This document shows, piece after piece, positions 1 to 64,000 of a stretch of DNA of 64,000 nucleotides. The position numbers and the translations under genes are program-made. The notes under the pieces are model-generated. The model worked only from the letters and a program-made list of their open reading frames with translations, had not been told where the DNA came from and ran no database searches. Origin of the DNA: Pirellulales bacterium (GTDB taxonomy: Bacteria > Planctomycetota > Planctomycetia > Pirellulales > PALSA-1355); NCBI GenBank assembly GCA_022844125.1, contig JALHMI010000014.1, positions 131,298-195,297 on the forward strand. The letters run 5' to 3'. How positions within the stretch are numbered: the first letter of the stretch is position 1; each line of letters starts with the position of its first letter.

Positions 1-751
1 CAGGCGAGCGCAGCTTCAGCTTCGATGAGGCTTTGGATTACGGCCTCCAGTTGATTGCTTCAAGACCTGCGCCTCAGGCGTCCTCTGGGCGTCAGCACTC
101 AGACGACTACCAGATTGTCTCCCCGAGGGGGAGAGTGAAGGCACTGCAGGCTACAGAACCAAGTAAGGTGGAATTATGGAAAGGGCGCAACTGGCAGAGT
201 TCGGTGAATCGAGTCGATCGATCAACGCCATGCGTCGAGATCTCTCGCCTTTCTAGCCGTGCTGATCAATCGACAGATCCAAAGCCAGCCAATCCAGTGC
301 CGGGCCCCTTGGGTCCTGGCACACTGGCCACTCCCCAACTTTGTGATCAAGATGCGACCGGTCCCCGCACCGATCTGGATCCAAGCACGGCAGAATGGCC
401 GGGCGGCCGGCCTACCATTCAATCGCAATGCGATCAGATGATTGGCCAAGCGCAATTCCACGCCGACGAAGCCGCGGTCCTGGACCGGCTCAGCGGCCGA
501 TCAAGCAGGTGCGATCAAAGTCCGCAGCGGACTGTTCGAGATCTGGTTGCACGCTCGCCCCAACTCCCACGATACGGGCATGATGCTGCGAGATTGCGTC
601 ATCGCCTTGCTCGCCTAGCACGGCTTGGCATATCGACCGGAACTGCAGTTCGCCCGCCGCCGGACTAAACGAAACTGCCCTGCCGTGCAGTTGACCCGTA
701 ATCACCACACGATCTCGTTCACGACTTCCAACATTCGATCCCGAACAAACC

Positions 752-1030
752 ATGACTCACCAACCCGATTACAAACAAACCGGCCCGACTGGCCCTTATC
801 GCGATGTGCACATCAAAAGAGTACCTGAGCCTATCTGGCGAAGAGCACGCCAGAATGCATTGGCCTCAGGCCTCTCCTTCAAGGCCTACGTCACTTGGCT
901 ACTGGACCACAGCGAGCCGTGCGAGCCTCTTGGTCCTCGGGAGCTGCGGCATCCTGAGCCTGTAGTTGATGACGGCAACTCGGGCGTCGTGCGGGAAGCC
1001 AGTCGCCCCACAAATTCCTCAGTCGAGTGA
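752..1030 (+). CDS. small putative ribbon-helix-helix (Arc/CopG-like) DNA-binding protein
   Basis: 92-codon ORF. The segment VHIKRVPEPIWRRARQNALASGLSFKAYVTWLL fits a strand-helix-helix pattern. A degenerate paralogous segment (VIKMRPVPAPIWIQARQNGRAAGLPF) is encoded about 480 bp upstream in ORF 259-441. Confidence 0.35.
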   Translation: MTHQPDYKQTGPTGPYRDVHIKRVPEPIWRRARQNALASGLSFKAYVTWLLDHSEPCEPLGPRELRHPEPVVDDGNSGVVREASRPTNSSVE

Positions 1031-1098
1031 GATTGCGATTCGGCCTGGAAGTAGAGGGAGAAAAGTCAACTTTTTCACCCCATTCAGAAAGGTCGGAT

Positions 1099-1542
1099 AT
1101 GAGCCTCAAGTTGTTCCAGCATCTCCTGATTTCGTACGGTGGCTTCGCAGATCAACGCTACAAAGCCATCGCTCCGAACCGAGCAATTTGCATCGACGAT
1201 CGATGCGAGCATGATCGTTGCCATGAATTCTGTTCGATGTTCTTAAAGCTAAGTGATTCTAACGACGTTGTCATGCACATGAATCATTTGCCCGTCGACG
1301 ATGACGTGCTTGCACGCTTAGACAAGCTAGACGCTGTCGTCAGTCTACTGAACGATGGAAACCGCGTTGAGTTCGTGCTGACTCCTAAAGCGACTAGGCA
1401 ACTGCGACAATTGGCCACAGAAGTGCGGCGTGTAGCCGGTCGGGGTCGCCATTACCCGAAACGAAATTGGAAATGGATCGCCCCCAGGACTGCCAAATCG
1501 TTGTGCCGTCTCGCCGATGTGTTGGACCGATTCCCCTCTTAG
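1099..1542 (+). CDS. hypothetical protein
   Basis: ORF 1027-1542. The first ATG is at 1099 (MSLKLFQHLL...). No motif recognised. Confidence 0.35.
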   Translation: MSLKLFQHLLISYGGFADQRYKAIAPNRAICIDDRCEHDRCHEFCSMFLKLSDSNDVVMHMNHLPVDDDVLARLDKLDAVVSLLNDGNRVEFVLTPKATRQLRQLATEVRRVAGRGRHYPKRNWKWIAPRTAKSLCRLADVLDRFPS

Positions 1543-1604
1543 TGTTTCTGGAATGTGTTTTCCCGACTATTTCGTCCTTCACTCTTTATAGAAAGCATTT
1601 AACA

Positions 1605-2117
1605 ATGTCTACAATCGATCATTCTGTGCCCATGACTACTGAAGTGCCAGAAATGGCTCCGAAGGTTGACCCACAAACGAAAGCGATCACGCAGTGGGAC
1701 GCTGTGTTGAAGCACGCTCTACGAGTAAGCGACTACAAAGACTATGCTCCCCCAGAACTTGAGTCACTAGCGAGCACGCGGGAAAAGGCAGCCGACCTTA
1801 TTCGCACCCTCGCACTTCTAAGGTCGGAATTGCCGGCCGAGTACTATCTTCGAGAAGACGATGAGCGATACCCGGCCTATCTGTCGAAAGTTGAACTCTT
1901 CCAATCCCGAACGGGAGAGATTGCAAAGCAAGTGTTCAGTCTTATGTCCGCAGCAACAGACATTGCAGCCGAAAATGAATCCATCGCTGAGGATTTTTTG
2001 AGCAGCACGGATCACCCAGCGTTCCACTTCGGCGTGTGTCTCGGAAGCTTCACTCGAGACATGGACGCGTTGGGCATTGAAATACCGGCGGAAGTCGACG
2101 AGCCGGCAGAATTGTGA
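1605..2117 (+). CDS. hypothetical acidic protein
   Basis: Part of ORF 1467-2117. ATG at 1605 (MSTIDHSV...). Plausible globular/helical composition with an acidic C-terminus. No motif recognised. Confidence 0.45.
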   Translation: MSTIDHSVPMTTEVPEMAPKVDPQTKAITQWDAVLKHALRVSDYKDYAPPELESLASTREKAADLIRTLALLRSELPAEYYLREDDERYPAYLSKVELFQSRTGEIAKQVFSLMSAATDIAAENESIAEDFLSSTDHPAFHFGVCLGSFTRDMDALGIEIPAEVDEPAEL

Positions 2118-2700
2118 TTAGATGCTCTAGGTCGAGTAGATCCGAACCAGAACGTCCGTAGATGACTCGGATCTACTCGATTTCCTTCGATGCCAAGAGC
2201 CGGTGCGGTGCCCCAAAATCACCTGTGCATGAATCAGCGTCGGACAGTCGGTCTGATTGATGGTGACCACACCCAACGTTGGCTACCTTCGCCCAGAGTT
2301 CGAATGGACTTGGCAGTTCGACAGCCCGCGGCACTGAAGTCTTGCTACTGCAGAAGAGCTTGCACTTCGGCAATGCTGTGCCGGGACGCCCGGTGAATCA
2401 CCGCGTGGCAGTTTGGGCTGAAGAGCCCATTAATAGTTGCCTCCGGTCGTCGAGTTTTTCGAACACGGCGGCCAGGAATGCTTCGGTGCCGCCTCACAAC
2501 TTTACCTAACTAAGTGGCTTATCGGGAACACGTCGAGTCGCCCTTTTTCGGCACGGGGAATCTCACGGGACAGAAACCATCGCGATGAGCTGCACTATTT
2601 CTTCCGGTGGCGATCGTGTTCGCGTCCGTGATTTCAGCACCGGAATTCCTTCACATTCTTGCGAACTACCGTGGAGCCTCATAGTGTGATTCGGCGAGTC

Positions 2701-2815
2701 GCTCCCGATGACGACGGTTCGATCGGCGAACCGCATCGATCTCGAGGGAACGAGGCTCGATGAGCCCGCACTCGCCGCGGAAGAGATTTCTTCCGCAAGT
2801 CTCGACGGAGAACTC
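2701..2815 (+). pseudogene. internally deleted copy of the DUF932 gene leader plus first codons
   Basis: 2701-2736 matches 3680-3715 at 32 of 36 nt. 2747-2800 parallels 3817-3870 (ggctcgatgagcccgca is identical; GTRLDEPALAAEEISSASLDGELE vs GTRLDEPATAAEAISAAGLDYDVEL). About 95 nt carrying the RBS, ATG and first ~25 codons of the intact gene are missing. Similarity fades after ~2815. Confidence 0.5.
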
Positions 2816-3066
2816 GAACAGCACTGCATAGTTCCACTTCTCCGCTTGCAAGCCCAGCACGGTTCAGATCCCCGACCGGGCAAGGCTGTCAGCCTCACTT
2901 CACCGCTCAGGGAAAGCCCGACCACGAAAAATGGGCACGAACACTTGTTTCGACTCGCAGTGGCCCCGCGCGCGAGCCAGTGAGCCAAATTACGAACTCG
3001 TAGGTGTTATTAGTCGGGCAAAAATGCTTGCCCAAATGAATTCCCCATTTCAGAAGGAGCCTTTAG

Positions 3067-3561
3067 ATGGCTACCACAGTTTTAGAAGGCAATCACGAAG
3101 ACAAGAAGCCACGGGTCACCAAGCGAATGCGTCGCGAGCGGTTGAAAAGCGAACTCCTCGGCCAAGCTGAGGAACTCCTTCGCCTTGAGGAACCCGAGGT
3201 TCACATCCTGCCGCTAAACAAGGTTCGCTATGCCGCTATGGAGGCAATGATGGAGCTAATATCGCTTGATCGCCGTGCAGGCGACTTTGAAAAACAGTGC
3301 CATTCGATTTGCGTTGCACTCTCACAAGCACTCGAGGAGGCAGAAGGAATACTTGCCTGGAACCACGACGATTTCGATCGCGGGTTGTGGGCAGCAGAGG
3401 AACAAGAATCGCAGGTGTCGGATTCAAAAGAAGCAATTCACAAACTCTTGACTAAGACCGCAGCGTTCGCTTCGCCCTCGGCCGATTCGATGGCCCCCGC
3501 TCAGACCAGTCAAGATACGGCATCGCCGAATGCAGCCGATGCATCGGAAAAGCCCATCTAG
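3067..3561 (+). CDS. hypothetical protein (helical, acidic)
   Basis: 164-codon ORF with GGAG 8 nt upstream of the ATG. A 9-bp-stem hairpin lies 38 nt after the stop. Confidence 0.5.
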   Translation: MATTVLEGNHEDKKPRVTKRMRRERLKSELLGQAEELLRLEEPEVHILPLNKVRYAAMEAMMELISLDRRAGDFEKQCHSICVALSQALEEAEGILAWNHDDFDRGLWAAEEQESQVSDSKEAIHKLLTKTAAFASPSADSMAPAQTSQDTASPNAADASEKPI

Positions 3562-3598
3562 CCCTTCCTGGAGGCAGTCGCCACTCTACGCACCGCAT

Positions 3599-3634
3599 AG
3601 GCGTTGAACAGTTATTCCTGAGTGCTCAACGCCT
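3599..3634 (+). terminator. hairpin downstream of CDS 3067-3561
   Basis: AGGCGTTGA (3599-3607) pairs with TCAACGCCT (3626-3634). The stem extends by 2 more bp after one mismatch. There is no clear U-tract. Confidence 0.3.
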
Positions 3635-3679
3635 GGCGACATTTCTGGACTCCCCAGCTGGCTGCTCTATCTATGGGTA

Positions 3680-3715
3680 GCTCCCGAAGACGACGGTTCG
3701 AGCGCCGAACCGCAC
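3680..3715 (+). promoter_or_regulatory. conserved 36-nt leader element with a 7-bp hairpin upstream of the DUF932 gene
   Basis: CGGTTCG (3694-3700), a 5-nt loop, then CGAACCG (3706-3712). The same stem occurs at 2715-2733 in the decayed copy. The only differences within the hairpin are two loop positions. Confidence 0.4.
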
Positions 3716-3741
3716 ACAGTCGATCTTAAGGAGCTCTCACG

Positions 3742-4719
3742 ATGGCCCACAACCTAGCGACGACAAATGGCAGAACGGCGATGGCCTTTTACGGCGAGAC
3801 GCCGTGGCACGATCTCGGAACTCGGCTCGATGAGCCCGCAACTGCCGCGGAAGCGATCTCAGCCGCAGGGCTAGACTACGACGTCGAGCTGACAAGCATC
3901 ATCACGACCGATGGCATCCCGGTACCGCAGAAGCGAGCGGTCGTCCGAACCGATTCGAGTGACGTCATCGGCGTTGTCGGGAACGGATATGTCCCCGTGC
4001 AGAACCGAGAGTGCTTCGGCTTCCTGGACGCCATCGTGGCTGAGGGTGGCTTGCGGTATCACACGGCCGGAGCACTGGGCAGAGGCGAACGAATCTGGCT
4101 TCTCGCAAAACTGCCCGAACAGATTCGAGTGAAGAACAGTGTCGACGTCGTGGACAAGTTCTTGTTGCTCTCCAACACGCACGATGGGACCGCTGCTCTG
4201 CGAGTGTTCTTCACGCCGATCCGTGTCGTGTGCCAGAACACGCTGAACATGGCCGAGGTCCGAGGCCGAAGTGACGGCATTTCGATCCTGCACCGGGGCG
4301 ACCTCGTGAGCAAGATTCGCGAAGCCCAGCGAGTGCTCGGCCTGGCAGAGCAATTCTACGATGATGCTGCTGCGAAGATCGATCATCTGGCTAACGTCTA
4401 TCCGACATCGGAGCAGCTCAAGAACTTCTTCGAGTCGCTCTACCCGGACCCGATTCTGTCGGAGAACCGTCGGGCGAAGAATGTTCGCGACAAACTCTTC
4501 AATCTCTTCGAGTCGGGAATGGGGCAGGACATGCCCGAGGTCAAGCACACAGCTTGGGCGGCCTTCAACGCGGTGACCGAGTACGTCGATCATCTGCGTC
4601 CATCGCGAGGCCGTGACGATCGTGAACGATCCGGTCGCCGGCTGGATTCCGCCTGGTTCGGATCGGGTGCCAAGCTCAAGGCTCGTGCCTGGAACCTGGC
4701 TCTCACGATGGCGAACTAA
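3742..4719 (+). CDS. DUF932 / TIGR03299 phage-plasmid-like protein
   Basis: The N-terminus (NGRTAMAFYGETPWHDLGTRL) and the segments GERIWLLAKLP, LLLSNTHDGTAALRVFFTPIRVVCQNTL match the family as I know it from ICEs and plasmids. AAGGAG RBS upstream. Confidence 0.85.
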   Translation: MAHNLATTNGRTAMAFYGETPWHDLGTRLDEPATAAEAISAAGLDYDVELTSIITTDGIPVPQKRAVVRTDSSDVIGVVGNGYVPVQNRECFGFLDAIVAEGGLRYHTAGALGRGERIWLLAKLPEQIRVKNSVDVVDKFLLLSNTHDGTAALRVFFTPIRVVCQNTLNMAEVRGRSDGISILHRGDLVSKIREAQRVLGLAEQFYDDAAAKIDHLANVYPTSEQLKNFFESLYPDPILSENRRAKNVRDKLFNLFESGMGQDMPEVKHTAWAAFNAVTEYVDHLRPSRGRDDRERSGRRLDSAWFGSGAKLKARAWNLALTMAN

Positions 4720-4826
4720 CCAATTCGTCCCCCCACCTCCATCCCTCGCCGAGAGTGCAGGGATGGTCGTCGGGGTGTCCTTCCTTACTTGGCCCACCGC
4801 AACTTTTCCGATTGGAGCGAAATACG

Positions 4827-5366
4827 ATGCTACGTGTAAACGTCGGACTCAGCCGCAAACTGAGCAAGGATTACAACTCGAACGGATTCTCGGTCAACAT
4901 CGACGGAGAAGTCACCGCTGCCACGAACGACCTCGAAGCAGTGATGGAGCAGGTCAAGGAACTCTTTGACCTGGCCGAAGAAGCTCTGGACCTACAAGTA
5001 GAACGATCCCAAGGCGAGGCTGCCATCGCCAGTCGCGACATTCCGCCGACTGCTCAGCCGGTTGACCCGTCAGTTCGACAAACGACCAGCACTGGCAGCG
5101 GACCTCAAAGCCGTTCTGTAATTTCGAGCCCTCGAACGGGCTACCGCAACGGCTCGGGTTCCCGAACCGAGGAAGAGCCGGCGACCAATAAGCAGATCAA
5201 CTACCTGTTGAGCATCGGTAAACGGCAACGACTATCGACCACTCAGCTGGAGAAGCGACTAGCCGAAATGCTGGGTCGTCCGGTGGGCCTGTACGACCTG
5301 TCCAAACAGTCGGCGGCATTCGCGATCGAGCAGCTCACCAGTGAGACGCCCGCATCACGCAACTGA
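4827..5366 (+). CDS. hypothetical protein
   Basis: ATG at 4827 preceded by GGAG. C-terminal helix motif ATNKQINYLLSIGKR...LYDLSKQSAAFAIEQL. Family not recognised. Confidence 0.55.
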   Translation: MLRVNVGLSRKLSKDYNSNGFSVNIDGEVTAATNDLEAVMEQVKELFDLAEEALDLQVERSQGEAAIASRDIPPTAQPVDPSVRQTTSTGSGPQSRSVISSPRTGYRNGSGSRTEEEPATNKQINYLLSIGKRQRLSTTQLEKRLAEMLGRPVGLYDLSKQSAAFAIEQLTSETPASRN

Positions 5367-5464
5367 TCCGAGTACGCGACTCTGACGGCAGCTGTTCGTG
5401 GCAAGGATGCCGCGAGCGGCTGTCACTCTCTCAACGGACTCTTGCGATAGATCGGAGTGCCTCC

Positions 5465-6295
5465 GTGATCACCCGCCCTCACTGGTCGTATAGCCAGCTC
5501 TCACAGTTCATGCGATGCCCGCTTCAGTACTACTTTGAACGGATCGCCAAGTTGCCTAAGCCCTTCCTGCCAAGCGGATTGGTGCTGGGCACAGCAGTCC
5601 ATCAAGCTCTCGCAGAATATCACCGTCGGCTGCAATCGAAGAAGTCAGCAACGCGAGATGAAGTTCGAACTGCATTTCTGGAAGCATGGAATGATGCGGA
5701 GAAAGAAAAGCCGGTTCAGTTCCGCAACGGCGAGAACCGCCAAAAGGCACAGGACCAGGGTATCGCACTTCTGGAACTCTATCAGGAGCAGCCACCTCCC
5801 AAGCAGATTGTGGCAATCGAGCAATCGATGATGGTCCCGCTGGAGAACAGTCGCGGCCAGTTTCTGGAGAAGCCACTGGTGGCAGTGGTCGATTTGCTGT
5901 ATCGCGAAAGCCAGGAACTCGTGGTCAATGAGTTCAAAACCAGCGGTCGACGATTCGCAGATTCTGAAGTCGACAACGGCCTGCAAGCCAGTGCCTACGT
6001 TCATGCAGTCTTGCAGCGGTACGACGAGCGGGCTCGCGTTCGGTACACGATTCTCGTGAAGTCCAAGTCGCCGACCATCCAGAACCTGGAAACAGCTCGA
6101 ACGGACTCGGACCTGACTCGACTGGGAGATATCGCGGAAGCCATTGAGCGAGCAATCGCATCCGAAGTGTTTTATCCGGTTGAAACCCCGATGAACTGCT
6201 CGGGATGCCCATTCTTCCGTCCCTGCCGAGACTGGACGGCGAAATCGCACTCCAGAGCAAACTCAAATGGCCATGCTGTAGGTGAAACATGCTGA
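5465..6295 (+). CDS. PD-(D/E)XK nuclease, Cas4/AddB-like with a Cys cluster
   Basis: N-terminal SYSQLSQFMRCPLQYYF, then VDLLY...VVNEFKTS (D...ExK), QASAYVHA, and C-terminal CSGCPFFRPC (one N-terminal Cys plus three C-terminal Cys). Confidence 0.8.
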   Translation: MITRPHWSYSQLSQFMRCPLQYYFERIAKLPKPFLPSGLVLGTAVHQALAEYHRRLQSKKSATRDEVRTAFLEAWNDAEKEKPVQFRNGENRQKAQDQGIALLELYQEQPPPKQIVAIEQSMMVPLENSRGQFLEKPLVAVVDLLYRESQELVVNEFKTSGRRFADSEVDNGLQASAYVHAVLQRYDERARVRYTILVKSKSPTIQNLETARTDSDLTRLGDIAEAIERAIASEVFYPVETPMNCSGCPFFRPCRDWTAKSHSRANSNGHAVGETC

Positions 6296-7230
6296 CGGAG
6301 CTTAAGGGCAAAGGTGGATGTCTGTGTCAGCCCGCAAAGCAAGGACAGCTGCGATGTCCGCTGATCGTGCGGCCGACGAGTGAGGATGTCATCACGGGGC
6401 ATGTCTTTCAGACGCTGAAGAACATCAATCCACGCCACTGGCTTCCGCAACTGCTGAACGTTGGTCTCGGTGCACCTCGATTCCGACAGCAGTGTTTTCG
6501 GAACTTGCAAATTGAGTTGTGGGCCAATCAGCCCAGCTATCCACCAAACTTACTGCCCTGGAAAGAAGGATCCACCCAGGTCGATGCTGTGATCACTTGG
6601 GAGAATCCACCGACCACGGTCTTCATCGAAGCGAAGTATCGAGCGGATTTGACGCCGAGGTCGAGTAAAGATGATGGCCAAAGTGGATATCCCTCCGACC
6701 AACTGATTCGAAATCTACGTGTCGGCCTGCATCATTCTGGATACCTGCAAGAGCCAAGGCTCTTCAAGTCAGCACCACGAGACTTCGCACTGATTCTCTT
6801 CGCTCCATCCGGAGAGCATGAGCTTGTGAAGAAGTACCGCAACCCAGAATCCGCACTGACTGCGATTCCACACAGCAATTGCCTTCATGTTTTGCCACGT
6901 CAGCCGTTTGTTGGCCAACTGACCTATGCCGATTTGTGCTCGATCCTGAAATCCACAAGCAAGTGGATGACGAGAGTCGAGCGAATGCTCGTGCAGGATC
7001 TAATCGAGTATCTCGAATTCAAATTGGCCACGTTTGCCAATCCTGTCCATGTTGAACGGCAGCTGGATCTGACCCCTCCGATTTCTGATAGAGCGACAAG
7101 TTGGCGAGACCCCGTCGACAGTCACTTGGCGACGGATTCAACGAAGTTGCCATTAAAGTATTCCGCTATCGCGACTGCTCACGACACTCGCTCGGAGGCG
7201 AGTGCAAGAGGCAACCCGGAGCACAGCTGA
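6289..7230 (+). CDS. PD-(D/E)XK-like (restriction-endonuclease-fold) protein, paralogue family 1 of 3
   Basis: ATGCTGA overlap with the upstream nuclease gene. SEDVITGHVFQTL ... VDAVITWENPPTTVFIEAKYRADL gives a D-x13-E-x-K pattern. The same architecture occurs at 21549-22556 and 22597-23598. Confidence 0.55.
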   Translation: MLTELKGKGGCLCQPAKQGQLRCPLIVRPTSEDVITGHVFQTLKNINPRHWLPQLLNVGLGAPRFRQQCFRNLQIELWANQPSYPPNLLPWKEGSTQVDAVITWENPPTTVFIEAKYRADLTPRSSKDDGQSGYPSDQLIRNLRVGLHHSGYLQEPRLFKSAPRDFALILFAPSGEHELVKKYRNPESALTAIPHSNCLHVLPRQPFVGQLTYADLCSILKSTSKWMTRVERMLVQDLIEYLEFKLATFANPVHVERQLDLTPPISDRATSWRDPVDSHLATDSTKLPLKYSAIATAHDTRSEASARGNPEHS

Positions 7231-7283
7231 ACGATTTCGGGTAACCCAAGTTCTGACAACCCTACTTCAACGGAGAAACGACT

Positions 7284-7526
7284 ATGGCTACTCGCAAAAG
7301 CACCCAGGAAACGAAGCCCGTCCACGAAGTCCGCCTCGGAGCCATCAAAGCTGCCATCTGGCAGAATGAGACGACGAACGGACCGCGGCACAACGTCACG
7401 CTCTGCCGCCTTTACAAGGACGGCGACGAATGGAAGCGAACCGACGGATTCGGCCGCGATGATCTTCCCCTGGTGGCCAAAGTTGTTGACCTGGCTCACT
7501 CGTGGATCTTCGAGCAGGCGGGTTAG
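7284..7526 (+). CDS. small conserved plasmid/ICE-associated protein (function unknown)
   Basis: 80 codons with a GGAG RBS. The pattern VHEVRLGAIKAAIWQNET..GPRHNVTLCRLYKDGDEWKRTDGFGRDDLPLVAKVVDLAHSWI resembles small proteins I recall next to DUF932 genes. A PC4/YdbC-like ssDNA-binding fold is possible but unproven. Confidence 0.6.
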   Translation: MATRKSTQETKPVHEVRLGAIKAAIWQNETTNGPRHNVTLCRLYKDGDEWKRTDGFGRDDLPLVAKVVDLAHSWIFEQAG

Positions 7527-8080
7527 TCGACGCACAACAAATTCGGCATCTGCCAAGGAGGGCAATGCTGAATCGAAATGCGACTGATCGACCAAGTTTC
7601 AGGCAAATCCCGGGGGATCTGAAATTGGGCTAGAGGTTGTCGTCGTGCAGTGTTGAAGGCCAATCAGATCTCTTTTCTGACGAGCCAAGAAATCCATGCC
7701 GAAGTTGAATCTGCTGATCGTTGGCAATGATGGCGAACTTACCAACGAATTTCTGACTTCGTGCGAAATGCGTGATGAACAGAAAACCCATTACCCCGTA
7801 CGCCGCCGGCGGTGATCATCTAAAAGCGTCTGGACCAGAACGAATTTGCCGGGGGATGCTGAGGATATCGGGTGTGCGAAGATCCAGAAAGCAAACCAGA
7901 TTGACTTTTTAACCACGGAACCGCGTGCGGAAATTGTTTTTCCGTTCGCTCGTACCTGGTGGGGCAGGTCGACCACGTTGCCATTTCGTCGGGCATCTTG
8001 GCACCACCTGCTCTGACCCACTGCTGGCAGGCCGTCGACTAGACTGACTCCGACGGCAATCACTTCGCAGAACGAGTTCA

Positions 8081-9106
8081 ATGGCATCCAAGAAACTACC
8101 CAAGGCGACCCGTAGCGATTCCGAGCGTCGCGTCCGGCAGGCCGACCGGCTGGCAAGGCTTTTCCGCGTTCTAGAACGCATCCAAGGGCGAGGTCGTTGG
8201 ACAGCTAAGGACCTGGCAGCAGATGAGGAATGTTCTGAGCGAACCATCTTCCGTACTCTGGAGTCACTCGAACTAGCCGGAGTGCCCTGGTATTTCGACG
8301 ATATCGACAAGTGCTACCGGGTCCGACCGGACTACCGATTTCCGACACTGAATTTATCGCCGCCTGAACTCGTTGATCAGGTGACGGCTTCTGCAATTGC
8401 AACCGCAGCCTCCGCCACACGCACTTCACTGGCAACGACTAAGAAGCTGAGGGCCGCAGCATCAGAAGACACGAGTCAATTGCTCAACGATGCGGAGACG
8501 CTGATTTCCATCCTCGGGCTGCAGATGGCGGAGCATGGAAAGCATCATGCGATGATTCAGACAGCACAACGTGCCCTGATCGATCGAACGCAGCTCACCG
8601 GTCGATACAAGAGTCCATATGATTCAAAAACCAAGCAACTGCGCCTGACGCCGTATCGACTTTGCCTGATCAAGCAGGCTTGGTACCTGATTGCGGTCCC
8701 CGCTGGGGCAACCGAGCCCCATACCTACCGAATCCCTCGGTTCAAGTCGCTTCGCCAAATCGAGGGATCGGCCCAGATTCCGGAAGATTTCGATTTGAAA
8801 GCATACTTCGGTGATGCCTGGGCAGTTTATCGGGGCGAGACGAAGTTCGACATCGAGATTCATTTCTCCAAGGAATCGGCGGACGTCGTGACGGAAACCA
8901 CCTGGCACCCGACACAGCGAATGGGCCGCAATCGCGACGGATCAGTACGTATGAAGTTCCGAGTGGATGGGCTGGAAGAGATCGTCCACTGGGTACTCGG
9001 TTGGTCGGGAAGTGCCAGAATTGTGAAGCCCGATGAGTTGCGCATCCTCGTTCTCGCACAGCTGAAGACGGCATACTCGCTGAATTTCGGTGATCGATCT
9101 CCATGA
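8081..9106 (+). CDS. HTH-WYL-WCX transcriptional regulator (BrxR/CapW/PafBC-like architecture)
   Basis: N-terminal wHTH (RLARLFRVLERIQGRGRWTAKDLAADEECSERTIFRTLESLELAGVP). Central WYL signature (LTPYRLCLIKQAWYLIAV). C-terminal extension (VHWVLGWSGSARIVKPDELR). Confidence 0.85.
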   Translation: MASKKLPKATRSDSERRVRQADRLARLFRVLERIQGRGRWTAKDLAADEECSERTIFRTLESLELAGVPWYFDDIDKCYRVRPDYRFPTLNLSPPELVDQVTASAIATAASATRTSLATTKKLRAAASEDTSQLLNDAETLISILGLQMAEHGKHHAMIQTAQRALIDRTQLTGRYKSPYDSKTKQLRLTPYRLCLIKQAWYLIAVPAGATEPHTYRIPRFKSLRQIEGSAQIPEDFDLKAYFGDAWAVYRGETKFDIEIHFSKESADVVTETTWHPTQRMGRNRDGSVRMKFRVDGLEEIVHWVLGWSGSARIVKPDELRILVLAQLKTAYSLNFGDRSP

Positions 9107-9483
9107 AGGCAAAGCGGCCGGAACAGCTACGTTGTTTGCTCGTTCAGCTGTGATCTTCATCCTTCTGTACCTCAGGAACGGGACGAGCTCTATTCGTGTG
9201 GCGGATGCCTGGCAATTCGGCAATGGGTCGATTGAATCTTGACTCGCCATGTGGTCGATCAAAGCCGACAAAGACTGTGCTCGTCATGGCGTAAACGAAT
9301 ACGCGTGCGGTTGCCGTGGGACCGCGCAGAAACCCGCAGCTCGTGACCAAATGACAATAGCGACGGTGGCTTCGAAGTACTCGAACGCGAACCGCATTAA
9401 GAACACGGAAGCGGAGGAGGTTGTTGTTTTTAAGAAGTCCTAGGCGGCTCGCCAGATCGTCCGAGGAGGCGCAGGAGCGGGGC

Positions 9484-9954
9484 ATGGCGGATCAAGTTGG
9501 ACCCGGACGGCCAGGCAAGCTCACAAACGCATTTCTCGTTGCTGCAAAGCAGGTGCTCGACGTCGGCGACGACGTTATAATCTGCACCGACGAAGAGCTG
9601 CTGATCCTGATTAACGAGAAGCTTCCTGAGGACGACCAGATCACACACCGGACGTTTGAAGCATGGAAGAAATTGGCTCAGGAAAGCGACGACCTTGACG
9701 AGAACTCCGTTCAATTTCTTCGGGTTATAAAAAGGCGTTGATTCGCGAGAAGAAATCGCTCTACTCACAGCTTCGTTCTGATGAGAAAGCCTGGCAGCGT
9801 TGGGCGTGGATCATCGAACGCAAATTCGACGAGTGGAAAGCGAAAGGTCGAGCAGGGCCTGACGTTCAAAAAAGACGGCGCCGCTGCATTGGCCGCGGCA
9901 ATTCTCGACGAAGGTGGAGCAAGCCTTGGGCAAGAAGAAGAAACCGAAGCCTAG
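9484..9954 (+). pseudogene. terminase small subunit-like gene interrupted by two opposite-sign single-nt frameshifts
   Basis: Frame 1, 9484-9741: MADQVGPGRPGKLT...FLRVIKRR*. Frame 3, 9738 to about 9846: LIREKKSLYSQLRSDEKAWQRWAWIIERKFDEWKAK. Frame 1, about 9847-9954: VEQGLTFKKDGAAALAAAIL...EA*. The GRPxKxT HTH start and the AWxxERK tail are typical of TerS proteins. Confidence 0.5.
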
Positions 9955-10675
9955 AAAGACCTTCATTGAAGGCATGGACTCGTATTGCGACGAGTACAAG
10001 TACTGGAAGAAGCGGACAGATATCATCAAGCGGCTCGTCGGCATCTTCGAAGTGTCGGAAGAAGTGTTCGGCCTGGAGCTGAAGAAGTTGGTTGTCGCAG
10101 TCGGTCTCGACGGTTATCAGCCGCTTTTCTACAACGCGGAACATGACAATACGATTCGCTCTGATGGCCCGATAAGCGGCACGGGCTGCGCCGTGGCACT
10201 GCGGAACGTTTACGGGAACGTTGTTCCGGCGGTGTTCGTTCGTGAAGGCGTGGCCTCAGTCGGCGAGGCGGATGAACAGCCCGGGGAGACACATCCACAG
10301 TTTGCGGACTCAATTCGCCTTTTGGTACTTTTCCATGAGCTTGGGCACGCCGACGACATATCGAAGGGTCTCAATTACGACCACGACAAGCTGATCATCG
10401 ATCTCGCTGCAGCCGAGGCCTATGCCCACGACTTCGTTTGTCGACAGTGTATGAAGAACAGCTATCCTTTGCTGATGTCTCAATACCTGGAGAATGTCGA
10501 GCGGATGGCCAAGTCAACAGTAGACGCAGAACGTGTGGGGGCCGAACGATTCTTGCAGTCTGGGGACTCCGACCGGTTCCGCGAATGGCTCAAGGAACGA
10601 CAGTCGAAAGAAGGTTTCGAGAGGTTTTTGCGTCAATCAGGCCGAGTGGATGAAATTCAGCGAAGGAACTCATAA
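9914..10675 (+). CDS. HExxH putative metallopeptidase-like protein
   Basis: LLVLFHELGHADDI (HExxH) in a 253-codon ORF. The start is either GTG 9914 or ATG 9974. No further family assignment. Confidence 0.5.
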   Translation: MEQALGKKKKPKPRKTFIEGMDSYCDEYKYWKKRTDIIKRLVGIFEVSEEVFGLELKKLVVAVGLDGYQPLFYNAEHDNTIRSDGPISGTGCAVALRNVYGNVVPAVFVREGVASVGEADEQPGETHPQFADSIRLLVLFHELGHADDISKGLNYDHDKLIIDLAAAEAYAHDFVCRQCMKNSYPLLMSQYLENVERMAKSTVDAERVGAERFLQSGDSDRFREWLKERQSKEGFERFLRQSGRVDEIQRRNS

Positions 10676-10677
10676 AC

Positions 10678-10917
10678 ATGAGCAAGCTTTTGTATTTCAA
10701 CGATGACGACGGAAAGTGGTACAAAGTGCCCCAGGACGTGTTGGAGCAAATGATTGGTGATGCTCGCGCTAAGGCGGGGAAGGCCCTTGCCGAATCTGGA
10801 GACGGGGAGAAGGCGCTGACCGTGTTTCAGGAAGAAATGAAAAACATCAATGTACTTCTGAAGATCTACAAAGGACGATTTGGCGATCCATATCCTGACG
10901 ATCCGGGGCAAGCGTAA
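10678..10917 (+). CDS. hypothetical small protein
   Basis: 79 codons. The ATG lies 2 nt after the upstream stop. Helical, charged composition. Confidence 0.5.
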   Translation: MSKLLYFNDDDGKWYKVPQDVLEQMIGDARAKAGKALAESGDGEKALTVFQEEMKNINVLLKIYKGRFGDPYPDDPGQA

Positions 10918-10982
10918 TCGCCATTTTTACAGCCGTGCGGTATCTCGGGGCACGTGAACGTCTCTTACGGAAGGAACTGGGG

Positions 10983-11564
10983 ATGGCAATGTTCGAGTTC
11001 ATATGCCCAAGATGTCACCGCGCATGCACGGTCGGGCCACTTGGAACCTGCCAGAATATTCTCGACAGTGGAAGGGCATGCGACTTTGAGTTTGCGATCG
11101 AGATGGAAGACGGTAATCGCACCTATAAAGTGAAGTATCTAAAACACACGAATCCCCCAGCCGGCATGCCTGCGGATGGTGCTTATTCGTGGGTGGCGAA
11201 TTCCGGCGAATACGCGATTAATCAGCAACACTTGCTGATGTCCGACTCGCTGTACTTGGACCCAAAAAACAACTATTTGTTCTTGTGGGCGACACCTAGC
11301 GGCGCCCAACCGATTGCTAAGGTGATATATGCCGATCAGGGCACCGTTCAGTCGGCAAGTGGCGTAATCATGCCGCTGAACTCGAAGCCCCAGAATCTTC
11401 ACCATCACTACGGCAATCACGAGCCATATTTTCAGAAAATCTCTGAGAGTTCAAATCTGCGCGTAGAACTACGGCAAGGCGGAAGTGGCGAATACCGCGT
11501 CTATGAAGGGAACACGTTAATCTATACGTACGATCCCGTCGCACAATCTGGTCGCCAAATTTGA
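10983..11564 (+). CDS. hypothetical protein with an N-terminal Zn-ribbon-like CxxC pair
   Basis: ATG at 10983 (MAMFEFICPRCHRACTVGPLGTC). The ORF track starts at GTG 10935. Confidence 0.5.
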   Translation: MAMFEFICPRCHRACTVGPLGTCQNILDSGRACDFEFAIEMEDGNRTYKVKYLKHTNPPAGMPADGAYSWVANSGEYAINQQHLLMSDSLYLDPKNNYLFLWATPSGAQPIAKVIYADQGTVQSASGVIMPLNSKPQNLHHHYGNHEPYFQKISESSNLRVELRQGGSGEYRVYEGNTLIYTYDPVAQSGRQI

Positions 11565-13086
11565 GGAAGGTCACCTATTATATGGCGGCCTGGCCTACAT
11601 CCGTGACCTCTCTCCGGCCCAGCGTGAACGCACGCTTAAAAAGACGCTCCGCGCCTTCGCGCTCTTCTGCAAGCAGAACTTCGACTTTGACCTGTACGAA
11701 TATCAGCGGGAGATAGCCGAGGCGTGCCTGTCCTCGCTTCTGGTCGAACCAACGGACGTCTTCATCAAGATCAGCCGCCAATCCGGGAAGACGGAAACCG
11801 TCACGCTCCTGCTGCGGTTCCTGATCATCTTCTACGCGTTGCTCGTCGGTGATCCGCTGATGGCGGGCATCGCCTCTCCGAAGGGAGAACAGGCAAAGAC
11901 CGACACCGATCGCATCAAGAAGTCCCTGACCGAACTTCGCGATTCGTGGCAGGTCGAGGATCGGGAGTTCAATGCGTACACGATCCGGGCGTATCGGTTC
12001 GATAAGCTCTCCGCAGAAATCTTCACGTTCTCGCTGGCGCCGTCAACGAACAACGAATCGAAGACGCTCAACCTGCTCGTCGTCGAAGAGGCACACAAGA
12101 CGGATGATCAGAAGCGCTCGGATCAACTGGATCCGATGTTGGCTTCCACAGGCGGCGTCCGATGGATGATCGGCGTCGGTTGCACGCGCGTGTGCGACTT
12201 TAAGAAGGGCTGTGACGGGGAACTGCCGCACAGCAAGCCCATTGTCTGCAACGTGGACCGCGTGATCGCGGATCGGCGGAAGAAGTTCGAAGAGACGGGC
12301 AATCCAAAGCATCTCGAATACGAGAAGGCGTTTCAGAAGCTCCTCCGCCAGTTCGGGCGAGAGAACCCCGAGATCAAGCGCAACTTCTACCTTGAAGACA
12401 CAATCGAGGCCGGGAACTTCGTCTCCCGTGAGCGACTGCTCTCCTGTGGTCGGCCGATGAGCAAGCCGATCAGGATGGATCGACTGGGCCTCGGAATCGA
12501 CTGGGCACGCCGGAGCGACAATACGTGGGCGTTCCTGTCGAACGAATACAACGATGTCGCGGACATGCTCAAAGTGCCGCATGTCCCCTACGAGCAGCAA
12601 TGCGAGATGATCGACGCCTGGTTGAAGGAGAAGCGGAAATGCCAGGTGTTGAAGGAGGACGGATCGGTAATCGAGGAGGAGTTCACGTATCTGGAGCGTA
12701 TTCTGGCCGTCCGCGGCGACTCCACGGGCGGTGCTGGCGATGCGCCGATGGAGATGCTGGCCGCCAAAACCGCTCTTCCGATCGACGAAGAGAGCCACTT
12801 CGTCTTCACGACCCAGTCAAAGAACACCCTGTACCTTCACTTTGAAGCGGCCCTGTTCCGCGATCCCGAGGACGAGCTGCGGTTCAGCTACCCCGCGGAT
12901 TATCCGCTGGCTGGCGAATTCGAGGAGCAGACGATCGCGCTCGAGCGTGAGTACGTGAAAGAAGGCGAGTACCTGAGCGTCCATCATCCCGATAAGCCAG
13001 ATGCAAGGGACGATGCGCCGGACGGCTGCGGTCTGTCACTCGTGGCGGCGAGCAACGCGGAGGTAGGGCAGATCATTGTGTTGTAG
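11521..13086 (+). CDS. terL: phage terminase large subunit (ATPase plus RNase H-like nuclease)
   Basis: Walker A ISRQSGKTE at 11773-11796. Walker B-like LLVVEEAHK. Nuclease-domain start LGLGIDWARRSDNTW. The frame is open from 11521, but the first ATG/GTG/TTG is TTG 11839, downstream of the P-loop. Confidence 0.8.
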   Translation, partial: SIRTIPSHNLVAKFEEGHLLYGGLAYIRDLSPAQRERTLKKTLRAFALFCKQNFDFDLYEYQREIAEACLSSLLVEPTDVFIKISRQSGKTETVTLLLRFLIIFYALLVGDPLMAGIASPKGEQAKTDTDRIKKSLTELRDSWQVEDREFNAYTIRAYRFDKLSAEIFTFSLAPSTNNESKTLNLLVVEEAHKTDDQKRSDQLDPMLASTGGVRWMIGVGCTRVCDFKKGCDGELPHSKPIVCNVDRVIADRRKKFEETGNPKHLEYEKAFQKLLRQFGRENPEIKRNFYLEDTIEAGNFVSRERLLSCGRPMSKPIRMDRLGLGIDWARRSDNTWAFLSNEYNDVADMLKVPHVPYEQQCEMIDAWLKEKRKCQVLKEDGSVIEEEFTYLERILAVRGDSTGGAGDAPMEMLAAKTALPIDEESHFVFTTQSKNTLYLHFEAALFRDPEDELRFSYPADYPLAGEFEEQTIALEREYVKEGEYLSVHHPDKPDARDDAPDGCGLSLVAASNAEVGQIIVL

Positions 13087-13259
13087 CAGCTTGCGTTTCC
13101 AAATGGTTCGCAAGGCAACTGCCACGTGTTGCCGTTTCCGTTCGGACCACGTGATTCGGCCACGCCCCTGCATGGATGAGGTGGCTTGTTTTGCGCGCTT
13201 GACCATTGGTAGGGAGTCGCGAGAATGATCACTTACACGTTATTCGAAGGGGGCATGCC

Positions 13260-14393
13260 ATGAGTGAGATGGGAGAGACGCTCTTAGCAATTGCAAACCA
13301 ATTGGAAGAAGTCGCGAAGAAACTGGAAACCTCAGAGGTTCAGTCGTCAATACAGCAACTAATGGAAGGCGTTACAAGAGCCACGAGTGCGTTCTGCGGC
13401 TCCTGGATTGGCTACCACTCGAGGGTGTACTACAACGGATTGAATCCGCCGCCCGCGGGCGCGACGTTTAATCCCGAGTATGGCCTGGTGCACATGAGCT
13501 ACAATCGCGGGACCGAGGGGGAATGGGTCGAGTTCCAATACGACGAGATATTTGGCGTTCTCAAAGGGCATACCGATGGGCTGAGCTTTGATGCCATGTC
13601 CGATATCGCCGAAGAGGTTCGCGCGGAAGCACAGCGACTTAGGGAGGAACTGCTCTCCTGTTTGACGGCCCTCAGCGCACAGTCAGATGACGAATATATC
13701 AAGCGGATGCTCAAGGAGGCGACAAGCACGACGCCCTTGAGCAGCTCCGACTTTATCGGTTACGTGCAGCCCAAGGGCTCTTTCTTTTCGCGCGATTCGA
13801 GAGCATACGCGGCCGGAATACAAGTGCCACCTCATATCAGCCTGGCGTCTCAGGTACAGACAATCACCGGGCAAATCGTCTTCGCAAACTCCCTCGCCTC
13901 AACAGCTCGTCACACTGCCTCGCATTTGAATAAGCGGAATGCGGCAAGTCGAGCCTTGAATGCAGTCGGGACCAAGGTCTTCATAGGGCATGGTCGCTCA
14001 CCACTGTGGCGCGATGTCAAAGACTTCGTGCAGGATCGATTGAATCTGGAATGGGATGAGTTCAACCGTGTTCCGGTTGCTGGCGTCACAAATATTGCCC
14101 GGCTCTCAGAGATGCTGAAGGACGCCGGGATCGCCCTGGTGATCATGACCGCAGAAGATGAGATGAAGGATGGAGTGGTTCGCGCAAGGGAGAATGTGGT
14201 CCACGAAGTTGGCCTCTTTCAAGGAAAACTAGGATTTACCAAAGCGATCGTTCTCCTCGAAGAAGGGTGCCAAGAGTTCTCGAACATCCAAGGGCTTGGC
14301 CAGATTCGTTTTCCGAAGGGGAACATCAAGGCTGTCTTTGAGGACATTCGGCTAGTGTTGGAACGAGAAGGAATGGTGGAGGAGGCTGACTAA
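13260..14393 (+). CDS. protein with a C-terminal TIR-like domain of the PF10137 (CAP12/PycTIR) type and an unknown N-terminal ~240-aa domain
   Basis: VFIGHGRSPLWRDVKDF...ALVIMTAEDEM...RARENVVHEVGLFQGKLGFTKAIVLLEEG...GLGQIRFP follows the family motif order. AAGGGGG RBS before ATG 13260. Confidence 0.75.
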   Translation: MSEMGETLLAIANQLEEVAKKLETSEVQSSIQQLMEGVTRATSAFCGSWIGYHSRVYYNGLNPPPAGATFNPEYGLVHMSYNRGTEGEWVEFQYDEIFGVLKGHTDGLSFDAMSDIAEEVRAEAQRLREELLSCLTALSAQSDDEYIKRMLKEATSTTPLSSSDFIGYVQPKGSFFSRDSRAYAAGIQVPPHISLASQVQTITGQIVFANSLASTARHTASHLNKRNAASRALNAVGTKVFIGHGRSPLWRDVKDFVQDRLNLEWDEFNRVPVAGVTNIARLSEMLKDAGIALVIMTAEDEMKDGVVRARENVVHEVGLFQGKLGFTKAIVLLEEGCQEFSNIQGLGQIRFPKGNIKAVFEDIRLVLEREGMVEEAD

Positions 14394-15892
14394 TGGCAAT
14401 CAAGGAGCAGGCAATGTACATGGTCGCCGTCTTCCCGTACTTGAGGACGAGCAACGTCGCGCGGTTCCGTGGCCTTGAGTTCCGGCCCTCAGACGACTTG
14501 GAGGGCCTAGGAGAAGACGAGAAAGCGGATGTCGAACAGATTCGAACGCTGTTCTACCTAAGGAATGGTTTTCGTTTGTCGAGCGTGACGTACGCGATGC
14601 TGCGCTTTAGCGATGACGAGGAGAAAGAAGATCGATTGCGGCGGCTGTCGGAGGCGCATCAACTGATCACATACCTGTACTCCGCGCCGGATCAAGTTCG
14701 CTGCGACGTGTTCCTTCATCAGGAGCACTCTGCCGTCTTTACTTTTGAGAAACATCCTGTGTGCACGTTGTTGGTACGGCCTGACGAACGTGTGGTTGTC
14801 GACGAAGGACAACCTCTACCGGAACCTGACCATAGGCACGAGATTCCTGGCTGGAACGTCACTCGTAACCTTCGGGAAACGTTCTATGGCGCTCCGGAGT
14901 TGCAAATCTATCCGACGCTTGGATGGATGGGCCTGAATCGAAGTCAGGATCTCTACTTGCACTTTATTGACGGACCGTTGTCAGGCAAGAACTGGCACGT
15001 AGTCGAGTTGCTCCGATCTTGGTATCCGCGGACACGTGGGCTCGATCGAGTAAAGGGTGGGATCTCTTGGTACAACCGGAGCGTATCGCAGATCGAAGAC
15101 CCCGACATGGAGATTGTCAGCTTGGCCGTTGCGTTTGAAAGCCTGCTAGGACTTGATCGGGCGAACAGGACAACCGATCGGTTTGTCGAATCAGTGCAAA
15201 CGCTGATCGGAAAAGAGGATCGCCTGGCACTATGGCTAAGACAGTTCTACAACGCACGATCTTCAGTCGTGCATACGGGCCAGCCTGAAGAGGTTATGTT
15301 TCTTCCCACTAAAGACGAGACGCCCTATCGGTCATTGGTTGATTATGGGCGACATATCTTCCGAGCTTGCGTCGAAACTGTGCTCCAAGGGGCGGCTATG
15401 GCCGACGCGATTGGGATCGTCGAGCTTCTGACGACCAATCGAGAACGCTTTGACAGTATTTGCAAGACGATGGCCGGGGCCGGCACTCCAGAATGGAGGC
15501 TCGCGGAAATTGCCCGAGACGTGGACGGTATCGAGCGCAACGAATACATCGTGGACAGATCGTTGAAGGTGGAGGTCCAGATGTGTGCCGTTCAGAAGGT
15601 TGCCGAGGCATACCTTGCGACGAACCCCGATGAACAGCAGGTCATACTAGACGCCTTGGCAAAAGTCGCAGCGATTAGAACCCGAGATGATCAGCTCAAA
15701 ACGTTGGGCGCAATCAAGGAACTGGATGATGCCTTCAAGAACGTCGGGCACGTTGAGGGGATTCGTTGGCCAAACATCCATTACACGGTCCGAAAGCTCG
15801 TGGAGACGGTTTGGAGGCGCTTTACCTTCGTCCACTGGCATCTTTTGGATGAGAAACGGAAGGCAGTGGAGAAAAGTGGCGGTAACGCATGA
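14393..15892 (+). CDS. HEPN-like protein (Rx4H motif), unknown N-terminal domain
   Basis: The start overlaps the upstream stop (TAATG). FYNARSSVVHTG gives R-x4-H in a helical C-terminal half, preceded by LAVAFESLLGLD. No other motif recognised. Confidence 0.6.
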   Translation: MAIKEQAMYMVAVFPYLRTSNVARFRGLEFRPSDDLEGLGEDEKADVEQIRTLFYLRNGFRLSSVTYAMLRFSDDEEKEDRLRRLSEAHQLITYLYSAPDQVRCDVFLHQEHSAVFTFEKHPVCTLLVRPDERVVVDEGQPLPEPDHRHEIPGWNVTRNLRETFYGAPELQIYPTLGWMGLNRSQDLYLHFIDGPLSGKNWHVVELLRSWYPRTRGLDRVKGGISWYNRSVSQIEDPDMEIVSLAVAFESLLGLDRANRTTDRFVESVQTLIGKEDRLALWLRQFYNARSSVVHTGQPEEVMFLPTKDETPYRSLVDYGRHIFRACVETVLQGAAMADAIGIVELLTTNRERFDSICKTMAGAGTPEWRLAEIARDVDGIERNEYIVDRSLKVEVQMCAVQKVAEAYLATNPDEQQVILDALAKVAAIRTRDDQLKTLGAIKELDDAFKNVGHVEGIRWPNIHYTVRKLVETVWRRFTFVHWHLLDEKRKAVEKSGGNA

Positions 15893-16097
15893 TTGTCAGT
15901 CGCTCGCGAAGATGCATGCGACCTTCGAAGGCGTGTGAACAAATGCAGCTCCTGCTGCACACGCTGGAAAAGTCGCTCGACCTGCCATCGTTCCAACCTC
16001 GCGCTGTTCATCGTCTCTCCTCCGCTTGACGATCTTAAACGTACCTGTTCAGTTGTCCAAATAGACGTATTCGCAAGTACAGGAGTGAGAGGGGACA

Positions 16098-16733
16098 ATG
16101 GGGGCTACACTCACTCAACAAATCGATGAGACGCTTGATCAGTTGGACAACGTTGAGTCCCTGTGCGATCTATTTTTTGGCAGAAGGCAATTTACAATTT
16201 ATAAGAACATCGCTGGATCGCTCCGCCTCTTGCTGACGGGCTCCAGTGGTCATGTCGGACTTGTGGAGACGGTACTTCCGGCTGGCGGCCTCTGGCGACT
16301 ACGGAAAATCCCCGACCCAATGACTCCTGCCGACATGCTCGTTCTTCCTGCCGCGGTTCTAGTCGAGAGTGGCGACGCCAAGGTGCGAGTAGGAAATGGA
16401 ACGGTGACCGTCAAAGAGCTTAACGTGAAAGGGGGGGCCGTTTCAGCGATGGACATCGGAGAGATGTTCGAGTCATCGTCTCCCGCACTACCGATTCGGG
16501 ACTGGCTACAGCAACCGTTTCTGCGCCCCACATGGACAATCAGGAGCTTCATCTCTGCCGTTGCGAACAAGGACGGTGGTGCGCACCTCGATCCCAACCC
16601 AACAATTGAAGCAATGCAGCGATGGGGACATCTGCACTGGCACTTAACGGCCGCATTGGCTCGCAGTGTTCTTCCGCAAGTCCGCGAACAACTGACGGCG
16701 ACGTATCCTAGCCACGTTCGTCCGGAGCGGTAG
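16098..16733 (+). CDS. hypothetical protein
   Basis: 211 codons with a purine-rich RBS. Only one notable motif: AVANKDGGAHLDPNP near the C-terminus. Confidence 0.6.
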   Translation: MGATLTQQIDETLDQLDNVESLCDLFFGRRQFTIYKNIAGSLRLLLTGSSGHVGLVETVLPAGGLWRLRKIPDPMTPADMLVLPAAVLVESGDAKVRVGNGTVTVKELNVKGGAVSAMDIGEMFESSSPALPIRDWLQQPFLRPTWTIRSFISAVANKDGGAHLDPNPTIEAMQRWGHLHWHLTAALARSVLPQVREQLTATYPSHVRPER

Positions 16734-16852
16734 GCACAAATCCGTCAAGCCAATGTGCTGCGTCCGCCCGATGACTGTTTTGCGCGTGCCAGTCATCGGA
16801 ACTTTCAACATCAAGATATAGACGCCGCGGAAACGTTACTGAAGGATGATAA

Positions 16853-17398
16853 GTGATGGTTCAAATCAAGTCAGGCAACCCTCGCTTCCGCTCGAAGGAG
16901 GACATAGCGGAGGACATCGCGTTCATCCTGCGTGCTCCCGTGAAGTACGGGACAAAGTTCGCGGTCTTAGCCGAAGCGATGTGGGTGTGGACTGAGTCGA
17001 CCGGAAAATATGAGGGGTGTCCTTACTGGACGCCGCTGGCTATGGCCGTGTATGCCGTCAATCGGATGCGAAAGCGGGGCAAGTATCACGGACTGCGGCA
17101 CGAGCACGTTGTTCCGAAGCGAGTCGTGATGGACATGCTTGAATCGCTTGAAACACCCACGCCCGAGGCAGTGCATGCAATTTGTGAGAAGTTTCTGCAC
17201 GCGGTAGTGGTTACCGTTGAGGAGGATTCTTTCCTGAATCTCGACTACCAAAGCACGATGCCGGCTGAGTTTGAAGATCTGACGAGCGAGCATTATCACG
17301 ATCCATGGTTGCGCTACCGGCGTTGCAGTATTCAATGGATGACGGAATCCGAGGCGCGCGAACGGCTCGTGAGAGCAGCTCCGCACCTTGCGTTGTGA
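16853..17398 (+). CDS. hypothetical protein (possible His-Me/HNH-like 'HEHVVPK' motif)
   Basis: 181 codons. GTG 16853 / ATG 16856 with GAAGGA upstream. The motif GLRHEHVVPKRVV is the only hint of a nuclease. Confidence 0.55.
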   Translation: MMVQIKSGNPRFRSKEDIAEDIAFILRAPVKYGTKFAVLAEAMWVWTESTGKYEGCPYWTPLAMAVYAVNRMRKRGKYHGLRHEHVVPKRVVMDMLESLETPTPEAVHAICEKFLHAVVVTVEEDSFLNLDYQSTMPAEFEDLTSEHYHDPWLRYRRCSIQWMTESEARERLVRAAPHLAL

Positions 17399-17468
17399 TT
17401 AACTTAGCTCGCACGCTTCGGGCTATGAAGTAGTCCTAGATCGCTTGCAGTATAGCGTCGTATGACGA

Positions 17469-18020
17469 CTACTTTCGTCCGCGTCGTTTCAGCAAATTGC
17501 GAATCGAACCAGGCCGAACACCGTATTTCCTGGCCAGAGCCGATTTGTTGTTCTTCTTAGGGTCGGCATCATATAGTCGCACGATTTCGGTTTCCTTGCC
17601 TCGGAGCTTACCTCGAAACGTATCACGGCCGGTTGAGTGGGTGCCGACAAGGCGACGGTGGCTGCGATTCTCTGCCGCACTTCCTAAGATGCAGGCGCTG
17701 AGACCGATTTCGCTCGGTAAATTGCCCGGAAGGTGACAGGCCAACAGTCCGACGGTCGCATCATTGCCGTTGACTCTCGCAAACGACTGTTGCACGGCAA
17801 GAGACGCCGTGATCCATTGCCCTTTCACTTTCCAACGGGGATACCCGTTCGGACCTGGGAAGTGATTTTGCCACTTCCATTCCCGTCGGGATTTGATCCA
17901 TCGTTCAAGGCAGGCATCCTTGTTAAAAAGGGAAATGCGGTGCAGCGGATACTCGACGCCGTCGTAAAACAGAACTGCGTTTGGAAGCTTCGTCGGCGTC
18001 ATTCGAATTTCTGCGGCCAT
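17469..18020 (-). CDS. HNH-type homing-endonuclease-like protein with a C-terminal HTH
   Basis: LLACHLPGNLPSEIGLSACILGSAAENRSH resembles the CH...C..G...N..H HNH_3-type core. The C-terminal EIVRLYDADPKKNNKSALARKYGVRPGSIRNLLKRR is HTH-like. Confidence 0.55.
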   Translation of the reverse strand: MAAEIRMTPTKLPNAVLFYDGVEYPLHRISLFNKDACLERWIKSRREWKWQNHFPGPNGYPRWKVKGQWITASLAVQQSFARVNGNDATVGLLACHLPGNLPSEIGLSACILGSAAENRSHRRLVGTHSTGRDTFRGKLRGKETEIVRLYDADPKKNNKSALARKYGVRPGSIRNLLKRRGRK

Positions 18021-18119
18021 GCCTTTTCCTGACCATCATGATCAACAAGTCGTTGAGTCAATCCAGATTGTACCTGATCTCCTTGCATCAGGGACTCCTT
18101 GCGCTACTCTGGCGTGTGC

Positions 18120-18326
18120 ATGACGAAGATTGTCAATTGCAGGCGATGCGGCGATTGCTTCTATGAAGGCAGGAACCCGAACTGCATTTCTGAGATCACC
18201 TACGATGAGTCGTGCTGCCCGAACTGCAATATCTGGGCATACTACCACACCTTTGAGATGCCGAATCAGGTGATGACACACCCCGCGCAGCCGTTTGATC
18301 GTGCAATCGAATTCACCCCGACATGA
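18120..18326 (+). CDS. small Zn-ribbon protein
   Basis: MTKIVNCRRCGDCF...CCPNCN gives two CxxC pairs. First gene of an overlapping chain. Confidence 0.45.
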   Translation: MTKIVNCRRCGDCFYEGRNPNCISEITYDESCCPNCNIWAYYHTFEMPNQVMTHPAQPFDRAIEFTPT

Positions 18327-18481
18327 AGCTCCGCCGTCCGACAGTCAAAGGCCCTCTCTTCGATCGCTGGACGGACCTCGCCGTAAAGCTCGGCTACGGT
18401 CGACGCGGCGGTCGCTCGAAGCTCCTCGATCTCCTCTTGGCGTATGCGGAGAGGCATTCTGATCTATTCCGCAAACGCTGA
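18323..18481 (+). CDS. 52-aa ribbon-helix-helix-like protein (below the ORF-track length cutoff)
   Basis: My translation: MKLRRPTVKGPLFDRWTDLAVKLGYGRRGGRSKLLDLLLAYAERHSDLFRKR. ATGA overlap with the upstream gene and TGATG overlap with the downstream gene. Confidence 0.45.
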   Translation: MKLRRPTVKGPLFDRWTDLAVKLGYGRRGGRSKLLDLLLAYAERHSDLFRKR

Positions 18482-18684
18482 TGATGCTCGAAATCTCTCT
18501 TGCGATCGGCTTGGTTCTGTACGGCTTGCTCAGCCTCGCGTGGATAATCGCGATGTGGCCGGCCATGCGTGAGCAAGAGCGCAGGCGTAAAGAAGCCTAC
18601 GAAGCTTTTGTGACTGATGCGATAACCGTGTTGTGGCATGACATGAAGAAGATGGACATCCAGCCACCCGAGTCAAAGAAATGA
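18481..18684 (+). CDS. small single-pass membrane protein
   Basis: LEISLAIGLVLYGLLSLAWIIAMW hydrophobic segment followed by a charged tail. ATGA overlap with the next gene. Confidence 0.5.
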   Translation: MMLEISLAIGLVLYGLLSLAWIIAMWPAMREQERRRKEAYEAFVTDAITVLWHDMKKMDIQPPESKK

Positions 18685-18869
18685 AGATCAAGACCCACTT
18701 CGTAAACGGCGTCTGCATCTGCTCGCACCCGAAGTGCAAGCGAGAGGCGATGGACGGAGCCAGGTTCTGCGCAGGGCATGCGTTCGGGAGGCAACCAATC
18801 GCTCCGGCCCTGGATCGGTACGACGGATTGCGGAGGCACAATTGTTTTCCGGGCTACGGCGGTAAATGA
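18681..18869 (+). CDS. small Cys/His-rich protein
   Basis: 62 codons (CICSHPKCKREAMDGARFCAGH). ATGA overlap at both ends. Confidence 0.45.
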   Translation: MKIKTHFVNGVCICSHPKCKREAMDGARFCAGHAFGRQPIAPALDRYDGLRRHNCFPGYGGK

Positions 18870-19153
18870 GGTCGATCGCGAATCCTCACTGGGATCACGT
18901 CGAAGAACACGAGCCGCCGAGGCCACGGCGGGTGATCAAACGCAAGAAGCCGCACTATCGTGGTTCGAAGTCGGGCTATATGGGTGTGAGTCACGCTGCA
19001 CACAGCAAGCGGAAGCCGTGGAAAGCGTATCATCGGAAAAGCGGTCAATACATCACGATCGGCTACTTCACGACGAAGGAGGCTGCGGCGAGGGCGTACA
19101 ATCGCGAGGCTCGACGACTGTTTGGGCGGGGGACGTTTCTGAACCCTGTGTGA
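18866..19153 (+). CDS. AP2/ERF-type DNA-binding domain protein
   Basis: YRGSKSGYMGVSH...KPWKAYHRKSGQYITIGYFTTKEAAARAYNREARRLFG matches the AP2 pattern seen in phage HNH-AP2 proteins. Confidence 0.75.
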   Translation: MRSIANPHWDHVEEHEPPRPRRVIKRKKPHYRGSKSGYMGVSHAAHSKRKPWKAYHRKSGQYITIGYFTTKEAAARAYNREARRLFGRGTFLNPV

Positions 19154-20035
19154 TCGGCGGTGGCGTCAGCACTTTCGGCACGACTTCACGCTCGAGAATC
19201 CGATCTTCCGCAGTGATCAGGACGTAGTGTATGGCGCCATTGTCCCGGGCAAACTCAATTGCCTCGTCGCGCATGTTTTGCATGAGCGACCATTCCTTTT
19301 CGTCCCAATAGAACGCCTCTCGGCTTGAGACTTCACAGTGAGCGGCGGTTCCACACATGCGCTTAATCATCGACGACCCTCGGTGACTGGAATGGAAGGG
19401 GAGCAAACAAGCATAGCTCAAAGCTTCCCGATTGGCGTTCGAGCTTCGATGCCGTGTACAATCCATCTCGTAAATGCCTTCAGTCTTCTCGCGTCTCGGC
19501 AAAGCAGCTTCTGCTTTTGGTCGAGTCGTTCGTGGTCTGCCTCTGCCGGACCACATGTTCTACGACTATCGCGGCGTTCCGGCATTCTTCAAGCCGAAGG
19601 AGTCGCTCGAAGCGTTCGATCACAATCCGTGGCTCGGTGCGGCGGTCCGACAGTTCGCGCACGAACTGGCTTGGACCCGTCGCTGGTCACCTTGTATGCT
19701 TGGTAAGCAAGCCCAGTCTATTTGTTCGGATAGCCTCACTGACCCGCTCCTGTCAGTGACGTCGGGTATTTATAGTACCCGGCGGCTTGAGGCTACTCAG
19801 ACGATGCAGGCACCGCTCAGGTGCAGCGAGTCAACTAACGATCGCAGTTTGATGATTGCAGTTTCGGAGCGGCGGGGCTCGGCATTGGCCCGCAGCACAA
19901 CCGTCCTCCAGCAATCCATCAACTGATCGACGATCCATGAGCTGACGTTAAGCATGGGAACACCCAATGCGTCTGTACGCCCCAAGCCGCCAACTTTTTG
20001 TCATTCAAGTACTACTTCATTCCTGAGCAAGGAGC

Positions 20036-20614
20036 TTGCCCCTGAGACGTGACGACCATTTCCAACCTGAACCCGCATTCTACGTCGATGAAAACGGGCA
20101 GCTCGATCCACTCTCGGCATTCCTACTCACCTTCTTTCGAGGTTGGGCTCTGATCGTCGTCGTCGGTGGCCCGCTGTGGGCGATCTGGATGATCCCTGAC
20201 TACATCAAGTTCTGGGAGAGGGACCCCGCTCTTGCCGCGGGAGTTTCTCAATGTTTTCTAGCGGTAGCCGCTCCTGTCTTTCTTGGGACCGCCCGATCCT
20301 GCCGAGTTGCCAACCTACGACATTACCAAACACGGACTCGCATTTCGCAGATCGCGAGTCTGGCGATCGGAACTGCTGGCGTTCTCGCGTTGGCTGGACT
20401 AGCCGTCTGGGATCTCATGAAGCTGAATGAATTCATTGCCTTCTACCGAGAGAATCCAAGCGGAGCCGTCATGTCGCTCATCTTCATCGGGAGCAGCGTG
20501 CTTAGTGGAATTCTCCTCGGGTGGTTCATCGGCAGATCGAATGACGCAGACTTGCAACGTTTCCGGGAACAAGTTCGGAGGGAACTTGAGCTTCGGAGTC
20601 AGCGTCATGCCTGA
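20036..20614 (+). CDS. integral membrane protein (about 4 TM segments)
   Basis: Hydrophobic segments WALIVVVGGPLWAIWMI, CFLAVAAPVFLG, IASLAIGTAGVLALAGLAVW and VMSLIFIGSSVLSGILLGWFI. TTG start; no in-frame ATG nearby. Confidence 0.6.
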   Translation: MPLRRDDHFQPEPAFYVDENGQLDPLSAFLLTFFRGWALIVVVGGPLWAIWMIPDYIKFWERDPALAAGVSQCFLAVAAPVFLGTARSCRVANLRHYQTRTRISQIASLAIGTAGVLALAGLAVWDLMKLNEFIAFYRENPSGAVMSLIFIGSSVLSGILLGWFIGRSNDADLQRFREQVRRELELRSQRHA

Positions 20615-21203
20615 ACCATTCCATCTCGACAGCCTCTTCAGGCGATACCCAGACTGGCCACTCTTGCGGGAAGCCGCTCGCCAGTGGCGACGCGAGCTGG
20701 GTCGTCGTCGTGCATGCGGGGCTCCACTGAAGGGAGCCTTCTATTGGATACCACTTCCTCTCGATACCGGGCAAGTGAAATGGGAAGTCCGGGAATTCTT
20801 TGACGACTGGCTACCCAGTTCAGATCACGTTCATGTCTGGGAGCATGTTCGCGACTACCTGGAATTCTGCTGGAAGCGGGATCTGAGCTCAGTCGAATAC
20901 TGCTGCTTGCCGAGAGGCCGCGTCTGCCAGAGCCAGGTGCGTACTGCTACCGGCGGAATGCGAAATGACTTTGTGATCTATCACGGCGGAGATGGACCCG
21001 CGAGCAACGATGACTTCGGACAAGTGCGAGCGAAGTTCAATCTCGCAGCGAACTCCAGAACAGCTTGGGATGAACACGAGCAAATGCTCCCAGAAGACAT
21101 CGCGTCGCTAACCGCAGAATTGGGTATCGATGTTCGTGCCGCTTTGGCTACCAAAGGCCAGCAGAGCGACGAACCATTCACAGCGAGGTTGTTTTATGGC
21201 TAA
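20607..21203 (+). CDS. hypothetical protein
   Basis: ATG 20607 overlaps the upstream stop by 8 nt (ATGCCTGA). 198 codons. No motif recognised. Confidence 0.55.
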   Translation: MPEPFHLDSLFRRYPDWPLLREAARQWRRELGRRRACGAPLKGAFYWIPLPLDTGQVKWEVREFFDDWLPSSDHVHVWEHVRDYLEFCWKRDLSSVEYCCLPRGRVCQSQVRTATGGMRNDFVIYHGGDGPASNDDFGQVRAKFNLAANSRTAWDEHEQMLPEDIASLTAELGIDVRAALATKGQQSDEPFTARLFYG

Positions 21204-21408
21204 GTGGTATGTCCGATCCGGGCGAGTGCAAGGTGTCGTCGTTGCCGATTCTCCCATTGAGGCTTGCCAGCAGATCGTTCGTGCCGATACCTACGAATCG
21301 GAACGCCTTTCTCCGGTCACCACGGTTTCGGAAACAGGCTTCACGATCACTGAAGATACCATCGTCATGCTGACGAGCCAGCTGCTGGGAGAGCCACATG
21401 GGATATGA
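21196..21408 (+). CDS. hypothetical small protein
   Basis: ATG 21196 overlaps the upstream stop (ATGGCTAA). 70 codons. Confidence 0.5.
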   Translation: MAKWYVRSGRVQGVVVADSPIEACQQIVRADTYESERLSPVTTVSETGFTITEDTIVMLTSQLLGEPHGI

Positions 21409-21556
21409 AATATTTGGCCTACTGTATGTGCTGCGAAGCTGGCTGGGCTTCATGGAGGAATGCGAGCTAGCGGAAAAACTTGACGAGGAGCTGGCAATAG
21501 AGCGTCACCTGGAAACTTTGAATGAGGATGAACTTCGCAAACTACTCAATGACTAG
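21398..21556 (+). CDS. 52-aa hypothetical protein (below the ORF-track cutoff)
   Basis: My translation: MGYEIFGLLYVLRSWLGFMEECELAEKLDEELAIERHLETLNEDELRKLLND. Overlaps the upstream gene by 11 nt and the downstream ATG 21549 by 8 nt. Confidence 0.4.
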   Translation: MGYEIFGLLYVLRSWLGFMEECELAEKLDEELAIERHLETLNEDELRKLLND

Positions 21557-22556
21557 CCCCCCACTGCCATACGGCATCAACGATCTGTGCCCAGAACTAT
21601 GCGTCACCCCTGGCCCACCCAAGCGCATTCGCTGCTTCGTGAAGGGTTGCAGCCATATGCTCCGGCCCCCCACGAGGCGAGGCGGTGGCGATGTCTGCCC
21701 TGACCATGGAATTCGCTGCCATTCCTCAGGCACCTACTCCTATGCAGACGTACGCCGGAATCTGATTGTCGACGCCGACCTCTTCGCGACTCGTGTGGTG
21801 GGGCATCCCTTCAAGTACGAAAGCGACCGCTTCGGCTCCGAGAATTCCGAGGACGCTCTGAGCTGGAATGTGTTTCGCTCGTTGCAGAGGGAAGGTCAGC
21901 TGCACAAAGTCGCACAGCTGACCACCGGCGTAGTGAGTGCCGAGGAACCCATCCTCTATCTCTGGGGGCTGCGAACTTCGGACGACAGTTTTGAACCGTG
22001 GGATTTTCTGATCGCTGCCCGAGAGCGGTTCGAGCAGAACCTTCCGGTGAAACGGCCGCTCACGGAACCGGACATCGCTCTGCATCTACCAGGAGAATAC
22101 TTGATTCTGATCGAAGCCAAGTTCACCAGTCCGAACTCGTACTATGTCGATGGGCCTCGGCAGAACGCCGTATCGCTCACGAAGTCCGAACTGCTCGACA
22201 TCTATTGGGATCCTTGCGTCCGATCGCTCGACCGCGAGAAGGCGAGGCAGGCTGAGCGAGTCCATTACCAGCTTTGGCGGAACCTAGTTTTTGCGGAATG
22301 GATGGCCAGCCAGGATTCACGCATGACGAGTCCGTACCTAGTTAGCCTGACACGCTCTGGACATGAGCAGGGGAGTTGCTCGCAGTTTCGCGAGCTGGCA
22401 GATGCCTCCAGTGACGACCGTTTTCAACATCGCAGTTGGGAGGAAGTCACTGTCAGTTGCTGCAGTACCGCCGGCGTGCTCGATCGCCTGGCCGCATATT
22501 GCAAGGCCAAGACCGCGCATCTAAAACGAGCCTTTTATCTGGTTGGAGATGCATAG
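21549..22556 (+). CDS. Zn-ribbon plus PD-(D/E)XK-like protein, paralogue family 2 of 3
   Basis: CFVKGCSHML...VCPDHGIRCH, then SEDALSWNVFRSL and PDIALHLPGEYLILIEAKFTSPN (D...ExK). The ORF track starts at 21522; ATG 21549 fits the overlap pattern. Confidence 0.6.
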   Translation: MTSPPLPYGINDLCPELCVTPGPPKRIRCFVKGCSHMLRPPTRRGGGDVCPDHGIRCHSSGTYSYADVRRNLIVDADLFATRVVGHPFKYESDRFGSENSEDALSWNVFRSLQREGQLHKVAQLTTGVVSAEEPILYLWGLRTSDDSFEPWDFLIAARERFEQNLPVKRPLTEPDIALHLPGEYLILIEAKFTSPNSYYVDGPRQNAVSLTKSELLDIYWDPCVRSLDREKARQAERVHYQLWRNLVFAEWMASQDSRMTSPYLVSLTRSGHEQGSCSQFRELADASSDDRFQHRSWEEVTVSCCSTAGVLDRLAAYCKAKTAHLKRAFYLVGDA

Positions 22557-22596
22557 GTGATTTGTCGGTCCCCAACATTTATTGGATCAGCCCTGT

Positions 22597-23598
22597 TTAT
22601 GGCGGATCGAATAGAGTGAGCTGGGAAGTTGGGACCAGTCGGCGTTCGCCGTCATCTAGTTCGACGCGCGTATTATGGCGACCCGAACGAACTACAGTGC
22701 CGAGTAGTCCAGTTCCCCCTTCGACGCTATACCGGATGCGTACGCCAGCCCTATACGACTGTGAAGGTGTGTTCTGATCTGCATAGATTTGCTCTCGATT
22801 GAACTCGAAGCAAGCAAGGCTATCGCAAAGCACACCGGGATATAACTGAGCCCAGGCTTCCAGACGACTCCAAGTCAAGTAACCAAGCGTTCCGCAGTTC
22901 CACGCTGGGAGAGATGACTTTGAATCGTCACGCAACGGTTGTGCAAAAAACGAGTTCATGTTCTGATCAGAATCCGGAACGATGCAGAGGAACCAAGCCG
23001 AGTCAGAATCGCAATATGGTCGCAGTTCATCGACAGCGCGCAGCACGACCGGATTTGCTCCGATGCGCCATCTGGAAGACACTGCATCCGGATGACATAC
23101 TTCGCCTTGAATTTGGCGAATCAGCATCTGCTTGCGGTAGAGTTGGACGAACAGGTTAGATGACCTGCGCTGATCATCGCCCGTACGACTGATGTGTTGG
23201 GCAAACCGACTCCATTCATCTTCAATCAGCCACTGGTTCCGCTGAGCGGTCTTTACCTTCGCTTCGATGAACACTGCTTGCTTGCGTTTTCCCTGCAGGA
23301 GAATTAATGCGTCAAGATCACCAAAATCCGAAAAAGACTGTTCGAGAATGATTTGCGCGGACTCTATATCTTGCCAATCAGGTGGAGAGGGGCAATTCGG
23401 GAAGCGAGTCAGATTTAAAAACTCAAGCAAATACTTGAGCCCATCGACCTGGCGACGGATCTCGAACAGCAGGGAATTCAATATTCCCCGTTCCGAATAG
23501 CCTCGGATTGATATCGACATCGCCCGCGCGTCCTCAAAAGAGCCCGTCAGGATTCGACCGCAACAGGCTAACAAGAGCGATTGCCATAAATGGGTCAC
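22597..23598 (-). CDS. PD-(D/E)XK-like protein with a C-terminal SH3/KOW-like tail, paralogue family 3 of 3
   Basis: SERGILNSLLFEI ... DLDALILLQGKRKQAVFIEAKVKT (D...ExK). The C-terminal YRAGVRIRYSVEGGTGLLGTVVRSGRHNTRVELDDGERRLVP is beta-rich. Alternative ATG at 23520. Confidence 0.6.
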   Translation of the reverse strand: MTHLWQSLLLACCGRILTGSFEDARAMSISIRGYSERGILNSLLFEIRRQVDGLKYLLEFLNLTRFPNCPSPPDWQDIESAQIILEQSFSDFGDLDALILLQGKRKQAVFIEAKVKTAQRNQWLIEDEWSRFAQHISRTGDDQRRSSNLFVQLYRKQMLIRQIQGEVCHPDAVSSRWRIGANPVVLRAVDELRPYCDSDSAWFLCIVPDSDQNMNSFFAQPLRDDSKSSLPAWNCGTLGYLTWSRLEAWAQLYPGVLCDSLACFEFNREQIYADQNTPSQSYRAGVRIRYSVEGGTGLLGTVVRSGRHNTRVELDDGERRLVPTSQLTLFDPP

Positions 23599-23672
23599 TC
23601 ATAAGAAGACCCACTGTTGGCAGTGATAGGCCTTAGAGTTTGCAGCTGACCAAGCCTCTGGGATTGCTGCGA

Positions 23673-24047
23673 ATGGCCAACAAACGGACCGACGCCGAGC
23701 GCCGGACACGACAGATCGAACGATTCAGTCGGCTCTTGCGCGTACTGAATTGCATCAGCGGCTCAGGACGATGGGATGTCGACTCACTCGCTAGGGAGCT
23801 GGAATGTTCGCCTCGAACCGTTCATCGACTGTTACAGACCCTGTCGATGGCGGGGGTTCCGTGGTACTTCGACGATACGACGAGAGCCTACAAGATTCGC
23901 GCCGGATTCCGATTTCCGTTGCTCAGTAAAACCGACGCCGCTCGGTCCGAAGAGGTTGCCTGTTCGCTCCGAGAAGCTGAAGCGGCTCTGATAGAGGCTG
24001 AGTCTGTAGTCGCCAGACTTCATGAACTCTGCCGTCAACTTCGATAG
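23673..24047 (+). CDS. HTH-only paralogue of the WYL regulator at 8081-9106
   Basis: AERRTRQIERFSRLLRVLNCISGSGRWDVDSLARELECSPRTVHRLLQTLSMAGVPWYFDD aligns colinearly with residues ~14-75 of the WYL regulator. The protein ends after ~124 aa with no WYL domain. Confidence 0.7.
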   Translation: MANKRTDAERRTRQIERFSRLLRVLNCISGSGRWDVDSLARELECSPRTVHRLLQTLSMAGVPWYFDDTTRAYKIRAGFRFPLLSKTDAARSEEVACSLREAEAALIEAESVVARLHELCRQLR

Positions 24048-24202
24048 TCGAGACGGTCTGTTAGACCTGGCCGCCGCTACCGAATGAGTCTCGTGGGCGG
24101 GCCTGGGTTCGAGGCCGCACGCACTTGTTCGCCATGAATTGGAAGTTCCAGCTTCAGATGGGCATCAAGTGTACTTCCTCACAACAGGATGCGGACGGCC
24201 AC

Positions 24203-24925
24203 TCAAGCAGAGGGGGCTGGAGCGACTGGAGCTTCCGGGGCTGCATCAGGTGCAGGCGGGGCCGGTGGGCTTGGCGACCAATGTTCGTGGCTGTCTGGCC
24301 AGCGTTTGATGGAATGCATCAGTTTTCGTTCGCGGGGAAACTCTGGAGCCATGCTTAACCACTGACTCAGCGCGATCCTCTCGTGTTTCTCGAGTTGCAC
24401 TCCGGCAACCGCACCCTTCAAGAGCTCCTCAGCGATGGGCTCAATTGCGCATTCGGTCTCAAAGGCTACCCATTCCAACAGCCTGATTCTGTCGTGGTCG
24501 GTTAGGACTTTACCATCTGCGATCTTCTGAATTGCGTGCTTCGGCTGCTCGGCGACGACCATCACAGTGCGCTGCTTGCGTTTACGCGGCACGGCTCGAA
24601 CATAAGCGTTGAGCCAACGTTCCAATGCATCAACAGCAGGGGGGGCCGCAAACCGATGCTCAACTACTTGCTCCAGCGCATCTGCCGTCCGATCATCAAT
24701 GACGACTTGCTTTGCATATGCGGTACCGCCACGTACCCATACCGCGCCAATCCCTCCGGCAATAAACGCCAAGCCCAGGCCACAAAGCACAAGTGCTGAA
24801 TCACGGAGCAGGGTGCCGTGAGCTTGCCGCCGCCGCAGAAGCACAAGTGTCAATGCACTCGCAGCCAGTACCACAAAACCAGCGATGATGAGGAGCGGGG
24901 CCAGGGAGAAAGTTTCGGTAGACAT
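24203..24925 (-). CDS. membrane protein (2 N-terminal TM segments, Pro/Ala-rich tail)
   Basis: LAPLLIIAGFVVLAASALTLVLL and ALVLCGLGLAFIAGGIGAVWV. Starts 27 nt after the upstream gene's stop on the minus strand. Confidence 0.65.
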   Translation of the reverse strand: MSTETFSLAPLLIIAGFVVLAASALTLVLLRRRQAHGTLLRDSALVLCGLGLAFIAGGIGAVWVRGGTAYAKQVVIDDRTADALEQVVEHRFAAPPAVDALERWLNAYVRAVPRKRKQRTVMVVAEQPKHAIQKIADGKVLTDHDRIRLLEWVAFETECAIEPIAEELLKGAVAGVQLEKHERIALSQWLSMAPEFPRERKLMHSIKRWPDSHEHWSPSPPAPPAPDAAPEAPVAPAPSA

Positions 24926-24952
24926 AGTCCTGCCTCTTGACGTTGCAAAGGT

Positions 24953-26971
24953 TTAATGGGTAGCGCCGTCGATCTCCGCTGAAAGCCACTTAACATCCTG
25001 TAGTTGCTCAAGCTCGTAAGCCGGAAACTGCAGGCGAGGCGGCGCGAAGGCGTCAAAGGCAAAAGAGTGCGTTTCAGTTCCATCAGTCGAGATGGATGCC
25101 TGATACCGGGCATTAGCCGGATCAGTAATCAACAAGTAAACGACCAATTGCCCTGATGCATTGAGGAACTGGTTAATGTCGATGTTTTGGGATGTGACGG
25201 CACCAATCTGAAGTTCAACAGCATCAAGCTCTATGGCTCGCACCAGCAGATCGACCCCTTTCGGTTGAATCTCTGGAAGGGCGAGCGCCTGTGCAAGTCT
25301 CCATGTCGCGGTTCGAACATGCTTGGTTACTGTATATTCCACCGTGATTTGTTCCGCGATTCTCGGGTCTCGCTCCAGGAGATCCGCTCGTCTGACATAG
25401 TAGACGACGCAACTATCTAGGTCGTGGGAGACGTGCCGCTCAAACGGAACTCGCGAGACGGACAAGTACTTCACGCTGAGAATTGCGGGCTCCCGATAGA
25501 TCGTTTTTGTCAGATCTGCAAGTCGTTCAAGCTCCGTGATTTCTTCATAAACCACACCTTCATGAGTGAACGTGTGTTCGCTCCCATCATTGATGCCGTC
25601 AACTGGCGTAGCGTCGAGGCGCAGGAATAGCGGGCGCGCTAGCGATGTAGTTGCCGGAGGGTTGTCGTCCCCGTTCACCACAGGCTCTCGCTCATCCGTA
25701 CTGCCTTCGTCTGGGGTGGATCCCTCGCGGACAGGAACGTCGTCACCTGTCTCGCTGTCAGAATCCCGTACGTGGATCGGCCAGCTGTTGACCTCGGCGA
25801 TAGGCTCTAAGAAGTTGGGGTGCAGATATGTCTCTGTGTGTGCGGTCTGATAGACCATGTCCACAGCTCCATCTCGCAAGACAAGCCCATCTCTTGTTCG
25901 CAGTTGCCAGGCGATGTCCACTGCTGGACCGATCCCGTAATTCGAAATCTCGAATGTTCCTGGCGTCAGGAACTCTACGAAAATGTCGGGCGTATCCCTT
26001 AGGAGTGCCCAGGGAAAACGCATGTGCTTCGTGAGTTCAAGGTCAACAGTGACGGTCCCAATGAATTGCGATCGATAGGGCGACTTATTGCGAAAGACAA
26101 CTCTCCACAGCTGGTGGTGCGTTGATCCTCGTGCCGATTGCTTGGTTTCCACCTGTGTCTGTTGTGCGACGTAGGTCGCCTCTGGACCGTGAAAAGCCGA
26201 AGGATCCGCGGTCGGTGCAGAAGGGGCGGGCGCCGCATCCTCCGCTTCAGGAAAGCCTCCCTCGGGCCGTTTCGTTGGAGCCGAGTCCTGATACTTTTCG
26301 ATTGGTGGGCGGTCGTTGAGATGAGCGGGAAAGGTGCTACTGAGGCCAAAATAGTAATCTGAGAACTGATCGAAGTATCCCAACAGATCGATGGGAGCCG
26401 TCGATATTGGTTCCGCGTGGCGATCCTGAACAATCGTCTGTGGCAACAGAACTTGCGTAGATTCCGGCTCGAGACCGCGTTGGATTCCCAAATAGAACGC
26501 CGCGATGGCACTGCCAGTTAGTAGCAGCGTGCCGATCGCTACAAAGGCATAGTGCCGAAATGTGGCCCAACGTTTCAGCCGCACTGTCCCTAGTTCAAGC
26601 TGACGCTCTAACTCAGCTAGAGACTTTTCCGCTGACTCAACAGCTTCTAGCGACATTTTAGCTTGAGGCAACTCAACTAGGCGAACGAGTTGCTTTCGGG
26701 CATCGGAAAGACTCTGGCGGAAATCGGCTCTGCGCCACCGTTCGACATTGACAATGCATCTCTCGAACCATTCTGCGACGAACAAATCGCACGTGTTGAC
26801 CAGTCGTTGATGTTCGCACGCGAGCTCAGGCGCGTTGTTGCGGATGACGCAGACGTAGCGACGTATGTCGCGTCGAGTTCGCCTGATCATCGCCGTTGCC
26901 CGCGCCACAGCAATCTGATCGTAGTTCGACTTCGCAGGACTGAGCAGGCTGAGAAGTGCTGTGTGATTCAT
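24953..26971 (-). CDS. 672-aa single-pass membrane protein, unknown domains
   Basis: N-terminal helical/coiled region, TM segment YAFVAIGTLLLTGSAIAAFYLGI, a Pro-rich linker, then a ~400-aa C-terminal region with no recognised motif. Confidence 0.7.
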   Translation of the reverse strand: MNHTALLSLLSPAKSNYDQIAVARATAMIRRTRRDIRRYVCVIRNNAPELACEHQRLVNTCDLFVAEWFERCIVNVERWRRADFRQSLSDARKQLVRLVELPQAKMSLEAVESAEKSLAELERQLELGTVRLKRWATFRHYAFVAIGTLLLTGSAIAAFYLGIQRGLEPESTQVLLPQTIVQDRHAEPISTAPIDLLGYFDQFSDYYFGLSSTFPAHLNDRPPIEKYQDSAPTKRPEGGFPEAEDAAPAPSAPTADPSAFHGPEATYVAQQTQVETKQSARGSTHHQLWRVVFRNKSPYRSQFIGTVTVDLELTKHMRFPWALLRDTPDIFVEFLTPGTFEISNYGIGPAVDIAWQLRTRDGLVLRDGAVDMVYQTAHTETYLHPNFLEPIAEVNSWPIHVRDSDSETGDDVPVREGSTPDEGSTDEREPVVNGDDNPPATTSLARPLFLRLDATPVDGINDGSEHTFTHEGVVYEEITELERLADLTKTIYREPAILSVKYLSVSRVPFERHVSHDLDSCVVYYVRRADLLERDPRIAEQITVEYTVTKHVRTATWRLAQALALPEIQPKGVDLLVRAIELDAVELQIGAVTSQNIDINQFLNASGQLVVYLLITDPANARYQASISTDGTETHSFAFDAFAPPRLQFPAYELEQLQDVKWLSAEIDGATH

Positions 26972-27001
26972 TGGAAACCGGGAGTGGTTAGTTACTCGAC
27001 C

Positions 27002-28705
27002 CTATGACTCGACTTGGTCAACGACCTCGAGTTCAATTCCTAAGACTGCCTCGAAGCCAGTATCCTCAATCGTGAATGTCCATCCGTTCTTCGCTTTTTG
27101 CATGACGTCTTTAGCATTCGGCACGAACCCTTGCTTTGCGAACTCTTCACTTGCATGAAGGAAGAGTTTCGGTTGAGCACCAAGCAATGCCCGGACGTAG
27201 TACTGCTTGTTGAAGACCACGTTGTCCGAAAATCCGATCCCAAAGGAGTCTCGCTCGCCAACGTAAAACTCAAGACGCAGTACAAGGTCACCTGACGTTA
27301 CTTCGGAAGTATCGAGCCATCCTTCCCAGATCAGCCGATCGCTGTCAGCCCAATCAAAAGCGAGCTGTGAATCAGAGAGGTCGGGAGTCTGAAATGGTCC
27401 GTAGCAGTTCTCAGCTTCCTTGCTTTGGTGAAACAGATCGAAGTCAACCTTCCGTGGCTTGATCGATACGCCAAAGAAGATTTCGCTCTTGCCAAACCAA
27501 TCAAGGCCCCGTTTGACTTTCGCCTTGACCAGCCGAAGCTTTGCTCGGACGTTGCCGCAAAAGAATCGACTTGCAACCTCAAAGGCTTCACGCGACGTCA
27601 CGAGGGAGTCCTCGCCGCCGTGACACTTATGAACGAAAGTCCGTGGGCAGCCAGGGATCTGCGCGAAGGCCTGCTTAACCAAACCGTCGCTGCGGTTGTA
27701 GGTGGGGCCATACTCTCCGTCCACCGCGAACAGGCGATTGAGAATGGACGCGAGCTTCGTACCATACGATTTGTAGTTTGTGCCCACCACAGTCAACAAG
27801 CGATGCGGCGGGAAGAACCTGCTCAGATTGCTGAACGCGGTCGGTTGGGTCTTGTTCGCTTGAAACTCGGGGCTGAAGTGGTTGAGTTCGTCGGCCGCCT
27901 CGAAGGCAAGCCACTGTCGCAAGACCTGAAACGAAATGCCTTGGTGTGGGGTACCAAGTGTGACGACCTTGTTGATGCACGTGGCGGCACTGCGACCCTG
28001 CTTGGGATAGGCCGCCTGGATTGCCTCGCGCACAATGAGCCCGCCCATTGAATGCGCGATAATGTTTACCTTCGGAGGCTGGACGGCTCCTTCAATAGTT
28101 GCCAATGCTCGGATGAACTCGATTAGGCGAGTGAGTGCCTCGCCATAGAGGCTGAGGCGTCGATCATCGAGATCGTAGTAACGGAAGACCCACAGCGTCC
28201 TTGTCGGATCTGGGCTTCTTTCCAGTAACGACAGAGCCATTCCCGGATCAACAACCAACTTGCCGCCGGAAAAGAAGTGTTTGGGGAAGGCGGCCAATCT
28301 AGGTGGGAGCGTAGTTGGGAAGTCCACGACAGGCCTTCGGTAGTATCCCACGACATTCGTCGCATCCTGATACTTCCAGCCGGACTTCAAGAACCGCAAC
28401 ACTAAGCCTTCGTAAATGTAGTTTTCGCCACGCTTTTGTGGATAGACAGTTCCGTCATTGAAGCCTTGGTAGGCAACTCTCTTTTCATCCTCGACATCGA
28501 GCCCACCAAACCCGCGGATGAGGATGATGGGCTGTGGAAGGCGAGTGGCGACGTCAGAGGTGTCGCTCAAGTAGCGATGAGTGTCGCGAGCGGGACGTAC
28601 AGCCACGATTGGAACTCCGAGAAATCTTGTCGCCCAGAAACTTGGTAGATGCAGATGGCGTGTTAGCAGCGAGGCAGCCACCGTCCCTCTACGAGCCCCC
28701 AACAC
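27002..28705 (-). CDS. lipase/esterase-like alpha/beta hydrolase (PGAP1/DUF676-like) with an unknown ~200-aa C-terminal domain
   Basis: Nucleophile elbow NIIAHSMGGLIVREA. Candidate Asp (RSDGLVKQ) and His (VHKCHGGEDSLV). GTG start. Confidence 0.75.
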   Translation of the reverse strand: MLGARRGTVAASLLTRHLHLPSFWATRFLGVPIVAVRPARDTHRYLSDTSDVATRLPQPIILIRGFGGLDVEDEKRVAYQGFNDGTVYPQKRGENYIYEGLVLRFLKSGWKYQDATNVVGYYRRPVVDFPTTLPPRLAAFPKHFFSGGKLVVDPGMALSLLERSPDPTRTLWVFRYYDLDDRRLSLYGEALTRLIEFIRALATIEGAVQPPKVNIIAHSMGGLIVREAIQAAYPKQGRSAATCINKVVTLGTPHQGISFQVLRQWLAFEAADELNHFSPEFQANKTQPTAFSNLSRFFPPHRLLTVVGTNYKSYGTKLASILNRLFAVDGEYGPTYNRSDGLVKQAFAQIPGCPRTFVHKCHGGEDSLVTSREAFEVASRFFCGNVRAKLRLVKAKVKRGLDWFGKSEIFFGVSIKPRKVDFDLFHQSKEAENCYGPFQTPDLSDSQLAFDWADSDRLIWEGWLDTSEVTSGDLVLRLEFYVGERDSFGIGFSDNVVFNKQYYVRALLGAQPKLFLHASEEFAKQGFVPNAKDVMQKAKNGWTFTIEDTGFEAVLGIELEVVDQVES

Positions 28706-28801
28706 TGTGCGAAGTTGAGCTGAACTCCTCAGGACCGCGGTCCCGCGATCAACGCGGAACTTGCCCCATCGCCCTGCCTGGGGAATCCCCTCTAATCTCG
28801 A

Positions 28802-29677
28802 TTACAAGACGACGCCGTACGCCTCTGTGAATGCCGCGGCGGCATAAGCATTCGATGCGTAAGCGAAACCCTTGTCACCCCAAGTCTTGCCCCAGCTGTT
28901 GCGGACAATAAATCGATCCGCCGTGTATCCGACAAGCGCAATTGCGTGGCCGCCACGGGTTGTAAGTGGCTGAAACAAATCGAGGTTGCCGTTGTTGGTC
29001 GACGCGTTGAACCAAGTTGCGTCGACATCGAGTCTGGTGAGGATCGGACCATTCTTGGCAATCCACGTCCGCCACTCCGACAAGTCGCGGCCAAGGTTGA
29101 AATAGCTTGCGATGCGCCGTTGCGCAGCAAGTGCATAGAACGAATTCGATGAACCCTGAAACAGCACGCCGTTCTGGAATGGCAATGATGCATCCAGAAC
29201 CACTCCAAAATTACGGCAGACGTCGAGTGCCGCTTTAAGGCTGGTGCCGTCAGACTCGATAAACGTAGTCGGGCGTGAGACAAATACATCCGTCTCCTTC
29301 GATGCCATCCAGACGTACCGCGTAGACAGTAACTCTCTCGAGGCCAGGCTTCCGGCCTTAACGAAATGCCACCTGACCACGGAGTCGGCTGTGGCCCATC
29401 CGACGCATGAGCCGGTGGCGCCCTGGTCACCTATTTCCCACCAGCTCTCACGAAGATCTTTGGCTGACGGGATTGCGGTTGCGGTGAGTAATCCCGCACT
29501 CGCTGCATCGCCGGGCGTCCAGTCGTTCTGAGGATCAGGCGATGGCAGGCAATTAAGGATGTAACGAGAGAAGTCGCCTTTGTCGGAGGCCGCTGCACTT
29601 CGCCTGACTGAAGGTCTACGTCGGACAATATCCTTGGATGGTTTCGTCGAGGAACGCGACGTTCGTGTCTTAGACAT
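28802..29677 (-). CDS. papain-family (C1) cysteine peptidase, no signal peptide
   Basis: DQGATGSCVGWATADS (catalytic Cys), GGHAIALVGY (His), VRNSWGKTWGDKGFAY (Asn-Ser-Trp-Gly). The N-terminus is basic (KTRTSRSSTKPSKDIVRRR), not a hydrophobic leader. Confidence 0.85.
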   Translation of the reverse strand: MSKTRTSRSSTKPSKDIVRRRPSVRRSAAASDKGDFSRYILNCLPSPDPQNDWTPGDAASAGLLTATAIPSAKDLRESWWEIGDQGATGSCVGWATADSVVRWHFVKAGSLASRELLSTRYVWMASKETDVFVSRPTTFIESDGTSLKAALDVCRNFGVVLDASLPFQNGVLFQGSSNSFYALAAQRRIASYFNLGRDLSEWRTWIAKNGPILTRLDVDATWFNASTNNGNLDLFQPLTTRGGHAIALVGYTADRFIVRNSWGKTWGDKGFAYASNAYAAAAFTEAYGVVL

Positions 29678-29780
29678 TTGTCAACTCGCTGATGTGGGGA
29701 TCGCTTTTCTGAAACGTCTCAGCTTAGGTACCTGCCCGTGGGATTTGGCACTGTCGCCTAAGAGTCCTGCACTCCTGACC

Positions 29781-32291
29781 CTAGTTGATATCGTTCAGGC
29801 GGGCTAACACTTCCAAGCTCAGGTAGTCCAAACCGTTGTAGACCTCAATCCCGTCGCCGCTTGGATCCAGGTCCGTGCATCGCTCCCAGCGATTACTTCT
29901 TGCCCAGGGTTTGGAATTACGATTGTCCGGGCCGCGTGCTTCCGGCATATCTGCAATCGCGGCTTTTGCAAGCGGTGCAATTGATCCGACGGGGATGTCG
30001 CCGCAGACCAGATTACGGAGCAACAGTGACCACACGTGATTGCTTGACTGCGCCGCGGGGACAAATTCTGCAACTCCAGAAATGCTTGGCTCGAACGCGA
30101 AACATTGCAGAACGATATGGCGGGTGTAGGGATGCATTTTGTCTCCCAAGGGAATGTCAATGTCTAGAGATCGCAGATCGAACCCATGTCCCGACGGATG
30201 TGCCTGCTCGAAGTGTGCACAGGGTAGATTGATCGTGTCGCCACCTGGATGGAGTGCAGTTGGATGCACACAAGGCACGTACTGCTTGTGACCCGCCGGG
30301 TGCTCCGCCGTGAGATGAACGCATGAGACCATGTGGCCGTCGTGCTTAGGCTTCAAATGGAGACACGGCGTATTCTGCTTGTGGCCACCTGAGTGCTTTG
30401 GTCCGATATGTGTGCAGGGGACCTTAACAGTGATTCCGCCAACCTTCTTCTTGTGACTTCCGTGTAGTTTGCCAATGTGCAAGCAGGGTAGGGTTACGTC
30501 GTGACCACTCGGATGCTTTGCCGTCATGTGAGCACATGGAACCTTATCACCGTCCGGGTGCACCTGGACCATGTGCGCGCAAGGTAGAGTGCCAACCAAG
30601 TCGCCATCGGGATGGGCCACCGTTAGATGAACACAGGGAATCGTATTGTCGTGTCCTCCGGGATGGGCCTGAACCATGTGAGCGCACGGAAGGTTGATGT
30701 CCGTCGTATTCCCTGGAAATAAATCGCTGAACGGTATCTTGATTCGAGGTGTTGTCATTACCGCAACCGCGGCGGGAGTCAAAGCGACGATCAGGGGGTG
30801 CGTAATTCCTACGCGGACGGTTGCTGGAATCGTGAAGCCTGGGATCTCAAATTCACCGAGATTATCATCACGAAATCGAATCGGGTCGCCTTTGATCGTG
30901 ATATCGATGCTGCTAGAGTCGAAGTACGACTTGCCCGTCGTGGCCTCAGCCATGCGACACATAAAGCCGGCGGCATATCGAAACTCCGGACCACGATGCG
31001 TGGGAATGTGATCACCATTGGGAAGCTTGATGAAGAATAGCGAGTCTCGGAGAAAATTGATGACGCGGTCACACTGAGCCTGAGCGATATTCCGATTTGA
31101 GGCGCTATTGGAATATCGAGCCACGGCCCACCATCCCACAAAAAGGCTCGCGGTTTGATCGATGCTCATCGCAGGCTGATGCTTTGGGCCACCGTCGATG
31201 AGACTCTGGCTGTCGCTCTTTATCTTCCACCCATCGGGCACGCCCCTGCGCAAGCCATCATGAACCAGGTCTCTCAGGAAGAACCCATCCTTCGACGATC
31301 CGTAGATTTCCGGAAGACCGTCAGCGTCATCAAGCTCCTGGAAGGCCGCCAAGATCCGAGTGATAACTGCCTCAGAGGCAGAGCTGTCCAGTCCTGCCTT
31401 ATCCAACACCGCTGATTCACCGGCGAACGCCAACAGCGCTTGACCCATGTGTAGAGTTTGGTCGGCGAAGTCGACACTTTCGACGTGGGCGGGATCAAAC
31501 TGGCTCGGATCTGCCTGTTCGTTCAGGTTCAGCGCGGTTGCACTCAATCCCTCGTAGAAGAAACCGTTTAAATAGCGATCGCGAATTCGTAGATACTGCT
31601 TCGAGAACAACTGTGCCGCTTGCGGTGGCAATGCGAACTTCGAGTTGCTATTTGCTTGAGGTTGCGCAGTGTCCCCGTCTGGGTGCTCGGAAACCGAGCT
31701 GGCATCCGCAGAGTATCCAGCGGCCTTGTACATTGCCTCGAAGTCGATCTGCTGATCAAGCGAGTCTCCGGTGTCCTGGGGTTCGGTTCTTGAGAACGTG
31801 TCGCCGCTAGGGTCCTTCCAGGCATCCGTCTCCAACTTCGGACCGGAATGCTCCGGTCGCACAAACGCATTCGGCTCCGCGGCAAGATCGTCGTTATCGT
31901 CAGCTTCCTCCAGTTCAGCGGATGAATTGAAAGCTGACGCGGGATCGTTTCGACCAACTTGAGAGGTAAGCTCAATGGCGGCAAATGCGAGTTTATCGGC
32001 AACGGATACGCTCGCCCCTGTTTCCATCGCGCCTGATTTGATTCGCAAGCCGGGGGACTCTGGAACTGTGCTGGAAAGTTCGCGAATACACTGCGCCAAG
32101 TGAGCTTGCTGTTCTCGCGAAAGGTCGGTACGGGCAAGTTCGTCAGCCAGTAACCGTAGGAAATGAATGTCGCCGCGCCGCATAGCCTCTTCAATCTGCG
32201 CGGCGTACGTTGTGCACACCGAGCAGATATTCTCGGACTGCGTTTGCGGAGGCGCAGCTACTAAGCAGCATAGAAGTAGGGTGGCAATCAT
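29781..32291 (-). CDS. secreted 836-aa protein with a tenfold Cys/His repeat
   Basis: Signal-peptide-like MIATLLLCCLVAAPPQTQS. An unknown ~500-aa N-terminal region is followed by ten PCxH-x4-H-x2-GH units. Confidence 0.8.
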   Translation of the reverse strand: MIATLLLCCLVAAPPQTQSENICSVCTTYAAQIEEAMRRGDIHFLRLLADELARTDLSREQQAHLAQCIRELSSTVPESPGLRIKSGAMETGASVSVADKLAFAAIELTSQVGRNDPASAFNSSAELEEADDNDDLAAEPNAFVRPEHSGPKLETDAWKDPSGDTFSRTEPQDTGDSLDQQIDFEAMYKAAGYSADASSVSEHPDGDTAQPQANSNSKFALPPQAAQLFSKQYLRIRDRYLNGFFYEGLSATALNLNEQADPSQFDPAHVESVDFADQTLHMGQALLAFAGESAVLDKAGLDSSASEAVITRILAAFQELDDADGLPEIYGSSKDGFFLRDLVHDGLRRGVPDGWKIKSDSQSLIDGGPKHQPAMSIDQTASLFVGWWAVARYSNSASNRNIAQAQCDRVINFLRDSLFFIKLPNGDHIPTHRGPEFRYAAGFMCRMAEATTGKSYFDSSSIDITIKGDPIRFRDDNLGEFEIPGFTIPATVRVGITHPLIVALTPAAVAVMTTPRIKIPFSDLFPGNTTDINLPCAHMVQAHPGGHDNTIPCVHLTVAHPDGDLVGTLPCAHMVQVHPDGDKVPCAHMTAKHPSGHDVTLPCLHIGKLHGSHKKKVGGITVKVPCTHIGPKHSGGHKQNTPCLHLKPKHDGHMVSCVHLTAEHPAGHKQYVPCVHPTALHPGGDTINLPCAHFEQAHPSGHGFDLRSLDIDIPLGDKMHPYTRHIVLQCFAFEPSISGVAEFVPAAQSSNHVWSLLLRNLVCGDIPVGSIAPLAKAAIADMPEARGPDNRNSKPWARSNRWERCTDLDPSGDGIEVYNGLDYLSLEVLARLNDIN
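30174..30689 (-). repeat. coding tandem repeat: 10 units of about 15-23 aa, consensus P-C-x-H-[MLI]-x3-H-P-x-G-H
   Basis: Units read from the translation: PCAHMVQAHPGGH, PCVHLTVAHPDGD, PCAHMVQVHPDGD, PCAHMTAKHPSGH, PCLHIGKLHGSH, PCTHIGPKHSGGH, PCLHLKPKHDGH, SCVHLTAEHPAGH, PCVHPTALHPGGD, PCAHFEQAHPSGH. Confidence 0.85.
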
Positions 32292-32343
32292 GCTAGCTGG
32301 CTCCGTGAGTCTGATTAGATATGCGACCGTGTGTGAACTGCCG

Positions 32344-33321
32344 TCATTCGGTGAGTTGCTTGCGAAGCTCGACTAGCTCTCGCTCGATCTCCTCTAGTCG
32401 ATCGAGGATTTCAGATCGGTTTCCGCTGCCGTCTGCTGATTTTGTCGCAGTTTCTGTCAAAGCGAGATTGTCGCCTTCGCCACGCAGTGTGAAGATTGCG
32501 TCGACTGGACGATGATCCGATTGCTGCTGGCTGTCGTCAAAATCGTTCTCTTCCGCGGGCTCATCACCGTCGCGCTCTAGAATTCGGGATTCGCCGCGCC
32601 AAGCGAATGGGGCGTGCGCGACAAAAACGAAGTCCAAAACCGAGTTGAAGTTGTCGTCTGCGTTCGTCTTTAGAAGTCGATCTGGTCGCAAGTAGACGAA
32701 GACGCCGTCGCGGATCAACTCGTCAAAGCCGCGGTCGCGATGTGGGAACCCGGCATCGCCCAGGTCCACGTCATAGTCAAAGTTGAAATCGCCAACTGTA
32801 ATGATTGGTAGTTCTTGGTCTTGCGCCCATTGATTAATGAGCTCCGCTTGTTGAATGCGCGTCGGATTCTGCACGCCGCCACGCTTCAGATGATTCACCA
32901 TGAACAGAAACTCTGTGCCGGATTGTCGTCCCTTTAGGCGAACAACAAGTGGCGCCCGCAATCCCGGAGTGAGCTGCACAAAGCTGAGTTCCTCGGGCTC
33001 ACCCACGCGTTCAAAGCGTGTCGTATCAAACAGGACCGCCAACCGGTCATTTCCTCCGGTCGATCCAAATACGACCTCGAAGTCCGCGTTCTCACCCTCC
33101 TCAGCCGCTGATTCCAGCGCCGAGATGGCATTCGAGGATGGCACCTCGCTAAGCCCCCAGATATCGACGCCGTCCTTGTCGGCCATTTGTCGCCTAATAA
33201 GCCGAATGCTCGATTCACCTGACTCAAGGTTCCAGCCAACTACGCGGAAGGACAGTGAGTCTTGAGCCAGGCTTAAGGACGGGCTCATGAACAGTGCAAG
33301 AAGGATGCAGAGGCGTTTCAT
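32344..33321 (-). CDS. secreted endonuclease/exonuclease/phosphatase (EEP) family protein with a C-terminal coiled coil
   Basis: Signal peptide MKRLCILLALFMSPSLSLA. EEP motifs VVGWNLE, WGLSEV, VNHLK, TVGDFNFD and SDHRPV. Tail LDRLEEIERELVELRKQL. Confidence 0.8.
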   Translation of the reverse strand: MKRLCILLALFMSPSLSLAQDSLSFRVVGWNLESGESSIRLIRRQMADKDGVDIWGLSEVPSSNAISALESAAEEGENADFEVVFGSTGGNDRLAVLFDTTRFERVGEPEELSFVQLTPGLRAPLVVRLKGRQSGTEFLFMVNHLKRGGVQNPTRIQQAELINQWAQDQELPIITVGDFNFDYDVDLGDAGFPHRDRGFDELIRDGVFVYLRPDRLLKTNADDNFNSVLDFVFVAHAPFAWRGESRILERDGDEPAEENDFDDSQQQSDHRPVDAIFTLRGEGDNLALTETATKSADGSGNRSEILDRLEEIERELVELRKQLTE

Positions 33322-33380
33322 CGGTTGATCCTGAAGCGTTAAAGGGGGGGATGAGAGTACTCATGCAACCGCGGGGCTGA

Positions 33381-33773
33381 CTACGAAGCGGCCTCAGGGT
33401 CTACGGATTGTCGGAGCAACGGCTGACCAGCGACCTCGCTCGTGCACTCGGCGCAAGGCGCGAGGGGCCGCAGGTCAGCCGTGTTCACGGGAAAGAACTG
33501 GCCCCTGCTGTCGCGGCAGAGCCACACCCTGCCATCACGAGTGAAGTCGGCTTCGACCTCAACCGGCGTGCCGCCAATCAAGGCCACATAGCGCTGGCCA
33601 CTCAGGACACGCTCCGAGTGCAGCTGACCATCCATGTCGGCCTCCGTCAGTGTGAATACGTTTGAACTGCGAGCATGAGCGAGTAGGAGCACCTGGGGGG
33701 CGTGCGTATTTGTTAAATCAACGTGACTGCCCAGAACCCGCCACGGTTGCACGAAGATTTTTCGCGAGTACAT
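33381..33773 (-). CDS. hypothetical protein
   Basis: Part of ORF 33381-33830, with ATG candidates at 33773 and 33635. The beta-rich segment RYVALIGGTPVEVEADFTRDGRVWLCRDSRGQFFPV looks protein-like. The start is uncertain. Confidence 0.35.
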   Translation of the reverse strand: MYSRKIFVQPWRVLGSHVDLTNTHAPQVLLLAHARSSNVFTLTEADMDGQLHSERVLSGQRYVALIGGTPVEVEADFTRDGRVWLCRDSRGQFFPVNTADLRPLAPCAECTSEVAGQPLLRQSVDPEAAS

Positions 33774-33793
33774 TGATCCGTCGGAGTACTTGT

Positions 33794-36700
33794 ATGAATG
33801 CTGCTTCCGCTTCACGCGTTTCCGGCACACCGCCTCACGCTAACACTCCGGGTGACACCACCAAGGAGCATCTGCAGCACTCATTCGCCACAGCGAAAGA
33901 GCTAGATGTCGCTTGTGCCGCTTTCGAGCTTGCGCTCGCTCGCGGAGAACGGCCCAATATCGATGCGATCGTCGAGAGTGCCAGTGAATCGCTTCGAACG
34001 CGATTGTTTCGAGAGCTATTGGCGATTGAAATGGAGTTTCGCGCAGGCCGGGGCGAGACGCCGTCGCTCAATGAGTATCGCCAGCGGTTTAGCACGCAGC
34101 TGCAGCTGGTCAAGTTCCTCTATCTCGAGCGTTTCACGCCAGCCGTGATTGGCGATTTTCCTGTGCAACGATTGGTCGGTCGAGGCGGGTTCGGCCATGT
34201 CTACCAAGCGTGGGACCAGAAACTTTCCCGCACGGTGGCGATCAAGGTGTTCCGCAGAGATCCCGATCGGCCGGGACCGCCGGGTAGCTTGCTCGTGGAA
34301 GCTCGATCAGCTGCGCAACTGCGTCATCCAGGCGTTGTGACGGTTCATGCGATTCTCCCAGATAGCGACGGCGATGAATTTTTGGTTCTCGAATACGTGG
34401 ACGGTTGTTCGCTCGAAGAGTTGCTCCGGAGCAGCCAACTTTCTTCTCGCGAAGCGGCAAGTCTCATTCTTGCCGTAGTTCAAGCCCTGCAGCACGCCCA
34501 TCAACATGGGCTGGTCCATCGCGACTTGAAACCTGCCAACATCTTACTCGAGCAAGGATGCCGCCCACGTGTGACGGACTTCGGACTGGCACTGCAACTT
34601 ACCGAAGTGCGACGCTCACCGCTCATTACTGGGACCTTGTCCTACATGTCTCCAGAGCAGGCCAATGGAGAGTCGCATCGTTTGGATTCGAGGACTGACG
34701 TGTGGGCAGTCGGCGTAGTGCTTTACCGAATGCTCACCGGAAAGCTTCCATTTTCCGCTCCGGACTACCGCGCTTTGCTGAACTCGATTCAATATGACGA
34801 GCCGGTCGATCCGCTACTCATAAATGGCGAGATTGCTCCCGAGCTGGCTCGCGTGACAATGCGTTGCCTTTCCAAGCGAATGAGCGATCGCTACCAAACC
34901 GCCGCCGAACTCGCCGAAGACTTGACGGCGTTTCTTGCAGGCAACACGTCTGCTGCTCCGACGGTCGTCGGCGACAAGCTCGTTGATCGGCAAATCGCGG
35001 TCGTACCTAAAGGGCTGCGCTCCTTCGATATTTCTGATCGAGACTTCTATCTTCAGCTCGTTCCTGGAGCACGGGATCGACATGGAGTTCCGCAAGGGGT
35101 GCGTTTTTGGGAAGAACGCCTCGGTGATACTGGTAGCACGCAGACATTTCGGGTGGGAATGCTGTATGGCCCAAGTGGTTGTGGCAAGTCGTCCCTCGTC
35201 CGTGCAGGTATTCTGCCTCGACTGCCCGGCAGCGTCCGGCGGATCCTAATCGAGTGTACGCACGACCAAACTGAGGCACGTCTACTGGCTGAGTTGCGAC
35301 GTCATTTCCCGGAACTGGCCACGACCGGTTCGCTGTCGGACGCGCTTGCCGAATTACGCGAGGGAACCTTTCTGGCTCCTGGCGAGAAGCTCGTATTAGC
35401 GATTGACCAGTTTGAGCAATGGCTTCATGGTTGGCAGCCAGAGCACTCGACTTCCTTTGTCGAGGCGCTTAGGCAGTGTGACGGCGGGCGCGTACAGGCG
35501 ATTCTCTTAGTTCGAGATGACTTTTGGATGCAGACGACGCGATTCTTCAAAGCATTGGATGTTCCTCTGCTCGAAGGTGTCAATGCAGCTGCAGTTGACT
35601 TGTTCGACTCTAGCCATGCAAAGAGAGTATTAGCCGCCTTCGGAGATGCGTACGGCCGACTCTCGAGCGACCAGGCCCGGAGGTCGGTCGAGCAAGAGCG
35701 GTTTCTTGATTCTGCGGTTCGAGAGTTGGCCGAAGACGGCTGGATCGTCCCCATTCGACTCTGCATCTTTTCGGAAATGGTGAAGTCACTACCATGGGTT
35801 CCGCAGACCTTAAAAAAGGTCGGTGGGGCTGAGGGCATCGGAGTAACCTTTCTAGAGGAAGTCTTCAGCGGCAGATCGGCTTCGCCCCTTCATCGCTTGC
35901 ATCGAAGGGCAGCTCGTGCGGTCCTGGAACAGCTATTGCCCCCAGCTGGCTCAGAGATTCGGGGGCATCTTAAGTCCGAATCAGAACTACTGATCGCGTC
36001 AGGGTACGCGCAATCACCTCCTGAGTTTACGGATTTACTTCGGTGCCTTGATCAAGAGCTAAGACTCATAACTCCCTCGGAATCAGGCGATTTAAATCGG
36101 GTGTCGTCTGGTGGTCTCAATGAAAAGTTTTATCAATTGACGCACGACTTCCTCGTTGATGCAATTCGGCGCTGGCTGAATCGCGATCGGTCGCGTACGG
36201 TGATCGGACGAGCAGAACTCCGGCTTGCCGAGCGATCGCAAGCCTACGCGACGCGCCAGGATGATCGGCAACTACCGGCCTGGTGGGAATGGGTGTGGAT
36301 TGCGGCGCTGACTCAGCAACGTCGATGGACACACCGCGATCGCGAGCTTATGCGGGCAGCAAGCCGCAAGTACGCGCTTCGCATTACCGGCGTAGTTGGT
36401 GCGGTGTTACTGCTTATCTTCGTCGCCTATCATCAGTATGGAACGCTGCGTGCCCAGGGACTGGTGCAAGCCTTGGCGACTAGCGATCCTGTTGGGGTCC
36501 CGGCTTCCGTCGACCAGCTGGGCTCTTTTGCCTGGTGGGTAAAGCCGGAGGTCCAACGCCGGCTTAGTGAAGACGGAGTTTCTGACGAAGAGCGAATACG
36601 CCTTGAGCTCGGACAGTTCTCACTGGGTCAGATTCCATCCCAGGAACTTGCGAAGCGACTTTTAGGCGCGAGCCCTCCGGTGGCTATTTCGATTGTGCAG

Positions 36701-38404
36701 GTACTCAATAAGTACAACGGAATGGCGGTGATTTCTGAAGTGCTCGAAGCAATAGCACGGGATAAGAGTCAATCTGAGCCACAGCGATTGCGAGCAATAA
36801 TCGCCCTAGCAAGTACCGACGGGCCAGCTAACGATCTTCGGTGGCATGAGCTTGCACCAATTGCGGCCGATATGGCCGTGCGAGATATCAGCGAGAATCC
36901 TAACCACTATCAACCTTGGCAGGCTGGCCTACGCTTCAAAAAGCAGTTCTTGCTCGAGCCCTTGACAAGCATGTTTGCAGATCGCAGTCTGACCCGGCAG
37001 GGACGATTGCTCGCCACCCAGTTGTTGCTCGACTACGCCGCGAATGATCATCAAAGGCTCTTAGAATTAGCTCTAGGTGCCGAACCATGGCAATGCCCTC
37101 CTCTGTTTCGCGCATTGCAGCCGTATCGATTGGCGATCTTACCAACCCTAAACAATGTGGCATCGATTGAACCCACTGGTGGCGCCGAATTGCACGAGAA
37201 GAAACAGGTGGCCGCGCGAAGTGCAAATGCTATCGCTCTACTGCATTTTTTGGGGGAAAGCCACAGCGTTTGGCCCGCACTTACCCATTCATCGGACCCA
37301 ATTCGCCGTTCGTACATGCTGCGGCACTTCTCTGAGGTCGCGATACCGTTCAATTGGGTCGAACGATTGCCGCAGTTGGACGCTGGCGGCCGGCAAGCGG
37401 TCATACTAGCGATGGGGTTTCAGGCGAACACTTTCGAGAAGCCCGAGCAACGGCATGTGCTACAGCAGACTTTACTGGAGCGATTTCGCACAGATCCTGA
37501 TGCAGGCGTTCACAGTGCAGCTGAGTGGTCGCTCAGGCGGTTAGGCATGCTCGAGCCCCTGGAGAAAGCTCGTCAAGAACTAGCGGAACATGGACTGCAG
37601 CAGGGATTTGGTTGGTATGTAACAAAAAGCGGGATCGGCATGGTCCTTGTTCGCCCGCAAGGGAAAGTGTGGCTCGGTTCGCCGAAGCATGAGATTGGGC
37701 ACGAGTCCGATGAGGCACCATGGGAGGTCGATCAGAACTGGTGCTATGCGATTTCCGCCACAGAGATCACCCAGCGACAATACCACAAGCTGGTTCCGGA
37801 GTATCGAGATCATCTCAATGAGTACGCCTCAACGGACGACTCGCCGGTGAATTCAGTGACTTGGCTAGACACCGCAAAGTTCTGCCGGCTGCTCAGCGAG
37901 GCCGAGGGAATTCCCGATGAGGAAATGGTTATTCCACCTATCGAAAAGTTGAAAAAGGGACCATATCCGGATATCCTCAGCCACGTTGGCTATCGACTAC
38001 CCACGGAGTGCGAGTGGGAAGTAGCTTGCCGGTCGGGCTCAGTTACGTCGCGCTTCTTCGGGGATGATCCAGAATTACTGCCTCTCTTTGCCTGTTACGT
38101 TGCGAATTTTAACGGAACGTCAGCTCCAGTGGGGTCCTACTTGCCAAATGCCTGGGGCTGCTTCGACACACTTGGGAACGTGGCTGAGTGGTGCTACAAC
38201 GTTTTCCAGGACAATCCCGCTGAGCGTTCAGAGCGGCATATTAGCCCTCCGGGATATGGGCCAGCTTATCGTTTCGCCGTTCGTGGCAATGAATACTTTG
38301 CGAGCCCCCGAATTCTTCGTGTCGCGAATCGTAGGGAAGGGCGATCCGAGGAGTTTATTCATTCACGTGGATTCCGTATCGCGCAGACTGTGAAACTCCC
38401 GTAG
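33794..38404 (+). CDS. multidomain Ser/Thr protein kinase: kinase, P-loop NTPase (STAND-like), TM segment, HEAT-like repeats, FGE-sulfatase (SUMF1) domain
   Basis: GRGGFGHVYQA...VAIK, HRDLKPANILL, VTDFGLA and SYMSPEQ. P-loop YGPSGCGKSSLVRAGILPRL (about 35169-35195). TM segment ITGVVGAVLLLIFVAY. C-terminal YRLPTECEWEVACR...GNVAEWCY...RGFRIAQ. ATG 33794 chosen over the upstream alternative start. Confidence 0.9.
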   Translation: MNAASASRVSGTPPHANTPGDTTKEHLQHSFATAKELDVACAAFELALARGERPNIDAIVESASESLRTRLFRELLAIEMEFRAGRGETPSLNEYRQRFSTQLQLVKFLYLERFTPAVIGDFPVQRLVGRGGFGHVYQAWDQKLSRTVAIKVFRRDPDRPGPPGSLLVEARSAAQLRHPGVVTVHAILPDSDGDEFLVLEYVDGCSLEELLRSSQLSSREAASLILAVVQALQHAHQHGLVHRDLKPANILLEQGCRPRVTDFGLALQLTEVRRSPLITGTLSYMSPEQANGESHRLDSRTDVWAVGVVLYRMLTGKLPFSAPDYRALLNSIQYDEPVDPLLINGEIAPELARVTMRCLSKRMSDRYQTAAELAEDLTAFLAGNTSAAPTVVGDKLVDRQIAVVPKGLRSFDISDRDFYLQLVPGARDRHGVPQGVRFWEERLGDTGSTQTFRVGMLYGPSGCGKSSLVRAGILPRLPGSVRRILIECTHDQTEARLLAELRRHFPELATTGSLSDALAELREGTFLAPGEKLVLAIDQFEQWLHGWQPEHSTSFVEALRQCDGGRVQAILLVRDDFWMQTTRFFKALDVPLLEGVNAAAVDLFDSSHAKRVLAAFGDAYGRLSSDQARRSVEQERFLDSAVRELAEDGWIVPIRLCIFSEMVKSLPWVPQTLKKVGGAEGIGVTFLEEVFSGRSASPLHRLHRRAARAVLEQLLPPAGSEIRGHLKSESELLIASGYAQSPPEFTDLLRCLDQELRLITPSESGDLNRVSSGGLNEKFYQLTHDFLVDAIRRWLNRDRSRTVIGRAELRLAERSQAYATRQDDRQLPAWWEWVWIAALTQQRRWTHRDRELMRAASRKYALRITGVVGAVLLLIFVAYHQYGTLRAQGLVQALATSDPVGVPASVDQLGSFAWWVKPEVQRRLSEDGVSDEERIRLELGQFSLGQIPSQELAKRLLGASPPVAISIVQVLNKYNGMAVISEVLEAIARDKSQSEPQRLRAIIALASTDGPANDLRWHELAPIAADMAVRDISENPNHYQPWQAGLRFKKQFLLEPLTSMFADRSLTRQGRLLATQLLLDYAANDHQRLLELALGAEPWQCPPLFRALQPYRLAILPTLNNVASIEPTGGAELHEKKQVAARSANAIALLHFLGESHSVWPALTHSSDPIRRSYMLRHFSEVAIPFNWVERLPQLDAGGRQAVILAMGFQANTFEKPEQRHVLQQTLLERFRTDPDAGVHSAAEWSLRRLGMLEPLEKARQELAEHGLQQGFGWYVTKSGIGMVLVRPQGKVWLGSPKHEIGHESDEAPWEVDQNWCYAISATEITQRQYHKLVPEYRDHLNEYASTDDSPVNSVTWLDTAKFCRLLSEAEGIPDEEMVIPPIEKLKKGPYPDILSHVGYRLPTECEWEVACRSGSVTSRFFGDDPELLPLFACYVANFNGTSAPVGSYLPNAWGCFDTLGNVAEWCYNVFQDNPAERSERHISPPGYGPAYRFAVRGNEYFASPRILRVANRREGRSEEFIHSRGFRIAQTVKLP

Positions 38405-38437
38405 CCTATTGCTCAAACCCAGTTGCAGGAAACGTCC

Positions 38438-39028
38438 ATGCCAAATGTGAATCTGCCCGCAGGCTGGTCAGAGGTCCCACCCGACGAGGTCCTCGTTCAA
38501 GAGGCGTTCGATCTCGTAACTGGAACTTTCCCCAAACGATACCTGCACTACGAAGTGCCCGACCTGATTGAAAAGATGAACCATGTGCGTCGGAACAACA
38601 ATGATGAGGGGAATCCCGGTCCCGAGGTACGTAGTTTACGAGTTTTCACACACAGCCCCCCGGGCGCCATCATCGACGTTGCAGTCTTCTTTTTTCTCCG
38701 ATTTCGCTCCGAACCTCGAGCATATTCTCTATCACTCGGGATCTCTCCCAGCGTGACGGCAAGCGTGCTGTATCAGCAGCTTCTTGCAATTTCTGGCTAT
38801 CTGCAGAAGGAACAAAATGAGTTGGGGGGAGTCTCAACCATCGACGTACTCAGTCACAAAGTCGATCTCGAAGCAGACTTGGACGATGTGCCTGAACTCA
38901 CCGTCAGGGTCGGGCAAGCCTTTAAAACCGCATGCCTCAATCGAAAACTGACCTACATCGGTGAGGTAAACCTGGGCCCTCCCTGGCCCTGGCGTCTCTA
39001 TCGTTGGACTTTGGCGCAACTTCCTTAA
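38438..39028 (+). CDS. hypothetical protein
   Basis: ATG 38438 (MPNVNLPAGW), 34 nt after the kinase stop. No motif recognised. Confidence 0.55.
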   Translation: MPNVNLPAGWSEVPPDEVLVQEAFDLVTGTFPKRYLHYEVPDLIEKMNHVRRNNNDEGNPGPEVRSLRVFTHSPPGAIIDVAVFFFLRFRSEPRAYSLSLGISPSVTASVLYQQLLAISGYLQKEQNELGGVSTIDVLSHKVDLEADLDDVPELTVRVGQAFKTACLNRKLTYIGEVNLGPPWPWRLYRWTLAQLP

Positions 39029-39163
39029 ACCGTATGAGGTATCCATATGCCAGGTCCAGATAAGACCTCTGGTGGGATGGGCGTTCGAGATCCGAGAACA
39101 CTGGCGATTGTGACGCCGATCTTGTTGCTGTGCCTATTGGTAAGCTACCTCTGGCTCCGATAG

Positions 39164-40087
39164 ATGATGCACTTGGCACAGCAAGTCGCGGAGCGGCCGC
39201 GGATTTCAGTCGTTGTCACGACCTACAACGAAGGGCCAGAATTACATCGGACGCTTCGCTCAGTTTGCGACAATACCGATTTCTTGGAAGAGATCATCGT
39301 CGTGGACGACGGCTCCGACGATGGTTCAATCCAAGAGTTCTCTGATTCTCGCGTACGAATGATCCGTCATTCGGCACGGACCGGTATTGCCCAATCCCGC
39401 AATGAAGGGTCTTTAGCCGCTCGCGGAAACGTCTTCTGCTACCTAGATGCCCATCAGCGAATTGGTCGTCGAGCGTTGGACCGCTGTGCTGAACTAGCGC
39501 TTCGTGAGAATGCAATAACGTGCCCTGACGTTCGCGACTACGGACTGTTTCAATGGCGCCTGCATGGTGCGGAGTCCCGGCTCTGTCCGGAGCGAGGATA
39601 CCTGACTGCCACTTGGCGGCAGTGGTTTCAGAGGCGTGGGGTTCGGCAAGTATCAGGACTACGTGCGCCTCCCTACTTGATTCCACGAAAGCTCTATGAC
39701 GATGTCGCTTGGTCGACCTGCCTGCAGGGCTGGGGCGCGTCCGAGGCCTCAGTGGTTGTCAAAGCCTTCTTCACCGGTCGACGGGTTCTGCACTTTTCGG
39801 GGCCAGTAGTCCGTCACCGATTCCAGCAGAAGTCCGAGTTCGCAGTAAGCTGGGACGAGCTTTATCAGAATCAGGCAGTCATCGCGCGCGTCTGCTTCAG
39901 TGAGAAAACTTGGAAACGCTATTGGCTCCCTAGGGTCTTTGAGGGACACCTTTCGGAACAGGCCTGCCGACTCCTGGCGAGCCCTCAGTTGCTCGCTGAA
40001 TATGAAAAGTTTCAACAACGAAAATGCCGGGCCGATCGTGAGTTCTGGACGGAGCTTCTAAAACTGCCATCGCCATCCGAAATCTAG
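39164..40087 (+). CDS. family 2 glycosyltransferase
   Basis: ISVVVTTYNEGPELHRTLRSV...IIVVDDGSDDGS...YLDAH (DxD-type GT-A signature). Confidence 0.8.
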   Translation: MMHLAQQVAERPRISVVVTTYNEGPELHRTLRSVCDNTDFLEEIIVVDDGSDDGSIQEFSDSRVRMIRHSARTGIAQSRNEGSLAARGNVFCYLDAHQRIGRRALDRCAELALRENAITCPDVRDYGLFQWRLHGAESRLCPERGYLTATWRQWFQRRGVRQVSGLRAPPYLIPRKLYDDVAWSTCLQGWGASEASVVVKAFFTGRRVLHFSGPVVRHRFQQKSEFAVSWDELYQNQAVIARVCFSEKTWKRYWLPRVFEGHLSEQACRLLASPQLLAEYEKFQQRKCRADREFWTELLKLPSPSEI

Positions 40088-40202
40088 TCCGATCTCGCCG
40101 CACGCGCGTCGGCCTTTCGTTGAGTCCGGGGATATACAGTGTATTGGGCCCGCCGGAGAAAGCGGGTTCGCAACACGTCGATGGACCACAGAGGGCCGTG
40201 GC

Positions 40203-40427
40203 ATGGTGGTCGGAATTCAAACCGGGGCACTCGTCAAAGATAGTATGACGGGCCAAGTGTGGGCGGTGGTTCAGATCTACTCGGATGGCAGCGTGGGGCT
40301 TCAGCGCAATGGCGTTATCAGAACAGCCAATCTAAGCGAGCTAGAAGTTCTCGACCCGCCTAGAGTGCGACAGAGCTCGCCCCCATCGTCAGTCGCAAAG
40401 CCTCAGCATCCATTGGGACCGGATTAG
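40203..40427 (+). CDS. small beta-rich hypothetical protein
   Basis: GALVKDSMTGQVWAVVQIYSDGSVGLQRNGVIRTANLSELEVLD looks SH3/KOW-like. The 3' end overlaps the convergent sigma gene by 39 nt. Confidence 0.3.
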   Translation: MVVGIQTGALVKDSMTGQVWAVVQIYSDGSVGLQRNGVIRTANLSELEVLDPPRVRQSSPPSSVAKPQHPLGPD

Positions 40428-40967
40428 CTCAAGCTTCCGTTCGATCGTACGGGTAGAGCAGTTGATTTTCGCAGCGATTTCGTCGTTGGTGTAGCCTTCC
40501 ATCTTCCAAACGGCAATCGACTGAAGTGTTTCGTCGCCTAGCTCAAGCAAAAGGCGGCGATATTCCTCCGCAGCTTGCGCGGAAAACTCAGGAGTCGGGT
40601 CATTACTGGCAATTGCTTCGAGGGCAGCAAGTTCAGCCTTGGTATTGGTCAGATGGTGCGAACGCTTTTGCCTCGCTTCGAAAGTCGCTTGGTTGGCGGC
40701 CTTACGTGCCGTGATTAGAACGAGGACCGACCACAAGCAGTTTCGGTCGTGGAGATCTGGAAACTTGCCTTGCTCGGCCCCTCGACAGAAGCTGTCGAAG
40801 GCCATTAGCACGACATCCTCTTCGTCGGCAGCTCGACGTGGTGTTCCGCTCAGTCGAGCTTTGGCAAGCGATACGAGGCGCGCATAGTACCGCTCCCAGA
40901 TCGGACGGATCGCTTCCCGATTGCCGGACTGCAGTTCCAGCAGCCAGTGAGTGACGGAGCCAGCCAT
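40389..40967 (-). CDS. ECF-type RNA polymerase sigma factor (TIGR02999/PF07638-like)
   Basis: VTHWLLELQSGNREAIRPIWERYYARLVSLAKARL N-terminus. C-terminal region-4 HTH: IAVWKMEGYTNDEIAAKINCSTRTIERKLELIR. Confidence 0.85.
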   Translation of the reverse strand: MAGSVTHWLLELQSGNREAIRPIWERYYARLVSLAKARLSGTPRRAADEEDVVLMAFDSFCRGAEQGKFPDLHDRNCLWSVLVLITARKAANQATFEARQKRSHHLTNTKAELAALEAIASNDPTPEFSAQAAEEYRRLLLELGDETLQSIAVWKMEGYTNDEIAAKINCSTRTIERKLELIRSQWMLRLCD

Positions 40968-41343
40968 ATTGTTCTCTCGGTTGACTGGGGCTTCCCCATC
41001 GTACGCGTCCGGGGTACCGGCCGCAATCTGCCCGGCATAGAATTGATGTCGAGCAGAGAGCTATTCACAATCGCGAACTTCCTTGCCGAGTTAAATGGCG
41101 TCATCACTGACTTTGGCCGCAATCGCGGCCAAACCTCAGGTATCGCCAAAGGCCAAACTCGAGTTCGGCGAATGTATCGGTAGGCAGCCCCTCAGCGAAG
41201 GCTCGTTCGAGCAGGGGATGCTGTCCAGAAAGTGCGAGGCGGCGCAGCTGTTTGCAATGACCAATTTACGGCGGAAGCGCAGTCGGCACAAACCTCTCCC
41301 TGATTACGCCCTGCAACATTTTGACAAGGGCGCCAGTGCTCGG

Positions 41344-42258
41344 TCAGTTGATCCCGATGACTCTGCGACCGGCTCGGGTCAGGTTGGTGCGCGTCAGCAA
41401 GGCGATGCAACAAAGCTCATCGCCCTTAGCGTATTGAGGATTGCGCTCTACGAAGAACTGATGGTGTGGATCAGGCCGACTTACTGAACAGATATCCATG
41501 ATATTTGGACGCAACACGTAAGACGACGGATTCACACGAACGATCCCATGATTGGAATCGTAAGCGTTCGAGAACTGTTGTCGGCCTAGCGCATCCAGGA
41601 TCATTCTTTCCCGCCCTGGTGTGGCTGTGTCGTATCTGGGAAAGAAGTCTCTAAAGAACGCGGGCAAGAAACGGTACGTTCGGACGGCTTGGCAAATTAG
41701 GAACCAATACAACTCGCTAGCTTTGTGAGCATCCATCAGTTCCAGCGCCAATCGGCTCCATGCACCCAAAAGTGCAGAGCTCCCCCATTGCGATCGCGCG
41801 ACGATGGTATCGCCACTGAAAAGGGCGCGGACTTCCCCATCCTCCAGGGTGATCTCCAATAGCTTTTGGGTTGAGAAGCCAAGAAGCGTACCGGAACCTT
41901 CTTCGACGACTTCGACGACCCAATCTTTGTCCGATAAGTCGCGTTCAAAGCTTGCTCGCGATATACCGCGATAGTGCTCCTCCATGAGTGCATACATCGC
42001 CTCTCTCTCTCGCAGCAAGAGGTCTTGGACCGGCCGCGTTCGTCCAGACACCGTCATTGTGATTCTCGAAAGCCCACTAAGCTCAGTTTGGGTTACGAAT
42101 AAGATATCAGACGCGGATGCGTTGAGAATGTCGCATGCTAATGTATGCTCATCGGACGGTCGTGCGATTCGATCGACTTCGAGTGTCCGCCAGATGCGTG
42201 CATGTATATGCACTTGCACCTCCGACGGCTCCACTAAAGCCGGAATTGAAGACGACAT
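41344..42258 (-). CDS. GNAT-like acyltransferase (tentative)
   Basis: The core WVVEVVEEGSGTLLGFSTQKLLE...VRALFSGDTIVARSQWGSSALLGAWSRLALEL resembles a GNAT beta4-alpha3 acyl-CoA-binding region. The N-terminal ~80 aa are unknown. The start lies only 10 nt from the divergent ligase ATG. Confidence 0.45.
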   Translation of the reverse strand: MSSSIPALVEPSEVQVHIHARIWRTLEVDRIARPSDEHTLACDILNASASDILFVTQTELSGLSRITMTVSGRTRPVQDLLLREREAMYALMEEHYRGISRASFERDLSDKDWVVEVVEEGSGTLLGFSTQKLLEITLEDGEVRALFSGDTIVARSQWGSSALLGAWSRLALELMDAHKASELYWFLICQAVRTYRFLPAFFRDFFPRYDTATPGRERMILDALGRQQFSNAYDSNHGIVRVNPSSYVLRPNIMDICSVSRPDPHHQFFVERNPQYAKGDELCCIALLTRTNLTRAGRRVIGIN

Positions 42259-42268
42259 TCGCTCCGAT

Positions 42269-43708
42269 ATGCTTTTTAAGTCGTGTTCCCCGGGTGTGAA
42301 GGACGCGGACTTACGCGAACAGGTGGTGCGAGCATTGGTTCAGTTTTTACCATCAACCGATTTGATTCGTCGTCAGCTTAGCAATTCTCAGTGGTGGCCG
42401 CCCGAAGTGATGCGGCGTCACCAGTTGTCGCTTCTCATACCGCTCCTTGAGCACTCCTATCGGACGGTATCCTGGTATCGATCGCGACTTGCCAACGTAC
42501 GGACCGAGCAGGAGATTACTCGACACTGGCATTCGTTGCCGCTGCTCACGCGATCGGAGATTCAATCTGCAGGAGACCAATTGCATAGCGTGAAGCCACC
42601 GGCTTGGCATGGCAGGATTAGCCCCAAATGGACGGGCGGTGCGACGGGGTCGCCGGTCATGGTCCTCAGGACCGATAATCTTGGAAAGAACTGGATTGCG
42701 AGCACGTTACGAACTGTCGAATGGTTAGGTCTTGATGTTTCAGAAAAGCTCTGCGTCATTCGGTATTTGCCTGCTGCGCAGGCGTCACCGCCTGACGGGA
42801 AAGCGATGGAATCCTGGGGACTTGCGACTAAGGGTTCGCTTCTGACTGGACCGTCCAGCGTTCTCAATGTGCTTAGCACGTCCCATCAACAATTGGAGTG
42901 GCTCATTCGCGAGCAGCCAACCTATCTCCAGTGCTATCCGTCGGTTGTTCGCGAGCTTGCATTGCTGAGCATTCGGGAGAGTTTTTCACTAGCCAAGCTT
43001 CGTAGGGTGCTGACCTTTGGCGAAGTGCTCGAAGACTCAACTCGCGAGATTTGTCGGGTGGCTTGGGGCGTCGAAATGTTCGACGCATACTCTGCACATG
43101 AAGTTGGGAACATTGCCGGCGAGTGTGGATCAGGAGCTGGGTACCACATCCATGCAGAGCACCTGTTGGTCGAGATCCTCGACCACAATGGTGACGAGTG
43201 CCGCGCGGGTCAAGTCGGAAGGGTCGTCATTACAGACTTGCAGAATTACGCGATGCCGTTGATCCGCTATGAGATTGGCGACTATGCAGAGGTTGGTGGC
43301 CAGTGTTCCTGCGGCCGAAACCTTCCCATGTTACGGCGAATCCTCGGCAGGCAACGGAACATGTTCGTATTGCCCAATGGGGAGAAGCTGTGGCCCGCAT
43401 TTGAAGCGGATGCGATGAGCGCCTTCGAAAAGCGTCTTCCAATTCGCCAGTTTCAAGTGGTTCAGAAGTCGCATCAACTCGTCGAAGTACGCCTCGTTGC
43501 CGATTCGCCGCTGTCGACGGAGGAAGAGACCGCTATTCGCGTGATCGTGACGCAGCGGATCGGGCGCGACATTGAAGTTCAACTGCTTTACGTTGATAGC
43601 ATTTCACGCAGTCCGACTGGCAAGTTCGAGGACTTTCGTTCTGACATTTCGGAAGGGGTCGTCGCTGGTTCATCCTCCACAGCGGTGGACGAACCAGATG
43701 CTCGCTAA
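42269..43708 (+). CDS. phenylacetate-CoA ligase-like (PaaK/F390 synthetase family) adenylate-forming enzyme
   Basis: KWTGGATGSPV (P-loop-like motif), YSAHEVGNIAGEC, GYHIHAEHLLVEIL, GRVVITDLQNYAMPLIRYEIGDYAE, CSCGRNLPMLRRILGRQ and SPTGKFEDF. ATG 42269 chosen because the track start 41984 overlaps the divergent gene. Confidence 0.8.
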   Translation: MLFKSCSPGVKDADLREQVVRALVQFLPSTDLIRRQLSNSQWWPPEVMRRHQLSLLIPLLEHSYRTVSWYRSRLANVRTEQEITRHWHSLPLLTRSEIQSAGDQLHSVKPPAWHGRISPKWTGGATGSPVMVLRTDNLGKNWIASTLRTVEWLGLDVSEKLCVIRYLPAAQASPPDGKAMESWGLATKGSLLTGPSSVLNVLSTSHQQLEWLIREQPTYLQCYPSVVRELALLSIRESFSLAKLRRVLTFGEVLEDSTREICRVAWGVEMFDAYSAHEVGNIAGECGSGAGYHIHAEHLLVEILDHNGDECRAGQVGRVVITDLQNYAMPLIRYEIGDYAEVGGQCSCGRNLPMLRRILGRQRNMFVLPNGEKLWPAFEADAMSAFEKRLPIRQFQVVQKSHQLVEVRLVADSPLSTEEETAIRVIVTQRIGRDIEVQLLYVDSISRSPTGKFEDFRSDISEGVVAGSSSTAVDEPDAR

Positions 43709-43958
43709 GGGTTTACGTGCGCGGAGTAACCGTTGCGCAAGCGGCTGACTACGCGGTTAGTGCCCCCGCGCAGCACCTCCTACTCCCGGAGCACAACGCC
43801 TCCGATTCTGTTTTTGAGGTCAGGCGAGTCCTAAGCCTCAGCCAGACAAACTCCGAACAAAATGCTTGGTACTCACCCGAACAGAGTATATAAAGCACCA
43901 CATTGGCGTGGATGTCGTATTTCTCCGCCTCCTTATGGTCGCACACGAGGTCCGGACC

Positions 43959-46900
43959 ATGCTCAAGCTGTGGAAACCCTGTCGTTCCCACCACCTGCAG
44001 GCGCGCAAATTCCGCAAACCGGAGTTTCAGCCCTTAGAAGAGCGCGCGCTTTTAGCGATTGACACTCACTTCCAAGAGGGTGTGCTCCGGATCACCAGCG
44101 ACGAAGTTCAAATCTCGCTTCTTGGTGCAGGTTCGGATGTCAAAGTCAATGAATCCGTCCCAGATGGCGGGCGCATCGCAGTTTCCGATGTGCGTGTTGC
44201 TCAGTTTAGCGGCGGCCCCGAAACCAAGACGATTGACGTCTCTGGTATTAGCCTTGAGCAGTTTCCTTCACTCCGCATGCTGGACTTTACGAGCGGCGTC
44301 TGGATAGATCCTGTCAAGACGGAGCAAATCGCGGACGAGATTCTGGGACCGGGATGGGCACAGCAGCTCAAGATCTCAGACGCGCAAGAGTTCCTCACAA
44401 GTGGCGACTGGCGTGAGCCTCTGAATGATGGCACCCTGTCCAAACAGTTGACGGCCGCTGGCTGGGGAAACGCTGATGGTCTGATTGACGAGATCGTGCG
44501 GCGCACCAACCGGGAAGCACGTGTCGGAATCGTGCCGCTGGGTCCACTTCACGCGCTGACTCTTGACTCGCTGTTCAACGGCAGTCTCAATTTCGATAAA
44601 GGGGGTGAGGGCGGCTCTCGTGAGCCCGTCGCCGAACCTTTGAGTTTCGGCGGCGAGGGAGATCCGACACTGCACGTTACCGGCGGAAGCGATGAAGAGC
44701 CAATCGATGCAGAAGCACCTATAGGGCATTTTACGTTTGTAGTACACGCCCAGGATTTGGAAGGAACCAGCAGCAATATCAATACGATTACATTCGATTG
44801 GGCCATCCCGGACCTTAATTCCTCAATTGGCGTGACTGCAAAGCATTCGGATGACTATACCGTCGACCACTCTGGCCTGGATCCTTATGCTACATCTGGA
44901 CATGAAACGTTTTATAGCAACGGCACGCAAACGTTTGTCGTCAACGTCTGGATTCCTTACGACGCAATTCCTGAGCCGGATGAAACGCTGAGAATTGTGG
45001 TCAGCAACGTCACCGGCGCCGAATTGGTGCAGACATACGCGATCGGCACGATTGTCGGCCTTCCGAAAGTCAGCATTTCGAATGCCGAGGTCGACGAGGA
45101 CACGCCCGCGGGCGAAGTAGTTTTGACGCTGACGATGGATCGAGCAGCCAGCGACGATGTCGTCGTCGACTGGGAAACAGAGGATTTGCCCTCTCCGCCG
45201 AAGGCTGAAGCAGCGTTGGATTACGTTTCCACGACCGGCCAGGTCACATTTGAGGCCGGGTACACGGTCCGCACAATTACGGTGCAGATTCTCGACGATA
45301 CCCTCGCCGAAACCGACGAGCAATTCAAAGTCAAGCTGACGGGCATCAGTGCAAATGGGCGGCTCAGCACCACGGCGAGTGAGAACGAGGCCACGGTAAC
45401 GATTATCGACGGCAACGAATTGCCGACCATCGAGGAACAATCCAGCCCGTTCGAGGTGCCGGAACTGAGCCTGCCACACACCCCCGTCGGTGACGTCGAG
45501 GCCGAAGATCCAGAGGACGGCGCGAAGGTCAAGTTCGAAATTACCGGCGGCAATGCGCTGGGGATATTTGGAATCGGTAGCGACGACGGAAAGATTGAGA
45601 TTATCGATGGCCGCTTGCTGGACTACGAGGTTTCGGACACACATGTCCTGGAGGTAACCGTCACTGACACCGAAGGCGGCACGGCGACACGCAACTTCAC
45701 GATTCTCGTCACCGACCTCAACGAATCACCGATCCTGGTAAACAGAACCTTCACGATCGCCGAGAATTCAACCGTCGGCACGCCGGTCGTCAACCACGGA
45801 GGCAGCGTCGCCAGCTCTCCGGACGACTGGGACAACGTCAACGGCGCGGTGCAAACAATTACGTACAACATTACGAGCGGTAACCACGACAACCTGTTTG
45901 ATCTCGACGGGAGCATCCTCAAGGTCAACAACCAGCAATTGCTCAACTACGAGGCGCTCTCCAAACGGATCCTGACGATCACCGCGTCGGATGGGCTATT
46001 GACGACTACCTCGTTGGTGACGGTGACTATCCAAGATGTGCTGGAGGATCCGGAGATTCAGGATCAGCAGTTCGAGCTGTCGGAGAACAGCCCGGCGGGG
46101 ACGCCGGTTGGAACTGTGGTGGTGGCGTTTCTCGATGCGGGCGAAACGGCGACGTTCAGCTCGACGGAGGTCCCGGCGGGATTTGCGCTTGATTCGTCTG
46201 GGCGCATCACGCTCGTGGGGCCATTGGCACTCGACTACGAGGATCCCCTGTATCCGGGCGGACGAGAGTTTGAGTTCACGGTGGATGTCTATGACGGCTC
46301 CGCTTGGAGTTCGGCCGAAATCACGATCAAGGTGACGGACGCCAACGACGCGCCGATCATTGAATCCGCGAATTCGTTTTCCGTGGATGAAAACACGGCC
46401 CACGGCACGGCCGTTTTTCCAGTCGTGGCGACGGACGTCGACGCGGGAGACACGCTGCGGTATTCGCTGGGGCTTTACGCCCTCCCGGCGCCGCATGCCA
46501 ATCCCTTTGCGATCGATCCGAACACCGGGCAGATCTACCTCCAAGGTTCGCTGGACCACGAGGCGGTGGGCCAGTATACGCTGGTGGTCGACGTCACCGA
46601 CCGCGGCTTGCTGCGCACCTCGCAAATCATCACGGTCACAATTGGCGATGTGAACGAAGCGCCGCGGATTGAGAATCAGACGTTTAAGATCGGCGATGAA
46701 GCAATTGAGATCGTGGAGAACTCACCAGTCGGTGCTCTTGTCGGACGAATTGCCGCAACAGATCAAGACGCGGGTGACGTTTTGACGTATGGAATTTCCT
46801 CTTCGGCCTACAGCTACAACTGGAATGATTTCTTTATTTTCGATTCCACTACGAAAGAGTTGTTCGTCAAGGTCGGCGCCAACTTTACAGCGGCGCAATA

Positions 46901-49900
46901 CAAACTCGATGTCACGGTGACGGACGACAACACACCGGCGCTTTTGGATACCGCACTCATCACGATTAACGTGGAGAACACTCCTGACACGATCACGCTG
47001 GTAGCGACCGTGCGAGATTTTCACTCATCTAAGTGGAACCCTCCGGATGGCGCCACCACTTTGCCGCATCCAGACTTTCAGATGGGCAGCGATAGCGAAA
47101 TTGGACGAGCTTACGGATTACAACAAGGGCTGGTGAACGATCAACTTGGCCCCGACGGCAAGCCCGTCTTTTCGGGCATCGGCAATTGGATAAACAATGC
47201 ACAATCCTTCAGTACTTGGTATCGAGATGATGCCAGGTACAACCGATCGAGTTCGCTGGAACTGACATTCAATCTAGAGACGCGCGAATCTCAGACTGCC
47301 TATTGGTTTAGCGACACCTCGTTTTTTCCAATCACCGGTAAATTATTCAATGTCCTCCCCATCTCCGATCCTGATTTTGAACCAGTGCCGACTGGTGCCG
47401 GCATCCCCGCGGAGAACTTTCACTTCACGTTAGAGATCCAAGCTGAGTTTACGTATCACGAAGATGATAATCAGTACCTCAGCTTGTTCGAGTCGGACGA
47501 TGATCTCTGGGTATTCATCAATGGTCACCTTGTCGTCGACATTGGGGGAGTTCATGGCGCCTTGTCCGGCGATGTCAACCTGAATGACGAGGCGACTGCG
47601 ATCGGCTTGGTGGACGGTCAGACCTATCCCATCGACATGTTTTTTGCAGAGCGGAATACGGACAAGTCGAACCTTCAGCTATTCACCAATATCGATTCGC
47701 TTCGGCCGCGTGCCTACATAATTAAAGAGCAAACTCGACTCGTCTCCACCTTCGAGCATGCCGTGGGTGGCAGCAGCCAACTGCCGGTGACGATTCCGGA
47801 AAATCCTCAGGCGCTGGCCGTGGACTTTTCGAACTTGAGTTTCGACGTGGACGACCCGAACTCCACGAAGGACTCGTTCGAGATTGCCCTGGTGGACTCC
47901 CAGGGCAATTCCCTGGTGCCCACGATCGCTGTGGGGAGAGACAGCTTCTATAATGCCACCGAAGGAGAGCAGCCGCTCATCGCGCGCGGCGCGGTTCAGC
48001 AGAACAGCTCGACGGTCCTGCTGGATATTTCGCAGCTTACGCCAGGGACAGTCGGATACCTTGTCACTCGCTTGGTCAACAACGATGGAGTGCCGGCCGG
48101 GACGAATGATGGTACGGACACATCGACCTCGGTAATGGTCACCGGCAGCGTCCGGTTTCTCGGATCGATCCCCAGTGAGTTGGAAGCTGCCGCGACCCTG
48201 CCGACGGTGAGTCCCGTTGCCGAGGTGGACGGAACGGTCGTCCTGGAAGCGGAGCGTCCTACGTCGTCGAGCGGCGGGGTTGCCAGTTCCAGCGGACATC
48301 ACTGGCAGGGACAAAGCGACGCGGCTGCCGGTGGCGACGCCTACCTCGCGGCACTTCCCGATATCGGAGCCGTCAAAGCGGCGTCTGACGGTCCGCGTTT
48401 GGACTACGCCATCGAGTTTGCCACGCCGGGCACGTACTACGTCTGGCTCAAGATGCGCGGCCTGGAGAAGCTGGCTCCTCCGTCAACGTCTTACATCGAC
48501 GGAGCCGTGACCGTGGGCTGGAACGGAACGCCCCAGAGCACTCCCATCGAAGCCGCGGACGACCAGTGGACCTGGCAAAGCGCCCCCGCCACGATCACCG
48601 TCGACAGCGCCGGGCTGCACACGCTGAACCTGTGGATGGTCGAAGATGGCGTGCAGGTGGATTCCATCGTTTTGAAACAAGCAACAGGCGCGCCGACCGG
48701 TAGTGAGCCACTCAGTCCTCCGGCCGCCCCCTGGACCAGTCGCCCGGCGGATTTCTCCGCGCTTTCGGACGTGAGCACCACGTTCGACGTCGAGTACGGC
48801 CGCACTTCGTACAACGCGGCAGACAAAGTGCTGTTTGCCAACGTCACTTTGACCAGCAACGGCCGCTACTCGGTGCGCGGCGATACCGCGCCGCTGCTGG
48901 TGGGCGTGACCAACATCAGCCATCCACTCGTTTCGCTGCTGGATGTCGATGGCTATACGCCGGACGGCATGCCCTACTACGACGTCTCGCGGCTCGGCTT
49001 CACGCGTAGTGACGTCTGGCTGAAAGACGGAGATCGGGTGCCCGACCTGGAACTGAAGTTTTCCAATCCGTCGGGCGTTCAGTTTGACTTCGAGCTGGTC
49101 GTACTGGGAGCGCTGAACCGGGCCCCGCAGTTCGTCTCCGAGCCGATCACCCAGGTGAGCCTGAATAGTCCCAGCGACTACCAGTACACGCTGGAAGCGG
49201 TCGATCCGGATGCAGCAGGGAATCCGAGCGAGACGCTCGTGTATACCTTGGTGCACGGGCCTGCGGGACTGGAGCTGAACGACAACGTCATTACCTGGTC
49301 GACCACCGAGATCGCCGCGGCCGGAGTGGGGGCCTACAACGTCCTCGTGCGCGCCACGGATCCGCATGGCGCCTACGCGATTGACACCTGGACGATTAAC
49401 GTGGTGAACGTGCCCAATCGGCCGCCCAGGTTCACATCCATTCCGGTCGTCGACGCGTACGTAGGCGAGACATACACCTACACGTTGAGCGCAACGGACG
49501 ACGACGGCGATACGCTCTACTTTGAACGAGAGCTGGATCCGGGAGGATCATTCACCCTCAACGGTAACGTCATCACGTGGGTTCCGCTGTTGAGCGAGGT
49601 GGGCACCACTGTTGAGATCAAGCTGCACGTCGCGGACCGCACCAGCGAAGATCCCGATCGACTGATTGACGAGCAGGTGTTCCACATCTTTGTGCATCCC
49701 AGTCCGCTGAACCAGAATCCCGTGATCATCAGCGAGCCGTCGTATTCGTATGAGCGGCCCGGCGAAACCAGTTCGCATGATGGCGACGTGCGGGTCGACA
49801 GCACCCAAGGAACGACGATTACCATTCCTAACCTCGCGCCGGGGGAAGTTTATACCGATAAGATCTCGGTCGACGTGCCGGCGGGCTTTTCCGGAGTGAA

Positions 49901-52900
49901 TGCCGCGGACATCGTGTTCATCGTCGATGAATCGGGGTCCATGCAGGGAGAGCATGAATGGCTGGCGGGAGTGGCCGAACTGATGGACACGGAACTACTC
50001 TCCAAGGGCATTGGAGCCGTAGCGCCCAATCGGTTTGGAATCGTCGGGTACGGTGAAGCCCCGGCTGACCTCAGCGGAACCGGACTCTTCCCGCATGCCC
50101 ATGCGATCGGCGCGAACGAGCATTTCGGTTCGGCCGAGGATTTCGCGGCGGCCGCTGGGGACTTGGTCACCACCGGCGGTGTCGAAGACGGTTGGCTGGG
50201 GATCGACTATGCGCTGCGCACCTATCCGTTCCGCGAGGGCGCGTCGATCAACATCATTCTGGTCACGGACGAAGATCGCGACAACTCGGACGGTTCGCTG
50301 ACGTATCAGAGTGTGCTCTCCGCCTTGAAAGCCCAAGGGGCCATCCTGAATGTCGTCGCACGCGCCACCTATCGACACAATTCTGACGTCGGTCTCGGCG
50401 TGGATTCCAACGGCGTGATCTACCTGCCCGACGGCACGGGCTACACGACAGAAACGACGGCTCAATTCATCAGTGCCTACGGCACAACAAAACTCGACTA
50501 CGTTGAGCTCGCGCACGCCACGGGGGGCGCCGCCTGGAACCTGCAGATGCTGCGCGACAGCGAACAGATGGCCGAAGCTTTTACCGCCGCGTTCGTGGAT
50601 ATGAAAGCGCAGGAAATCGCCTCGCGGCTGGGGATCGAGCTGGTCGTCGAGCCAGAGGACTCGGTGTTCGTGAATCTGTCCGGCATCCAGCCCGGCGTCG
50701 ATCCCAGCGGTCGGGTGTACTTCGATATTCAACTGGTGGGCGATGGCCGCCCGCATGCCTTCGACATTCGATTCATGGAGATGGGAACGGGCCAGCAACG
50801 GGGTTTGATCCCGGTGACGATTAATCCCGATGGGTACGTCTATGACGTCGATGCGATCGACCCCGACGTGGAAGACGAGTTGACGTATTCGTTTGAGGGA
50901 AACCATCACGGGGCGAATATCGACCCCGGAACCGGCGAAATCACCTGGCAACCCTCGGCGGACGGGCGTTACGCCTTCGAAGTCCTGGTCACCGACGGAA
51001 AAAGCGGCGAGGATCGGCAGAAGTGGACCGTGACCGTCGGCTCGAACAGCACCGGCAATCACGAACCGGTTATCATTTCCACCCCGCCGCTGGAAGGCAG
51101 CGTCGATCGGGCCTATCAGTACGAATTGGCCGCAACCGACACCGACGGCGACACCTTGTCCTATCACCTGCTGGCGACGACCGCGGATGGGATGACGATC
51201 GACCGCCGGACGGGGGTCATTCTGTGGTCGAGTCCGATCGCGGGGACGTATGAGTTGAACGTTCGCGTGGCCGATGGCAGGGGAGGTGTCGATGAACAGA
51301 CCTTCACGCTCGACATTAGCGAGACCGAGATCGTCAGCAACCAGGCTCCCTTGATTCGTTCGACGGCGCCGACGACCGCAATCGCGGAGGAGACTTTCCG
51401 CTACGACGTGCGAGCGTTCGACGCGGATGGCGACGTTCTGACATACGATCTGATCGAAGCGCCGGAAGGCATGGTGATCGAAGCGGGTTCGGGGCTCATC
51501 GTCTGGAAGCCCAGGTACGATCAGCTTGGCGACTTCTCGGTGCTGGTTCGCGTGAGCGATGGCGAGGACTTCGACCTGCAGCGATTCGATCTCAACGTCA
51601 TCACGCTCAACGAACCACCCAGCTTCGTCTCGCTCCCGGATCAGTCGGCGGCCGTCGAAGCTGAGTGGAAGTACGAGCTGATTGGCGATGATCCGAACGG
51701 CGATGAACTGGATTTCCGACTGGATCGCGGTCCGGCGGGGATGACGGTTGAGCTCGAAGATGGCAAATGGTTTGCGAGCTGGACGCCCCAGTCGGGTGAT
51801 CTCGGCAAGGACTTTTACGTTTCGATCATCGCTGACGACCTGCGCGGCGGTCAAACGCTGCAACAGTTCTATCTGCCGGTGCGCAGCAACCTGCCGCCCC
51901 AGTTCGTCCTGGATCCGGAGCAGAACTTGACGTTCATCTTCCTGGACGAGGCGCCGTATTCGGTCAGCTTCGGAGTGGATGATCCGGATGGCTTCAACGA
52001 ATTCGACGATATCGCGGTGACGGCGCGCCTGGACGACGTTTCGCTTGCGCGGGGGATGACGATTACCCAAACGGAAGATGAGCCGGAGCACACCATCACT
52101 TGGAATCCCACAATTGAGGGCGACTATCCCGTCTCGGTCACGATCGTAGACACCTCGGGCGCCACGCGGACGATGACGTTTATGCTGCGCGTGGCTGAGC
52201 GGATCACGAACAAGCCGCCGCGGATCACATCGGTGCCAACCGGCCCGGCCTATGTTGGACAGCAGTACAGTTACGAGCTGGCGGCCGTCGATCCTGACGA
52301 GGATGCGGTCGAGTTCAATATCGAAAGCGGGCCGCCTAGCCTGGCATTATCTGAAGTGAATCAGCGCTGGGTTCTCACCTGGTCGCCGACCGACGTCGGT
52401 ACGTATCCGATCTCGATCGCCGCCACCGATGGCAAGGGGGCCAAGTTCATTCAATCGTTCGACCTGCCCGTGGTAACCCTCCCCACAGCGAATGACCCAC
52501 CGACGATCCAGTCTCGCCCGACCGGGCCGGCCTTCACCGGCGAGACCTGGCATTACGTAATCGAAGCGACGGATCCCGAAGGGCAACCGTTGTTTTATTC
52601 GCTGGATCAGGATTCGCTGAATCGCGGGATGACGATCTCCGCGAACGTGGTCAGTTGGACGCCGGCGGACGAGGGCAACTTTGAGATCGAGGTTCGCGTG
52701 ACGGACAGTGTCGGCCAAGAGATCGCGCAATCGTTCATGCTCCCCGTTCGAGAGCTGCCCGACGCACCGATTGGCAACCTGCTGCCGGAGATCACCTCGC
52801 AGCCGCGCGGCCCGGCGTATGTCGGACAGCCGTACGTCTACCAGGTGACCGCGACCGACGCAGACGAGGATGAAATCGAGTATCGATTGGATCTGGCGTC

Positions 52901-55900
52901 CGAGGTACTCGGCGTGAAGATCGATGCCCTGGGAAAACTGACCTGGTCGCCCGGCGAAGTCGGCGACTTCCTGATCACGGTCATCGCCGATGACGATGGC
53001 GATCCGGAAAACGGTTACACGCTTCAGCATTTCATCCTGCCGGTGCTCGCCGCGCTGCCGGCTGCGAATCCGCCCATCATTCGCTCGCTGCCGCCGGGGC
53101 CAGCGCAAAATCAGCGGCTGTATGAATACCAGCTTGACGCTTATGATCCCGATGGCGACCGCCTGCAATATGTCCTGGAAAGTGCTCCCGCGGGGATGAC
53201 CATTGACCAGAACGGACTCATTCGGTTCGTGCCCAGCACGCTGCAACCGATCGTCGCCCGAGTCATGGTGCGCGACGAGCGAGGGTTAGGAGTCCTCCAG
53301 GAAATCAATGTCCCGGTCGTTCCGCAAACGGATCGCAACGATGCTCCCAAGATTACGTCGAAGCCGCGCGGGCCGGCGGCGGTCGGTCGCGCGTATGAGT
53401 ACCAGGTGATTGCGTCGGATCCGAACGGGGATCCGCTCACGTACTCGCTGGATGGCGACTCCGAGGCCCGCGGAGCCAAGATCAGCAGTTCCAGCGGCTT
53501 GATCACCTGGAAACCGACCGCGCGCGGCAACTACCGCTTTGTGGTCACGGTGTCCGACGGCTCGGCCGCCACGATGCAGACCTTCGATCTGCCGGTGGTG
53601 GACAACGCTCCGCCGACGATCGTGTCGACGCCCGTTCAGACCTTTGACCTCGCCGGCGAAGATGCCTATTTGTATTCCATCGACGTGGATGATCCGAATT
53701 CTCAAGACGAATCTCAGCTTCAATACAGCCTGGATCCGGCATCCGACTCGATAGGACTGGCGCTTGTGCCATCCGGTCCAGGACAGGCTACGTTGCAATG
53801 GACGGATGCGCAGGCCGAAATAAAGGGCCCGGGTATTTATCACGTTGAGATTACGGTGACCGATCCGGCCGGCGCGGCTTACACCCAGCGATTCGACCTG
53901 CAGGTTTACGACTCGGCTGACGATAATCAGCTTCCGATGTTTACAGGGACGCCGAGGACCGTAGTCCAGGCCGGACAACTATTCGTTCAGCAAGTCGAGG
54001 CATTCGATCCGGATGGGGATCCCATCGAGTACGAACTTGTGAGCGGGGCACCGCCGGGCATGTCGATCAGCACTTCCGGGCTGATTCAATGGCAGACTTC
54101 GGCCGAGGACGTCTCAGCTACGCCGTACGAGTACTTTATCCGAATCAAAGACAATCGTAGCAGCAGCTTTGGTGACCCTGAACAATTTAGCCTCTTAGTC
54201 ACCCTGGCGCCGGCTCCGAATGCTGCTCCGGAAATCACTTCCACGCCGGTCAGTGGGGTGGTCATCGGCACGCGGTACACATACCAGGCGGTGTCCGAGG
54301 ATCCGGACGGCGACGCTCCGCTGTCGTGGTCGCTGGATAAGGCGCCCGCGGGCATGTTCGTCGACGCCAAGACTGGTCTGATCACCTGGACCCCGCGCAC
54401 GAGGCAACTCGGCACGCACGAGGTCATCCTGCGCGTCACCGACCCGTTCGGCGCCTCAGGAATCCAAACCTTCCAGCTCGTGGCCCGCGGCACGAACATG
54501 CCGCCGCAATTCCTGACGACGCCTGGGTCGATCGCCGTGGAGGGAGAGGAATATGTCTACACGTTCTCCGTTCAGGATCTGGATACGCCGCTGGAAGATC
54601 TCGTGTTTGCCCGCACGGTGTTTCCCGCCGGAACTTCGGCTGTGGAAACGGTAGAGGAAGACCCCACCTTGCGTCGGATTCGTTGGACCCCGGGCACCGG
54701 TGATGCCGCTGATCCGCCGCAAGAGTTCAAACTCACGGTCAGCGATGGCCAGATTACCACGACGCAGACGTTCTACGTCACGGTCTCGACCGATCTGGCC
54801 GACGCGCGCCGGGCGCCGGAAATCACCTCGCAGCCCATCCTGCGCGTGATGCTGGGCGAAGACTACGAATACACCGTCGTCGCCACCGACGCCGACGGCG
54901 AGTCGAGTGGTCTTCAGTACAGCGTAATCGTTCCGACGGGTTTGGAAACTGAAATCGTCTTTGATTCGTCGCCCAACCAAAACCGGCTTCGCTGGAACAA
55001 CGTGAATGTGTCCCCGAACGACTACCTCGTGCAGGTGATCGTCGAAGATGCCATCGGGCTGAAGGCCGTGCAGACGTTCAGGATTCAGGTGTTCACGGCG
55101 CTCTACAACGCGCCGCCCGTGATCACATCCGAGGCGCCAGGGAATGTCCTGAAGGGAACCCTCTACGCCTACGATGTCAAGGCCAGCGATCCGAACCTGG
55201 CCAGCGGAGATTTTCTGACGTACGGCGTCTCGGTCGTCAGCGGCAACCCCGTGAATGAACCCACGATCGATCGCTACGGCCGGCTGCGCTGGCAGTCGTC
55301 GCCCGCGGATAGCGGTCCGGTCAACTTCCTGGTCCTAGTCACGGACAGCTTCGGCGCGCAGGACACGGAATCGGTCGCAATCTCGCTGCTGACGGATGAG
55401 ACTGGTCCCCGGGTCGACGTGCAGGCGAACTTCGAAAGCGCGCCCGTCGGCAGCCAGGTCACATTCTACGTCGATGCCATCGACAACTTCGATGGCCGCA
55501 ACGTGCGGGAGCTGACGCTGTATGTCTACATCGACGCGGATAACAACAATGCGTTCGATCCGTCCGAGGGGGAGGCAATACCTGTCGGCGCTTCGCGGTA
55601 CATCACGCGCACGCTCTCCACAGCCGGTGCCATCCGTTACTATGCCACGGCCAAAGACACGGTCGGCAACCCGAGCGCATCGCTCACGCGGCAGGTGCAG
55701 GTTTTCAACTGGGACGATCCGCCGCCGTACGTCTTTATCCAGTCCCCCACCTCGGACAACACTATCTCCCGTCGGGTGGACGTCGTCGGCAGCGTCAAGC
55801 TCGATACTGAATCGGATTCAGAATCCATCACCTACTCGGTGTCGCTCGTTTCTCTCGACCCGGCCGCCAGCAACGCGCGGATCGAGCTGGGCAGCTTCCA

Positions 55901-58900
55901 CGGCCAGCGCGGACTGAGCAGCCCAGAAAGCCTGGGCGCCGTGATCGATCCGTTCTGGCTGCCGAACGGCAGCTACTGGCTGGTGGTCACGGCCTTCGAC
56001 GGAATCGCCGAGCCAACCACCGTCAGCCGCCAGATCAATATTCAAACCGACGCCAAGCTCGGCAACTTCAGCCTCACATTCACGGACCTGGAAGTCCCCG
56101 TGGCCGGTATTCCCGTCACGCTGACCCGCACCTACGACACATTCGAGGCCACACGCGACGGGCAGTTCGGCTACGGCTGGAAACTGAACATCGCCAATAC
56201 CGATCTGCAAGTGACGGGGGCTTCGAGCATCAACGGGTTTGCCGACGGGACGCTGCTCACGATCACGATGCCCGACGGCAGCCGGGAAGAGTTCGTCTTC
56301 CAGGCTCAGCAATCCTACGGCGGCGGGTACATTCCTACCAACATCTTCCGACCGACCTTCGTTCCCAAGGACGCCAAGACGACGAGTCGCCTGAGCGTGC
56401 CGTCGCAAGACCTCTATCGCCTGGGCGCCTACTATATCGATCCGCTCTTCGGCAAATCCTACGATCCGGCCAAGTGGGGAGACGACTACCTGCTCACCAC
56501 GCGCGAAGGACTCAAGTACCTGATCGATAGCGGTACGGGCGATCTGATTTCGATCACCGATCGCCACGGCAATGTCCTCAACTACACCTCGGCCGGCGTG
56601 CACGACCAGAACGGCGTCGGCATCACGCTCGAGAAAACCGGCGGCAAGATCACCGCGGTCATCGATCCGAACGGTCGACGAATCACCTACGGTTACGACG
56701 CCAACGGCGACCTGGTCAGCGTGACCAACCGTGCCAACGAGAAGACAATTTACGAATATGACTTGCAGCAGTCCGGTCGGCCGCACTTCCTGACGGCGAT
56801 CAAAGACGCCCGCGGCGTCACCGTGGCCAGGGCCAACTTCGACCCAGTTACCGGCCAGCTCACGGGTCTCGTGGACGCTGCCGACCAGGCGGCCAACTTC
56901 GATTACACGCGCGACCTGGGGGGCGGGTTCAGCCTGGAAACCGTCCGCTCTACCGCCGGCCGCACGGAGCTTGTCCGCGATGGTCTGGGCAACGTGATTC
57001 GTCGCATCCAGCTCATCAGCGAACCGACCTCACCGGATCCGGCGGCCAACCGCTACCAGATCACGATCTTCCGCTTCGACGATCCGCTGAATCCCAACCT
57101 GCAAACCGCGGCCAGCATTCCGTTCGAGCACGTCGGCGATGCGGGCCGGCTCGACGTTGAGCCTGCCAACCTCAAGTGGGCCTCGCGCTCGGAGTACGAC
57201 ACCGCGGGCAACCTGAAGTACACCCAGGACGCGCTCGGCTACAAAACCGAGTACCTGAATTACGACGAGTTCGGCAACCCCTCGGTCGTCATCGACGCGC
57301 TCGGCCGCCGTACCGAGAACACCTATTTCAACGGCCTGCTGACGCGCACCAAGGACGCCGAAGGCGGCGTCACCGAGCTCAACTACTACCTGAACGGCCT
57401 GGTGCAAAAGGTCACCCAGATCGACGCCAACGGCGACCGCATCGAGACGAGCTTCGTCTACGACGGCTCGGGGCGGCTGATCGAGTCGACCGATCCCTCG
57501 GACATAACGCGCTACTTCGTCTACGACGCCCGCGGCAATCAGACGCTGTCGTATTTCCACTGGGACGACCCGGCACAGTCGGCCGGCGGAACGGGCTTAG
57601 CCGGTGACGAGGAATTCGATCTGACAATCGTCACCCGCACGTACTACGACGCGGAAGATCGCGTCAAGGGCACGGCCCAGTACACGTTTGACTATGAGAA
57701 TCTCCCCAATCTCACGGCGGCTGACCTTCTTGATGATTACGATTTGACAAACCGGGACTGGACCACGTCCACCGAGTACAACACGGCCGGGCAGATGGTC
57801 GCCTCGACCGATCGCTTCGGCGTCACCTCCTACTCGCTCTATGACGTGCGGGGAAACGTCGTCGAGTCGCGTACCGAGACCTATCCCGTCGATAGCATCC
57901 CGGCCTGGATCGTCACCCGCACCGTGTATGACGACAGCGGCCGGGCGATCGCGACCAGCGATCCGTTCATCGTCACGAACCCCCTGAGCCCCGTCGATCC
58001 GAGTTTCACACCGGCGGGGGACGAACTTATAACGCTCGCAGTCGACCTCCGCGTCAGCGAAACCGACTACGACGCGCTCGGTCGGGTAACCGAATCGCGG
58101 CGGCTGGACGGACTTGAGATTTCCATTGAGGTCATCGATCCGGATCCCGAATCGGATATCCGAATCTACGAGATCGACTACAGCGTGCGAGAGACATTTG
58201 GTGTCGCTGACCACATCCTGGCCCGCAGCCAAACCATTTACGACGGTCGCGGCCAAGTGGCGAAGACCATCACCTACGACACCACCCACGACACCGATCC
58301 CGTCAATGAGATCCTGCACCAGGTGTGGTTCGAGTACGATGCGGTCGGCCGGCAGACGGCCACGATTCAGGTCGTCGACCTCGATCAGGATGGAACTCCT
58401 GAATTCGACGACCCGAATGGCGACGGAATTCCCGACGGCGGGCCGGAGTTCATCCGCACCGCAACTACCTACGACCGGGTCGGTCAGCAAGAGTACGCCA
58501 CCGACGCCCGGGGCACGGTTACCAAGTTCCTGTACGACAAAACCGGCCGCCTCACGACCACCATCTCCGACTTCGGCGGGCGGAACATCGACATGCAGAC
58601 CAAGTACGACGTGCTCGGCCGCCGCACCGACAGCTACGACGCGCTCGATCGCCGCACGCAGTACTGGTACGACGCGCAGGGCCGGCTCACCGAAGTCTGG
58701 CTGCCGGAAGTTACCACGAATCTTGCCGAGTCGGTCACCGGCATGGCCAAGTACCAATACGCCTACGATGCTCACGGCAACCAGATGCTGATCCGCGACC
58801 CGATGGACAACGATCTCGGGTTTGGCTCTGACGACAAGGAAACCTGGTTCACCTACGACGCCTTCGGCCGGCAGAAGACGCGCGAGCTCCCCAATGGCCT

Positions 58901-61187
58901 GACGGAGTCATTCGAGTACAGCCCCGAGGGCCAACAGACGCTGCACATCAGCTTCGAGGGCCGCTATACCAAGTTCCTGTACGACACGTTCGGCCGGCTG
59001 GAAACCAAGCAGTTCTTCGCCGACGTGACCGCCTACAATGGCAACACGCCCGAGGCGACCGTCGTTTACACCTACGACGCCTTCGGCCGCGTCGAGGAAA
59101 TCAACGATTCGGCGGCCATAACTTCCAACAAGTATGACGCCGAAGGGCGGCTCGCGCAGGTGATCTCGCCCGAGGGGATCATCAACTACGCCTACGACGC
59201 CCTGGGGCGCATGACGCGGACCTGGACCAGCACCGACTCGGCCGGCGCGAACGCGGTCACCGACACCGAGTACGGCTACGACGCCCTCGGGCGGCTGACC
59301 GGCGTGGAAGTGGTCGCCCGCGGCGGCGCGTCGGTCAGCGAGCTGACGCAGTACTTCTACGACGCCAATGGCAACCTCGACCTGGAGATTCGCCCGGGCA
59401 ACCTGGTTACCGACTACCAGTACGACGAGCTGAACCGGCTCGACCTGCAGCGAACGTTCGAGGATGAGGACGACGACGGCCAGTTTGACGTGGGCGAGCT
59501 CATTGCCGAGTTCGACTACCTGGTTGCCGACGACGGCCAGCGCGAGCAAGTGGTCGAGCGGGACGACCTGGGCAACGTCACCACGATCGACTGGGTGTAC
59601 GACGAGCTGGGCCGGCTGGTCGAAGAGAGCTTCGACTTCGACGACGTGACGAACACCCACGACTCGACGTACGACTACGTCACCCGGTACGGCTTCGACT
59701 TGGCCAGCAACCGGAAGAAGATGGTGAAGGACGGTTTCAATTCCGACGAGACCACGACTTACACCTACGATCAGAACGACCGGATCGAAACCGAGATCGT
59801 AAACTCCACTGACGACTTGCAGGACCGCAACACTCGCTACGCCTACGACGACACCGAGCAGACTAGCAAAACGGTGCGCACAGGTACGGTCATTGACAGC
59901 GGCGATCCCGTTTCCACGACGACCAATGCTTACGACGTTCGCGGCCGGCTGGAGACTGTCGTGGCCAATGACGGAACCACCGTCACCACCAGCACCTACA
60001 AGTACAACGACTTGGGCATTCGCGTCTGGCAGTCGGTGCAGGAAGGCGCCGGCACGCCGACTGAGACCGTGTTCCTCGTCGACTCCAACAACCACACGGG
60101 CTATGCCCAGGTGCTGGAGGAATGGAAGGATGCCGATCACGACGATGTGCGCGACTCGGGCGAGGTAACGACCTACACGCTGGGTCACGATGTGCTGGCC
60201 CAGCAGAATGACATCGTCGAGAGCGGCGACACGCTGCAGCTCGTCTACGACGGCCACGGCAGCACGCGGGCAGTGGTCAAGGAAACCGTGTCCGGCATCG
60301 AGGTGCTGGAGCGCTATGCCTATGACGCTTACGGCGTGATGCAGGTTTTGGGGAACGTCACGGTCGACGCCTCCACGCCCCTGACCCGGTTCCTCTACAG
60401 CGGCGAGAAGACCGACGCCACGGGCCTGCAGTACCTGCGGGCCCGCTACTACGATCCGCGCATCGGCCGCTTCACGACCCTCGATCCCTTCGCCGGCAAC
60501 GTGCAGGACCCCTTGAGCCTGCACAGGTATCTCTACACCCACGCCAACCCCATCATGGGCGTGGATCCAACGGGGATGTTTGAGGGCTTGGCTGGGATTG
60601 GAGTCGCAAACTCAATCGGCTCAATCATTAGCCAGATGAATGTATCGGTCGGACAAGGCGTCATCAGTTCACTAGGCTTTGACGGAAGTCTTGACTTTAT
60701 CGAGCAGGTGGTGTCAAAAGCTTGGTCGCTGATTCCGGATGACGTACAGGACGCGATCATTTATGCAACCAACTATGCAATCGAGCACGGAGGCTATTTG
60801 GCGGGAGCCGTCGTCGTTCTCGGTACGATACGCTATTCCCCCCAGACGCTGAGCCAAAGGCTTGGACGCTATTATGATGAGCTCAGTGATCTACTTCCCG
60901 TTAGGACGCAGTGGGGATGGACTGGCTCGTCAAGCTGGCGAGCAGCTGCGAAAGAGGTTGCAAGCGGTGGAGAAGCTGGCATACTACGAACTGTTGTGGG
61001 TAAAGTTCCTACGTTTGAAGAAGCTGTACGACTAATAAAGCGAGCAAATGGAACGATTCAGAGAGTCGAAGGGCCGCATGCTGCTGAAGGCGTTGCCGCT
61101 CATATTGACTTTCTCCATATCAACTACACGACAGCTAGCGGTAAGCGATCCCATCTAGCGATACAATCACTACCAGATAATTTATAG
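43959..61187 (+). CDS. giant (5,742-codon) surface adhesin-RHS polymorphic toxin
   Basis: Leader FQPLEERALLA. Calx-beta x2 (about 44.8-45.4 kb). Cadherin repeats (45.4-47.0 kb). Fibro-slime/PA14-like domain (47.0-47.7 kb; TVRDFHSS...HPDFQ). VWA domain (DIVFIVDESGSMQGE, about 49.9-50.6 kb). About 19 Ig/cadherin-like modules bounded by N-x-P-P-x-[IF]-x-S-x-P (49.1-55.2 kb). YD/RHS repeats (YxYDxxGRL many times, 56.0-60.5 kb). RHS core end YYDPRIGRFTTLDP...NPIMGVDPTGM. About 200-aa C-terminal tip. Confidence 0.95.
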   Translation: MLKLWKPCRSHHLQARKFRKPEFQPLEERALLAIDTHFQEGVLRITSDEVQISLLGAGSDVKVNESVPDGGRIAVSDVRVAQFSGGPETKTIDVSGISLEQFPSLRMLDFTSGVWIDPVKTEQIADEILGPGWAQQLKISDAQEFLTSGDWREPLNDGTLSKQLTAAGWGNADGLIDEIVRRTNREARVGIVPLGPLHALTLDSLFNGSLNFDKGGEGGSREPVAEPLSFGGEGDPTLHVTGGSDEEPIDAEAPIGHFTFVVHAQDLEGTSSNINTITFDWAIPDLNSSIGVTAKHSDDYTVDHSGLDPYATSGHETFYSNGTQTFVVNVWIPYDAIPEPDETLRIVVSNVTGAELVQTYAIGTIVGLPKVSISNAEVDEDTPAGEVVLTLTMDRAASDDVVVDWETEDLPSPPKAEAALDYVSTTGQVTFEAGYTVRTITVQILDDTLAETDEQFKVKLTGISANGRLSTTASENEATVTIIDGNELPTIEEQSSPFEVPELSLPHTPVGDVEAEDPEDGAKVKFEITGGNALGIFGIGSDDGKIEIIDGRLLDYEVSDTHVLEVTVTDTEGGTATRNFTILVTDLNESPILVNRTFTIAENSTVGTPVVNHGGSVASSPDDWDNVNGAVQTITYNITSGNHDNLFDLDGSILKVNNQQLLNYEALSKRILTITASDGLLTTTSLVTVTIQDVLEDPEIQDQQFELSENSPAGTPVGTVVVAFLDAGETATFSSTEVPAGFALDSSGRITLVGPLALDYEDPLYPGGREFEFTVDVYDGSAWSSAEITIKVTDANDAPIIESANSFSVDENTAHGTAVFPVVATDVDAGDTLRYSLGLYALPAPHANPFAIDPNTGQIYLQGSLDHEAVGQYTLVVDVTDRGLLRTSQIITVTIGDVNEAPRIENQTFKIGDEAIEIVENSPVGALVGRIAATDQDAGDVLTYGISSSAYSYNWNDFFIFDSTTKELFVKVGANFTAAQYKLDVTVTDDNTPALLDTALITINVENTPDTITLVATVRDFHSSKWNPPDGATTLPHPDFQMGSDSEIGRAYGLQQGLVNDQLGPDGKPVFSGIGNWINNAQSFSTWYRDDARYNRSSSLELTFNLETRESQTAYWFSDTSFFPITGKLFNVLPISDPDFEPVPTGAGIPAENFHFTLEIQAEFTYHEDDNQYLSLFESDDDLWVFINGHLVVDIGGVHGALSGDVNLNDEATAIGLVDGQTYPIDMFFAERNTDKSNLQLFTNIDSLRPRAYIIKEQTRLVSTFEHAVGGSSQLPVTIPENPQALAVDFSNLSFDVDDPNSTKDSFEIALVDSQGNSLVPTIAVGRDSFYNATEGEQPLIARGAVQQNSSTVLLDISQLTPGTVGYLVTRLVNNDGVPAGTNDGTDTSTSVMVTGSVRFLGSIPSELEAAATLPTVSPVAEVDGTVVLEAERPTSSSGGVASSSGHHWQGQSDAAAGGDAYLAALPDIGAVKAASDGPRLDYAIEFATPGTYYVWLKMRGLEKLAPPSTSYIDGAVTVGWNGTPQSTPIEAADDQWTWQSAPATITVDSAGLHTLNLWMVEDGVQVDSIVLKQATGAPTGSEPLSPPAAPWTSRPADFSALSDVSTTFDVEYGRTSYNAADKVLFANVTLTSNGRYSVRGDTAPLLVGVTNISHPLVSLLDVDGYTPDGMPYYDVSRLGFTRSDVWLKDGDRVPDLELKFSNPSGVQFDFELVVLGALNRAPQFVSEPITQVSLNSPSDYQYTLEAVDPDAAGNPSETLVYTLVHGPAGLELNDNVITWSTTEIAAAGVGAYNVLVRATDPHGAYAIDTWTINVVNVPNRPPRFTSIPVVDAYVGETYTYTLSATDDDGDTLYFERELDPGGSFTLNGNVITWVPLLSEVGTTVEIKLHVADRTSEDPDRLIDEQVFHIFVHPSPLNQNPVIISEPSYSYERPGETSSHDGDVRVDSTQGTTITIPNLAPGEVYTDKISVDVPAGFSGVNAADIVFIVDESGSMQGEHEWLAGVAELMDTELLSKGIGAVAPNRFGIVGYGEAPADLSGTGLFPHAHAIGANEHFGSAEDFAAAAGDLVTTGGVEDGWLGIDYALRTYPFREGASINIILVTDEDRDNSDGSLTYQSVLSALKAQGAILNVVARATYRHNSDVGLGVDSNGVIYLPDGTGYTTETTAQFISAYGTTKLDYVELAHATGGAAWNLQMLRDSEQMAEAFTAAFVDMKAQEIASRLGIELVVEPEDSVFVNLSGIQPGVDPSGRVYFDIQLVGDGRPHAFDIRFMEMGTGQQRGLIPVTINPDGYVYDVDAIDPDVEDELTYSFEGNHHGANIDPGTGEITWQPSADGRYAFEVLVTDGKSGEDRQKWTVTVGSNSTGNHEPVIISTPPLEGSVDRAYQYELAATDTDGDTLSYHLLATTADGMTIDRRTGVILWSSPIAGTYELNVRVADGRGGVDEQTFTLDISETEIVSNQAPLIRSTAPTTAIAEETFRYDVRAFDADGDVLTYDLIEAPEGMVIEAGSGLIVWKPRYDQLGDFSVLVRVSDGEDFDLQRFDLNVITLNEPPSFVSLPDQSAAVEAEWKYELIGDDPNGDELDFRLDRGPAGMTVELEDGKWFASWTPQSGDLGKDFYVSIIADDLRGGQTLQQFYLPVRSNLPPQFVLDPEQNLTFIFLDEAPYSVSFGVDDPDGFNEFDDIAVTARLDDVSLARGMTITQTEDEPEHTITWNPTIEGDYPVSVTIVDTSGATRTMTFMLRVAERITNKPPRITSVPTGPAYVGQQYSYELAAVDPDEDAVEFNIESGPPSLALSEVNQRWVLTWSPTDVGTYPISIAATDGKGAKFIQSFDLPVVTLPTANDPPTIQSRPTGPAFTGETWHYVIEATDPEGQPLFYSLDQDSLNRGMTISANVVSWTPADEGNFEIEVRVTDSVGQEIAQSFMLPVRELPDAPIGNLLPEITSQPRGPAYVGQPYVYQVTATDADEDEIEYRLDLASEVLGVKIDALGKLTWSPGEVGDFLITVIADDDGDPENGYTLQHFILPVLAALPAANPPIIRSLPPGPAQNQRLYEYQLDAYDPDGDRLQYVLESAPAGMTIDQNGLIRFVPSTLQPIVARVMVRDERGLGVLQEINVPVVPQTDRNDAPKITSKPRGPAAVGRAYEYQVIASDPNGDPLTYSLDGDSEARGAKISSSSGLITWKPTARGNYRFVVTVSDGSAATMQTFDLPVVDNAPPTIVSTPVQTFDLAGEDAYLYSIDVDDPNSQDESQLQYSLDPASDSIGLALVPSGPGQATLQWTDAQAEIKGPGIYHVEITVTDPAGAAYTQRFDLQVYDSADDNQLPMFTGTPRTVVQAGQLFVQQVEAFDPDGDPIEYELVSGAPPGMSISTSGLIQWQTSAEDVSATPYEYFIRIKDNRSSSFGDPEQFSLLVTLAPAPNAAPEITSTPVSGVVIGTRYTYQAVSEDPDGDAPLSWSLDKAPAGMFVDAKTGLITWTPRTRQLGTHEVILRVTDPFGASGIQTFQLVARGTNMPPQFLTTPGSIAVEGEEYVYTFSVQDLDTPLEDLVFARTVFPAGTSAVETVEEDPTLRRIRWTPGTGDAADPPQEFKLTVSDGQITTTQTFYVTVSTDLADARRAPEITSQPILRVMLGEDYEYTVVATDADGESSGLQYSVIVPTGLETEIVFDSSPNQNRLRWNNVNVSPNDYLVQVIVEDAIGLKAVQTFRIQVFTALYNAPPVITSEAPGNVLKGTLYAYDVKASDPNLASGDFLTYGVSVVSGNPVNEPTIDRYGRLRWQSSPADSGPVNFLVLVTDSFGAQDTESVAISLLTDETGPRVDVQANFESAPVGSQVTFYVDAIDNFDGRNVRELTLYVYIDADNNNAFDPSEGEAIPVGASRYITRTLSTAGAIRYYATAKDTVGNPSASLTRQVQVFNWDDPPPYVFIQSPTSDNTISRRVDVVGSVKLDTESDSESITYSVSLVSLDPAASNARIELGSFHGQRGLSSPESLGAVIDPFWLPNGSYWLVVTAFDGIAEPTTVSRQINIQTDAKLGNFSLTFTDLEVPVAGIPVTLTRTYDTFEATRDGQFGYGWKLNIANTDLQVTGASSINGFADGTLLTITMPDGSREEFVFQAQQSYGGGYIPTNIFRPTFVPKDAKTTSRLSVPSQDLYRLGAYYIDPLFGKSYDPAKWGDDYLLTTREGLKYLIDSGTGDLISITDRHGNVLNYTSAGVHDQNGVGITLEKTGGKITAVIDPNGRRITYGYDANGDLVSVTNRANEKTIYEYDLQQSGRPHFLTAIKDARGVTVARANFDPVTGQLTGLVDAADQAANFDYTRDLGGGFSLETVRSTAGRTELVRDGLGNVIRRIQLISEPTSPDPAANRYQITIFRFDDPLNPNLQTAASIPFEHVGDAGRLDVEPANLKWASRSEYDTAGNLKYTQDALGYKTEYLNYDEFGNPSVVIDALGRRTENTYFNGLLTRTKDAEGGVTELNYYLNGLVQKVTQIDANGDRIETSFVYDGSGRLIESTDPSDITRYFVYDARGNQTLSYFHWDDPAQSAGGTGLAGDEEFDLTIVTRTYYDAEDRVKGTAQYTFDYENLPNLTAADLLDDYDLTNRDWTTSTEYNTAGQMVASTDRFGVTSYSLYDVRGNVVESRTETYPVDSIPAWIVTRTVYDDSGRAIATSDPFIVTNPLSPVDPSFTPAGDELITLAVDLRVSETDYDALGRVTESRRLDGLEISIEVIDPDPESDIRIYEIDYSVRETFGVADHILARSQTIYDGRGQVAKTITYDTTHDTDPVNEILHQVWFEYDAVGRQTATIQVVDLDQDGTPEFDDPNGDGIPDGGPEFIRTATTYDRVGQQEYATDARGTVTKFLYDKTGRLTTTISDFGGRNIDMQTKYDVLGRRTDSYDALDRRTQYWYDAQGRLTEVWLPEVTTNLAESVTGMAKYQYAYDAHGNQMLIRDPMDNDLGFGSDDKETWFTYDAFGRQKTRELPNGLTESFEYSPEGQQTLHISFEGRYTKFLYDTFGRLETKQFFADVTAYNGNTPEATVVYTYDAFGRVEEINDSAAITSNKYDAEGRLAQVISPEGIINYAYDALGRMTRTWTSTDSAGANAVTDTEYGYDALGRLTGVEVVARGGASVSELTQYFYDANGNLDLEIRPGNLVTDYQYDELNRLDLQRTFEDEDDDGQFDVGELIAEFDYLVADDGQREQVVERDDLGNVTTIDWVYDELGRLVEESFDFDDVTNTHDSTYDYVTRYGFDLASNRKKMVKDGFNSDETTTYTYDQNDRIETEIVNSTDDLQDRNTRYAYDDTEQTSKTVRTGTVIDSGDPVSTTTNAYDVRGRLETVVANDGTTVTTSTYKYNDLGIRVWQSVQEGAGTPTETVFLVDSNNHTGYAQVLEEWKDADHDDVRDSGEVTTYTLGHDVLAQQNDIVESGDTLQLVYDGHGSTRAVVKETVSGIEVLERYAYDAYGVMQVLGNVTVDASTPLTRFLYSGEKTDATGLQYLRARYYDPRIGRFTTLDPFAGNVQDPLSLHRYLYTHANPIMGVDPTGMFEGLAGIGVANSIGSIISQMNVSVGQGVISSLGFDGSLDFIEQVVSKAWSLIPDDVQDAIIYATNYAIEHGGYLAGAVVVLGTIRYSPQTLSQRLGRYYDELSDLLPVRTQWGWTGSSSWRAAAKEVASGGEAGILRTVVGKVPTFEEAVRLIKRANGTIQRVEGPHAAEGVAAHIDFLHINYTTASGKRSHLAIQSLPDNL

Positions 61188-61201
61188 ATTGATATTCTCC
61201 A

Positions 61202-61543
61202 ATGTTGGACTACGACGTTCGCCGCATCGGTTCACAGATCCTTTTGGGGATCTCCGTAGAACGTGCAGTTGTCGATATGATCACCTCCGTTGTCCAGCTG
61301 CGCGACGGCATTAGCTACCTTCGTGCGGACCACAATGATTTAGATGGACTAACATTGGGTGACTTTGGCATCTACCCGGTTACCCTTAGTGTCGAATCGA
61401 ATGACTCTGCGATTATCATGGTCGATGGTCCATTCATTGAAAGTTCGCGGAACCTCTCAGCCGGGGTGTATTTCTGCAGAAGTGAACTGTTGAATGTATT
61501 GGAAATTGTGGTTGGCGAGCTCCGAGAATGCTCCGGGGCTTGA
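61202..61543 (+). CDS. candidate cognate immunity protein for the RHS C-terminal toxin
   Basis: 113-codon ORF starting 15 nt after the RHS stop. Same low-GC tract as the toxin tip. No motif recognised; the call rests on position only. Confidence 0.5.
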   Translation: MLDYDVRRIGSQILLGISVERAVVDMITSVVQLRDGISYLRADHNDLDGLTLGDFGIYPVTLSVESNDSAIIMVDGPFIESSRNLSAGVYFCRSELLNVLEIVVGELRECSGA

Positions 61544-61832
61544 CCGTGACCATGCCACTGATCCATCGCTTGACTACGACTTCGACTATCTGGCCCGAAG
61601 ACGTCCGAAACCTTCCAGACCTACACCATCCGCGGTAGGCTGAAGAGCGTGCAGACAAACGACGGCGGTGGCTAAAAGCAGGTGCTCGTCTTCCATATAA
61701 CGATGGCGACAATCCGGATCCTGCAGGGCGACACGTGACGCTACCGCAGGCAATCAAGCCCCCACACTCTGACATTCGCAAAATGGAATGGTAGAGTTGC
61801 ACTCGTGACGAACATGCGTAGAATGATCTGAA

Positions 61833-61850
61833 GCGGGCGTGTTCGCCCGC
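61833..61850. terminator. GC-rich hairpin between the RHS/immunity unit and the xis-int module
   Basis: GCGGGCG (61833-61839), loop TGTT, CGCCCGC (61844-61850). No clean U-tract on either strand. Confidence 0.3.
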
Positions 61851-61936
61851 CATCGTTGTCGATTGAAATCTCAGATCGTTCGAGTTCATCCCAAACCGGA
61901 AATATGGCCCCGGGAACTCGACGAGGCTTTGACGTA

Positions 61937-62020
61937 GGTCATTACCAGACAATGACTTCTCCCGGCTGCGGATAGGCTTCCTCTCTCCGCCCCTTGGTGA
62001 AGCTCAAGTCCTTACCAGAC
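61937..62020 (+). repeat. direct repeat GTC-N-TTACCAGAC (two copies, 70-bp spacing) upstream of the excisionase-like gene
   Basis: ggtcATTACCAGAC at 61937-61950 and agtcCTTACCAGAC at 62007-62020. The first copy lies within the palindrome GTCATT-n7-AATGAC (61938-61956). The second copy ends 16 nt before ATG 62036. Confidence 0.5.
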
Positions 62021-62035
62021 TTGTAGAGCTTCACC

Positions 62036-62293
62036 ATGCCCCCTACCAAAAAACTCAACAGCCAAAATCCGTCTCCACCGCCCGGCGTCATCTCGCGTCA
62101 TGAGATTTACACGCTAGCGGAATTTTCCCTCCGTACCGGCCTGGAAAGTTCCGCCATCCGCCAGGCCCGACGCGCCGGGCTGCGCGTGTTCTACGCGCAC
62201 GGTCGCGGATTCATTTCCGGCCAGGAATGGAACCGGTACCTTGCCACCAAACAGTCGGCACACTCGCAATCTCAGGGGTGTACTGGCTTATGA
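62036..62293 (+). CDS. excisionase/AlpA-like helix-turn-helix DNA-binding protein
   Basis: 85 codons. ISRHEIYTLAEFSLRTGLESSAIRQARRAGLRVFYAHGRGFISGQEW is a typical Xis-type wHTH. ATGA overlap with the integrase start. Confidence 0.6.
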   Translation: MPPTKKLNSQNPSPPPGVISRHEIYTLAEFSLRTGLESSAIRQARRAGLRVFYAHGRGFISGQEWNRYLATKQSAHSQSQGCTGL

Positions 62294-63483
62294 AAAACGA
62301 CAAACAACCATGGCTCGTGCAGCGGCCGGGAAGCAAAATCTGGCTCATTCGTTTCACCGACGAGTCCGGCGGAACCAGGCAGAAGTCGACCGGCACGACC
62401 AACAAGCGAGAGGCCGAAAGGCAATTGGGGGCGTTCGCGGCGGACCTCGCAGCGGAACGATACGAGACCCCTAACAATCTGACCTGGAGCGCCTTTCGCC
62501 GGAAGTACGACGAAGAGCACCTGGCCAGTTTGGCTGCGAAAACGCGACTGAAAAGCGACACGGTCCTTGACGCCGTGGAGCACATTCTAAATCCGCAGCG
62601 ACTGCGCGACTTGAAAGCGGAGCGGATCAGCAAACTTCAAGCCGAACTGCGAAAACGGGGGCTCGCCGAAAGCACGATCGCGGGGTACCTAGCTCACTTG
62701 CGAGCCGCGTTGAGTTGGGCGGTCGACATGGGACTGCTTCATCGAATTCCCACAATCCAGAAGCCCAAGCGAGCGAAAACGTCGAAGGTGATGAAGGGAC
62801 GGCCAATCACGAAGGCCGAATTCGAGCAGATGTTGGCCGCGGTTGCCGCGATCGTCGGAGAGGACGCGGCGGCATCTTGGCAACAATATCTGCGCGGCCT
62901 TTATCTTTCGGGACTTCGGCTGGCGGAATCGCTGGAGTTGTTCTGGGACAATGATGCCAAACTTTGCATCGTGCTCGAGTCGGGCGAAGCCTATGTCCGC
63001 GTGCCCGCTGAACTGGAAAAGGGGAACAAGGATCGCCTGTTGCCGCTGGCTCCGGACTTTGCCGACTTCCTTGTGAGCACTCCGGAACGCGAACGAGTCG
63101 GCCGCGTCTTCAAGCTCAAGGCGCAGAAACGTCACGGAGATCGCCTAACGGCAGACCGGGTGACCCGAATCGTGGCCGCAGTTGGCCGGAAGGCCGGAGT
63201 CCTTGTTGACCAAGGTCGCAACAAGTTTGCGTCCGCACATGATCTGCGGCGCTCGTTCGGCGAACGCTGGGCGGCGAGACTGATGCCGCAGGCTCTCATG
63301 GAATTGATGCGGCACGAATCGATCGACACGACGTTGCGGTATTACGTGGGTCGCAACGCTAAGCGCACGTCGAAGTTGATGCGCGAGGCCTACAACCAGG
63401 AGCAGCAAAACAGCGGCGAAAAGCCTCAACGTGACACTTTACGTGACACCCCCTCCCCGGAGGACGACAATGCTGAAAAATGA
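62290..63483 (+). CDS. int: tyrosine recombinase / phage-type integrase
   Basis: The N-terminal SAM-like region has a KREAERQL arm. The catalytic region has RLAESLEL..., AHDLRRSFGERW and LMRHESIDTTLRYY (R...HxxR...H...Y). Its stop lies 35 nt from the tRNA 3' end. Confidence 0.9.
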   Translation: MKNDKQPWLVQRPGSKIWLIRFTDESGGTRQKSTGTTNKREAERQLGAFAADLAAERYETPNNLTWSAFRRKYDEEHLASLAAKTRLKSDTVLDAVEHILNPQRLRDLKAERISKLQAELRKRGLAESTIAGYLAHLRAALSWAVDMGLLHRIPTIQKPKRAKTSKVMKGRPITKAEFEQMLAAVAAIVGEDAAASWQQYLRGLYLSGLRLAESLELFWDNDAKLCIVLESGEAYVRVPAELEKGNKDRLLPLAPDFADFLVSTPERERVGRVFKLKAQKRHGDRLTADRVTRIVAAVGRKAGVLVDQGRNKFASAHDLRRSFGERWAARLMPQALMELMRHESIDTTLRYYVGRNAKRTSKLMREAYNQEQQNSGEKPQRDTLRDTPSPEDDNAEK

Positions 63484-63518
63484 TCGTCGTAAGTGCCGAG
63501 ATGTGAGCACATTAGAAA

Positions 63519-63592
63519 TACGCCCGGCTGGAATCGAACCAGCAACCTGCGGATTAGAAGTCCGCTGCTCTATCCAGTTGAGCTACGGGCGC
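63519..63592 (-). tRNA. tRNA-Arg (anticodon TCT)
   Basis: The reverse complement reads GCGCCCGTAGCTCAACTGGATAGAGCAGCGGACTTCTAATCCGCAGGTTGCTGGTTCGATTCCAGCCGGGCGTA. It has a 7-bp acceptor stem (G1-U72 wobble), a D-loop AGCTCAACTGGATAGAGC, an anticodon stem GCGGA/TCCGC with loop CTTCTAA, and a T-arm GCTGGTTCGATTCCAGC. CCA is not encoded. Confidence 0.9.
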
Positions 63593-64000
63593 TTGGGTAT
63601 CGTCTCGGGGCCAGCCGCTCGCATTGATCGCTTGGGCATGGGGCGCCTGGCAACGGATCAGGGGAACCTGGTCGTTCCGAATGCAGGCCGATCGGAAACT
63701 GGGCGAATGCGCTGGCCGCCGCGAAACTCTACTCTTCAGAGTCTAGCAGCGCTCGGCAATCGCAGAAAGACGTGCAGTCTCTTGCCGGCCCTTGAACCTA
63801 TCGGGCGCTGGTTGCTTGACTACCTGCGCCACGAAAAGACCGTCTATCGGGCCCGTTGGCGGCGGCGGCGATCCAATTCTCGCCCCGAACACACATTCCA
63901 CTGGACAAGCACCCGCGGGGGGATCATGGTTGAGGGGAGTTTTTCACGCCGATCGTTCGACGCACGCGCAGGCAAGGATGCGCCCCAAGCCCCCAGAGTG

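Follow-up and report, generated by a model that had tools for sequence, protein, structure and literature searches.

The window, by which we mean the whole 64,000-nt stretch of the Pirellulales bacterium contig JALHMI010000014.1 that was analyzed, carries on its forward strand two adjoining genes, here called gene A (13260..14393, 377 aa) and gene B (14393..15892, 499 aa), each encoding a solitary candidate defence protein, downstream of a gene for a terminase large subunit, terL (11521..13086, + strand). The shorter open reading frame at 11839-13086 had no terminase match, and this was solved by extending the frame upstream: the extended frame (11521-13083) matched the phrog_2 terminase large subunit with an E value of 2.3e-12. 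Over 11566-13080 the identity to the TerL of three viral contigs from IMG/VR (L098-L100) was 58-66%, and the Walker A ATPase motif SRQSGKTE, lying upstream of the shorter frame and in phase with it, could be aligned with theirs. The terL gene named in an earlier note on this DNA is thus indeed real; its frame is open from 11521, and a start-codon scan found no ATG, GTG or TTG before 11839. Gene A follows soon after it, as the note had said, with a gap of 173 nt.

In the three viral relatives a gene of 425-446 aa in the portal position follows directly after TerL, which supports the view that A and B sit in the slot between terL and portal. Here tblastn with these genes matched only their residues ~6-134, at 19474-19785 in the window, within a frame of 150 aa (19474..19926, + strand). 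This truncated gene, which we infer from its position only to be a portal remnant, retains the first ~70-134 residues and lies 6.4 kb downstream, on the far side of a 6.4-kb block which contains A and B. This cargo block also holds two further ORFs, of 211 and 181 aa (16098..17398, + strand), which gave no match in Pfam, PADLOC or NCBIfam; the first of them had only a weak match to phrog_7805 (E 1.7e-4). No head or tail homologues were found in the prophage, and its small genes are rearranged. With a terL devoid of a canonical start and a portal-position gene cut to about 150 aa besides, the prophage is decayed and no longer intact. No flanking direct or inverted repeats marking an insertion were found, and promoter and terminator scans gave chance level only; A and B may have been picked up as cargo by a live phage or may have accumulated after its decay. 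A locally lower GC content had also been reported at the pair, and the counts given for the 60-nt lines starting at 13261, 14041, 14941 and 12661 (28, 30, 29 and 36 G+C) are exact, but the whole genes (GC 0.539 for A and 0.542 for B vs 0.555 +/- 0.015 for same-size windows over 1-47 kb) lie at the 14th-17th percentile and the dip is not significant. It is terL alone that stands out in composition (GC 0.585; GC3 0.77 vs 0.62).

Gene A exists as described before, with the quoted C-terminal sequence, and its ATG is preceded at 6 nt by GAAGGGGG. Residues 239-351 (13974..14312, + strand) matched the Pfam family PF10137, CAP12/PycTIR TIR, at 75.4 bits (cut-off 24.7; E 4.8e-21) over model positions 1-117 of 119, which bears out the earlier assignment of a TIR-like domain. 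Glu316 (codon 14205-14207), in VVHEVGLF, was present without exception in 120 and in 37 homologues; in the Cap12 chains 9lmq and 7un8 its counterpart is the Glu of VVFEFGLF, the residue which we take to be catalytic in Cap12. For the N-terminal domain, residues 1-235 (13260..13964, + strand), a putative sensor, no Pfam, NCBIfam or PDB sequence match was obtained, in agreement with the earlier statement that the first ~240 aa hold no recognised motif; it carries a motif, GSWxGYHSxVYY...PPPxGxxF...GxWxE, conserved in 120 and 37 members of its own family. This family comprises more than 6000 full-length homologues, ~50% identical, from bacteria and archaea, and in phage data gene A gave one partial match only. 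Gene A is strongly conserved from phylum to phylum, which one would not usually expect of a protein that senses fast-evolving phage proteins.

In the defence library the best match of gene A was PADLOC PDC-S35 (E 1.4e-15), five models of which matched it with E values of 1.4e-15 to 2.9e-11 through their C-terminal ~140-165 positions only; in the phage library it was phrog_16442 (E 5.6e-41). The PADLOC models for PDC-S35, the CBASS TIR effector and PycTIR all fall on the TIR-like domain, the last with its TIR part only (E 4.5e-9), and a literature search on PDC-S35 and COG4271 found nothing relevant. Cap12 and PycTIR being the best named matches of the domain, gene A could be argued to be the remnant of a CBASS or Pycsar operon, with its cyclase nearby or lost. 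However, the NCBIfam Cap12 equivalogs scored 35.4 and 28.6 bits where the cut-off is 450, no STING, SAVED or cNMP-binding domain was matched in gene A with Pfam, and no CD-NTase, nucleotide cyclase or ThsA/ThsB was found in 29 ORFs scanned with Pfam over 1-40 kb or in 8 ORFs scanned with PADLOC, just as had been noted from the sequence before. Furthermore, thousands of full-length homologues keep the same N-terminal domain, and no cyclase was present in the 11 loci of the A family that we examined. An origin of gene A as such a remnant is therefore extremely improbable.

Gene B belongs to an unannotated family of ~500-aa proteins. The search for homologues returned 898 cluster representatives at E<=1e-3 and 279 at E<=1e-30, nearly all of full length and named in their sources 'hypothetical protein' only; a second search with an alignment of 58 sequences brought no new members or names. 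Direct scans of gene B against Pfam, PADLOC, PHROGs, NCBIfam and PDB sequences gave no match, nor did searches of IMG/VR viral contigs and PLSDB plasmids. In the AF2 model (me50e977420e5; pLDDT 80.8, pTM 0.77) a strand-rich alpha/beta domain at residues 1-175 (14393..14917), a putative sensor which had no sequence or fold match, is followed by a core of four helices at residues 217-335 (15041..15397) and by an all-helical C-terminal extension at residues 337-498 (15401..15886), in which R352 is nearly invariant; all three lie on the + strand. The core helices span residues 237-252, 260-272, 276-295 and 315-332. E249 (codon 15137-15139) stands on the first of them, and R289 (15257-15259) and H294 (15272-15274) on the third.

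The earlier note had read an R-x4-H motif of HEPN type in gene B. FYNARSSVVHTG is present in the protein, and R-x4-6-H is indeed conserved in the family: of 58 diverse members all have H294 and E249 and at least 90% have R289, and in a 32-sequence core alignment R289 and H294 are both invariant. On the other hand, no Pfam HEPN model matched gene B or any of the 58 relatives, save for one HEPN_AbiV match at E 0.046. The motif of the earlier reading stands, and what kinship was found is remote and points to ApeA. The family consensus matched HEPN_Apea (PF18739) with an E value of 0.0062 and 17.4 bits, below the cut-off of 24.4. The top four matches of the B profile in PDB were ApeA chains, at sub-threshold E values of 0.0047-0.035, with R289/H294 aligned with R502/H507 of Ec2ApeA. 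Also, a 295-aa bridge protein (L107:2030-2917) matched ApeA at E 0.0039 and was aligned by hhalign to the B profile with a probability of 91.7%. In Ec2ApeA R502A is the catalytic mutant, and the R-x4-H motif of ApeA is reported to lie on the third helix (bioRxiv 10.64898/2026.01.26.701840), the same placement as in the AF2 model of gene B.

These matches being under the curated thresholds, we considered whether gene B could be no nuclease at all, its E...R-x4-H pattern belonging to an unspecific bundle of helices that serves structure, regulation or another enzymatic function, and its likeness to ApeA being due to chance or to very remote descent. A search of PDB with the full-length B profile found no HEPN match and none of the ApeA chains. 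Foldseek against PDB, run with the full model and with a model of the 150-aa core, returned generic helical bundles and nothing at E<=0.001, with Las1 at rank 10 (E 1.8) and AbiF at rank 42; ApeA entries were absent from these matches, in a library that runs to April 2026 and may not contain ApeA. The full model had no match at E<=0.001 in BFVD either, and housekeeping genes often adjoin genes of the B family. Nevertheless, three independent routes (Pfam HEPN_Apea, the ApeA chains in PDB and the bridge protein) agree on one family and keep the catalytic R and H aligned, and it is exactly E249, R289 and H294 that are invariant across proteins 22-35% identical, which points to catalysis. We therefore consider a non-nuclease role unlikely. 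Most likely, judged from sequence comparison, the R-x4-H region of gene B is a real HEPN domain, its helical core being weakly but consistently related over the three routes, all sub-threshold, to the HEPN domain of ApeA, as a remote relative. Another family, DUF5557, was matched on the R-x4-H stretch by 9 of the 58 members (best E 3.8e-4); we found no paper on it, and it adds nothing.

How A and B are joined at this locus was examined next to their occurrence elsewhere. At 14391-14395 the sequence TAATG overlaps the stop codon of gene A with the ATG of gene B by 1 nt, and this ATG (14393) is preceded at 8 nt by a strong GGAGGAGG. The overlap and the 499-aa partner had been described in the earlier note and were both recovered, but a second plausible start at 14414 (AAGGAG, 6 nt, ATG) would abolish the overlap. 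One-base overlaps of stop and start codons are common between neighbours on the same strand and by themselves are no proof of functional coupling. The shared strand, the 1-nt overlap and the fact that no terminator-like site was seen between the two genes fit one operon; A and B are probably co-transcribed here, and on the same grounds they may cooperate functionally at this locus.

A different picture was obtained from other genomes, where each family is solitary, with full-length relatives standing alone in ever-changing neighbourhoods. Among 89 loci of the B family, 47 of them non-redundant, none had an A-family gene adjoining the B-family gene; in one (L026, with its duplicate L029) a shorter PF10137-like ORF lies two genes and 1.8 kb away. 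Likewise, no B-family ORF was found in the 11 distinct A-family loci, a small sample, whose neighbours were all different. The closest relative of gene B (72% identical) is preceded by YdjC, MshEN and Hsp70 genes, and A is absent there. Of the 101 genes that flank B, no more than 2 share any one Pfam family, and housekeeping functions are found among them beside genes for methylase, Vsr, transposase, integrase, resolvase, SIR2 and TIR_2. Genes of 369 and 376 aa beside B relatives in two loci (L001 and L002) are like gene A in length and unrelated to it. Housekeeping genes are frequent around both families, and a defence-island signal is for this reason not demonstrated.

These observations bear on the central claim of the earlier note, that A and B form a self-contained two-gene sensor/effector module, for which it had itself named synteny in other genomes as a test; the two genes are syntenic in none of the 47 B loci or 11 A loci, and the claim falls. 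We argued that a dedicated, translationally coupled abortive-infection system of two genes would draw on the stop/start overlap with the strong GGAGGAGG before B, on the shared strand without a terminator-like site in between and on the effector-type domains of both proteins. Against this, A and B do not co-occur in the loci sampled, the nearest relative of B does without A, the start of B may be the one at 14414, and each protein already has an effector domain of its own together with a region that may serve as sensor. Such a system is accordingly very unlikely here. Even less probable, in our estimation, is a pair resembling Thoeris, in which the TIR protein A would make a nucleotide signal on infection and B would be the HEPN effector activated by it. 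Many Thoeris types indeed consist of a TIR gene beside varied effector genes (bioRxiv 10.64898/2025.12.03.692087), and small nucleotides activate HEPN proteins of the ApeA type. However, the TIR of A is of the PF10137 type and matches the Cap12 and PycTIR effector models, not ThsB, no SLOG, Macro, SAVED, CARF or STING match was obtained in B, and the recurrent adjacency of TIR and effector genes by which Thoeris types are defined is absent.

Since A and B were never neighbours in the other genomes sampled, they look like two independent single-gene candidates and not like a two-gene system. We consider it likely that they are two unrelated, independently mobile single-protein candidates for abortive infection or defence, arranged in tandem among the cargo genes of a decayed prophage, with terL on one side and the truncated portal-position gene on the other, and that, though probably co-transcribed, they form no dedicated system. 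We infer a defence function for both, and the following mode of action can be envisaged. In gene A the conserved N-terminal domain of ~235 aa would keep the C-terminal PF10137 domain inactive until an infection cue arrives, whereupon the released TIR-like domain would hydrolyse NAD+ through Glu316, like the effectors Cap12 and PycTIR to which it is related. That the A family is very widespread in bacteria and archaea and highly conserved suggests that this cue is a conserved one rather than a variable phage protein. Gene B may act in the manner of ApeA: its HEPN core would dimerise to form a composite RNase site from R289 and H294, gated by the strand-rich N-terminal domain and the helical C-terminal domain upon an infection cue, and cleavage of tRNA or other RNA would then stop translation.

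A further-reaching reading, which we hold only tentatively and rate at a little short of even, is that gene B stands for a single-protein defence family as yet undescribed, with ~900 clusters at 50% identity, of which it would be the first member to be examined. Its proteins would combine an RNase core of HEPN type, compact and remotely ApeA-like, with a strand-rich N-terminal and a helical C-terminal domain of their own. As these flanking domains are not those of ApeA, the protein would sense another infection cue than ApeA does. Gene A would in the same reading represent a very large unstudied family (>6000) in which a conserved sensor domain is joined to a PF10137 domain of NADase type. The analysis thus yields no new two-gene TIR and HEPN system and spares the defence catalogue a wrong entry, and it leaves two concrete candidates, each a one-gene construct and easy to test. 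One belongs to a family very widespread in bacteria and archaea and highly conserved; the other, to a family absent from Pfam, PADLOC, PHROGs and NCBIfam and tied to ApeA weakly but consistently. From a compact ApeA relative whose flanking domains differ, one could learn how nucleases of the HEPN type come to respond to different triggers.

Among known systems the closest to gene B is ApeA, a single-protein HEPN anti-phage system which cuts tRNA anticodon loops and brings about abortive infection, and whose activation by DNA-breakdown products was described only in 2026. Both gene B and ApeA (Ec2ApeA structures 9hxb, 9hxi and others) are single proteins, ~500-600 aa long, in which the HEPN domain is preceded by an N-terminal region of another kind, both are encoded by stand-alone genes in variable contexts, and the acidic residue on helix 1 and the R-x4-H on helix 3 are in register (IAIESLI/AFESLL and YRTRNLIVHTGK/YNARSSVVHTGQ). 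They differ in that the match of B to HEPN_Apea, obtained with the family consensus only, stays sub-threshold (17.4 vs 24.4 bits), no similarity of B to the ApeA N-terminal or Mid domains was detectable (with no Pfam match to ApeA_NTD1 in residues 1-200), and no PADLOC model matches B. The core of B is also more compact, its Glu and Arg being ~40 aa apart vs ~140 in Ec2ApeA, and it lies in the middle of the protein, followed by a helical extension of 160 aa. Gene A shares with Cap12 (TIR-STING, CBASS) and PycTIR (Pycsar) the PF10137 family and the invariant Glu in (V/F)E(V/F)GLF; unlike them, it lacks a cyclase partner as well as any STING or cyclic-nucleotide-binding domain, and an N-domain of 235 aa peculiar to its family precedes the TIR-like domain, which is C-terminal. 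PDC-S35 and PHROG 16442 are its best matches in the defence and phage libraries, and PDC-S entries of PADLOC are presumably single-gene candidates, which fits the solitary distribution of A. However, the match covers only residues ~173-372 of A and, in models of 231-287 positions, their C-terminal part, and since the first ~170 residues of A are left uncovered its architecture is a different one. From Thoeris the locus departs in that A is not of the ThsB type and the adjacency of A and B is, among the loci sampled, unique to the window. Finally, A and B resemble the defence or 'moron' cargo of prophages, as they lie among other ORFs in phage-derived DNA at a junction which is tight in intact relatives, although the prophage that carries them here is itself not intact.

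Both ORFs are present as they had first been described, the TIR-like gene A (13260-14393, + strand, 377 aa) and the HEPN-like gene B (14393-15892, + strand, 499 aa). GAAGGGGG lies 6 bases 5' of the gene A ATG, while the gene B ATG and the gene A TAA have one base in common (TAATG at 14391-14395), with GGAGGAGG placed 8 nt 5' of the ATG at 14393. A second good start for gene B is found at 14414 (AAGGAG, 6 nt, ATG), and since relatives of gene B start 0-7 residues either side of both candidate starts, the stop-start overlap is likely but not certain. As regards the local dip in GC reported in the earlier note, the 60-nt counts were exact, but over their whole length A (0.539) and B (0.542) fall within ~1 SD of the mean for windows of equal size taken from 1-47 kb (0.555 +/- 0.015); only terL, the upstream terminase large subunit gene, deviates in composition (GC 0.585; GC3 0.77 vs 0.62).

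The earlier note had argued that A and B form a new two-gene system, a reading to be refuted if the genes were not syntenic elsewhere. We collected 89 B-family loci (9 by exact look-up, 80 by metagenome scan), 47 of them non-redundant, and the A-family HMM detected no adjacent A-family gene in any; nor was a B-family ORF observed in 11 distinct A-family loci, whose neighbours were not shared. Thus each gene is a solitary unit and their adjacency is specific to the window, so that the observation was largely correct while the two-gene reading is refuted by its own synteny test. The closest relative of B (72% identical) is preceded by YdjC-like, MshEN-domain and Hsp70 genes, and in one locus (L026, duplicate L029) a shorter PF10137-like ORF lies two genes, 1.8 kb, 5' of the B-family gene. 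Neighbour clustering yielded no recurrent partner of B-family genes, and when 101 flanking genes were scanned with Pfam every family occurred at most twice; the flanking genes included housekeeping genes (queuosine synthesis, pantoate transferase, tRNA synthetase, signal peptidase) and mobile or defence-type genes (methylase, Vsr, transposases, integrase, resolvase, SIR2, TIR_2). A-family genes were found beside HisG/RecQ and MerR/SNF2, within an inovirus-like block (L104; Zot, secretin, integrase) and in a phage replication block, where, in a Phage_rep_O region, the A-family gene lies 74 nt 3' of a gene for a 485-aa TIR_2-domain protein (L105 2470-5122, also L106). A Poribacteria MAG (L015 2695-5408) carries three consecutive PF10137-like ORFs (two of ~150 aa, one of 300 aa) flanked by two near-duplicate ~565-aa genes.

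The TIR-like assignment of gene A was borne out, as residues 239-351 match PF10137 in Pfam (E 4.8e-21). Its best PADLOC models, candidate PDC-S35 (E 1.4e-15), CBASS TIR effectors and PycTIR, all fall on the same C-terminal region, phrog_16442 covers residues 173-372, and the only relatives with solved structures are Cap12 and PycTIR; against the NCBIfam Cap12 equivalogs it scored 35 and 29 bits, below the cut-off of 450. Glu316 (VVHEVGLF) is invariant in the family and is aligned with the Glu of VVFEFGLF. The 235-aa N-domain matched nothing known and is strongly conserved (GSWxGYHSxVYY...PPPxGxxF...GxWxE). More than 6000 homologues were obtained at E<=1e-3, from sources including cyanobacteria, Acidobacteriota, Campylobacterota and Nitrososphaera; those listed, 120 in number, have a length of ~375 aa and 46-53% identity. 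Together with the conserved N-domain, this places gene A by sequence as an unexceptional member of a very large family of full-length relatives that is uncharacterised. Microcystis phage vB_MaeS-yong1 (MT855965.1, 3421-3687) encodes a product annotated 'CMP/hydroxymethyl hydrolase' that shares 54% identity with residues 282-370 of A, where the core of the TIR-like domain lies. Most likely, gene A would act as a self-contained sensor-effector, its N-domain keeping the TIR-like domain off pending an infection cue, after which NAD+ hydrolysis, by analogy with Cap12 and PycTIR, would arrest the cell. Nothing indicates mutual dependence of A and B, which stand as two uncharacterised single-gene candidates, and co-transcription in the window could provide additive protection.

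The identification of terL proved right once its frame, open from 11521, was extended; the listed ORF (11839-13086) had hidden the terminase identity, the Q motif and Walker A (SRQSGKTE) lying within the longer frame. The extended protein matches phrog_2 (E 2.3e-12) and shares 58-66% identity with TerL of three IMG/VR viral contigs. Before 11839 the frame offers no ATG, GTG or TTG, but only ATA, ATC and CTG, and because 106 codons homologous to viral TerLs, Walker A included, thus precede the first such start (11521-11839), terL either has a rare start or is a pseudogene. In the three relatives a gene of 425-439 aa, presumed portal from its position, directly follows TerL. Here only its first ~70-134 residues are represented, at 19474-19785, within a 150-aa N-terminal remnant (19474-19926), and two small genes, at 18302-18478 and 18875-19147 (AP2/HNH-type; phrog_99 E 2e-12), lie 3' of terL whereas their homologues in viral contig L098 lie 5' of TerL. 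The remnant and the displaced genes point to a rearranged, decayed prophage, no longer intact; homology search found no head or tail homologues. Given the direct TerL-portal order in the relatives and the distant remnant here, a 6.4-kb block of A, B and four or five other ORFs stands in place of the tight terL-portal junction; no flanking repeats that would mark an insertion were found. Directly 3' of B, two ORFs (16098-17398; 211 and 181 aa) could be assigned to no family, the first with a weak phrog_7805 match, and may be further cargo genes. Located 5' of the phage-derived block are genes for a DUF932 protein (3742-4719), a PD-(D/E)XK/Cas4-like nuclease (5465-6295) and an HTH-WYL-WCX regulator (8081-9106; PADLOC WYL E 6.7e-28). 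The window also holds a 344-aa ORF weakly matching the REase-ARP restriction-endonuclease-like family (21522-22556; E 3.6e-7), a 1580-aa protein combining Ser/Thr kinase, STAND NTPase (nSTAND1) and FGE-sulfatase domains (33662-38404), and a single ORF of 5773 aa (43866-61187, +), within which GC steps from ~0.55 to ~0.61 near 48 kb.

Gene B was not directly recognized by any library searched (Pfam, PADLOC, PHROGs, NCBIfam, PDB sequences). When 1.84 billion cluster representatives were searched with a profile, 898 relatives passed E<=1e-3 and 279 passed E<=1e-30; almost all have ~500 aa and match end to end, and they are called 'hypothetical protein' where the source names them. Among 58 members, 21-35% identical to B, the (nearly) invariant residues include E249 (AFESLL), W281, Q284-F-Y, R289, S290, H294 and G296. 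The AF2 model (pLDDT 80.8, pTM 0.77) predicts a strand-rich alpha/beta N-domain (residues 1-175), a core of four helices (217-335), of which the first carries E249 and the third R289/H294, and a helical C-terminal extension (337-498); Foldseek with the models gave nothing significant.

Three sequence routes all lead to the HEPN domain found in ApeA, a single-protein anti-phage system. PF18739 (HEPN_Apea) matched the B-family consensus of the core with E 0.0062 and 17.4 bits, under the 24.4 cut-off, and when the 32-sequence core profile was run against all PDB sequences the top four were ApeA defence proteins (best E 0.0047). Furthermore, an unannotated 295-aa ORF of the Brevibacillus laterosporus megaplasmid NZ_CP011076.1 (L107, 2030-2917), found via an ApeA helix-1 fragment and bearing a compact Apea-like HEPN motif (LWIALESLF...YNHRSEVVHSG), appears to link the two families (ApeA E 0.0039; B profile hhalign probability 91.7%). 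The profile alignment pairs AFESLL with IAIESLI and YNARSxxVHxG with YRTRNLIVHTG, placing R289 on R502 of Ec2ApeA; this arginine is the one replaced in the catalytic mutant (R502A) of the structural work on ApeA (bioRxiv 10.64898/2026.01.26.701840). W281 falls opposite Ec2ApeA position 494, a pocket residue, in a weak stretch of alignment, and this correspondence is speculative. The R-x4-H HEPN call of the earlier note most likely holds as a remote Apea-type relation, though not as a direct library match. Gene B would most likely behave in an ApeA-like manner, and it probably represents a new form of ApeA-type HEPN, one that current domain and defence libraries lack. The N-terminal and Mid domains of ApeA are undetectable in gene B, the Glu-Arg spacing is ~40 aa as against ~140 in Ec2ApeA, and gene B has a C-terminal domain of its own; going by the three sequence routes above, it is probably a distant and compact relative of HEPN domains of the Apea type rather than a true ApeA family member.

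Follow-up and report, generated by a model that had tools for sequence, protein, structure and literature searches.

A putative WYL-controlled nuclease operon with a covarying leader RNA in an accessory island of a planctomycete

Five genes in which every junction overlaps, running from a membrane protein to a predicted nuclease, raise the question of what kind of device they form. Do they build an obligate complex, or does an effector travel with changeable partners under a shared control? The genes are found in a window of 64,000 nt (the whole stretch of DNA that was analysed) from a contig of a Pirellulales bacterium. The module proves to have a small core, made up of one operator box, in many lineages an RNA leader of ~230 nt, and the terminal nuclease gene g5. 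On balance, the five genes are best read as the cargo of a WYL-repressed, leader-gated and inducible nuclease operon in a mobile, defence-rich planctomycete island, a reading that is held with modest rather than strong confidence.

An overlapping operon and its terminal nuclease

The five genes follow one another on the forward strand. From a TTG start, g1 (20036–20614) encodes a four-TM membrane protein of 192 aa, whereas g2 (20607–21203) begins at an ATG inside the ORF 20427–21203 and specifies a 198-aa alpha/beta protein of an uncharacterised family. The product of g3 (21196–21408) has 70 aa and no assigned function, that of g4 (21398–21556) has 52 aa and is amphipathic at the N-terminus and acidic and helical at the C-terminus, and g5 (21549–22556) encodes 335 aa comprising a Zn ribbon and a predicted PD-(D/E)XK nuclease of the REase-ARP family. 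Both the ORFs and the coupling signals were established computationally: the overlaps measure 8, 8, 11 and 8 nt from g1/g2 to g4/g5, with the junction sequences ATGCCTGA, ATGGCTAA, ATGGGATATGA and ATGACTAG, which confirms the layout of co-directional genes described in an earlier note on this DNA. These overlaps are not due to chance, as those of g3/g4 and g4/g5, the latter again of 8 nt, recur in the closest relative, L089, and that of g1/g2 is seen again in L001. Shine–Dalgarno motifs precede g2 (GGAG, spacing 8 nt), g3 (GAGG, 7 nt) and g4 (GGGAG, 6–7 nt). None was found upstream of the start of g5, and translation of this gene would therefore depend on coupling to g4. At the head of the operon, AAGGAG lies just 1–2 nt from the TTG at 20036 and 7–8 nt from a CTG at 20042, and the arrangement AAGGAG-N7-CTGAGACG is kept in L089: both the spacing and this conservation suggest that the true start of g1 may be the CTG. 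The view that the cluster behaves as an operon is supported.

The same note had discerned a Zn ribbon and a D...ExK motif in the last product, and had left the architecture unassigned to any named defence or exclusion system. The motifs are borne out and a named family can be given for the nuclease, itself predicted computationally: g5 matches Pfam PF22558 (REase-ARP) with 30.6 bits (E 3.3e-07), above the gathering cut-off of 27, in an alignment that spans profile positions 118–251 of 270 only. PF22558 is already assigned to most of the 120 g5 homologues listed. The homologues number 611 and are full-length, with 55–74% identity. Across 42 of these sequences C29, C34, C50, H53, E101, D102, D175, E189, K191, Q241, W243, R244 and N245 are invariant, D175...E189-x-K191 constituting the PD-(D/E)XK motif, and C57 and H58 are nearly so. 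An AF2 model of g5 (pLDDT 93.7) places D175, E189 and K191 at strands 176–180 and 184–190. The top Foldseek matches of this model are the restriction endonucleases Nt.BspD6I, FokI and HincII, all weak (E 0.6–3, TM ~0.2). The cleavage domains of FokI and Nt.BspD6I, which are the best structural matches, share the PD-(D/E)XK core with g5, but the matches are not significant (E 0.6–1.2, TM ~0.2), and g5 has neither a methyltransferase partner nor a recognition domain besides the Zn ribbon. A g5 profile retrieved no relative from the PDB sequences, just chance matches to cytochrome c. Judged by its motifs and family, g5 is a Zn-ribbon PD-(D/E)XK protein of the REase-ARP family with predicted nuclease activity. 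A match to a characterised housekeeping nuclease, which would have told against a defence role, did not emerge, PF22558 being found instead, and the evidence supports the conclusion that g5 is not a housekeeping nuclease.

REase-ARP is the predicted effector of WYL/Nudix-regulated conflict systems, planctomycetes included, and the REase of the ARG-centred systems is reported as rapidly evolving (Iyer, Burroughs, Anantharaman, Aravind, Viruses 2022; PMC9503650). The locus shares with these systems a family score above the gathering threshold, the PD-(D/E)XK residues, the WYL link and the occurrence in planctomycetes; the window harbours an HTH-WYL-WCX regulator whose operator box is held in common with the operon. 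In contrast, the g5 subfamily has an N-terminal Zn ribbon and evolves slowly, with a dN/dS of 0.16 against L089 and a mean column identity of 52% over the 42 homologues, and neither the partners g1–g4 nor a leader RNA are described in PMC9503650. Furthermore, the window ORFs located between ~1 and 43 kb and the gene tables of the relatives contain no Pfam match to an ADP-ribosylglycohydrolase (ARG) and no coupled phosphatase of the rhodanese-phosphatase, calcineurin-like, HD or HAD type, and no chaperone or ARPP gene lies near g5 in the window or in the relatives examined.

Searches of other collections were equally sparing. No curated NCBIfam model matched g5, the products of g1–g5 gave neither PHROG nor NCBIfam matches, and the defence-database search proposed at the outset yielded no system, zero PADLOC-DB 2.0 families being matched by g1–g5 at E<=1. 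A single-sequence locus scan with g5 returned 4 genome loci only. On viral contigs the gene was found neither by single-sequence nor by alignment-based scans, and on plasmids there was no tblastn match.

Lineage-specific partners of g5

Gene content was compared across 88 loci related to the g5 locus. As far as homologues can be recognised, g5 is the sole broadly conserved gene among the five. It is accompanied by g2 in ~8 independent loci, a minority of the 88, while g1 and g3 occur in ~3 other loci each and g4 in one. The order is collinear wherever members of the set occur, and to this extent the expected conservation of gene order is upheld; the full set, however, is present in the window only, relatives missing g1, g2, g3 or g4 in varied combinations. 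In most loci g5 comes directly after the box or the RNA, unaccompanied by g2, g3 or g4. In L089, g2 is a decayed remnant beside an intact g5. The operons of relatives also accommodate insertions (a lipoprotein gene, a 45-aa TM ORF), and in L010 and L092 an operator box lies between g2 and g5. The genes g1–g4 are lineage-specific add-ons with a patchy distribution.

This pattern bears on the earlier note's proposal of tight coupling and fixed stoichiometry, which amounts to an obligate, membrane-anchored nuclease complex of five subunits. The operon-like character stands, and the four overlapping junctions, the collinear order and the constant location of g1 directly upstream of g2 are all in keeping with such a complex. 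A five-component unit does not stand, as only g5 is broadly conserved: with the full set confined to the window, and with subsets, inserted genes and an operator between g2 and g5 elsewhere, the complex is an improbable interpretation.

The predicted membrane topology of g1 agrees with the original description: four hydrophobic segments (26–44, 65–83, 106–124 and 143–161) are present, as they are in the orthologues of L089 (53% identity), L001 (34%) and L093 (27%). These orthologues always lie directly upstream of g2 or of its remnant, and g1 matches nothing in Pfam, PADLOC, NCBIfam or PHROG. Homologues of g3 occur in L089 (71%), L001 (41%) and L090 (46%), with a dN/dS of 0.26 against L089.

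A much larger family is defined by g2, for which 20 close homologues and, via profile search, 469 representatives were collected. Invariant residues include H74, W78, LPRGR101–105, G127, D129, D155, H157 and E158. The AF2 model (pLDDT 90, pTM 0.85) has no Foldseek match at E<1e-3 in the PDB or BFVD, the best TM being ~0.3. A Pfam scan of 41 diverse family members gave no match and no informative fused domain, and cluster annotation of 10 members read only 'hypothetical protein'. As modelled, g2 is a confident orphan fold, with no match in the PDB or Pfam for a family of 469 representatives. Members of the family are found also far from any g5. A distant relative sits in a partly phage-like gene array, adjoining a SAM-lyase-like gene; the phage nature of L091 is only weakly supported, and no conclusion is built on it. 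No locus for g2 was detected in metagenomes by a single-sequence scan and none in viral contigs by an alignment-based scan, and P0136, a g2 relative in phage context, had no tblastn match in phages.

The smallest gene, g4, has one homologue, a 55-aa ORF of L089 that likewise overlaps g5 by 8 nt, and a deep search retrieved nothing but g4 itself. The frame is open in the window and in L089, where dN/dS is 0.33 at a dS of ~1.2, a value indicative of purifying selection, and the other two frames are filled with stops. The 52-aa ORF, for which the existence of homologues had been in question, is probably a real gene of very lineage-restricted occurrence.

Small acidic proteins recur just upstream of g5 in relatives: L089 has g4, and in L017 and L020 acidic ORFs are found at this place. 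In conjunction with the tight coupling of a g5 that has no Shine–Dalgarno motif of its own, and with the distant g2 relative beside a SAM-lyase-like gene, as for a hijacked antitoxin, they evoke a toxin–antitoxin or addiction module, in which a toxic g5 would be neutralised by g4, g3 or g2 and would stabilise the island or trigger abortive infection when synthesis stops. However, no constant antitoxin is apparent. Most g5 genes occur without g2, g3 and g4 and hence need none of them to be tolerated; L089 has lost g2 and kept g5, and the g2 family also occurs far from g5. An addiction module is accordingly unlikely.

Operator boxes, a WYL regulator and a leader RNA

The regulatory frame lies mostly outside the coordinates covered by the earlier note, which missed it: a WYL regulator, three operator boxes and an RNA leader. 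The first box (TGACCCACTGCTGGCAG; 8014–8030, forward strand) is an exact TGACCCRC-N3-KGNCAG located 51 nt upstream of the WYL gene. The second (19740–19756) forms part of the promoter/operator of the operon (19735–19781, forward strand), which displays the inverted repeat ACTGAC-N7-GTCAGT, a second inverted repeat, CGGGTA-N7-TACCCG, and an AT-rich -10-like element, TATTTATAGT. The window shares this conserved region with L089, L001, L017, L020, L003, L006, L008, L014 and L023. The third box (AGACCCACTGTTGGCAG; 23607–23623, forward strand) occupies the divergent intergenic region between the genes n6 and n7, 17 nt before the start of n7, and has a counterpart at the same intergenic position in L090. 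With up to one mismatch the motif occurs three times in the window versus 0.45 expected, a number reached by 1 of 100 shuffles, and all three sites are at promoters: those of the WYL gene, of the g1–g5 operon and of n7. Among other g5 loci, a box lies 60–146 nt before g5, or ~35 nt before the RNA, in 17 of 73; the strict box is undetected in most.

The regulator gene (8081–9106, forward strand) encodes an HTH-WYL-WCX protein recognised by Pfam (WYL, WCX, HTH_11) and by PADLOC (WYL). WYL genes adjoin g5 homologues in about two dozen of the 88 loci, and their products are 46–62% identical to that of the window; the orthologue in L001 (62% protein and 67% DNA identity) lies ~170 nt before the operator. 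In the window the distance to the operon operator is 10.7 kb, and for this reason n7 (23640–24047, forward strand) could be the cognate regulator instead. This 135-aa HTH protein (Pfam HTH_PafC, HTH_IclR and HTH_11) is homologous to the DNA-binding N-terminus of WYL regulators and lacks the WYL sensor domain, the PADLOC WYL match covering positions 2–73 only. It shares 62% identity with an HTH protein of 135 aa whose gene lies downstream of g5 in L090, and an equivalent of 125 aa adjoins P0002. The HTH-WYL-WCX protein is the probable cognate regulator of the operon.

Between operator and genes lies a structured RNA leader of ~230 nt (19780–20010, forward strand), which would form the 5' UTR of the operon. 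No Rfam family accounts for it: covariance models of 4227 families, run against both strands of 19300–20300, gave zero matches at E<=10. A literature search on WYL and structured RNA found nothing relevant, and the RNA is previously undescribed. Eleven other loci carry it upstream of g5 and in the same orientation: 10 were recognised with the covariance model R1, and the eleventh, L053, has a truncated copy that nhmmer detected. In 5 of the 11 there is no gene between leader and g5. In most g5 loci a copy is undetected. On an alignment fitted to the covariance model, 88% of cells are paired and 43 of 66 pairs are changed on both sides, a level that 0 of 500 shuffles attained, the slid controls giving 34–43%. 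The minimum free energy is -92.9 kcal/mol (z = -4.45). The leader DNA is 80.5% identical to that of L001, versus 67% for the WYL coding sequence. An ORF at 19474–19926 that overlaps the leader was considered as coding and rejected, as it has no family match and its ends are not conserved.

The leader begins after the promoter/operator and ends before the first ribosome-binding site, the next gene's site following within 5–25 nt. A conserved structure supported by covariation, situated in a predicted 5' UTR, stands where the transcription unit would begin, as is the case for riboswitches and other cis-regulatory leaders, whose multi-helix architecture and varied first genes it shares. It differs from them in matching none of the 4227 Rfam families and in preceding a nuclease operon that is under a putative protein repressor as well. 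Terminator prediction yielded nothing at its 3' end, and a clear expression platform is likewise not apparent; a U-rich tract after the closing helix is partly conserved in several loci.

Omega RNAs and bridge RNAs lie 5' to the nuclease or recombinase gene with which they are associated, and by analogy the leader might work in trans rather than in cis, as a stable partner that serves g5 as a scaffold, inhibitor or guide. Its linkage to g5 and not to whichever gene comes next would fit, as would the U-rich tract and a conservation exceeding that of nearby coding DNA. Against this, the variable regions retain pairing and offer no hypervariable single-stranded segment as a guide candidate, the next ribosome-binding site is close, most g5 genes have no RNA, and in L047 a short variant stands before another operon. 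A trans-acting role is most improbable. A scan of viral contigs for the conserved hairpin of the leader found chance 22-nt matches only.

An inducible nuclease in a variable island

The window island comprises, according to Pfam and PADLOC, genes for TIR/PDC-S35, a Cas4-like nuclease, DUF932, a STAND-kinase and WYL. Beside the g5 genes of relatives are a ubiquitin-like Bub system, ParE, PIN, integrases and IS66, and these neighbours differ between close relatives. The base composition of the window shows no sign of foreign origin. The first impression of an accessory, defence-like region is sustained by this gene content, and the placement of the g5 operon in such an island is supported. The convergent neighbour n6 (22597–23598, reverse strand) is PD-(D/E)XK-like (D..FIEAKV), with a weak match to PDDEXK_4, and a homologue (30%) follows g5 in L070. 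It was rejected as a sixth component: unrelated genes of 293 and 379 aa fill its slot in the closest relatives, and n6 therefore probably plays no part in what the operon does.

Bacterial defence systems increasingly turn out to be switched by WYL regulators; the defence operons of BREX and CBASS, for example, are controlled by BrxR and CapW, respectively. The present locus resembles these in its HTH-WYL-WCX protein, in an inverted-repeat operator before both the regulator's own gene and the effector operon, and in its setting in defence islands. It differs in its cargo, which is not BREX or CBASS but one Zn-ribbon REase whose small partners vary, in the long structured RNA between operator and genes, and in a sensor-less HTH paralogue that carries the same box.

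Defence is not the sole option, as WYL regulators also govern DNA-damage responses. PafBC and DriD are WYL activators of chromosomal repair regulons and are thought to sense single-stranded nucleic acid. The regulator architecture and the PafC-type HTH match recall them, and g5 might then be a damage-induced repair or processing nuclease in an ssDNA-activated stress module that the island carries, rather than an anti-phage effector. Its strong conservation under purifying selection, the missing PADLOC match and its absence from the viral contigs and plasmids searched would agree. Nevertheless, the targets of PafBC and DriD are chromosomal repair regulons, whereas those found here are on a variable mobile island: g5 resides among genes for TIR, toxin–antitoxin and ubiquitin-like defence systems, integrases and IS elements, close relatives differ in what surrounds it, and it has no curated NCBIfam match. 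A repair module is rather unlikely.

Under the preferred reading of an inducible nuclease operon, the HTH-WYL-WCX regulator would keep the three promoters silent as long as its WYL domain has not bound a signal derived from nucleic acid and arising from infection or DNA injury, and n7 may act on the same promoters too. After initiation, the leader RNA would impose a second checkpoint, as a 5' UTR that responds to a ligand or a protein. Coupled translation would then yield g1–g5, and g5 would cut DNA, either that of the invader or the cell's own in abortive infection. The four-TM g1, g2 with its His/Arg/Asp/Glu cluster, g3 and the acidic g4 may be lineage-specific modulators or extra effectors and not obligatory subunits. 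Observations that count against this reading are the slow evolution of g5, unlike what is reported for the REase-ARP family and many defence effectors; the 10.7 kb between the WYL gene and the operator; the majority of g5 loci without detectable RNA or strict box; and the lack of PADLOC, PHROG and NCBIfam matches for g1–g5. A bolder proposal, which we entertain only tentatively, is that the leader represents a sensory RNA of a new class, either a riboswitch or a leader that responds to protein, which forms with a WYL regulator a two-key gate on a defence nuclease; g2 would in that case be a new enzyme or ligand-binding fold by which the signal is made or destroyed.

Two general matters for WYL-controlled defence are the signals that WYL regulators sense and the means by which leaky expression of toxic effectors is avoided. 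The locus offers a compact and testable regulon in this respect, which combines three uses of a single operator with an HTH paralogue devoid of the sensor, a strongly covarying leader without an entry in RNA databases and a well-conserved Zn-ribbon nuclease with a high-confidence model; in addition, g2 defines an orphan-fold family with hundreds of members, an invariant His/Arg/Asp/Glu cluster and no annotation. Should the leader bind a small molecule or g5, an immune effector would be subject to a checkpoint of a new kind; should the leader bind neither, the locus would still be a clean case of accessory genes accreting between a conserved promoter/leader and an effector. If the two-key gate were to prove true, RNA-based sensing would be linked to bacterial immunity.

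Overlapping genes and a predicted Zn-ribbon nuclease

The five overlapping ORFs described in the earlier note are all present: g1 (20036–20614), g2 (20607–21203), g3 (21196–21408), g4 (21398–21556) and g5 (21549–22556), with start/stop overlaps of 8, 8, 11 and 8 nt at successive junctions. A Shine-Dalgarno sequence lies 6–8 nt 5′ of each of g2, g3 and g4; g5 has none, so its translation would depend on re-initiation after g4. At the start of g1, an AAGGAG is too near the TTG at 20036 and well spaced for the CTG at 20042, and the arrangement AAGGAG-N7-CTGAGACG is also kept in L089, a related locus whose g5 is 74% identical. The first product, credited earlier with about four hydrophobic segments, has four hydrophobic helices, as do its orthologues.

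The sole family match among the five products is that of g5 to Pfam PF22558 ‘REase-ARP’ (30.6 bits, cut-off 27), and score and motif together assign it to this family; PADLOC, NCBIfam and PHROGs returned no match for any of g1–g5. The name goes back to Iyer et al. 2022 (PMC9503650), who found the new REase domain as an accessory effector in conflict systems that they predicted around an ADP-ribosylglycohydrolase (ARG); these systems are under the control of WYL or Nudix transcription factors and are hosted by planctomycetes among other lineages. A set of 5.8 billion proteins contains 611 g5 homologues, many of them full-length and 55–74% identical; the few that carry an organism label belong to Planctomycetota or Pirellulales. 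Across 42 aligned homologues C29, C34, C50, H53, E101, D102, D175, E189, K191, Q241, W243, R244 and N245 are invariant, and C57 and H58 nearly so. AF2 gives a very confident model (pLDDT 93.7, pTM 0.92); the PDB entries that match it best, REase cleavage domains (Nt.BspD6I, FokI), do not reach significance, and no sequence relative was found in the PDB. The proposed Zn-ribbon/PD-(D/E)XK character of the last gene is thus backed by sequence and only weakly by fold search.

Variable partners of the nuclease

A sample of 88 g5 loci, with a few fetched later, was searched with g1–g4. In the window a leader RNA precedes g1-g2-g3-g4-g5. Locus L001 reads WYL-leader-g1-g2-g3-g5 and L089 leader-g1-[g2 remnant]-g3-g4-g5, the remnant comprising ∼40 degenerate C-terminal codons from which the DxHE motif is gone. 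Other layouts are g2-g3-lipoprotein-45-aa TM ORF-g5 (L090), g1-like-g2-lipoprotein-g5 (L093), Cys-rich protein-g2-g5 (L092 and L010) and WYL-leader-small acidic ORF-g2-g5 (L017 and L020); none of g1–g4 was found in the remaining fetched loci. The gene order holds as far as collinearity goes, with g1 always immediately 5′ of g2, but not as a constant set: components are variably gained and lost, and most g5 loci lack g1–g4. Beside this record, an obligate complex of five subunits, which the coupled overlaps might bring to mind, appears improbable.

The earlier note had left the 52-aa g4 hanging on a homologue, and a single one was found: a 55-aa ORF in L089 with the same 8-nt overlap into g5. 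The pair gives a dN/dS of 0.33 (dS about 1.2), similar to the values for g1 (0.25), g3 (0.26) and the slowly evolving g5 (0.16), and the other frames contain stops; a deep search with g4 matched only g4 itself. It is probably a real gene, but very young or fast-changing. Its final 48 nt (window 21509–21556, L089 1568–1615) are identical at 43 positions, synonymous sites included, far exceeding the remainder of the gene, and so suggest some additional constraint, for instance the g5 re-initiation site or a local RNA structure. In the g3–g5 interval of L001, positions 5818–6001 specify a TM-plus-charged-helix peptide resembling the 45-aa ORF of L090; the frame lacks an ATG, GTG or TTG start, and the gene may be decaying, misassembled or begun at a non-canonical codon. 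The Cys-rich family, with many CxxC pairs (‘CPSCGSP.CTEYRANAFVCQNCDGTFRW’), recurs beside g2–g5 pairs, either 5′ of g2 or 3′ of g5 (L017 8878–10239; L020 8831–9832; L010 2–277; L092 5560–5955).

A word-indexed search gave 20 relatives of g2, all unannotated; an exhaustive profile search gave 469 representatives at E≤1e-3, 197 of them at E≤1e-10. Invariant in the alignment are G43, W47, P49, W59, F64, H74, W78, L101-P-R-G-R105, G127, D129, P131, F144, D155, H157 and E158, a set suggestive of a binding or active site. AF2 models the protein with confidence (pLDDT 90, pTM 0.85); Foldseek found no match for it in PDB or BFVD, and 41 diverse family members contain no Pfam domain. Away from g5, members are also found beside a SAM-lyase-like gene in a partly phage-like array (L091), adjoining IS66 (L094), and adjoining methyltransferase, deaminase, NUDIX and TnsA-like genes (L095).

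A shared operator box and a structured leader

Homologues of the HTH-WYL-WCX gene of the window (8081–9106) adjoin g5 in about two dozen loci, 5′ or 3′; relative to L001, a 10.7-kb insertion separates the window gene from the operator (9106–19735). A peptide-like string common to several loci 5′ of the operon turned out to be conserved DNA. Its first part is a promoter/operator, where an AT-rich -10-like element accompanies the inverted repeat ACTGAC-N7-GTCAGT. With up to one mismatch allowed, the 64-kb window contains three copies of the box TGACCCRC-N3-KGNCAG (0.45 expected; three reached in one of 100 shuffles), each at a promoter: 51 nt 5′ of the WYL gene, 5′ of the operon and 17 nt 5′ of n7 (23640–24047). 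The latter, a short HTH gene homologous to the DNA-binding end of WYL regulators and devoid of a WYL domain, is kept 3′ of g5 in the closest relatives. Elsewhere the box is found 60–146 nt 5′ of g5 or ∼35 nt 5′ of the leader, and in L010 and L092 between g2 and g5.

The leader (19780–20010, 3′ of the operator) is 80.5% identical to L001 at the DNA level, as against 67% for the WYL coding sequence, and has no match in Rfam 15 at E≤10. Five copies were used to build a covariance model, which recovered full-length ones in L003, L006, L008, L014, L022 and L023, always on the strand of g5 and in five of the six with no gene in between; nhmmer added a truncated one in L053. In an alignment of 15 sequences, which is fitted to the model, 88.1% of cells pair in the refined structure (71% shuffled, 34–43% with partners slid) and 43 of 66 base pairs are changed on both sides; none of 500 shuffles reached any observed measure. 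The core hairpins and a long-range helix with compensatory changes also emerge, independently, from a plain MAFFT alignment. G-U predominates at several pairs, which would be A-C mismatches on the opposite strand, so it is the plus strand that is transcribed. For the window copy the folding energy is -92.9 kcal/mol (z = -4.45). The 5′ end of the RNA falls a few nt past the -10-like element and its 3′ end 5–25 nt ahead of the RBS of the next gene (g1, acidic ORF or g5), the layout expected of a cis-acting 5′ leader; with that placement, an RNA partner acting in trans seems very unlikely. No copies were found on viral contigs. A short variant of ∼140–150 nt, also recovered by the covariance model, has a small hairpin in place of the central domain; it lies 3′ of g5 (L047 5191–5330; L048 2707–2857; L050 2888–3038; L076 878–1017) and heads another operon, which opens with a paralogue of the gene 5′ of g5 and continues with a metallo-beta-lactamase-fold protein.

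Beyond the existence of the boxes and the RNA, the mechanism is one that we infer, as the most economical: the WYL regulator, perhaps aided or opposed by n7, would sit on the three boxes until a nucleic-acid-derived signal frees them; the structured leader would impose a second checkpoint at the transcript start; and coupled translation would yield g1–g5, whereupon g5 would cut DNA.

Island context and a defence reading

An inducible conflict nuclease is the reading we lean towards, somewhat better than evenly, on the basis of the role predicted for the REase-ARP family, the connection to a WYL regulator and the island setting. The window contains TIR, Cas4-like, DUF932 and STAND-kinase genes, and a Bub ubiquitin-like system, ParE, PIN, IS66 and integrases occur beside relatives. 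Against it count the slow evolution of g5, the absence of PADLOC matches for g1–g5 and the DNA-damage regulons that WYL regulators also run. A damage-response module is rather unlikely, and an addiction or toxin-antitoxin module slightly less likely still.

Within the insertion a TIR-domain protein (13206–14393; Pfam CAP12/Pycsar TIR, PADLOC PDC-S35 and TIR effector) is a defence candidate; its stop abuts a 499-aa ORF (14393–15892), and several ORFs there have no family match. In the sister contig of L089 the Bub-type system occupies the equivalent place, and the WYL–leader interval thus has the look of a defence-cargo hotspot. DUF932 (3742–4719) and the Cas4-like PDDEXK_1 nuclease (5465–6295) lie 5′ of the WYL gene. 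In the sister contig of L090 the order is PDDEXK_1...WYL...g5...HTH...integrase, which suggests an integrative mobile element spanning the whole region; the window itself yielded no integrase. A 95-aa ORF (18866–19153) just 5′ of the operator region has a weak AP2-domain match (E 9e-4, under the cut-off). The minus-strand run 24203–33321 (240-aa TM protein, 672-aa unknown, PGAP1-like alpha/beta hydrolase, papain-family C1 peptidase, 836-aa unknown, EEP-family nuclease/phosphatase) may be another conflict-type operon. Beyond it lie a 1580-aa protein (33662–38404; Ser/Thr kinase, nSTAND1 NTPase, C-terminal FGE-sulfatase domain) and a giant 5773-aa ORF (43866–61187), whose centre (48–60 kb) has a G+C of 0.61–0.62 compared with 0.54–0.58 in the rest of the window.

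The locus shares REase-ARP and WYL regulation with the ARG-centred systems (PMC9503650), yet those have an ARG core and a fast-evolving REase, whereas g5 evolves slowly, and neither an ARG nor a phosphatase gene turned up in Pfam scans of window ORFs between about 1 and 43 kb or in the relatives; by these differences it is not such a system. In its working the locus would most resemble a BrxR/CapW-type WYL-repressed defence operon. New here are a Zn-ribbon REase as conserved cargo, a sensor-less HTH paralogue (n7) with a copy of this box, a long leader RNA that covaries and has no Rfam counterpart, and the orphan partners g1–g4; the g2 family and the leader RNA are the parts most deserving of follow-up.
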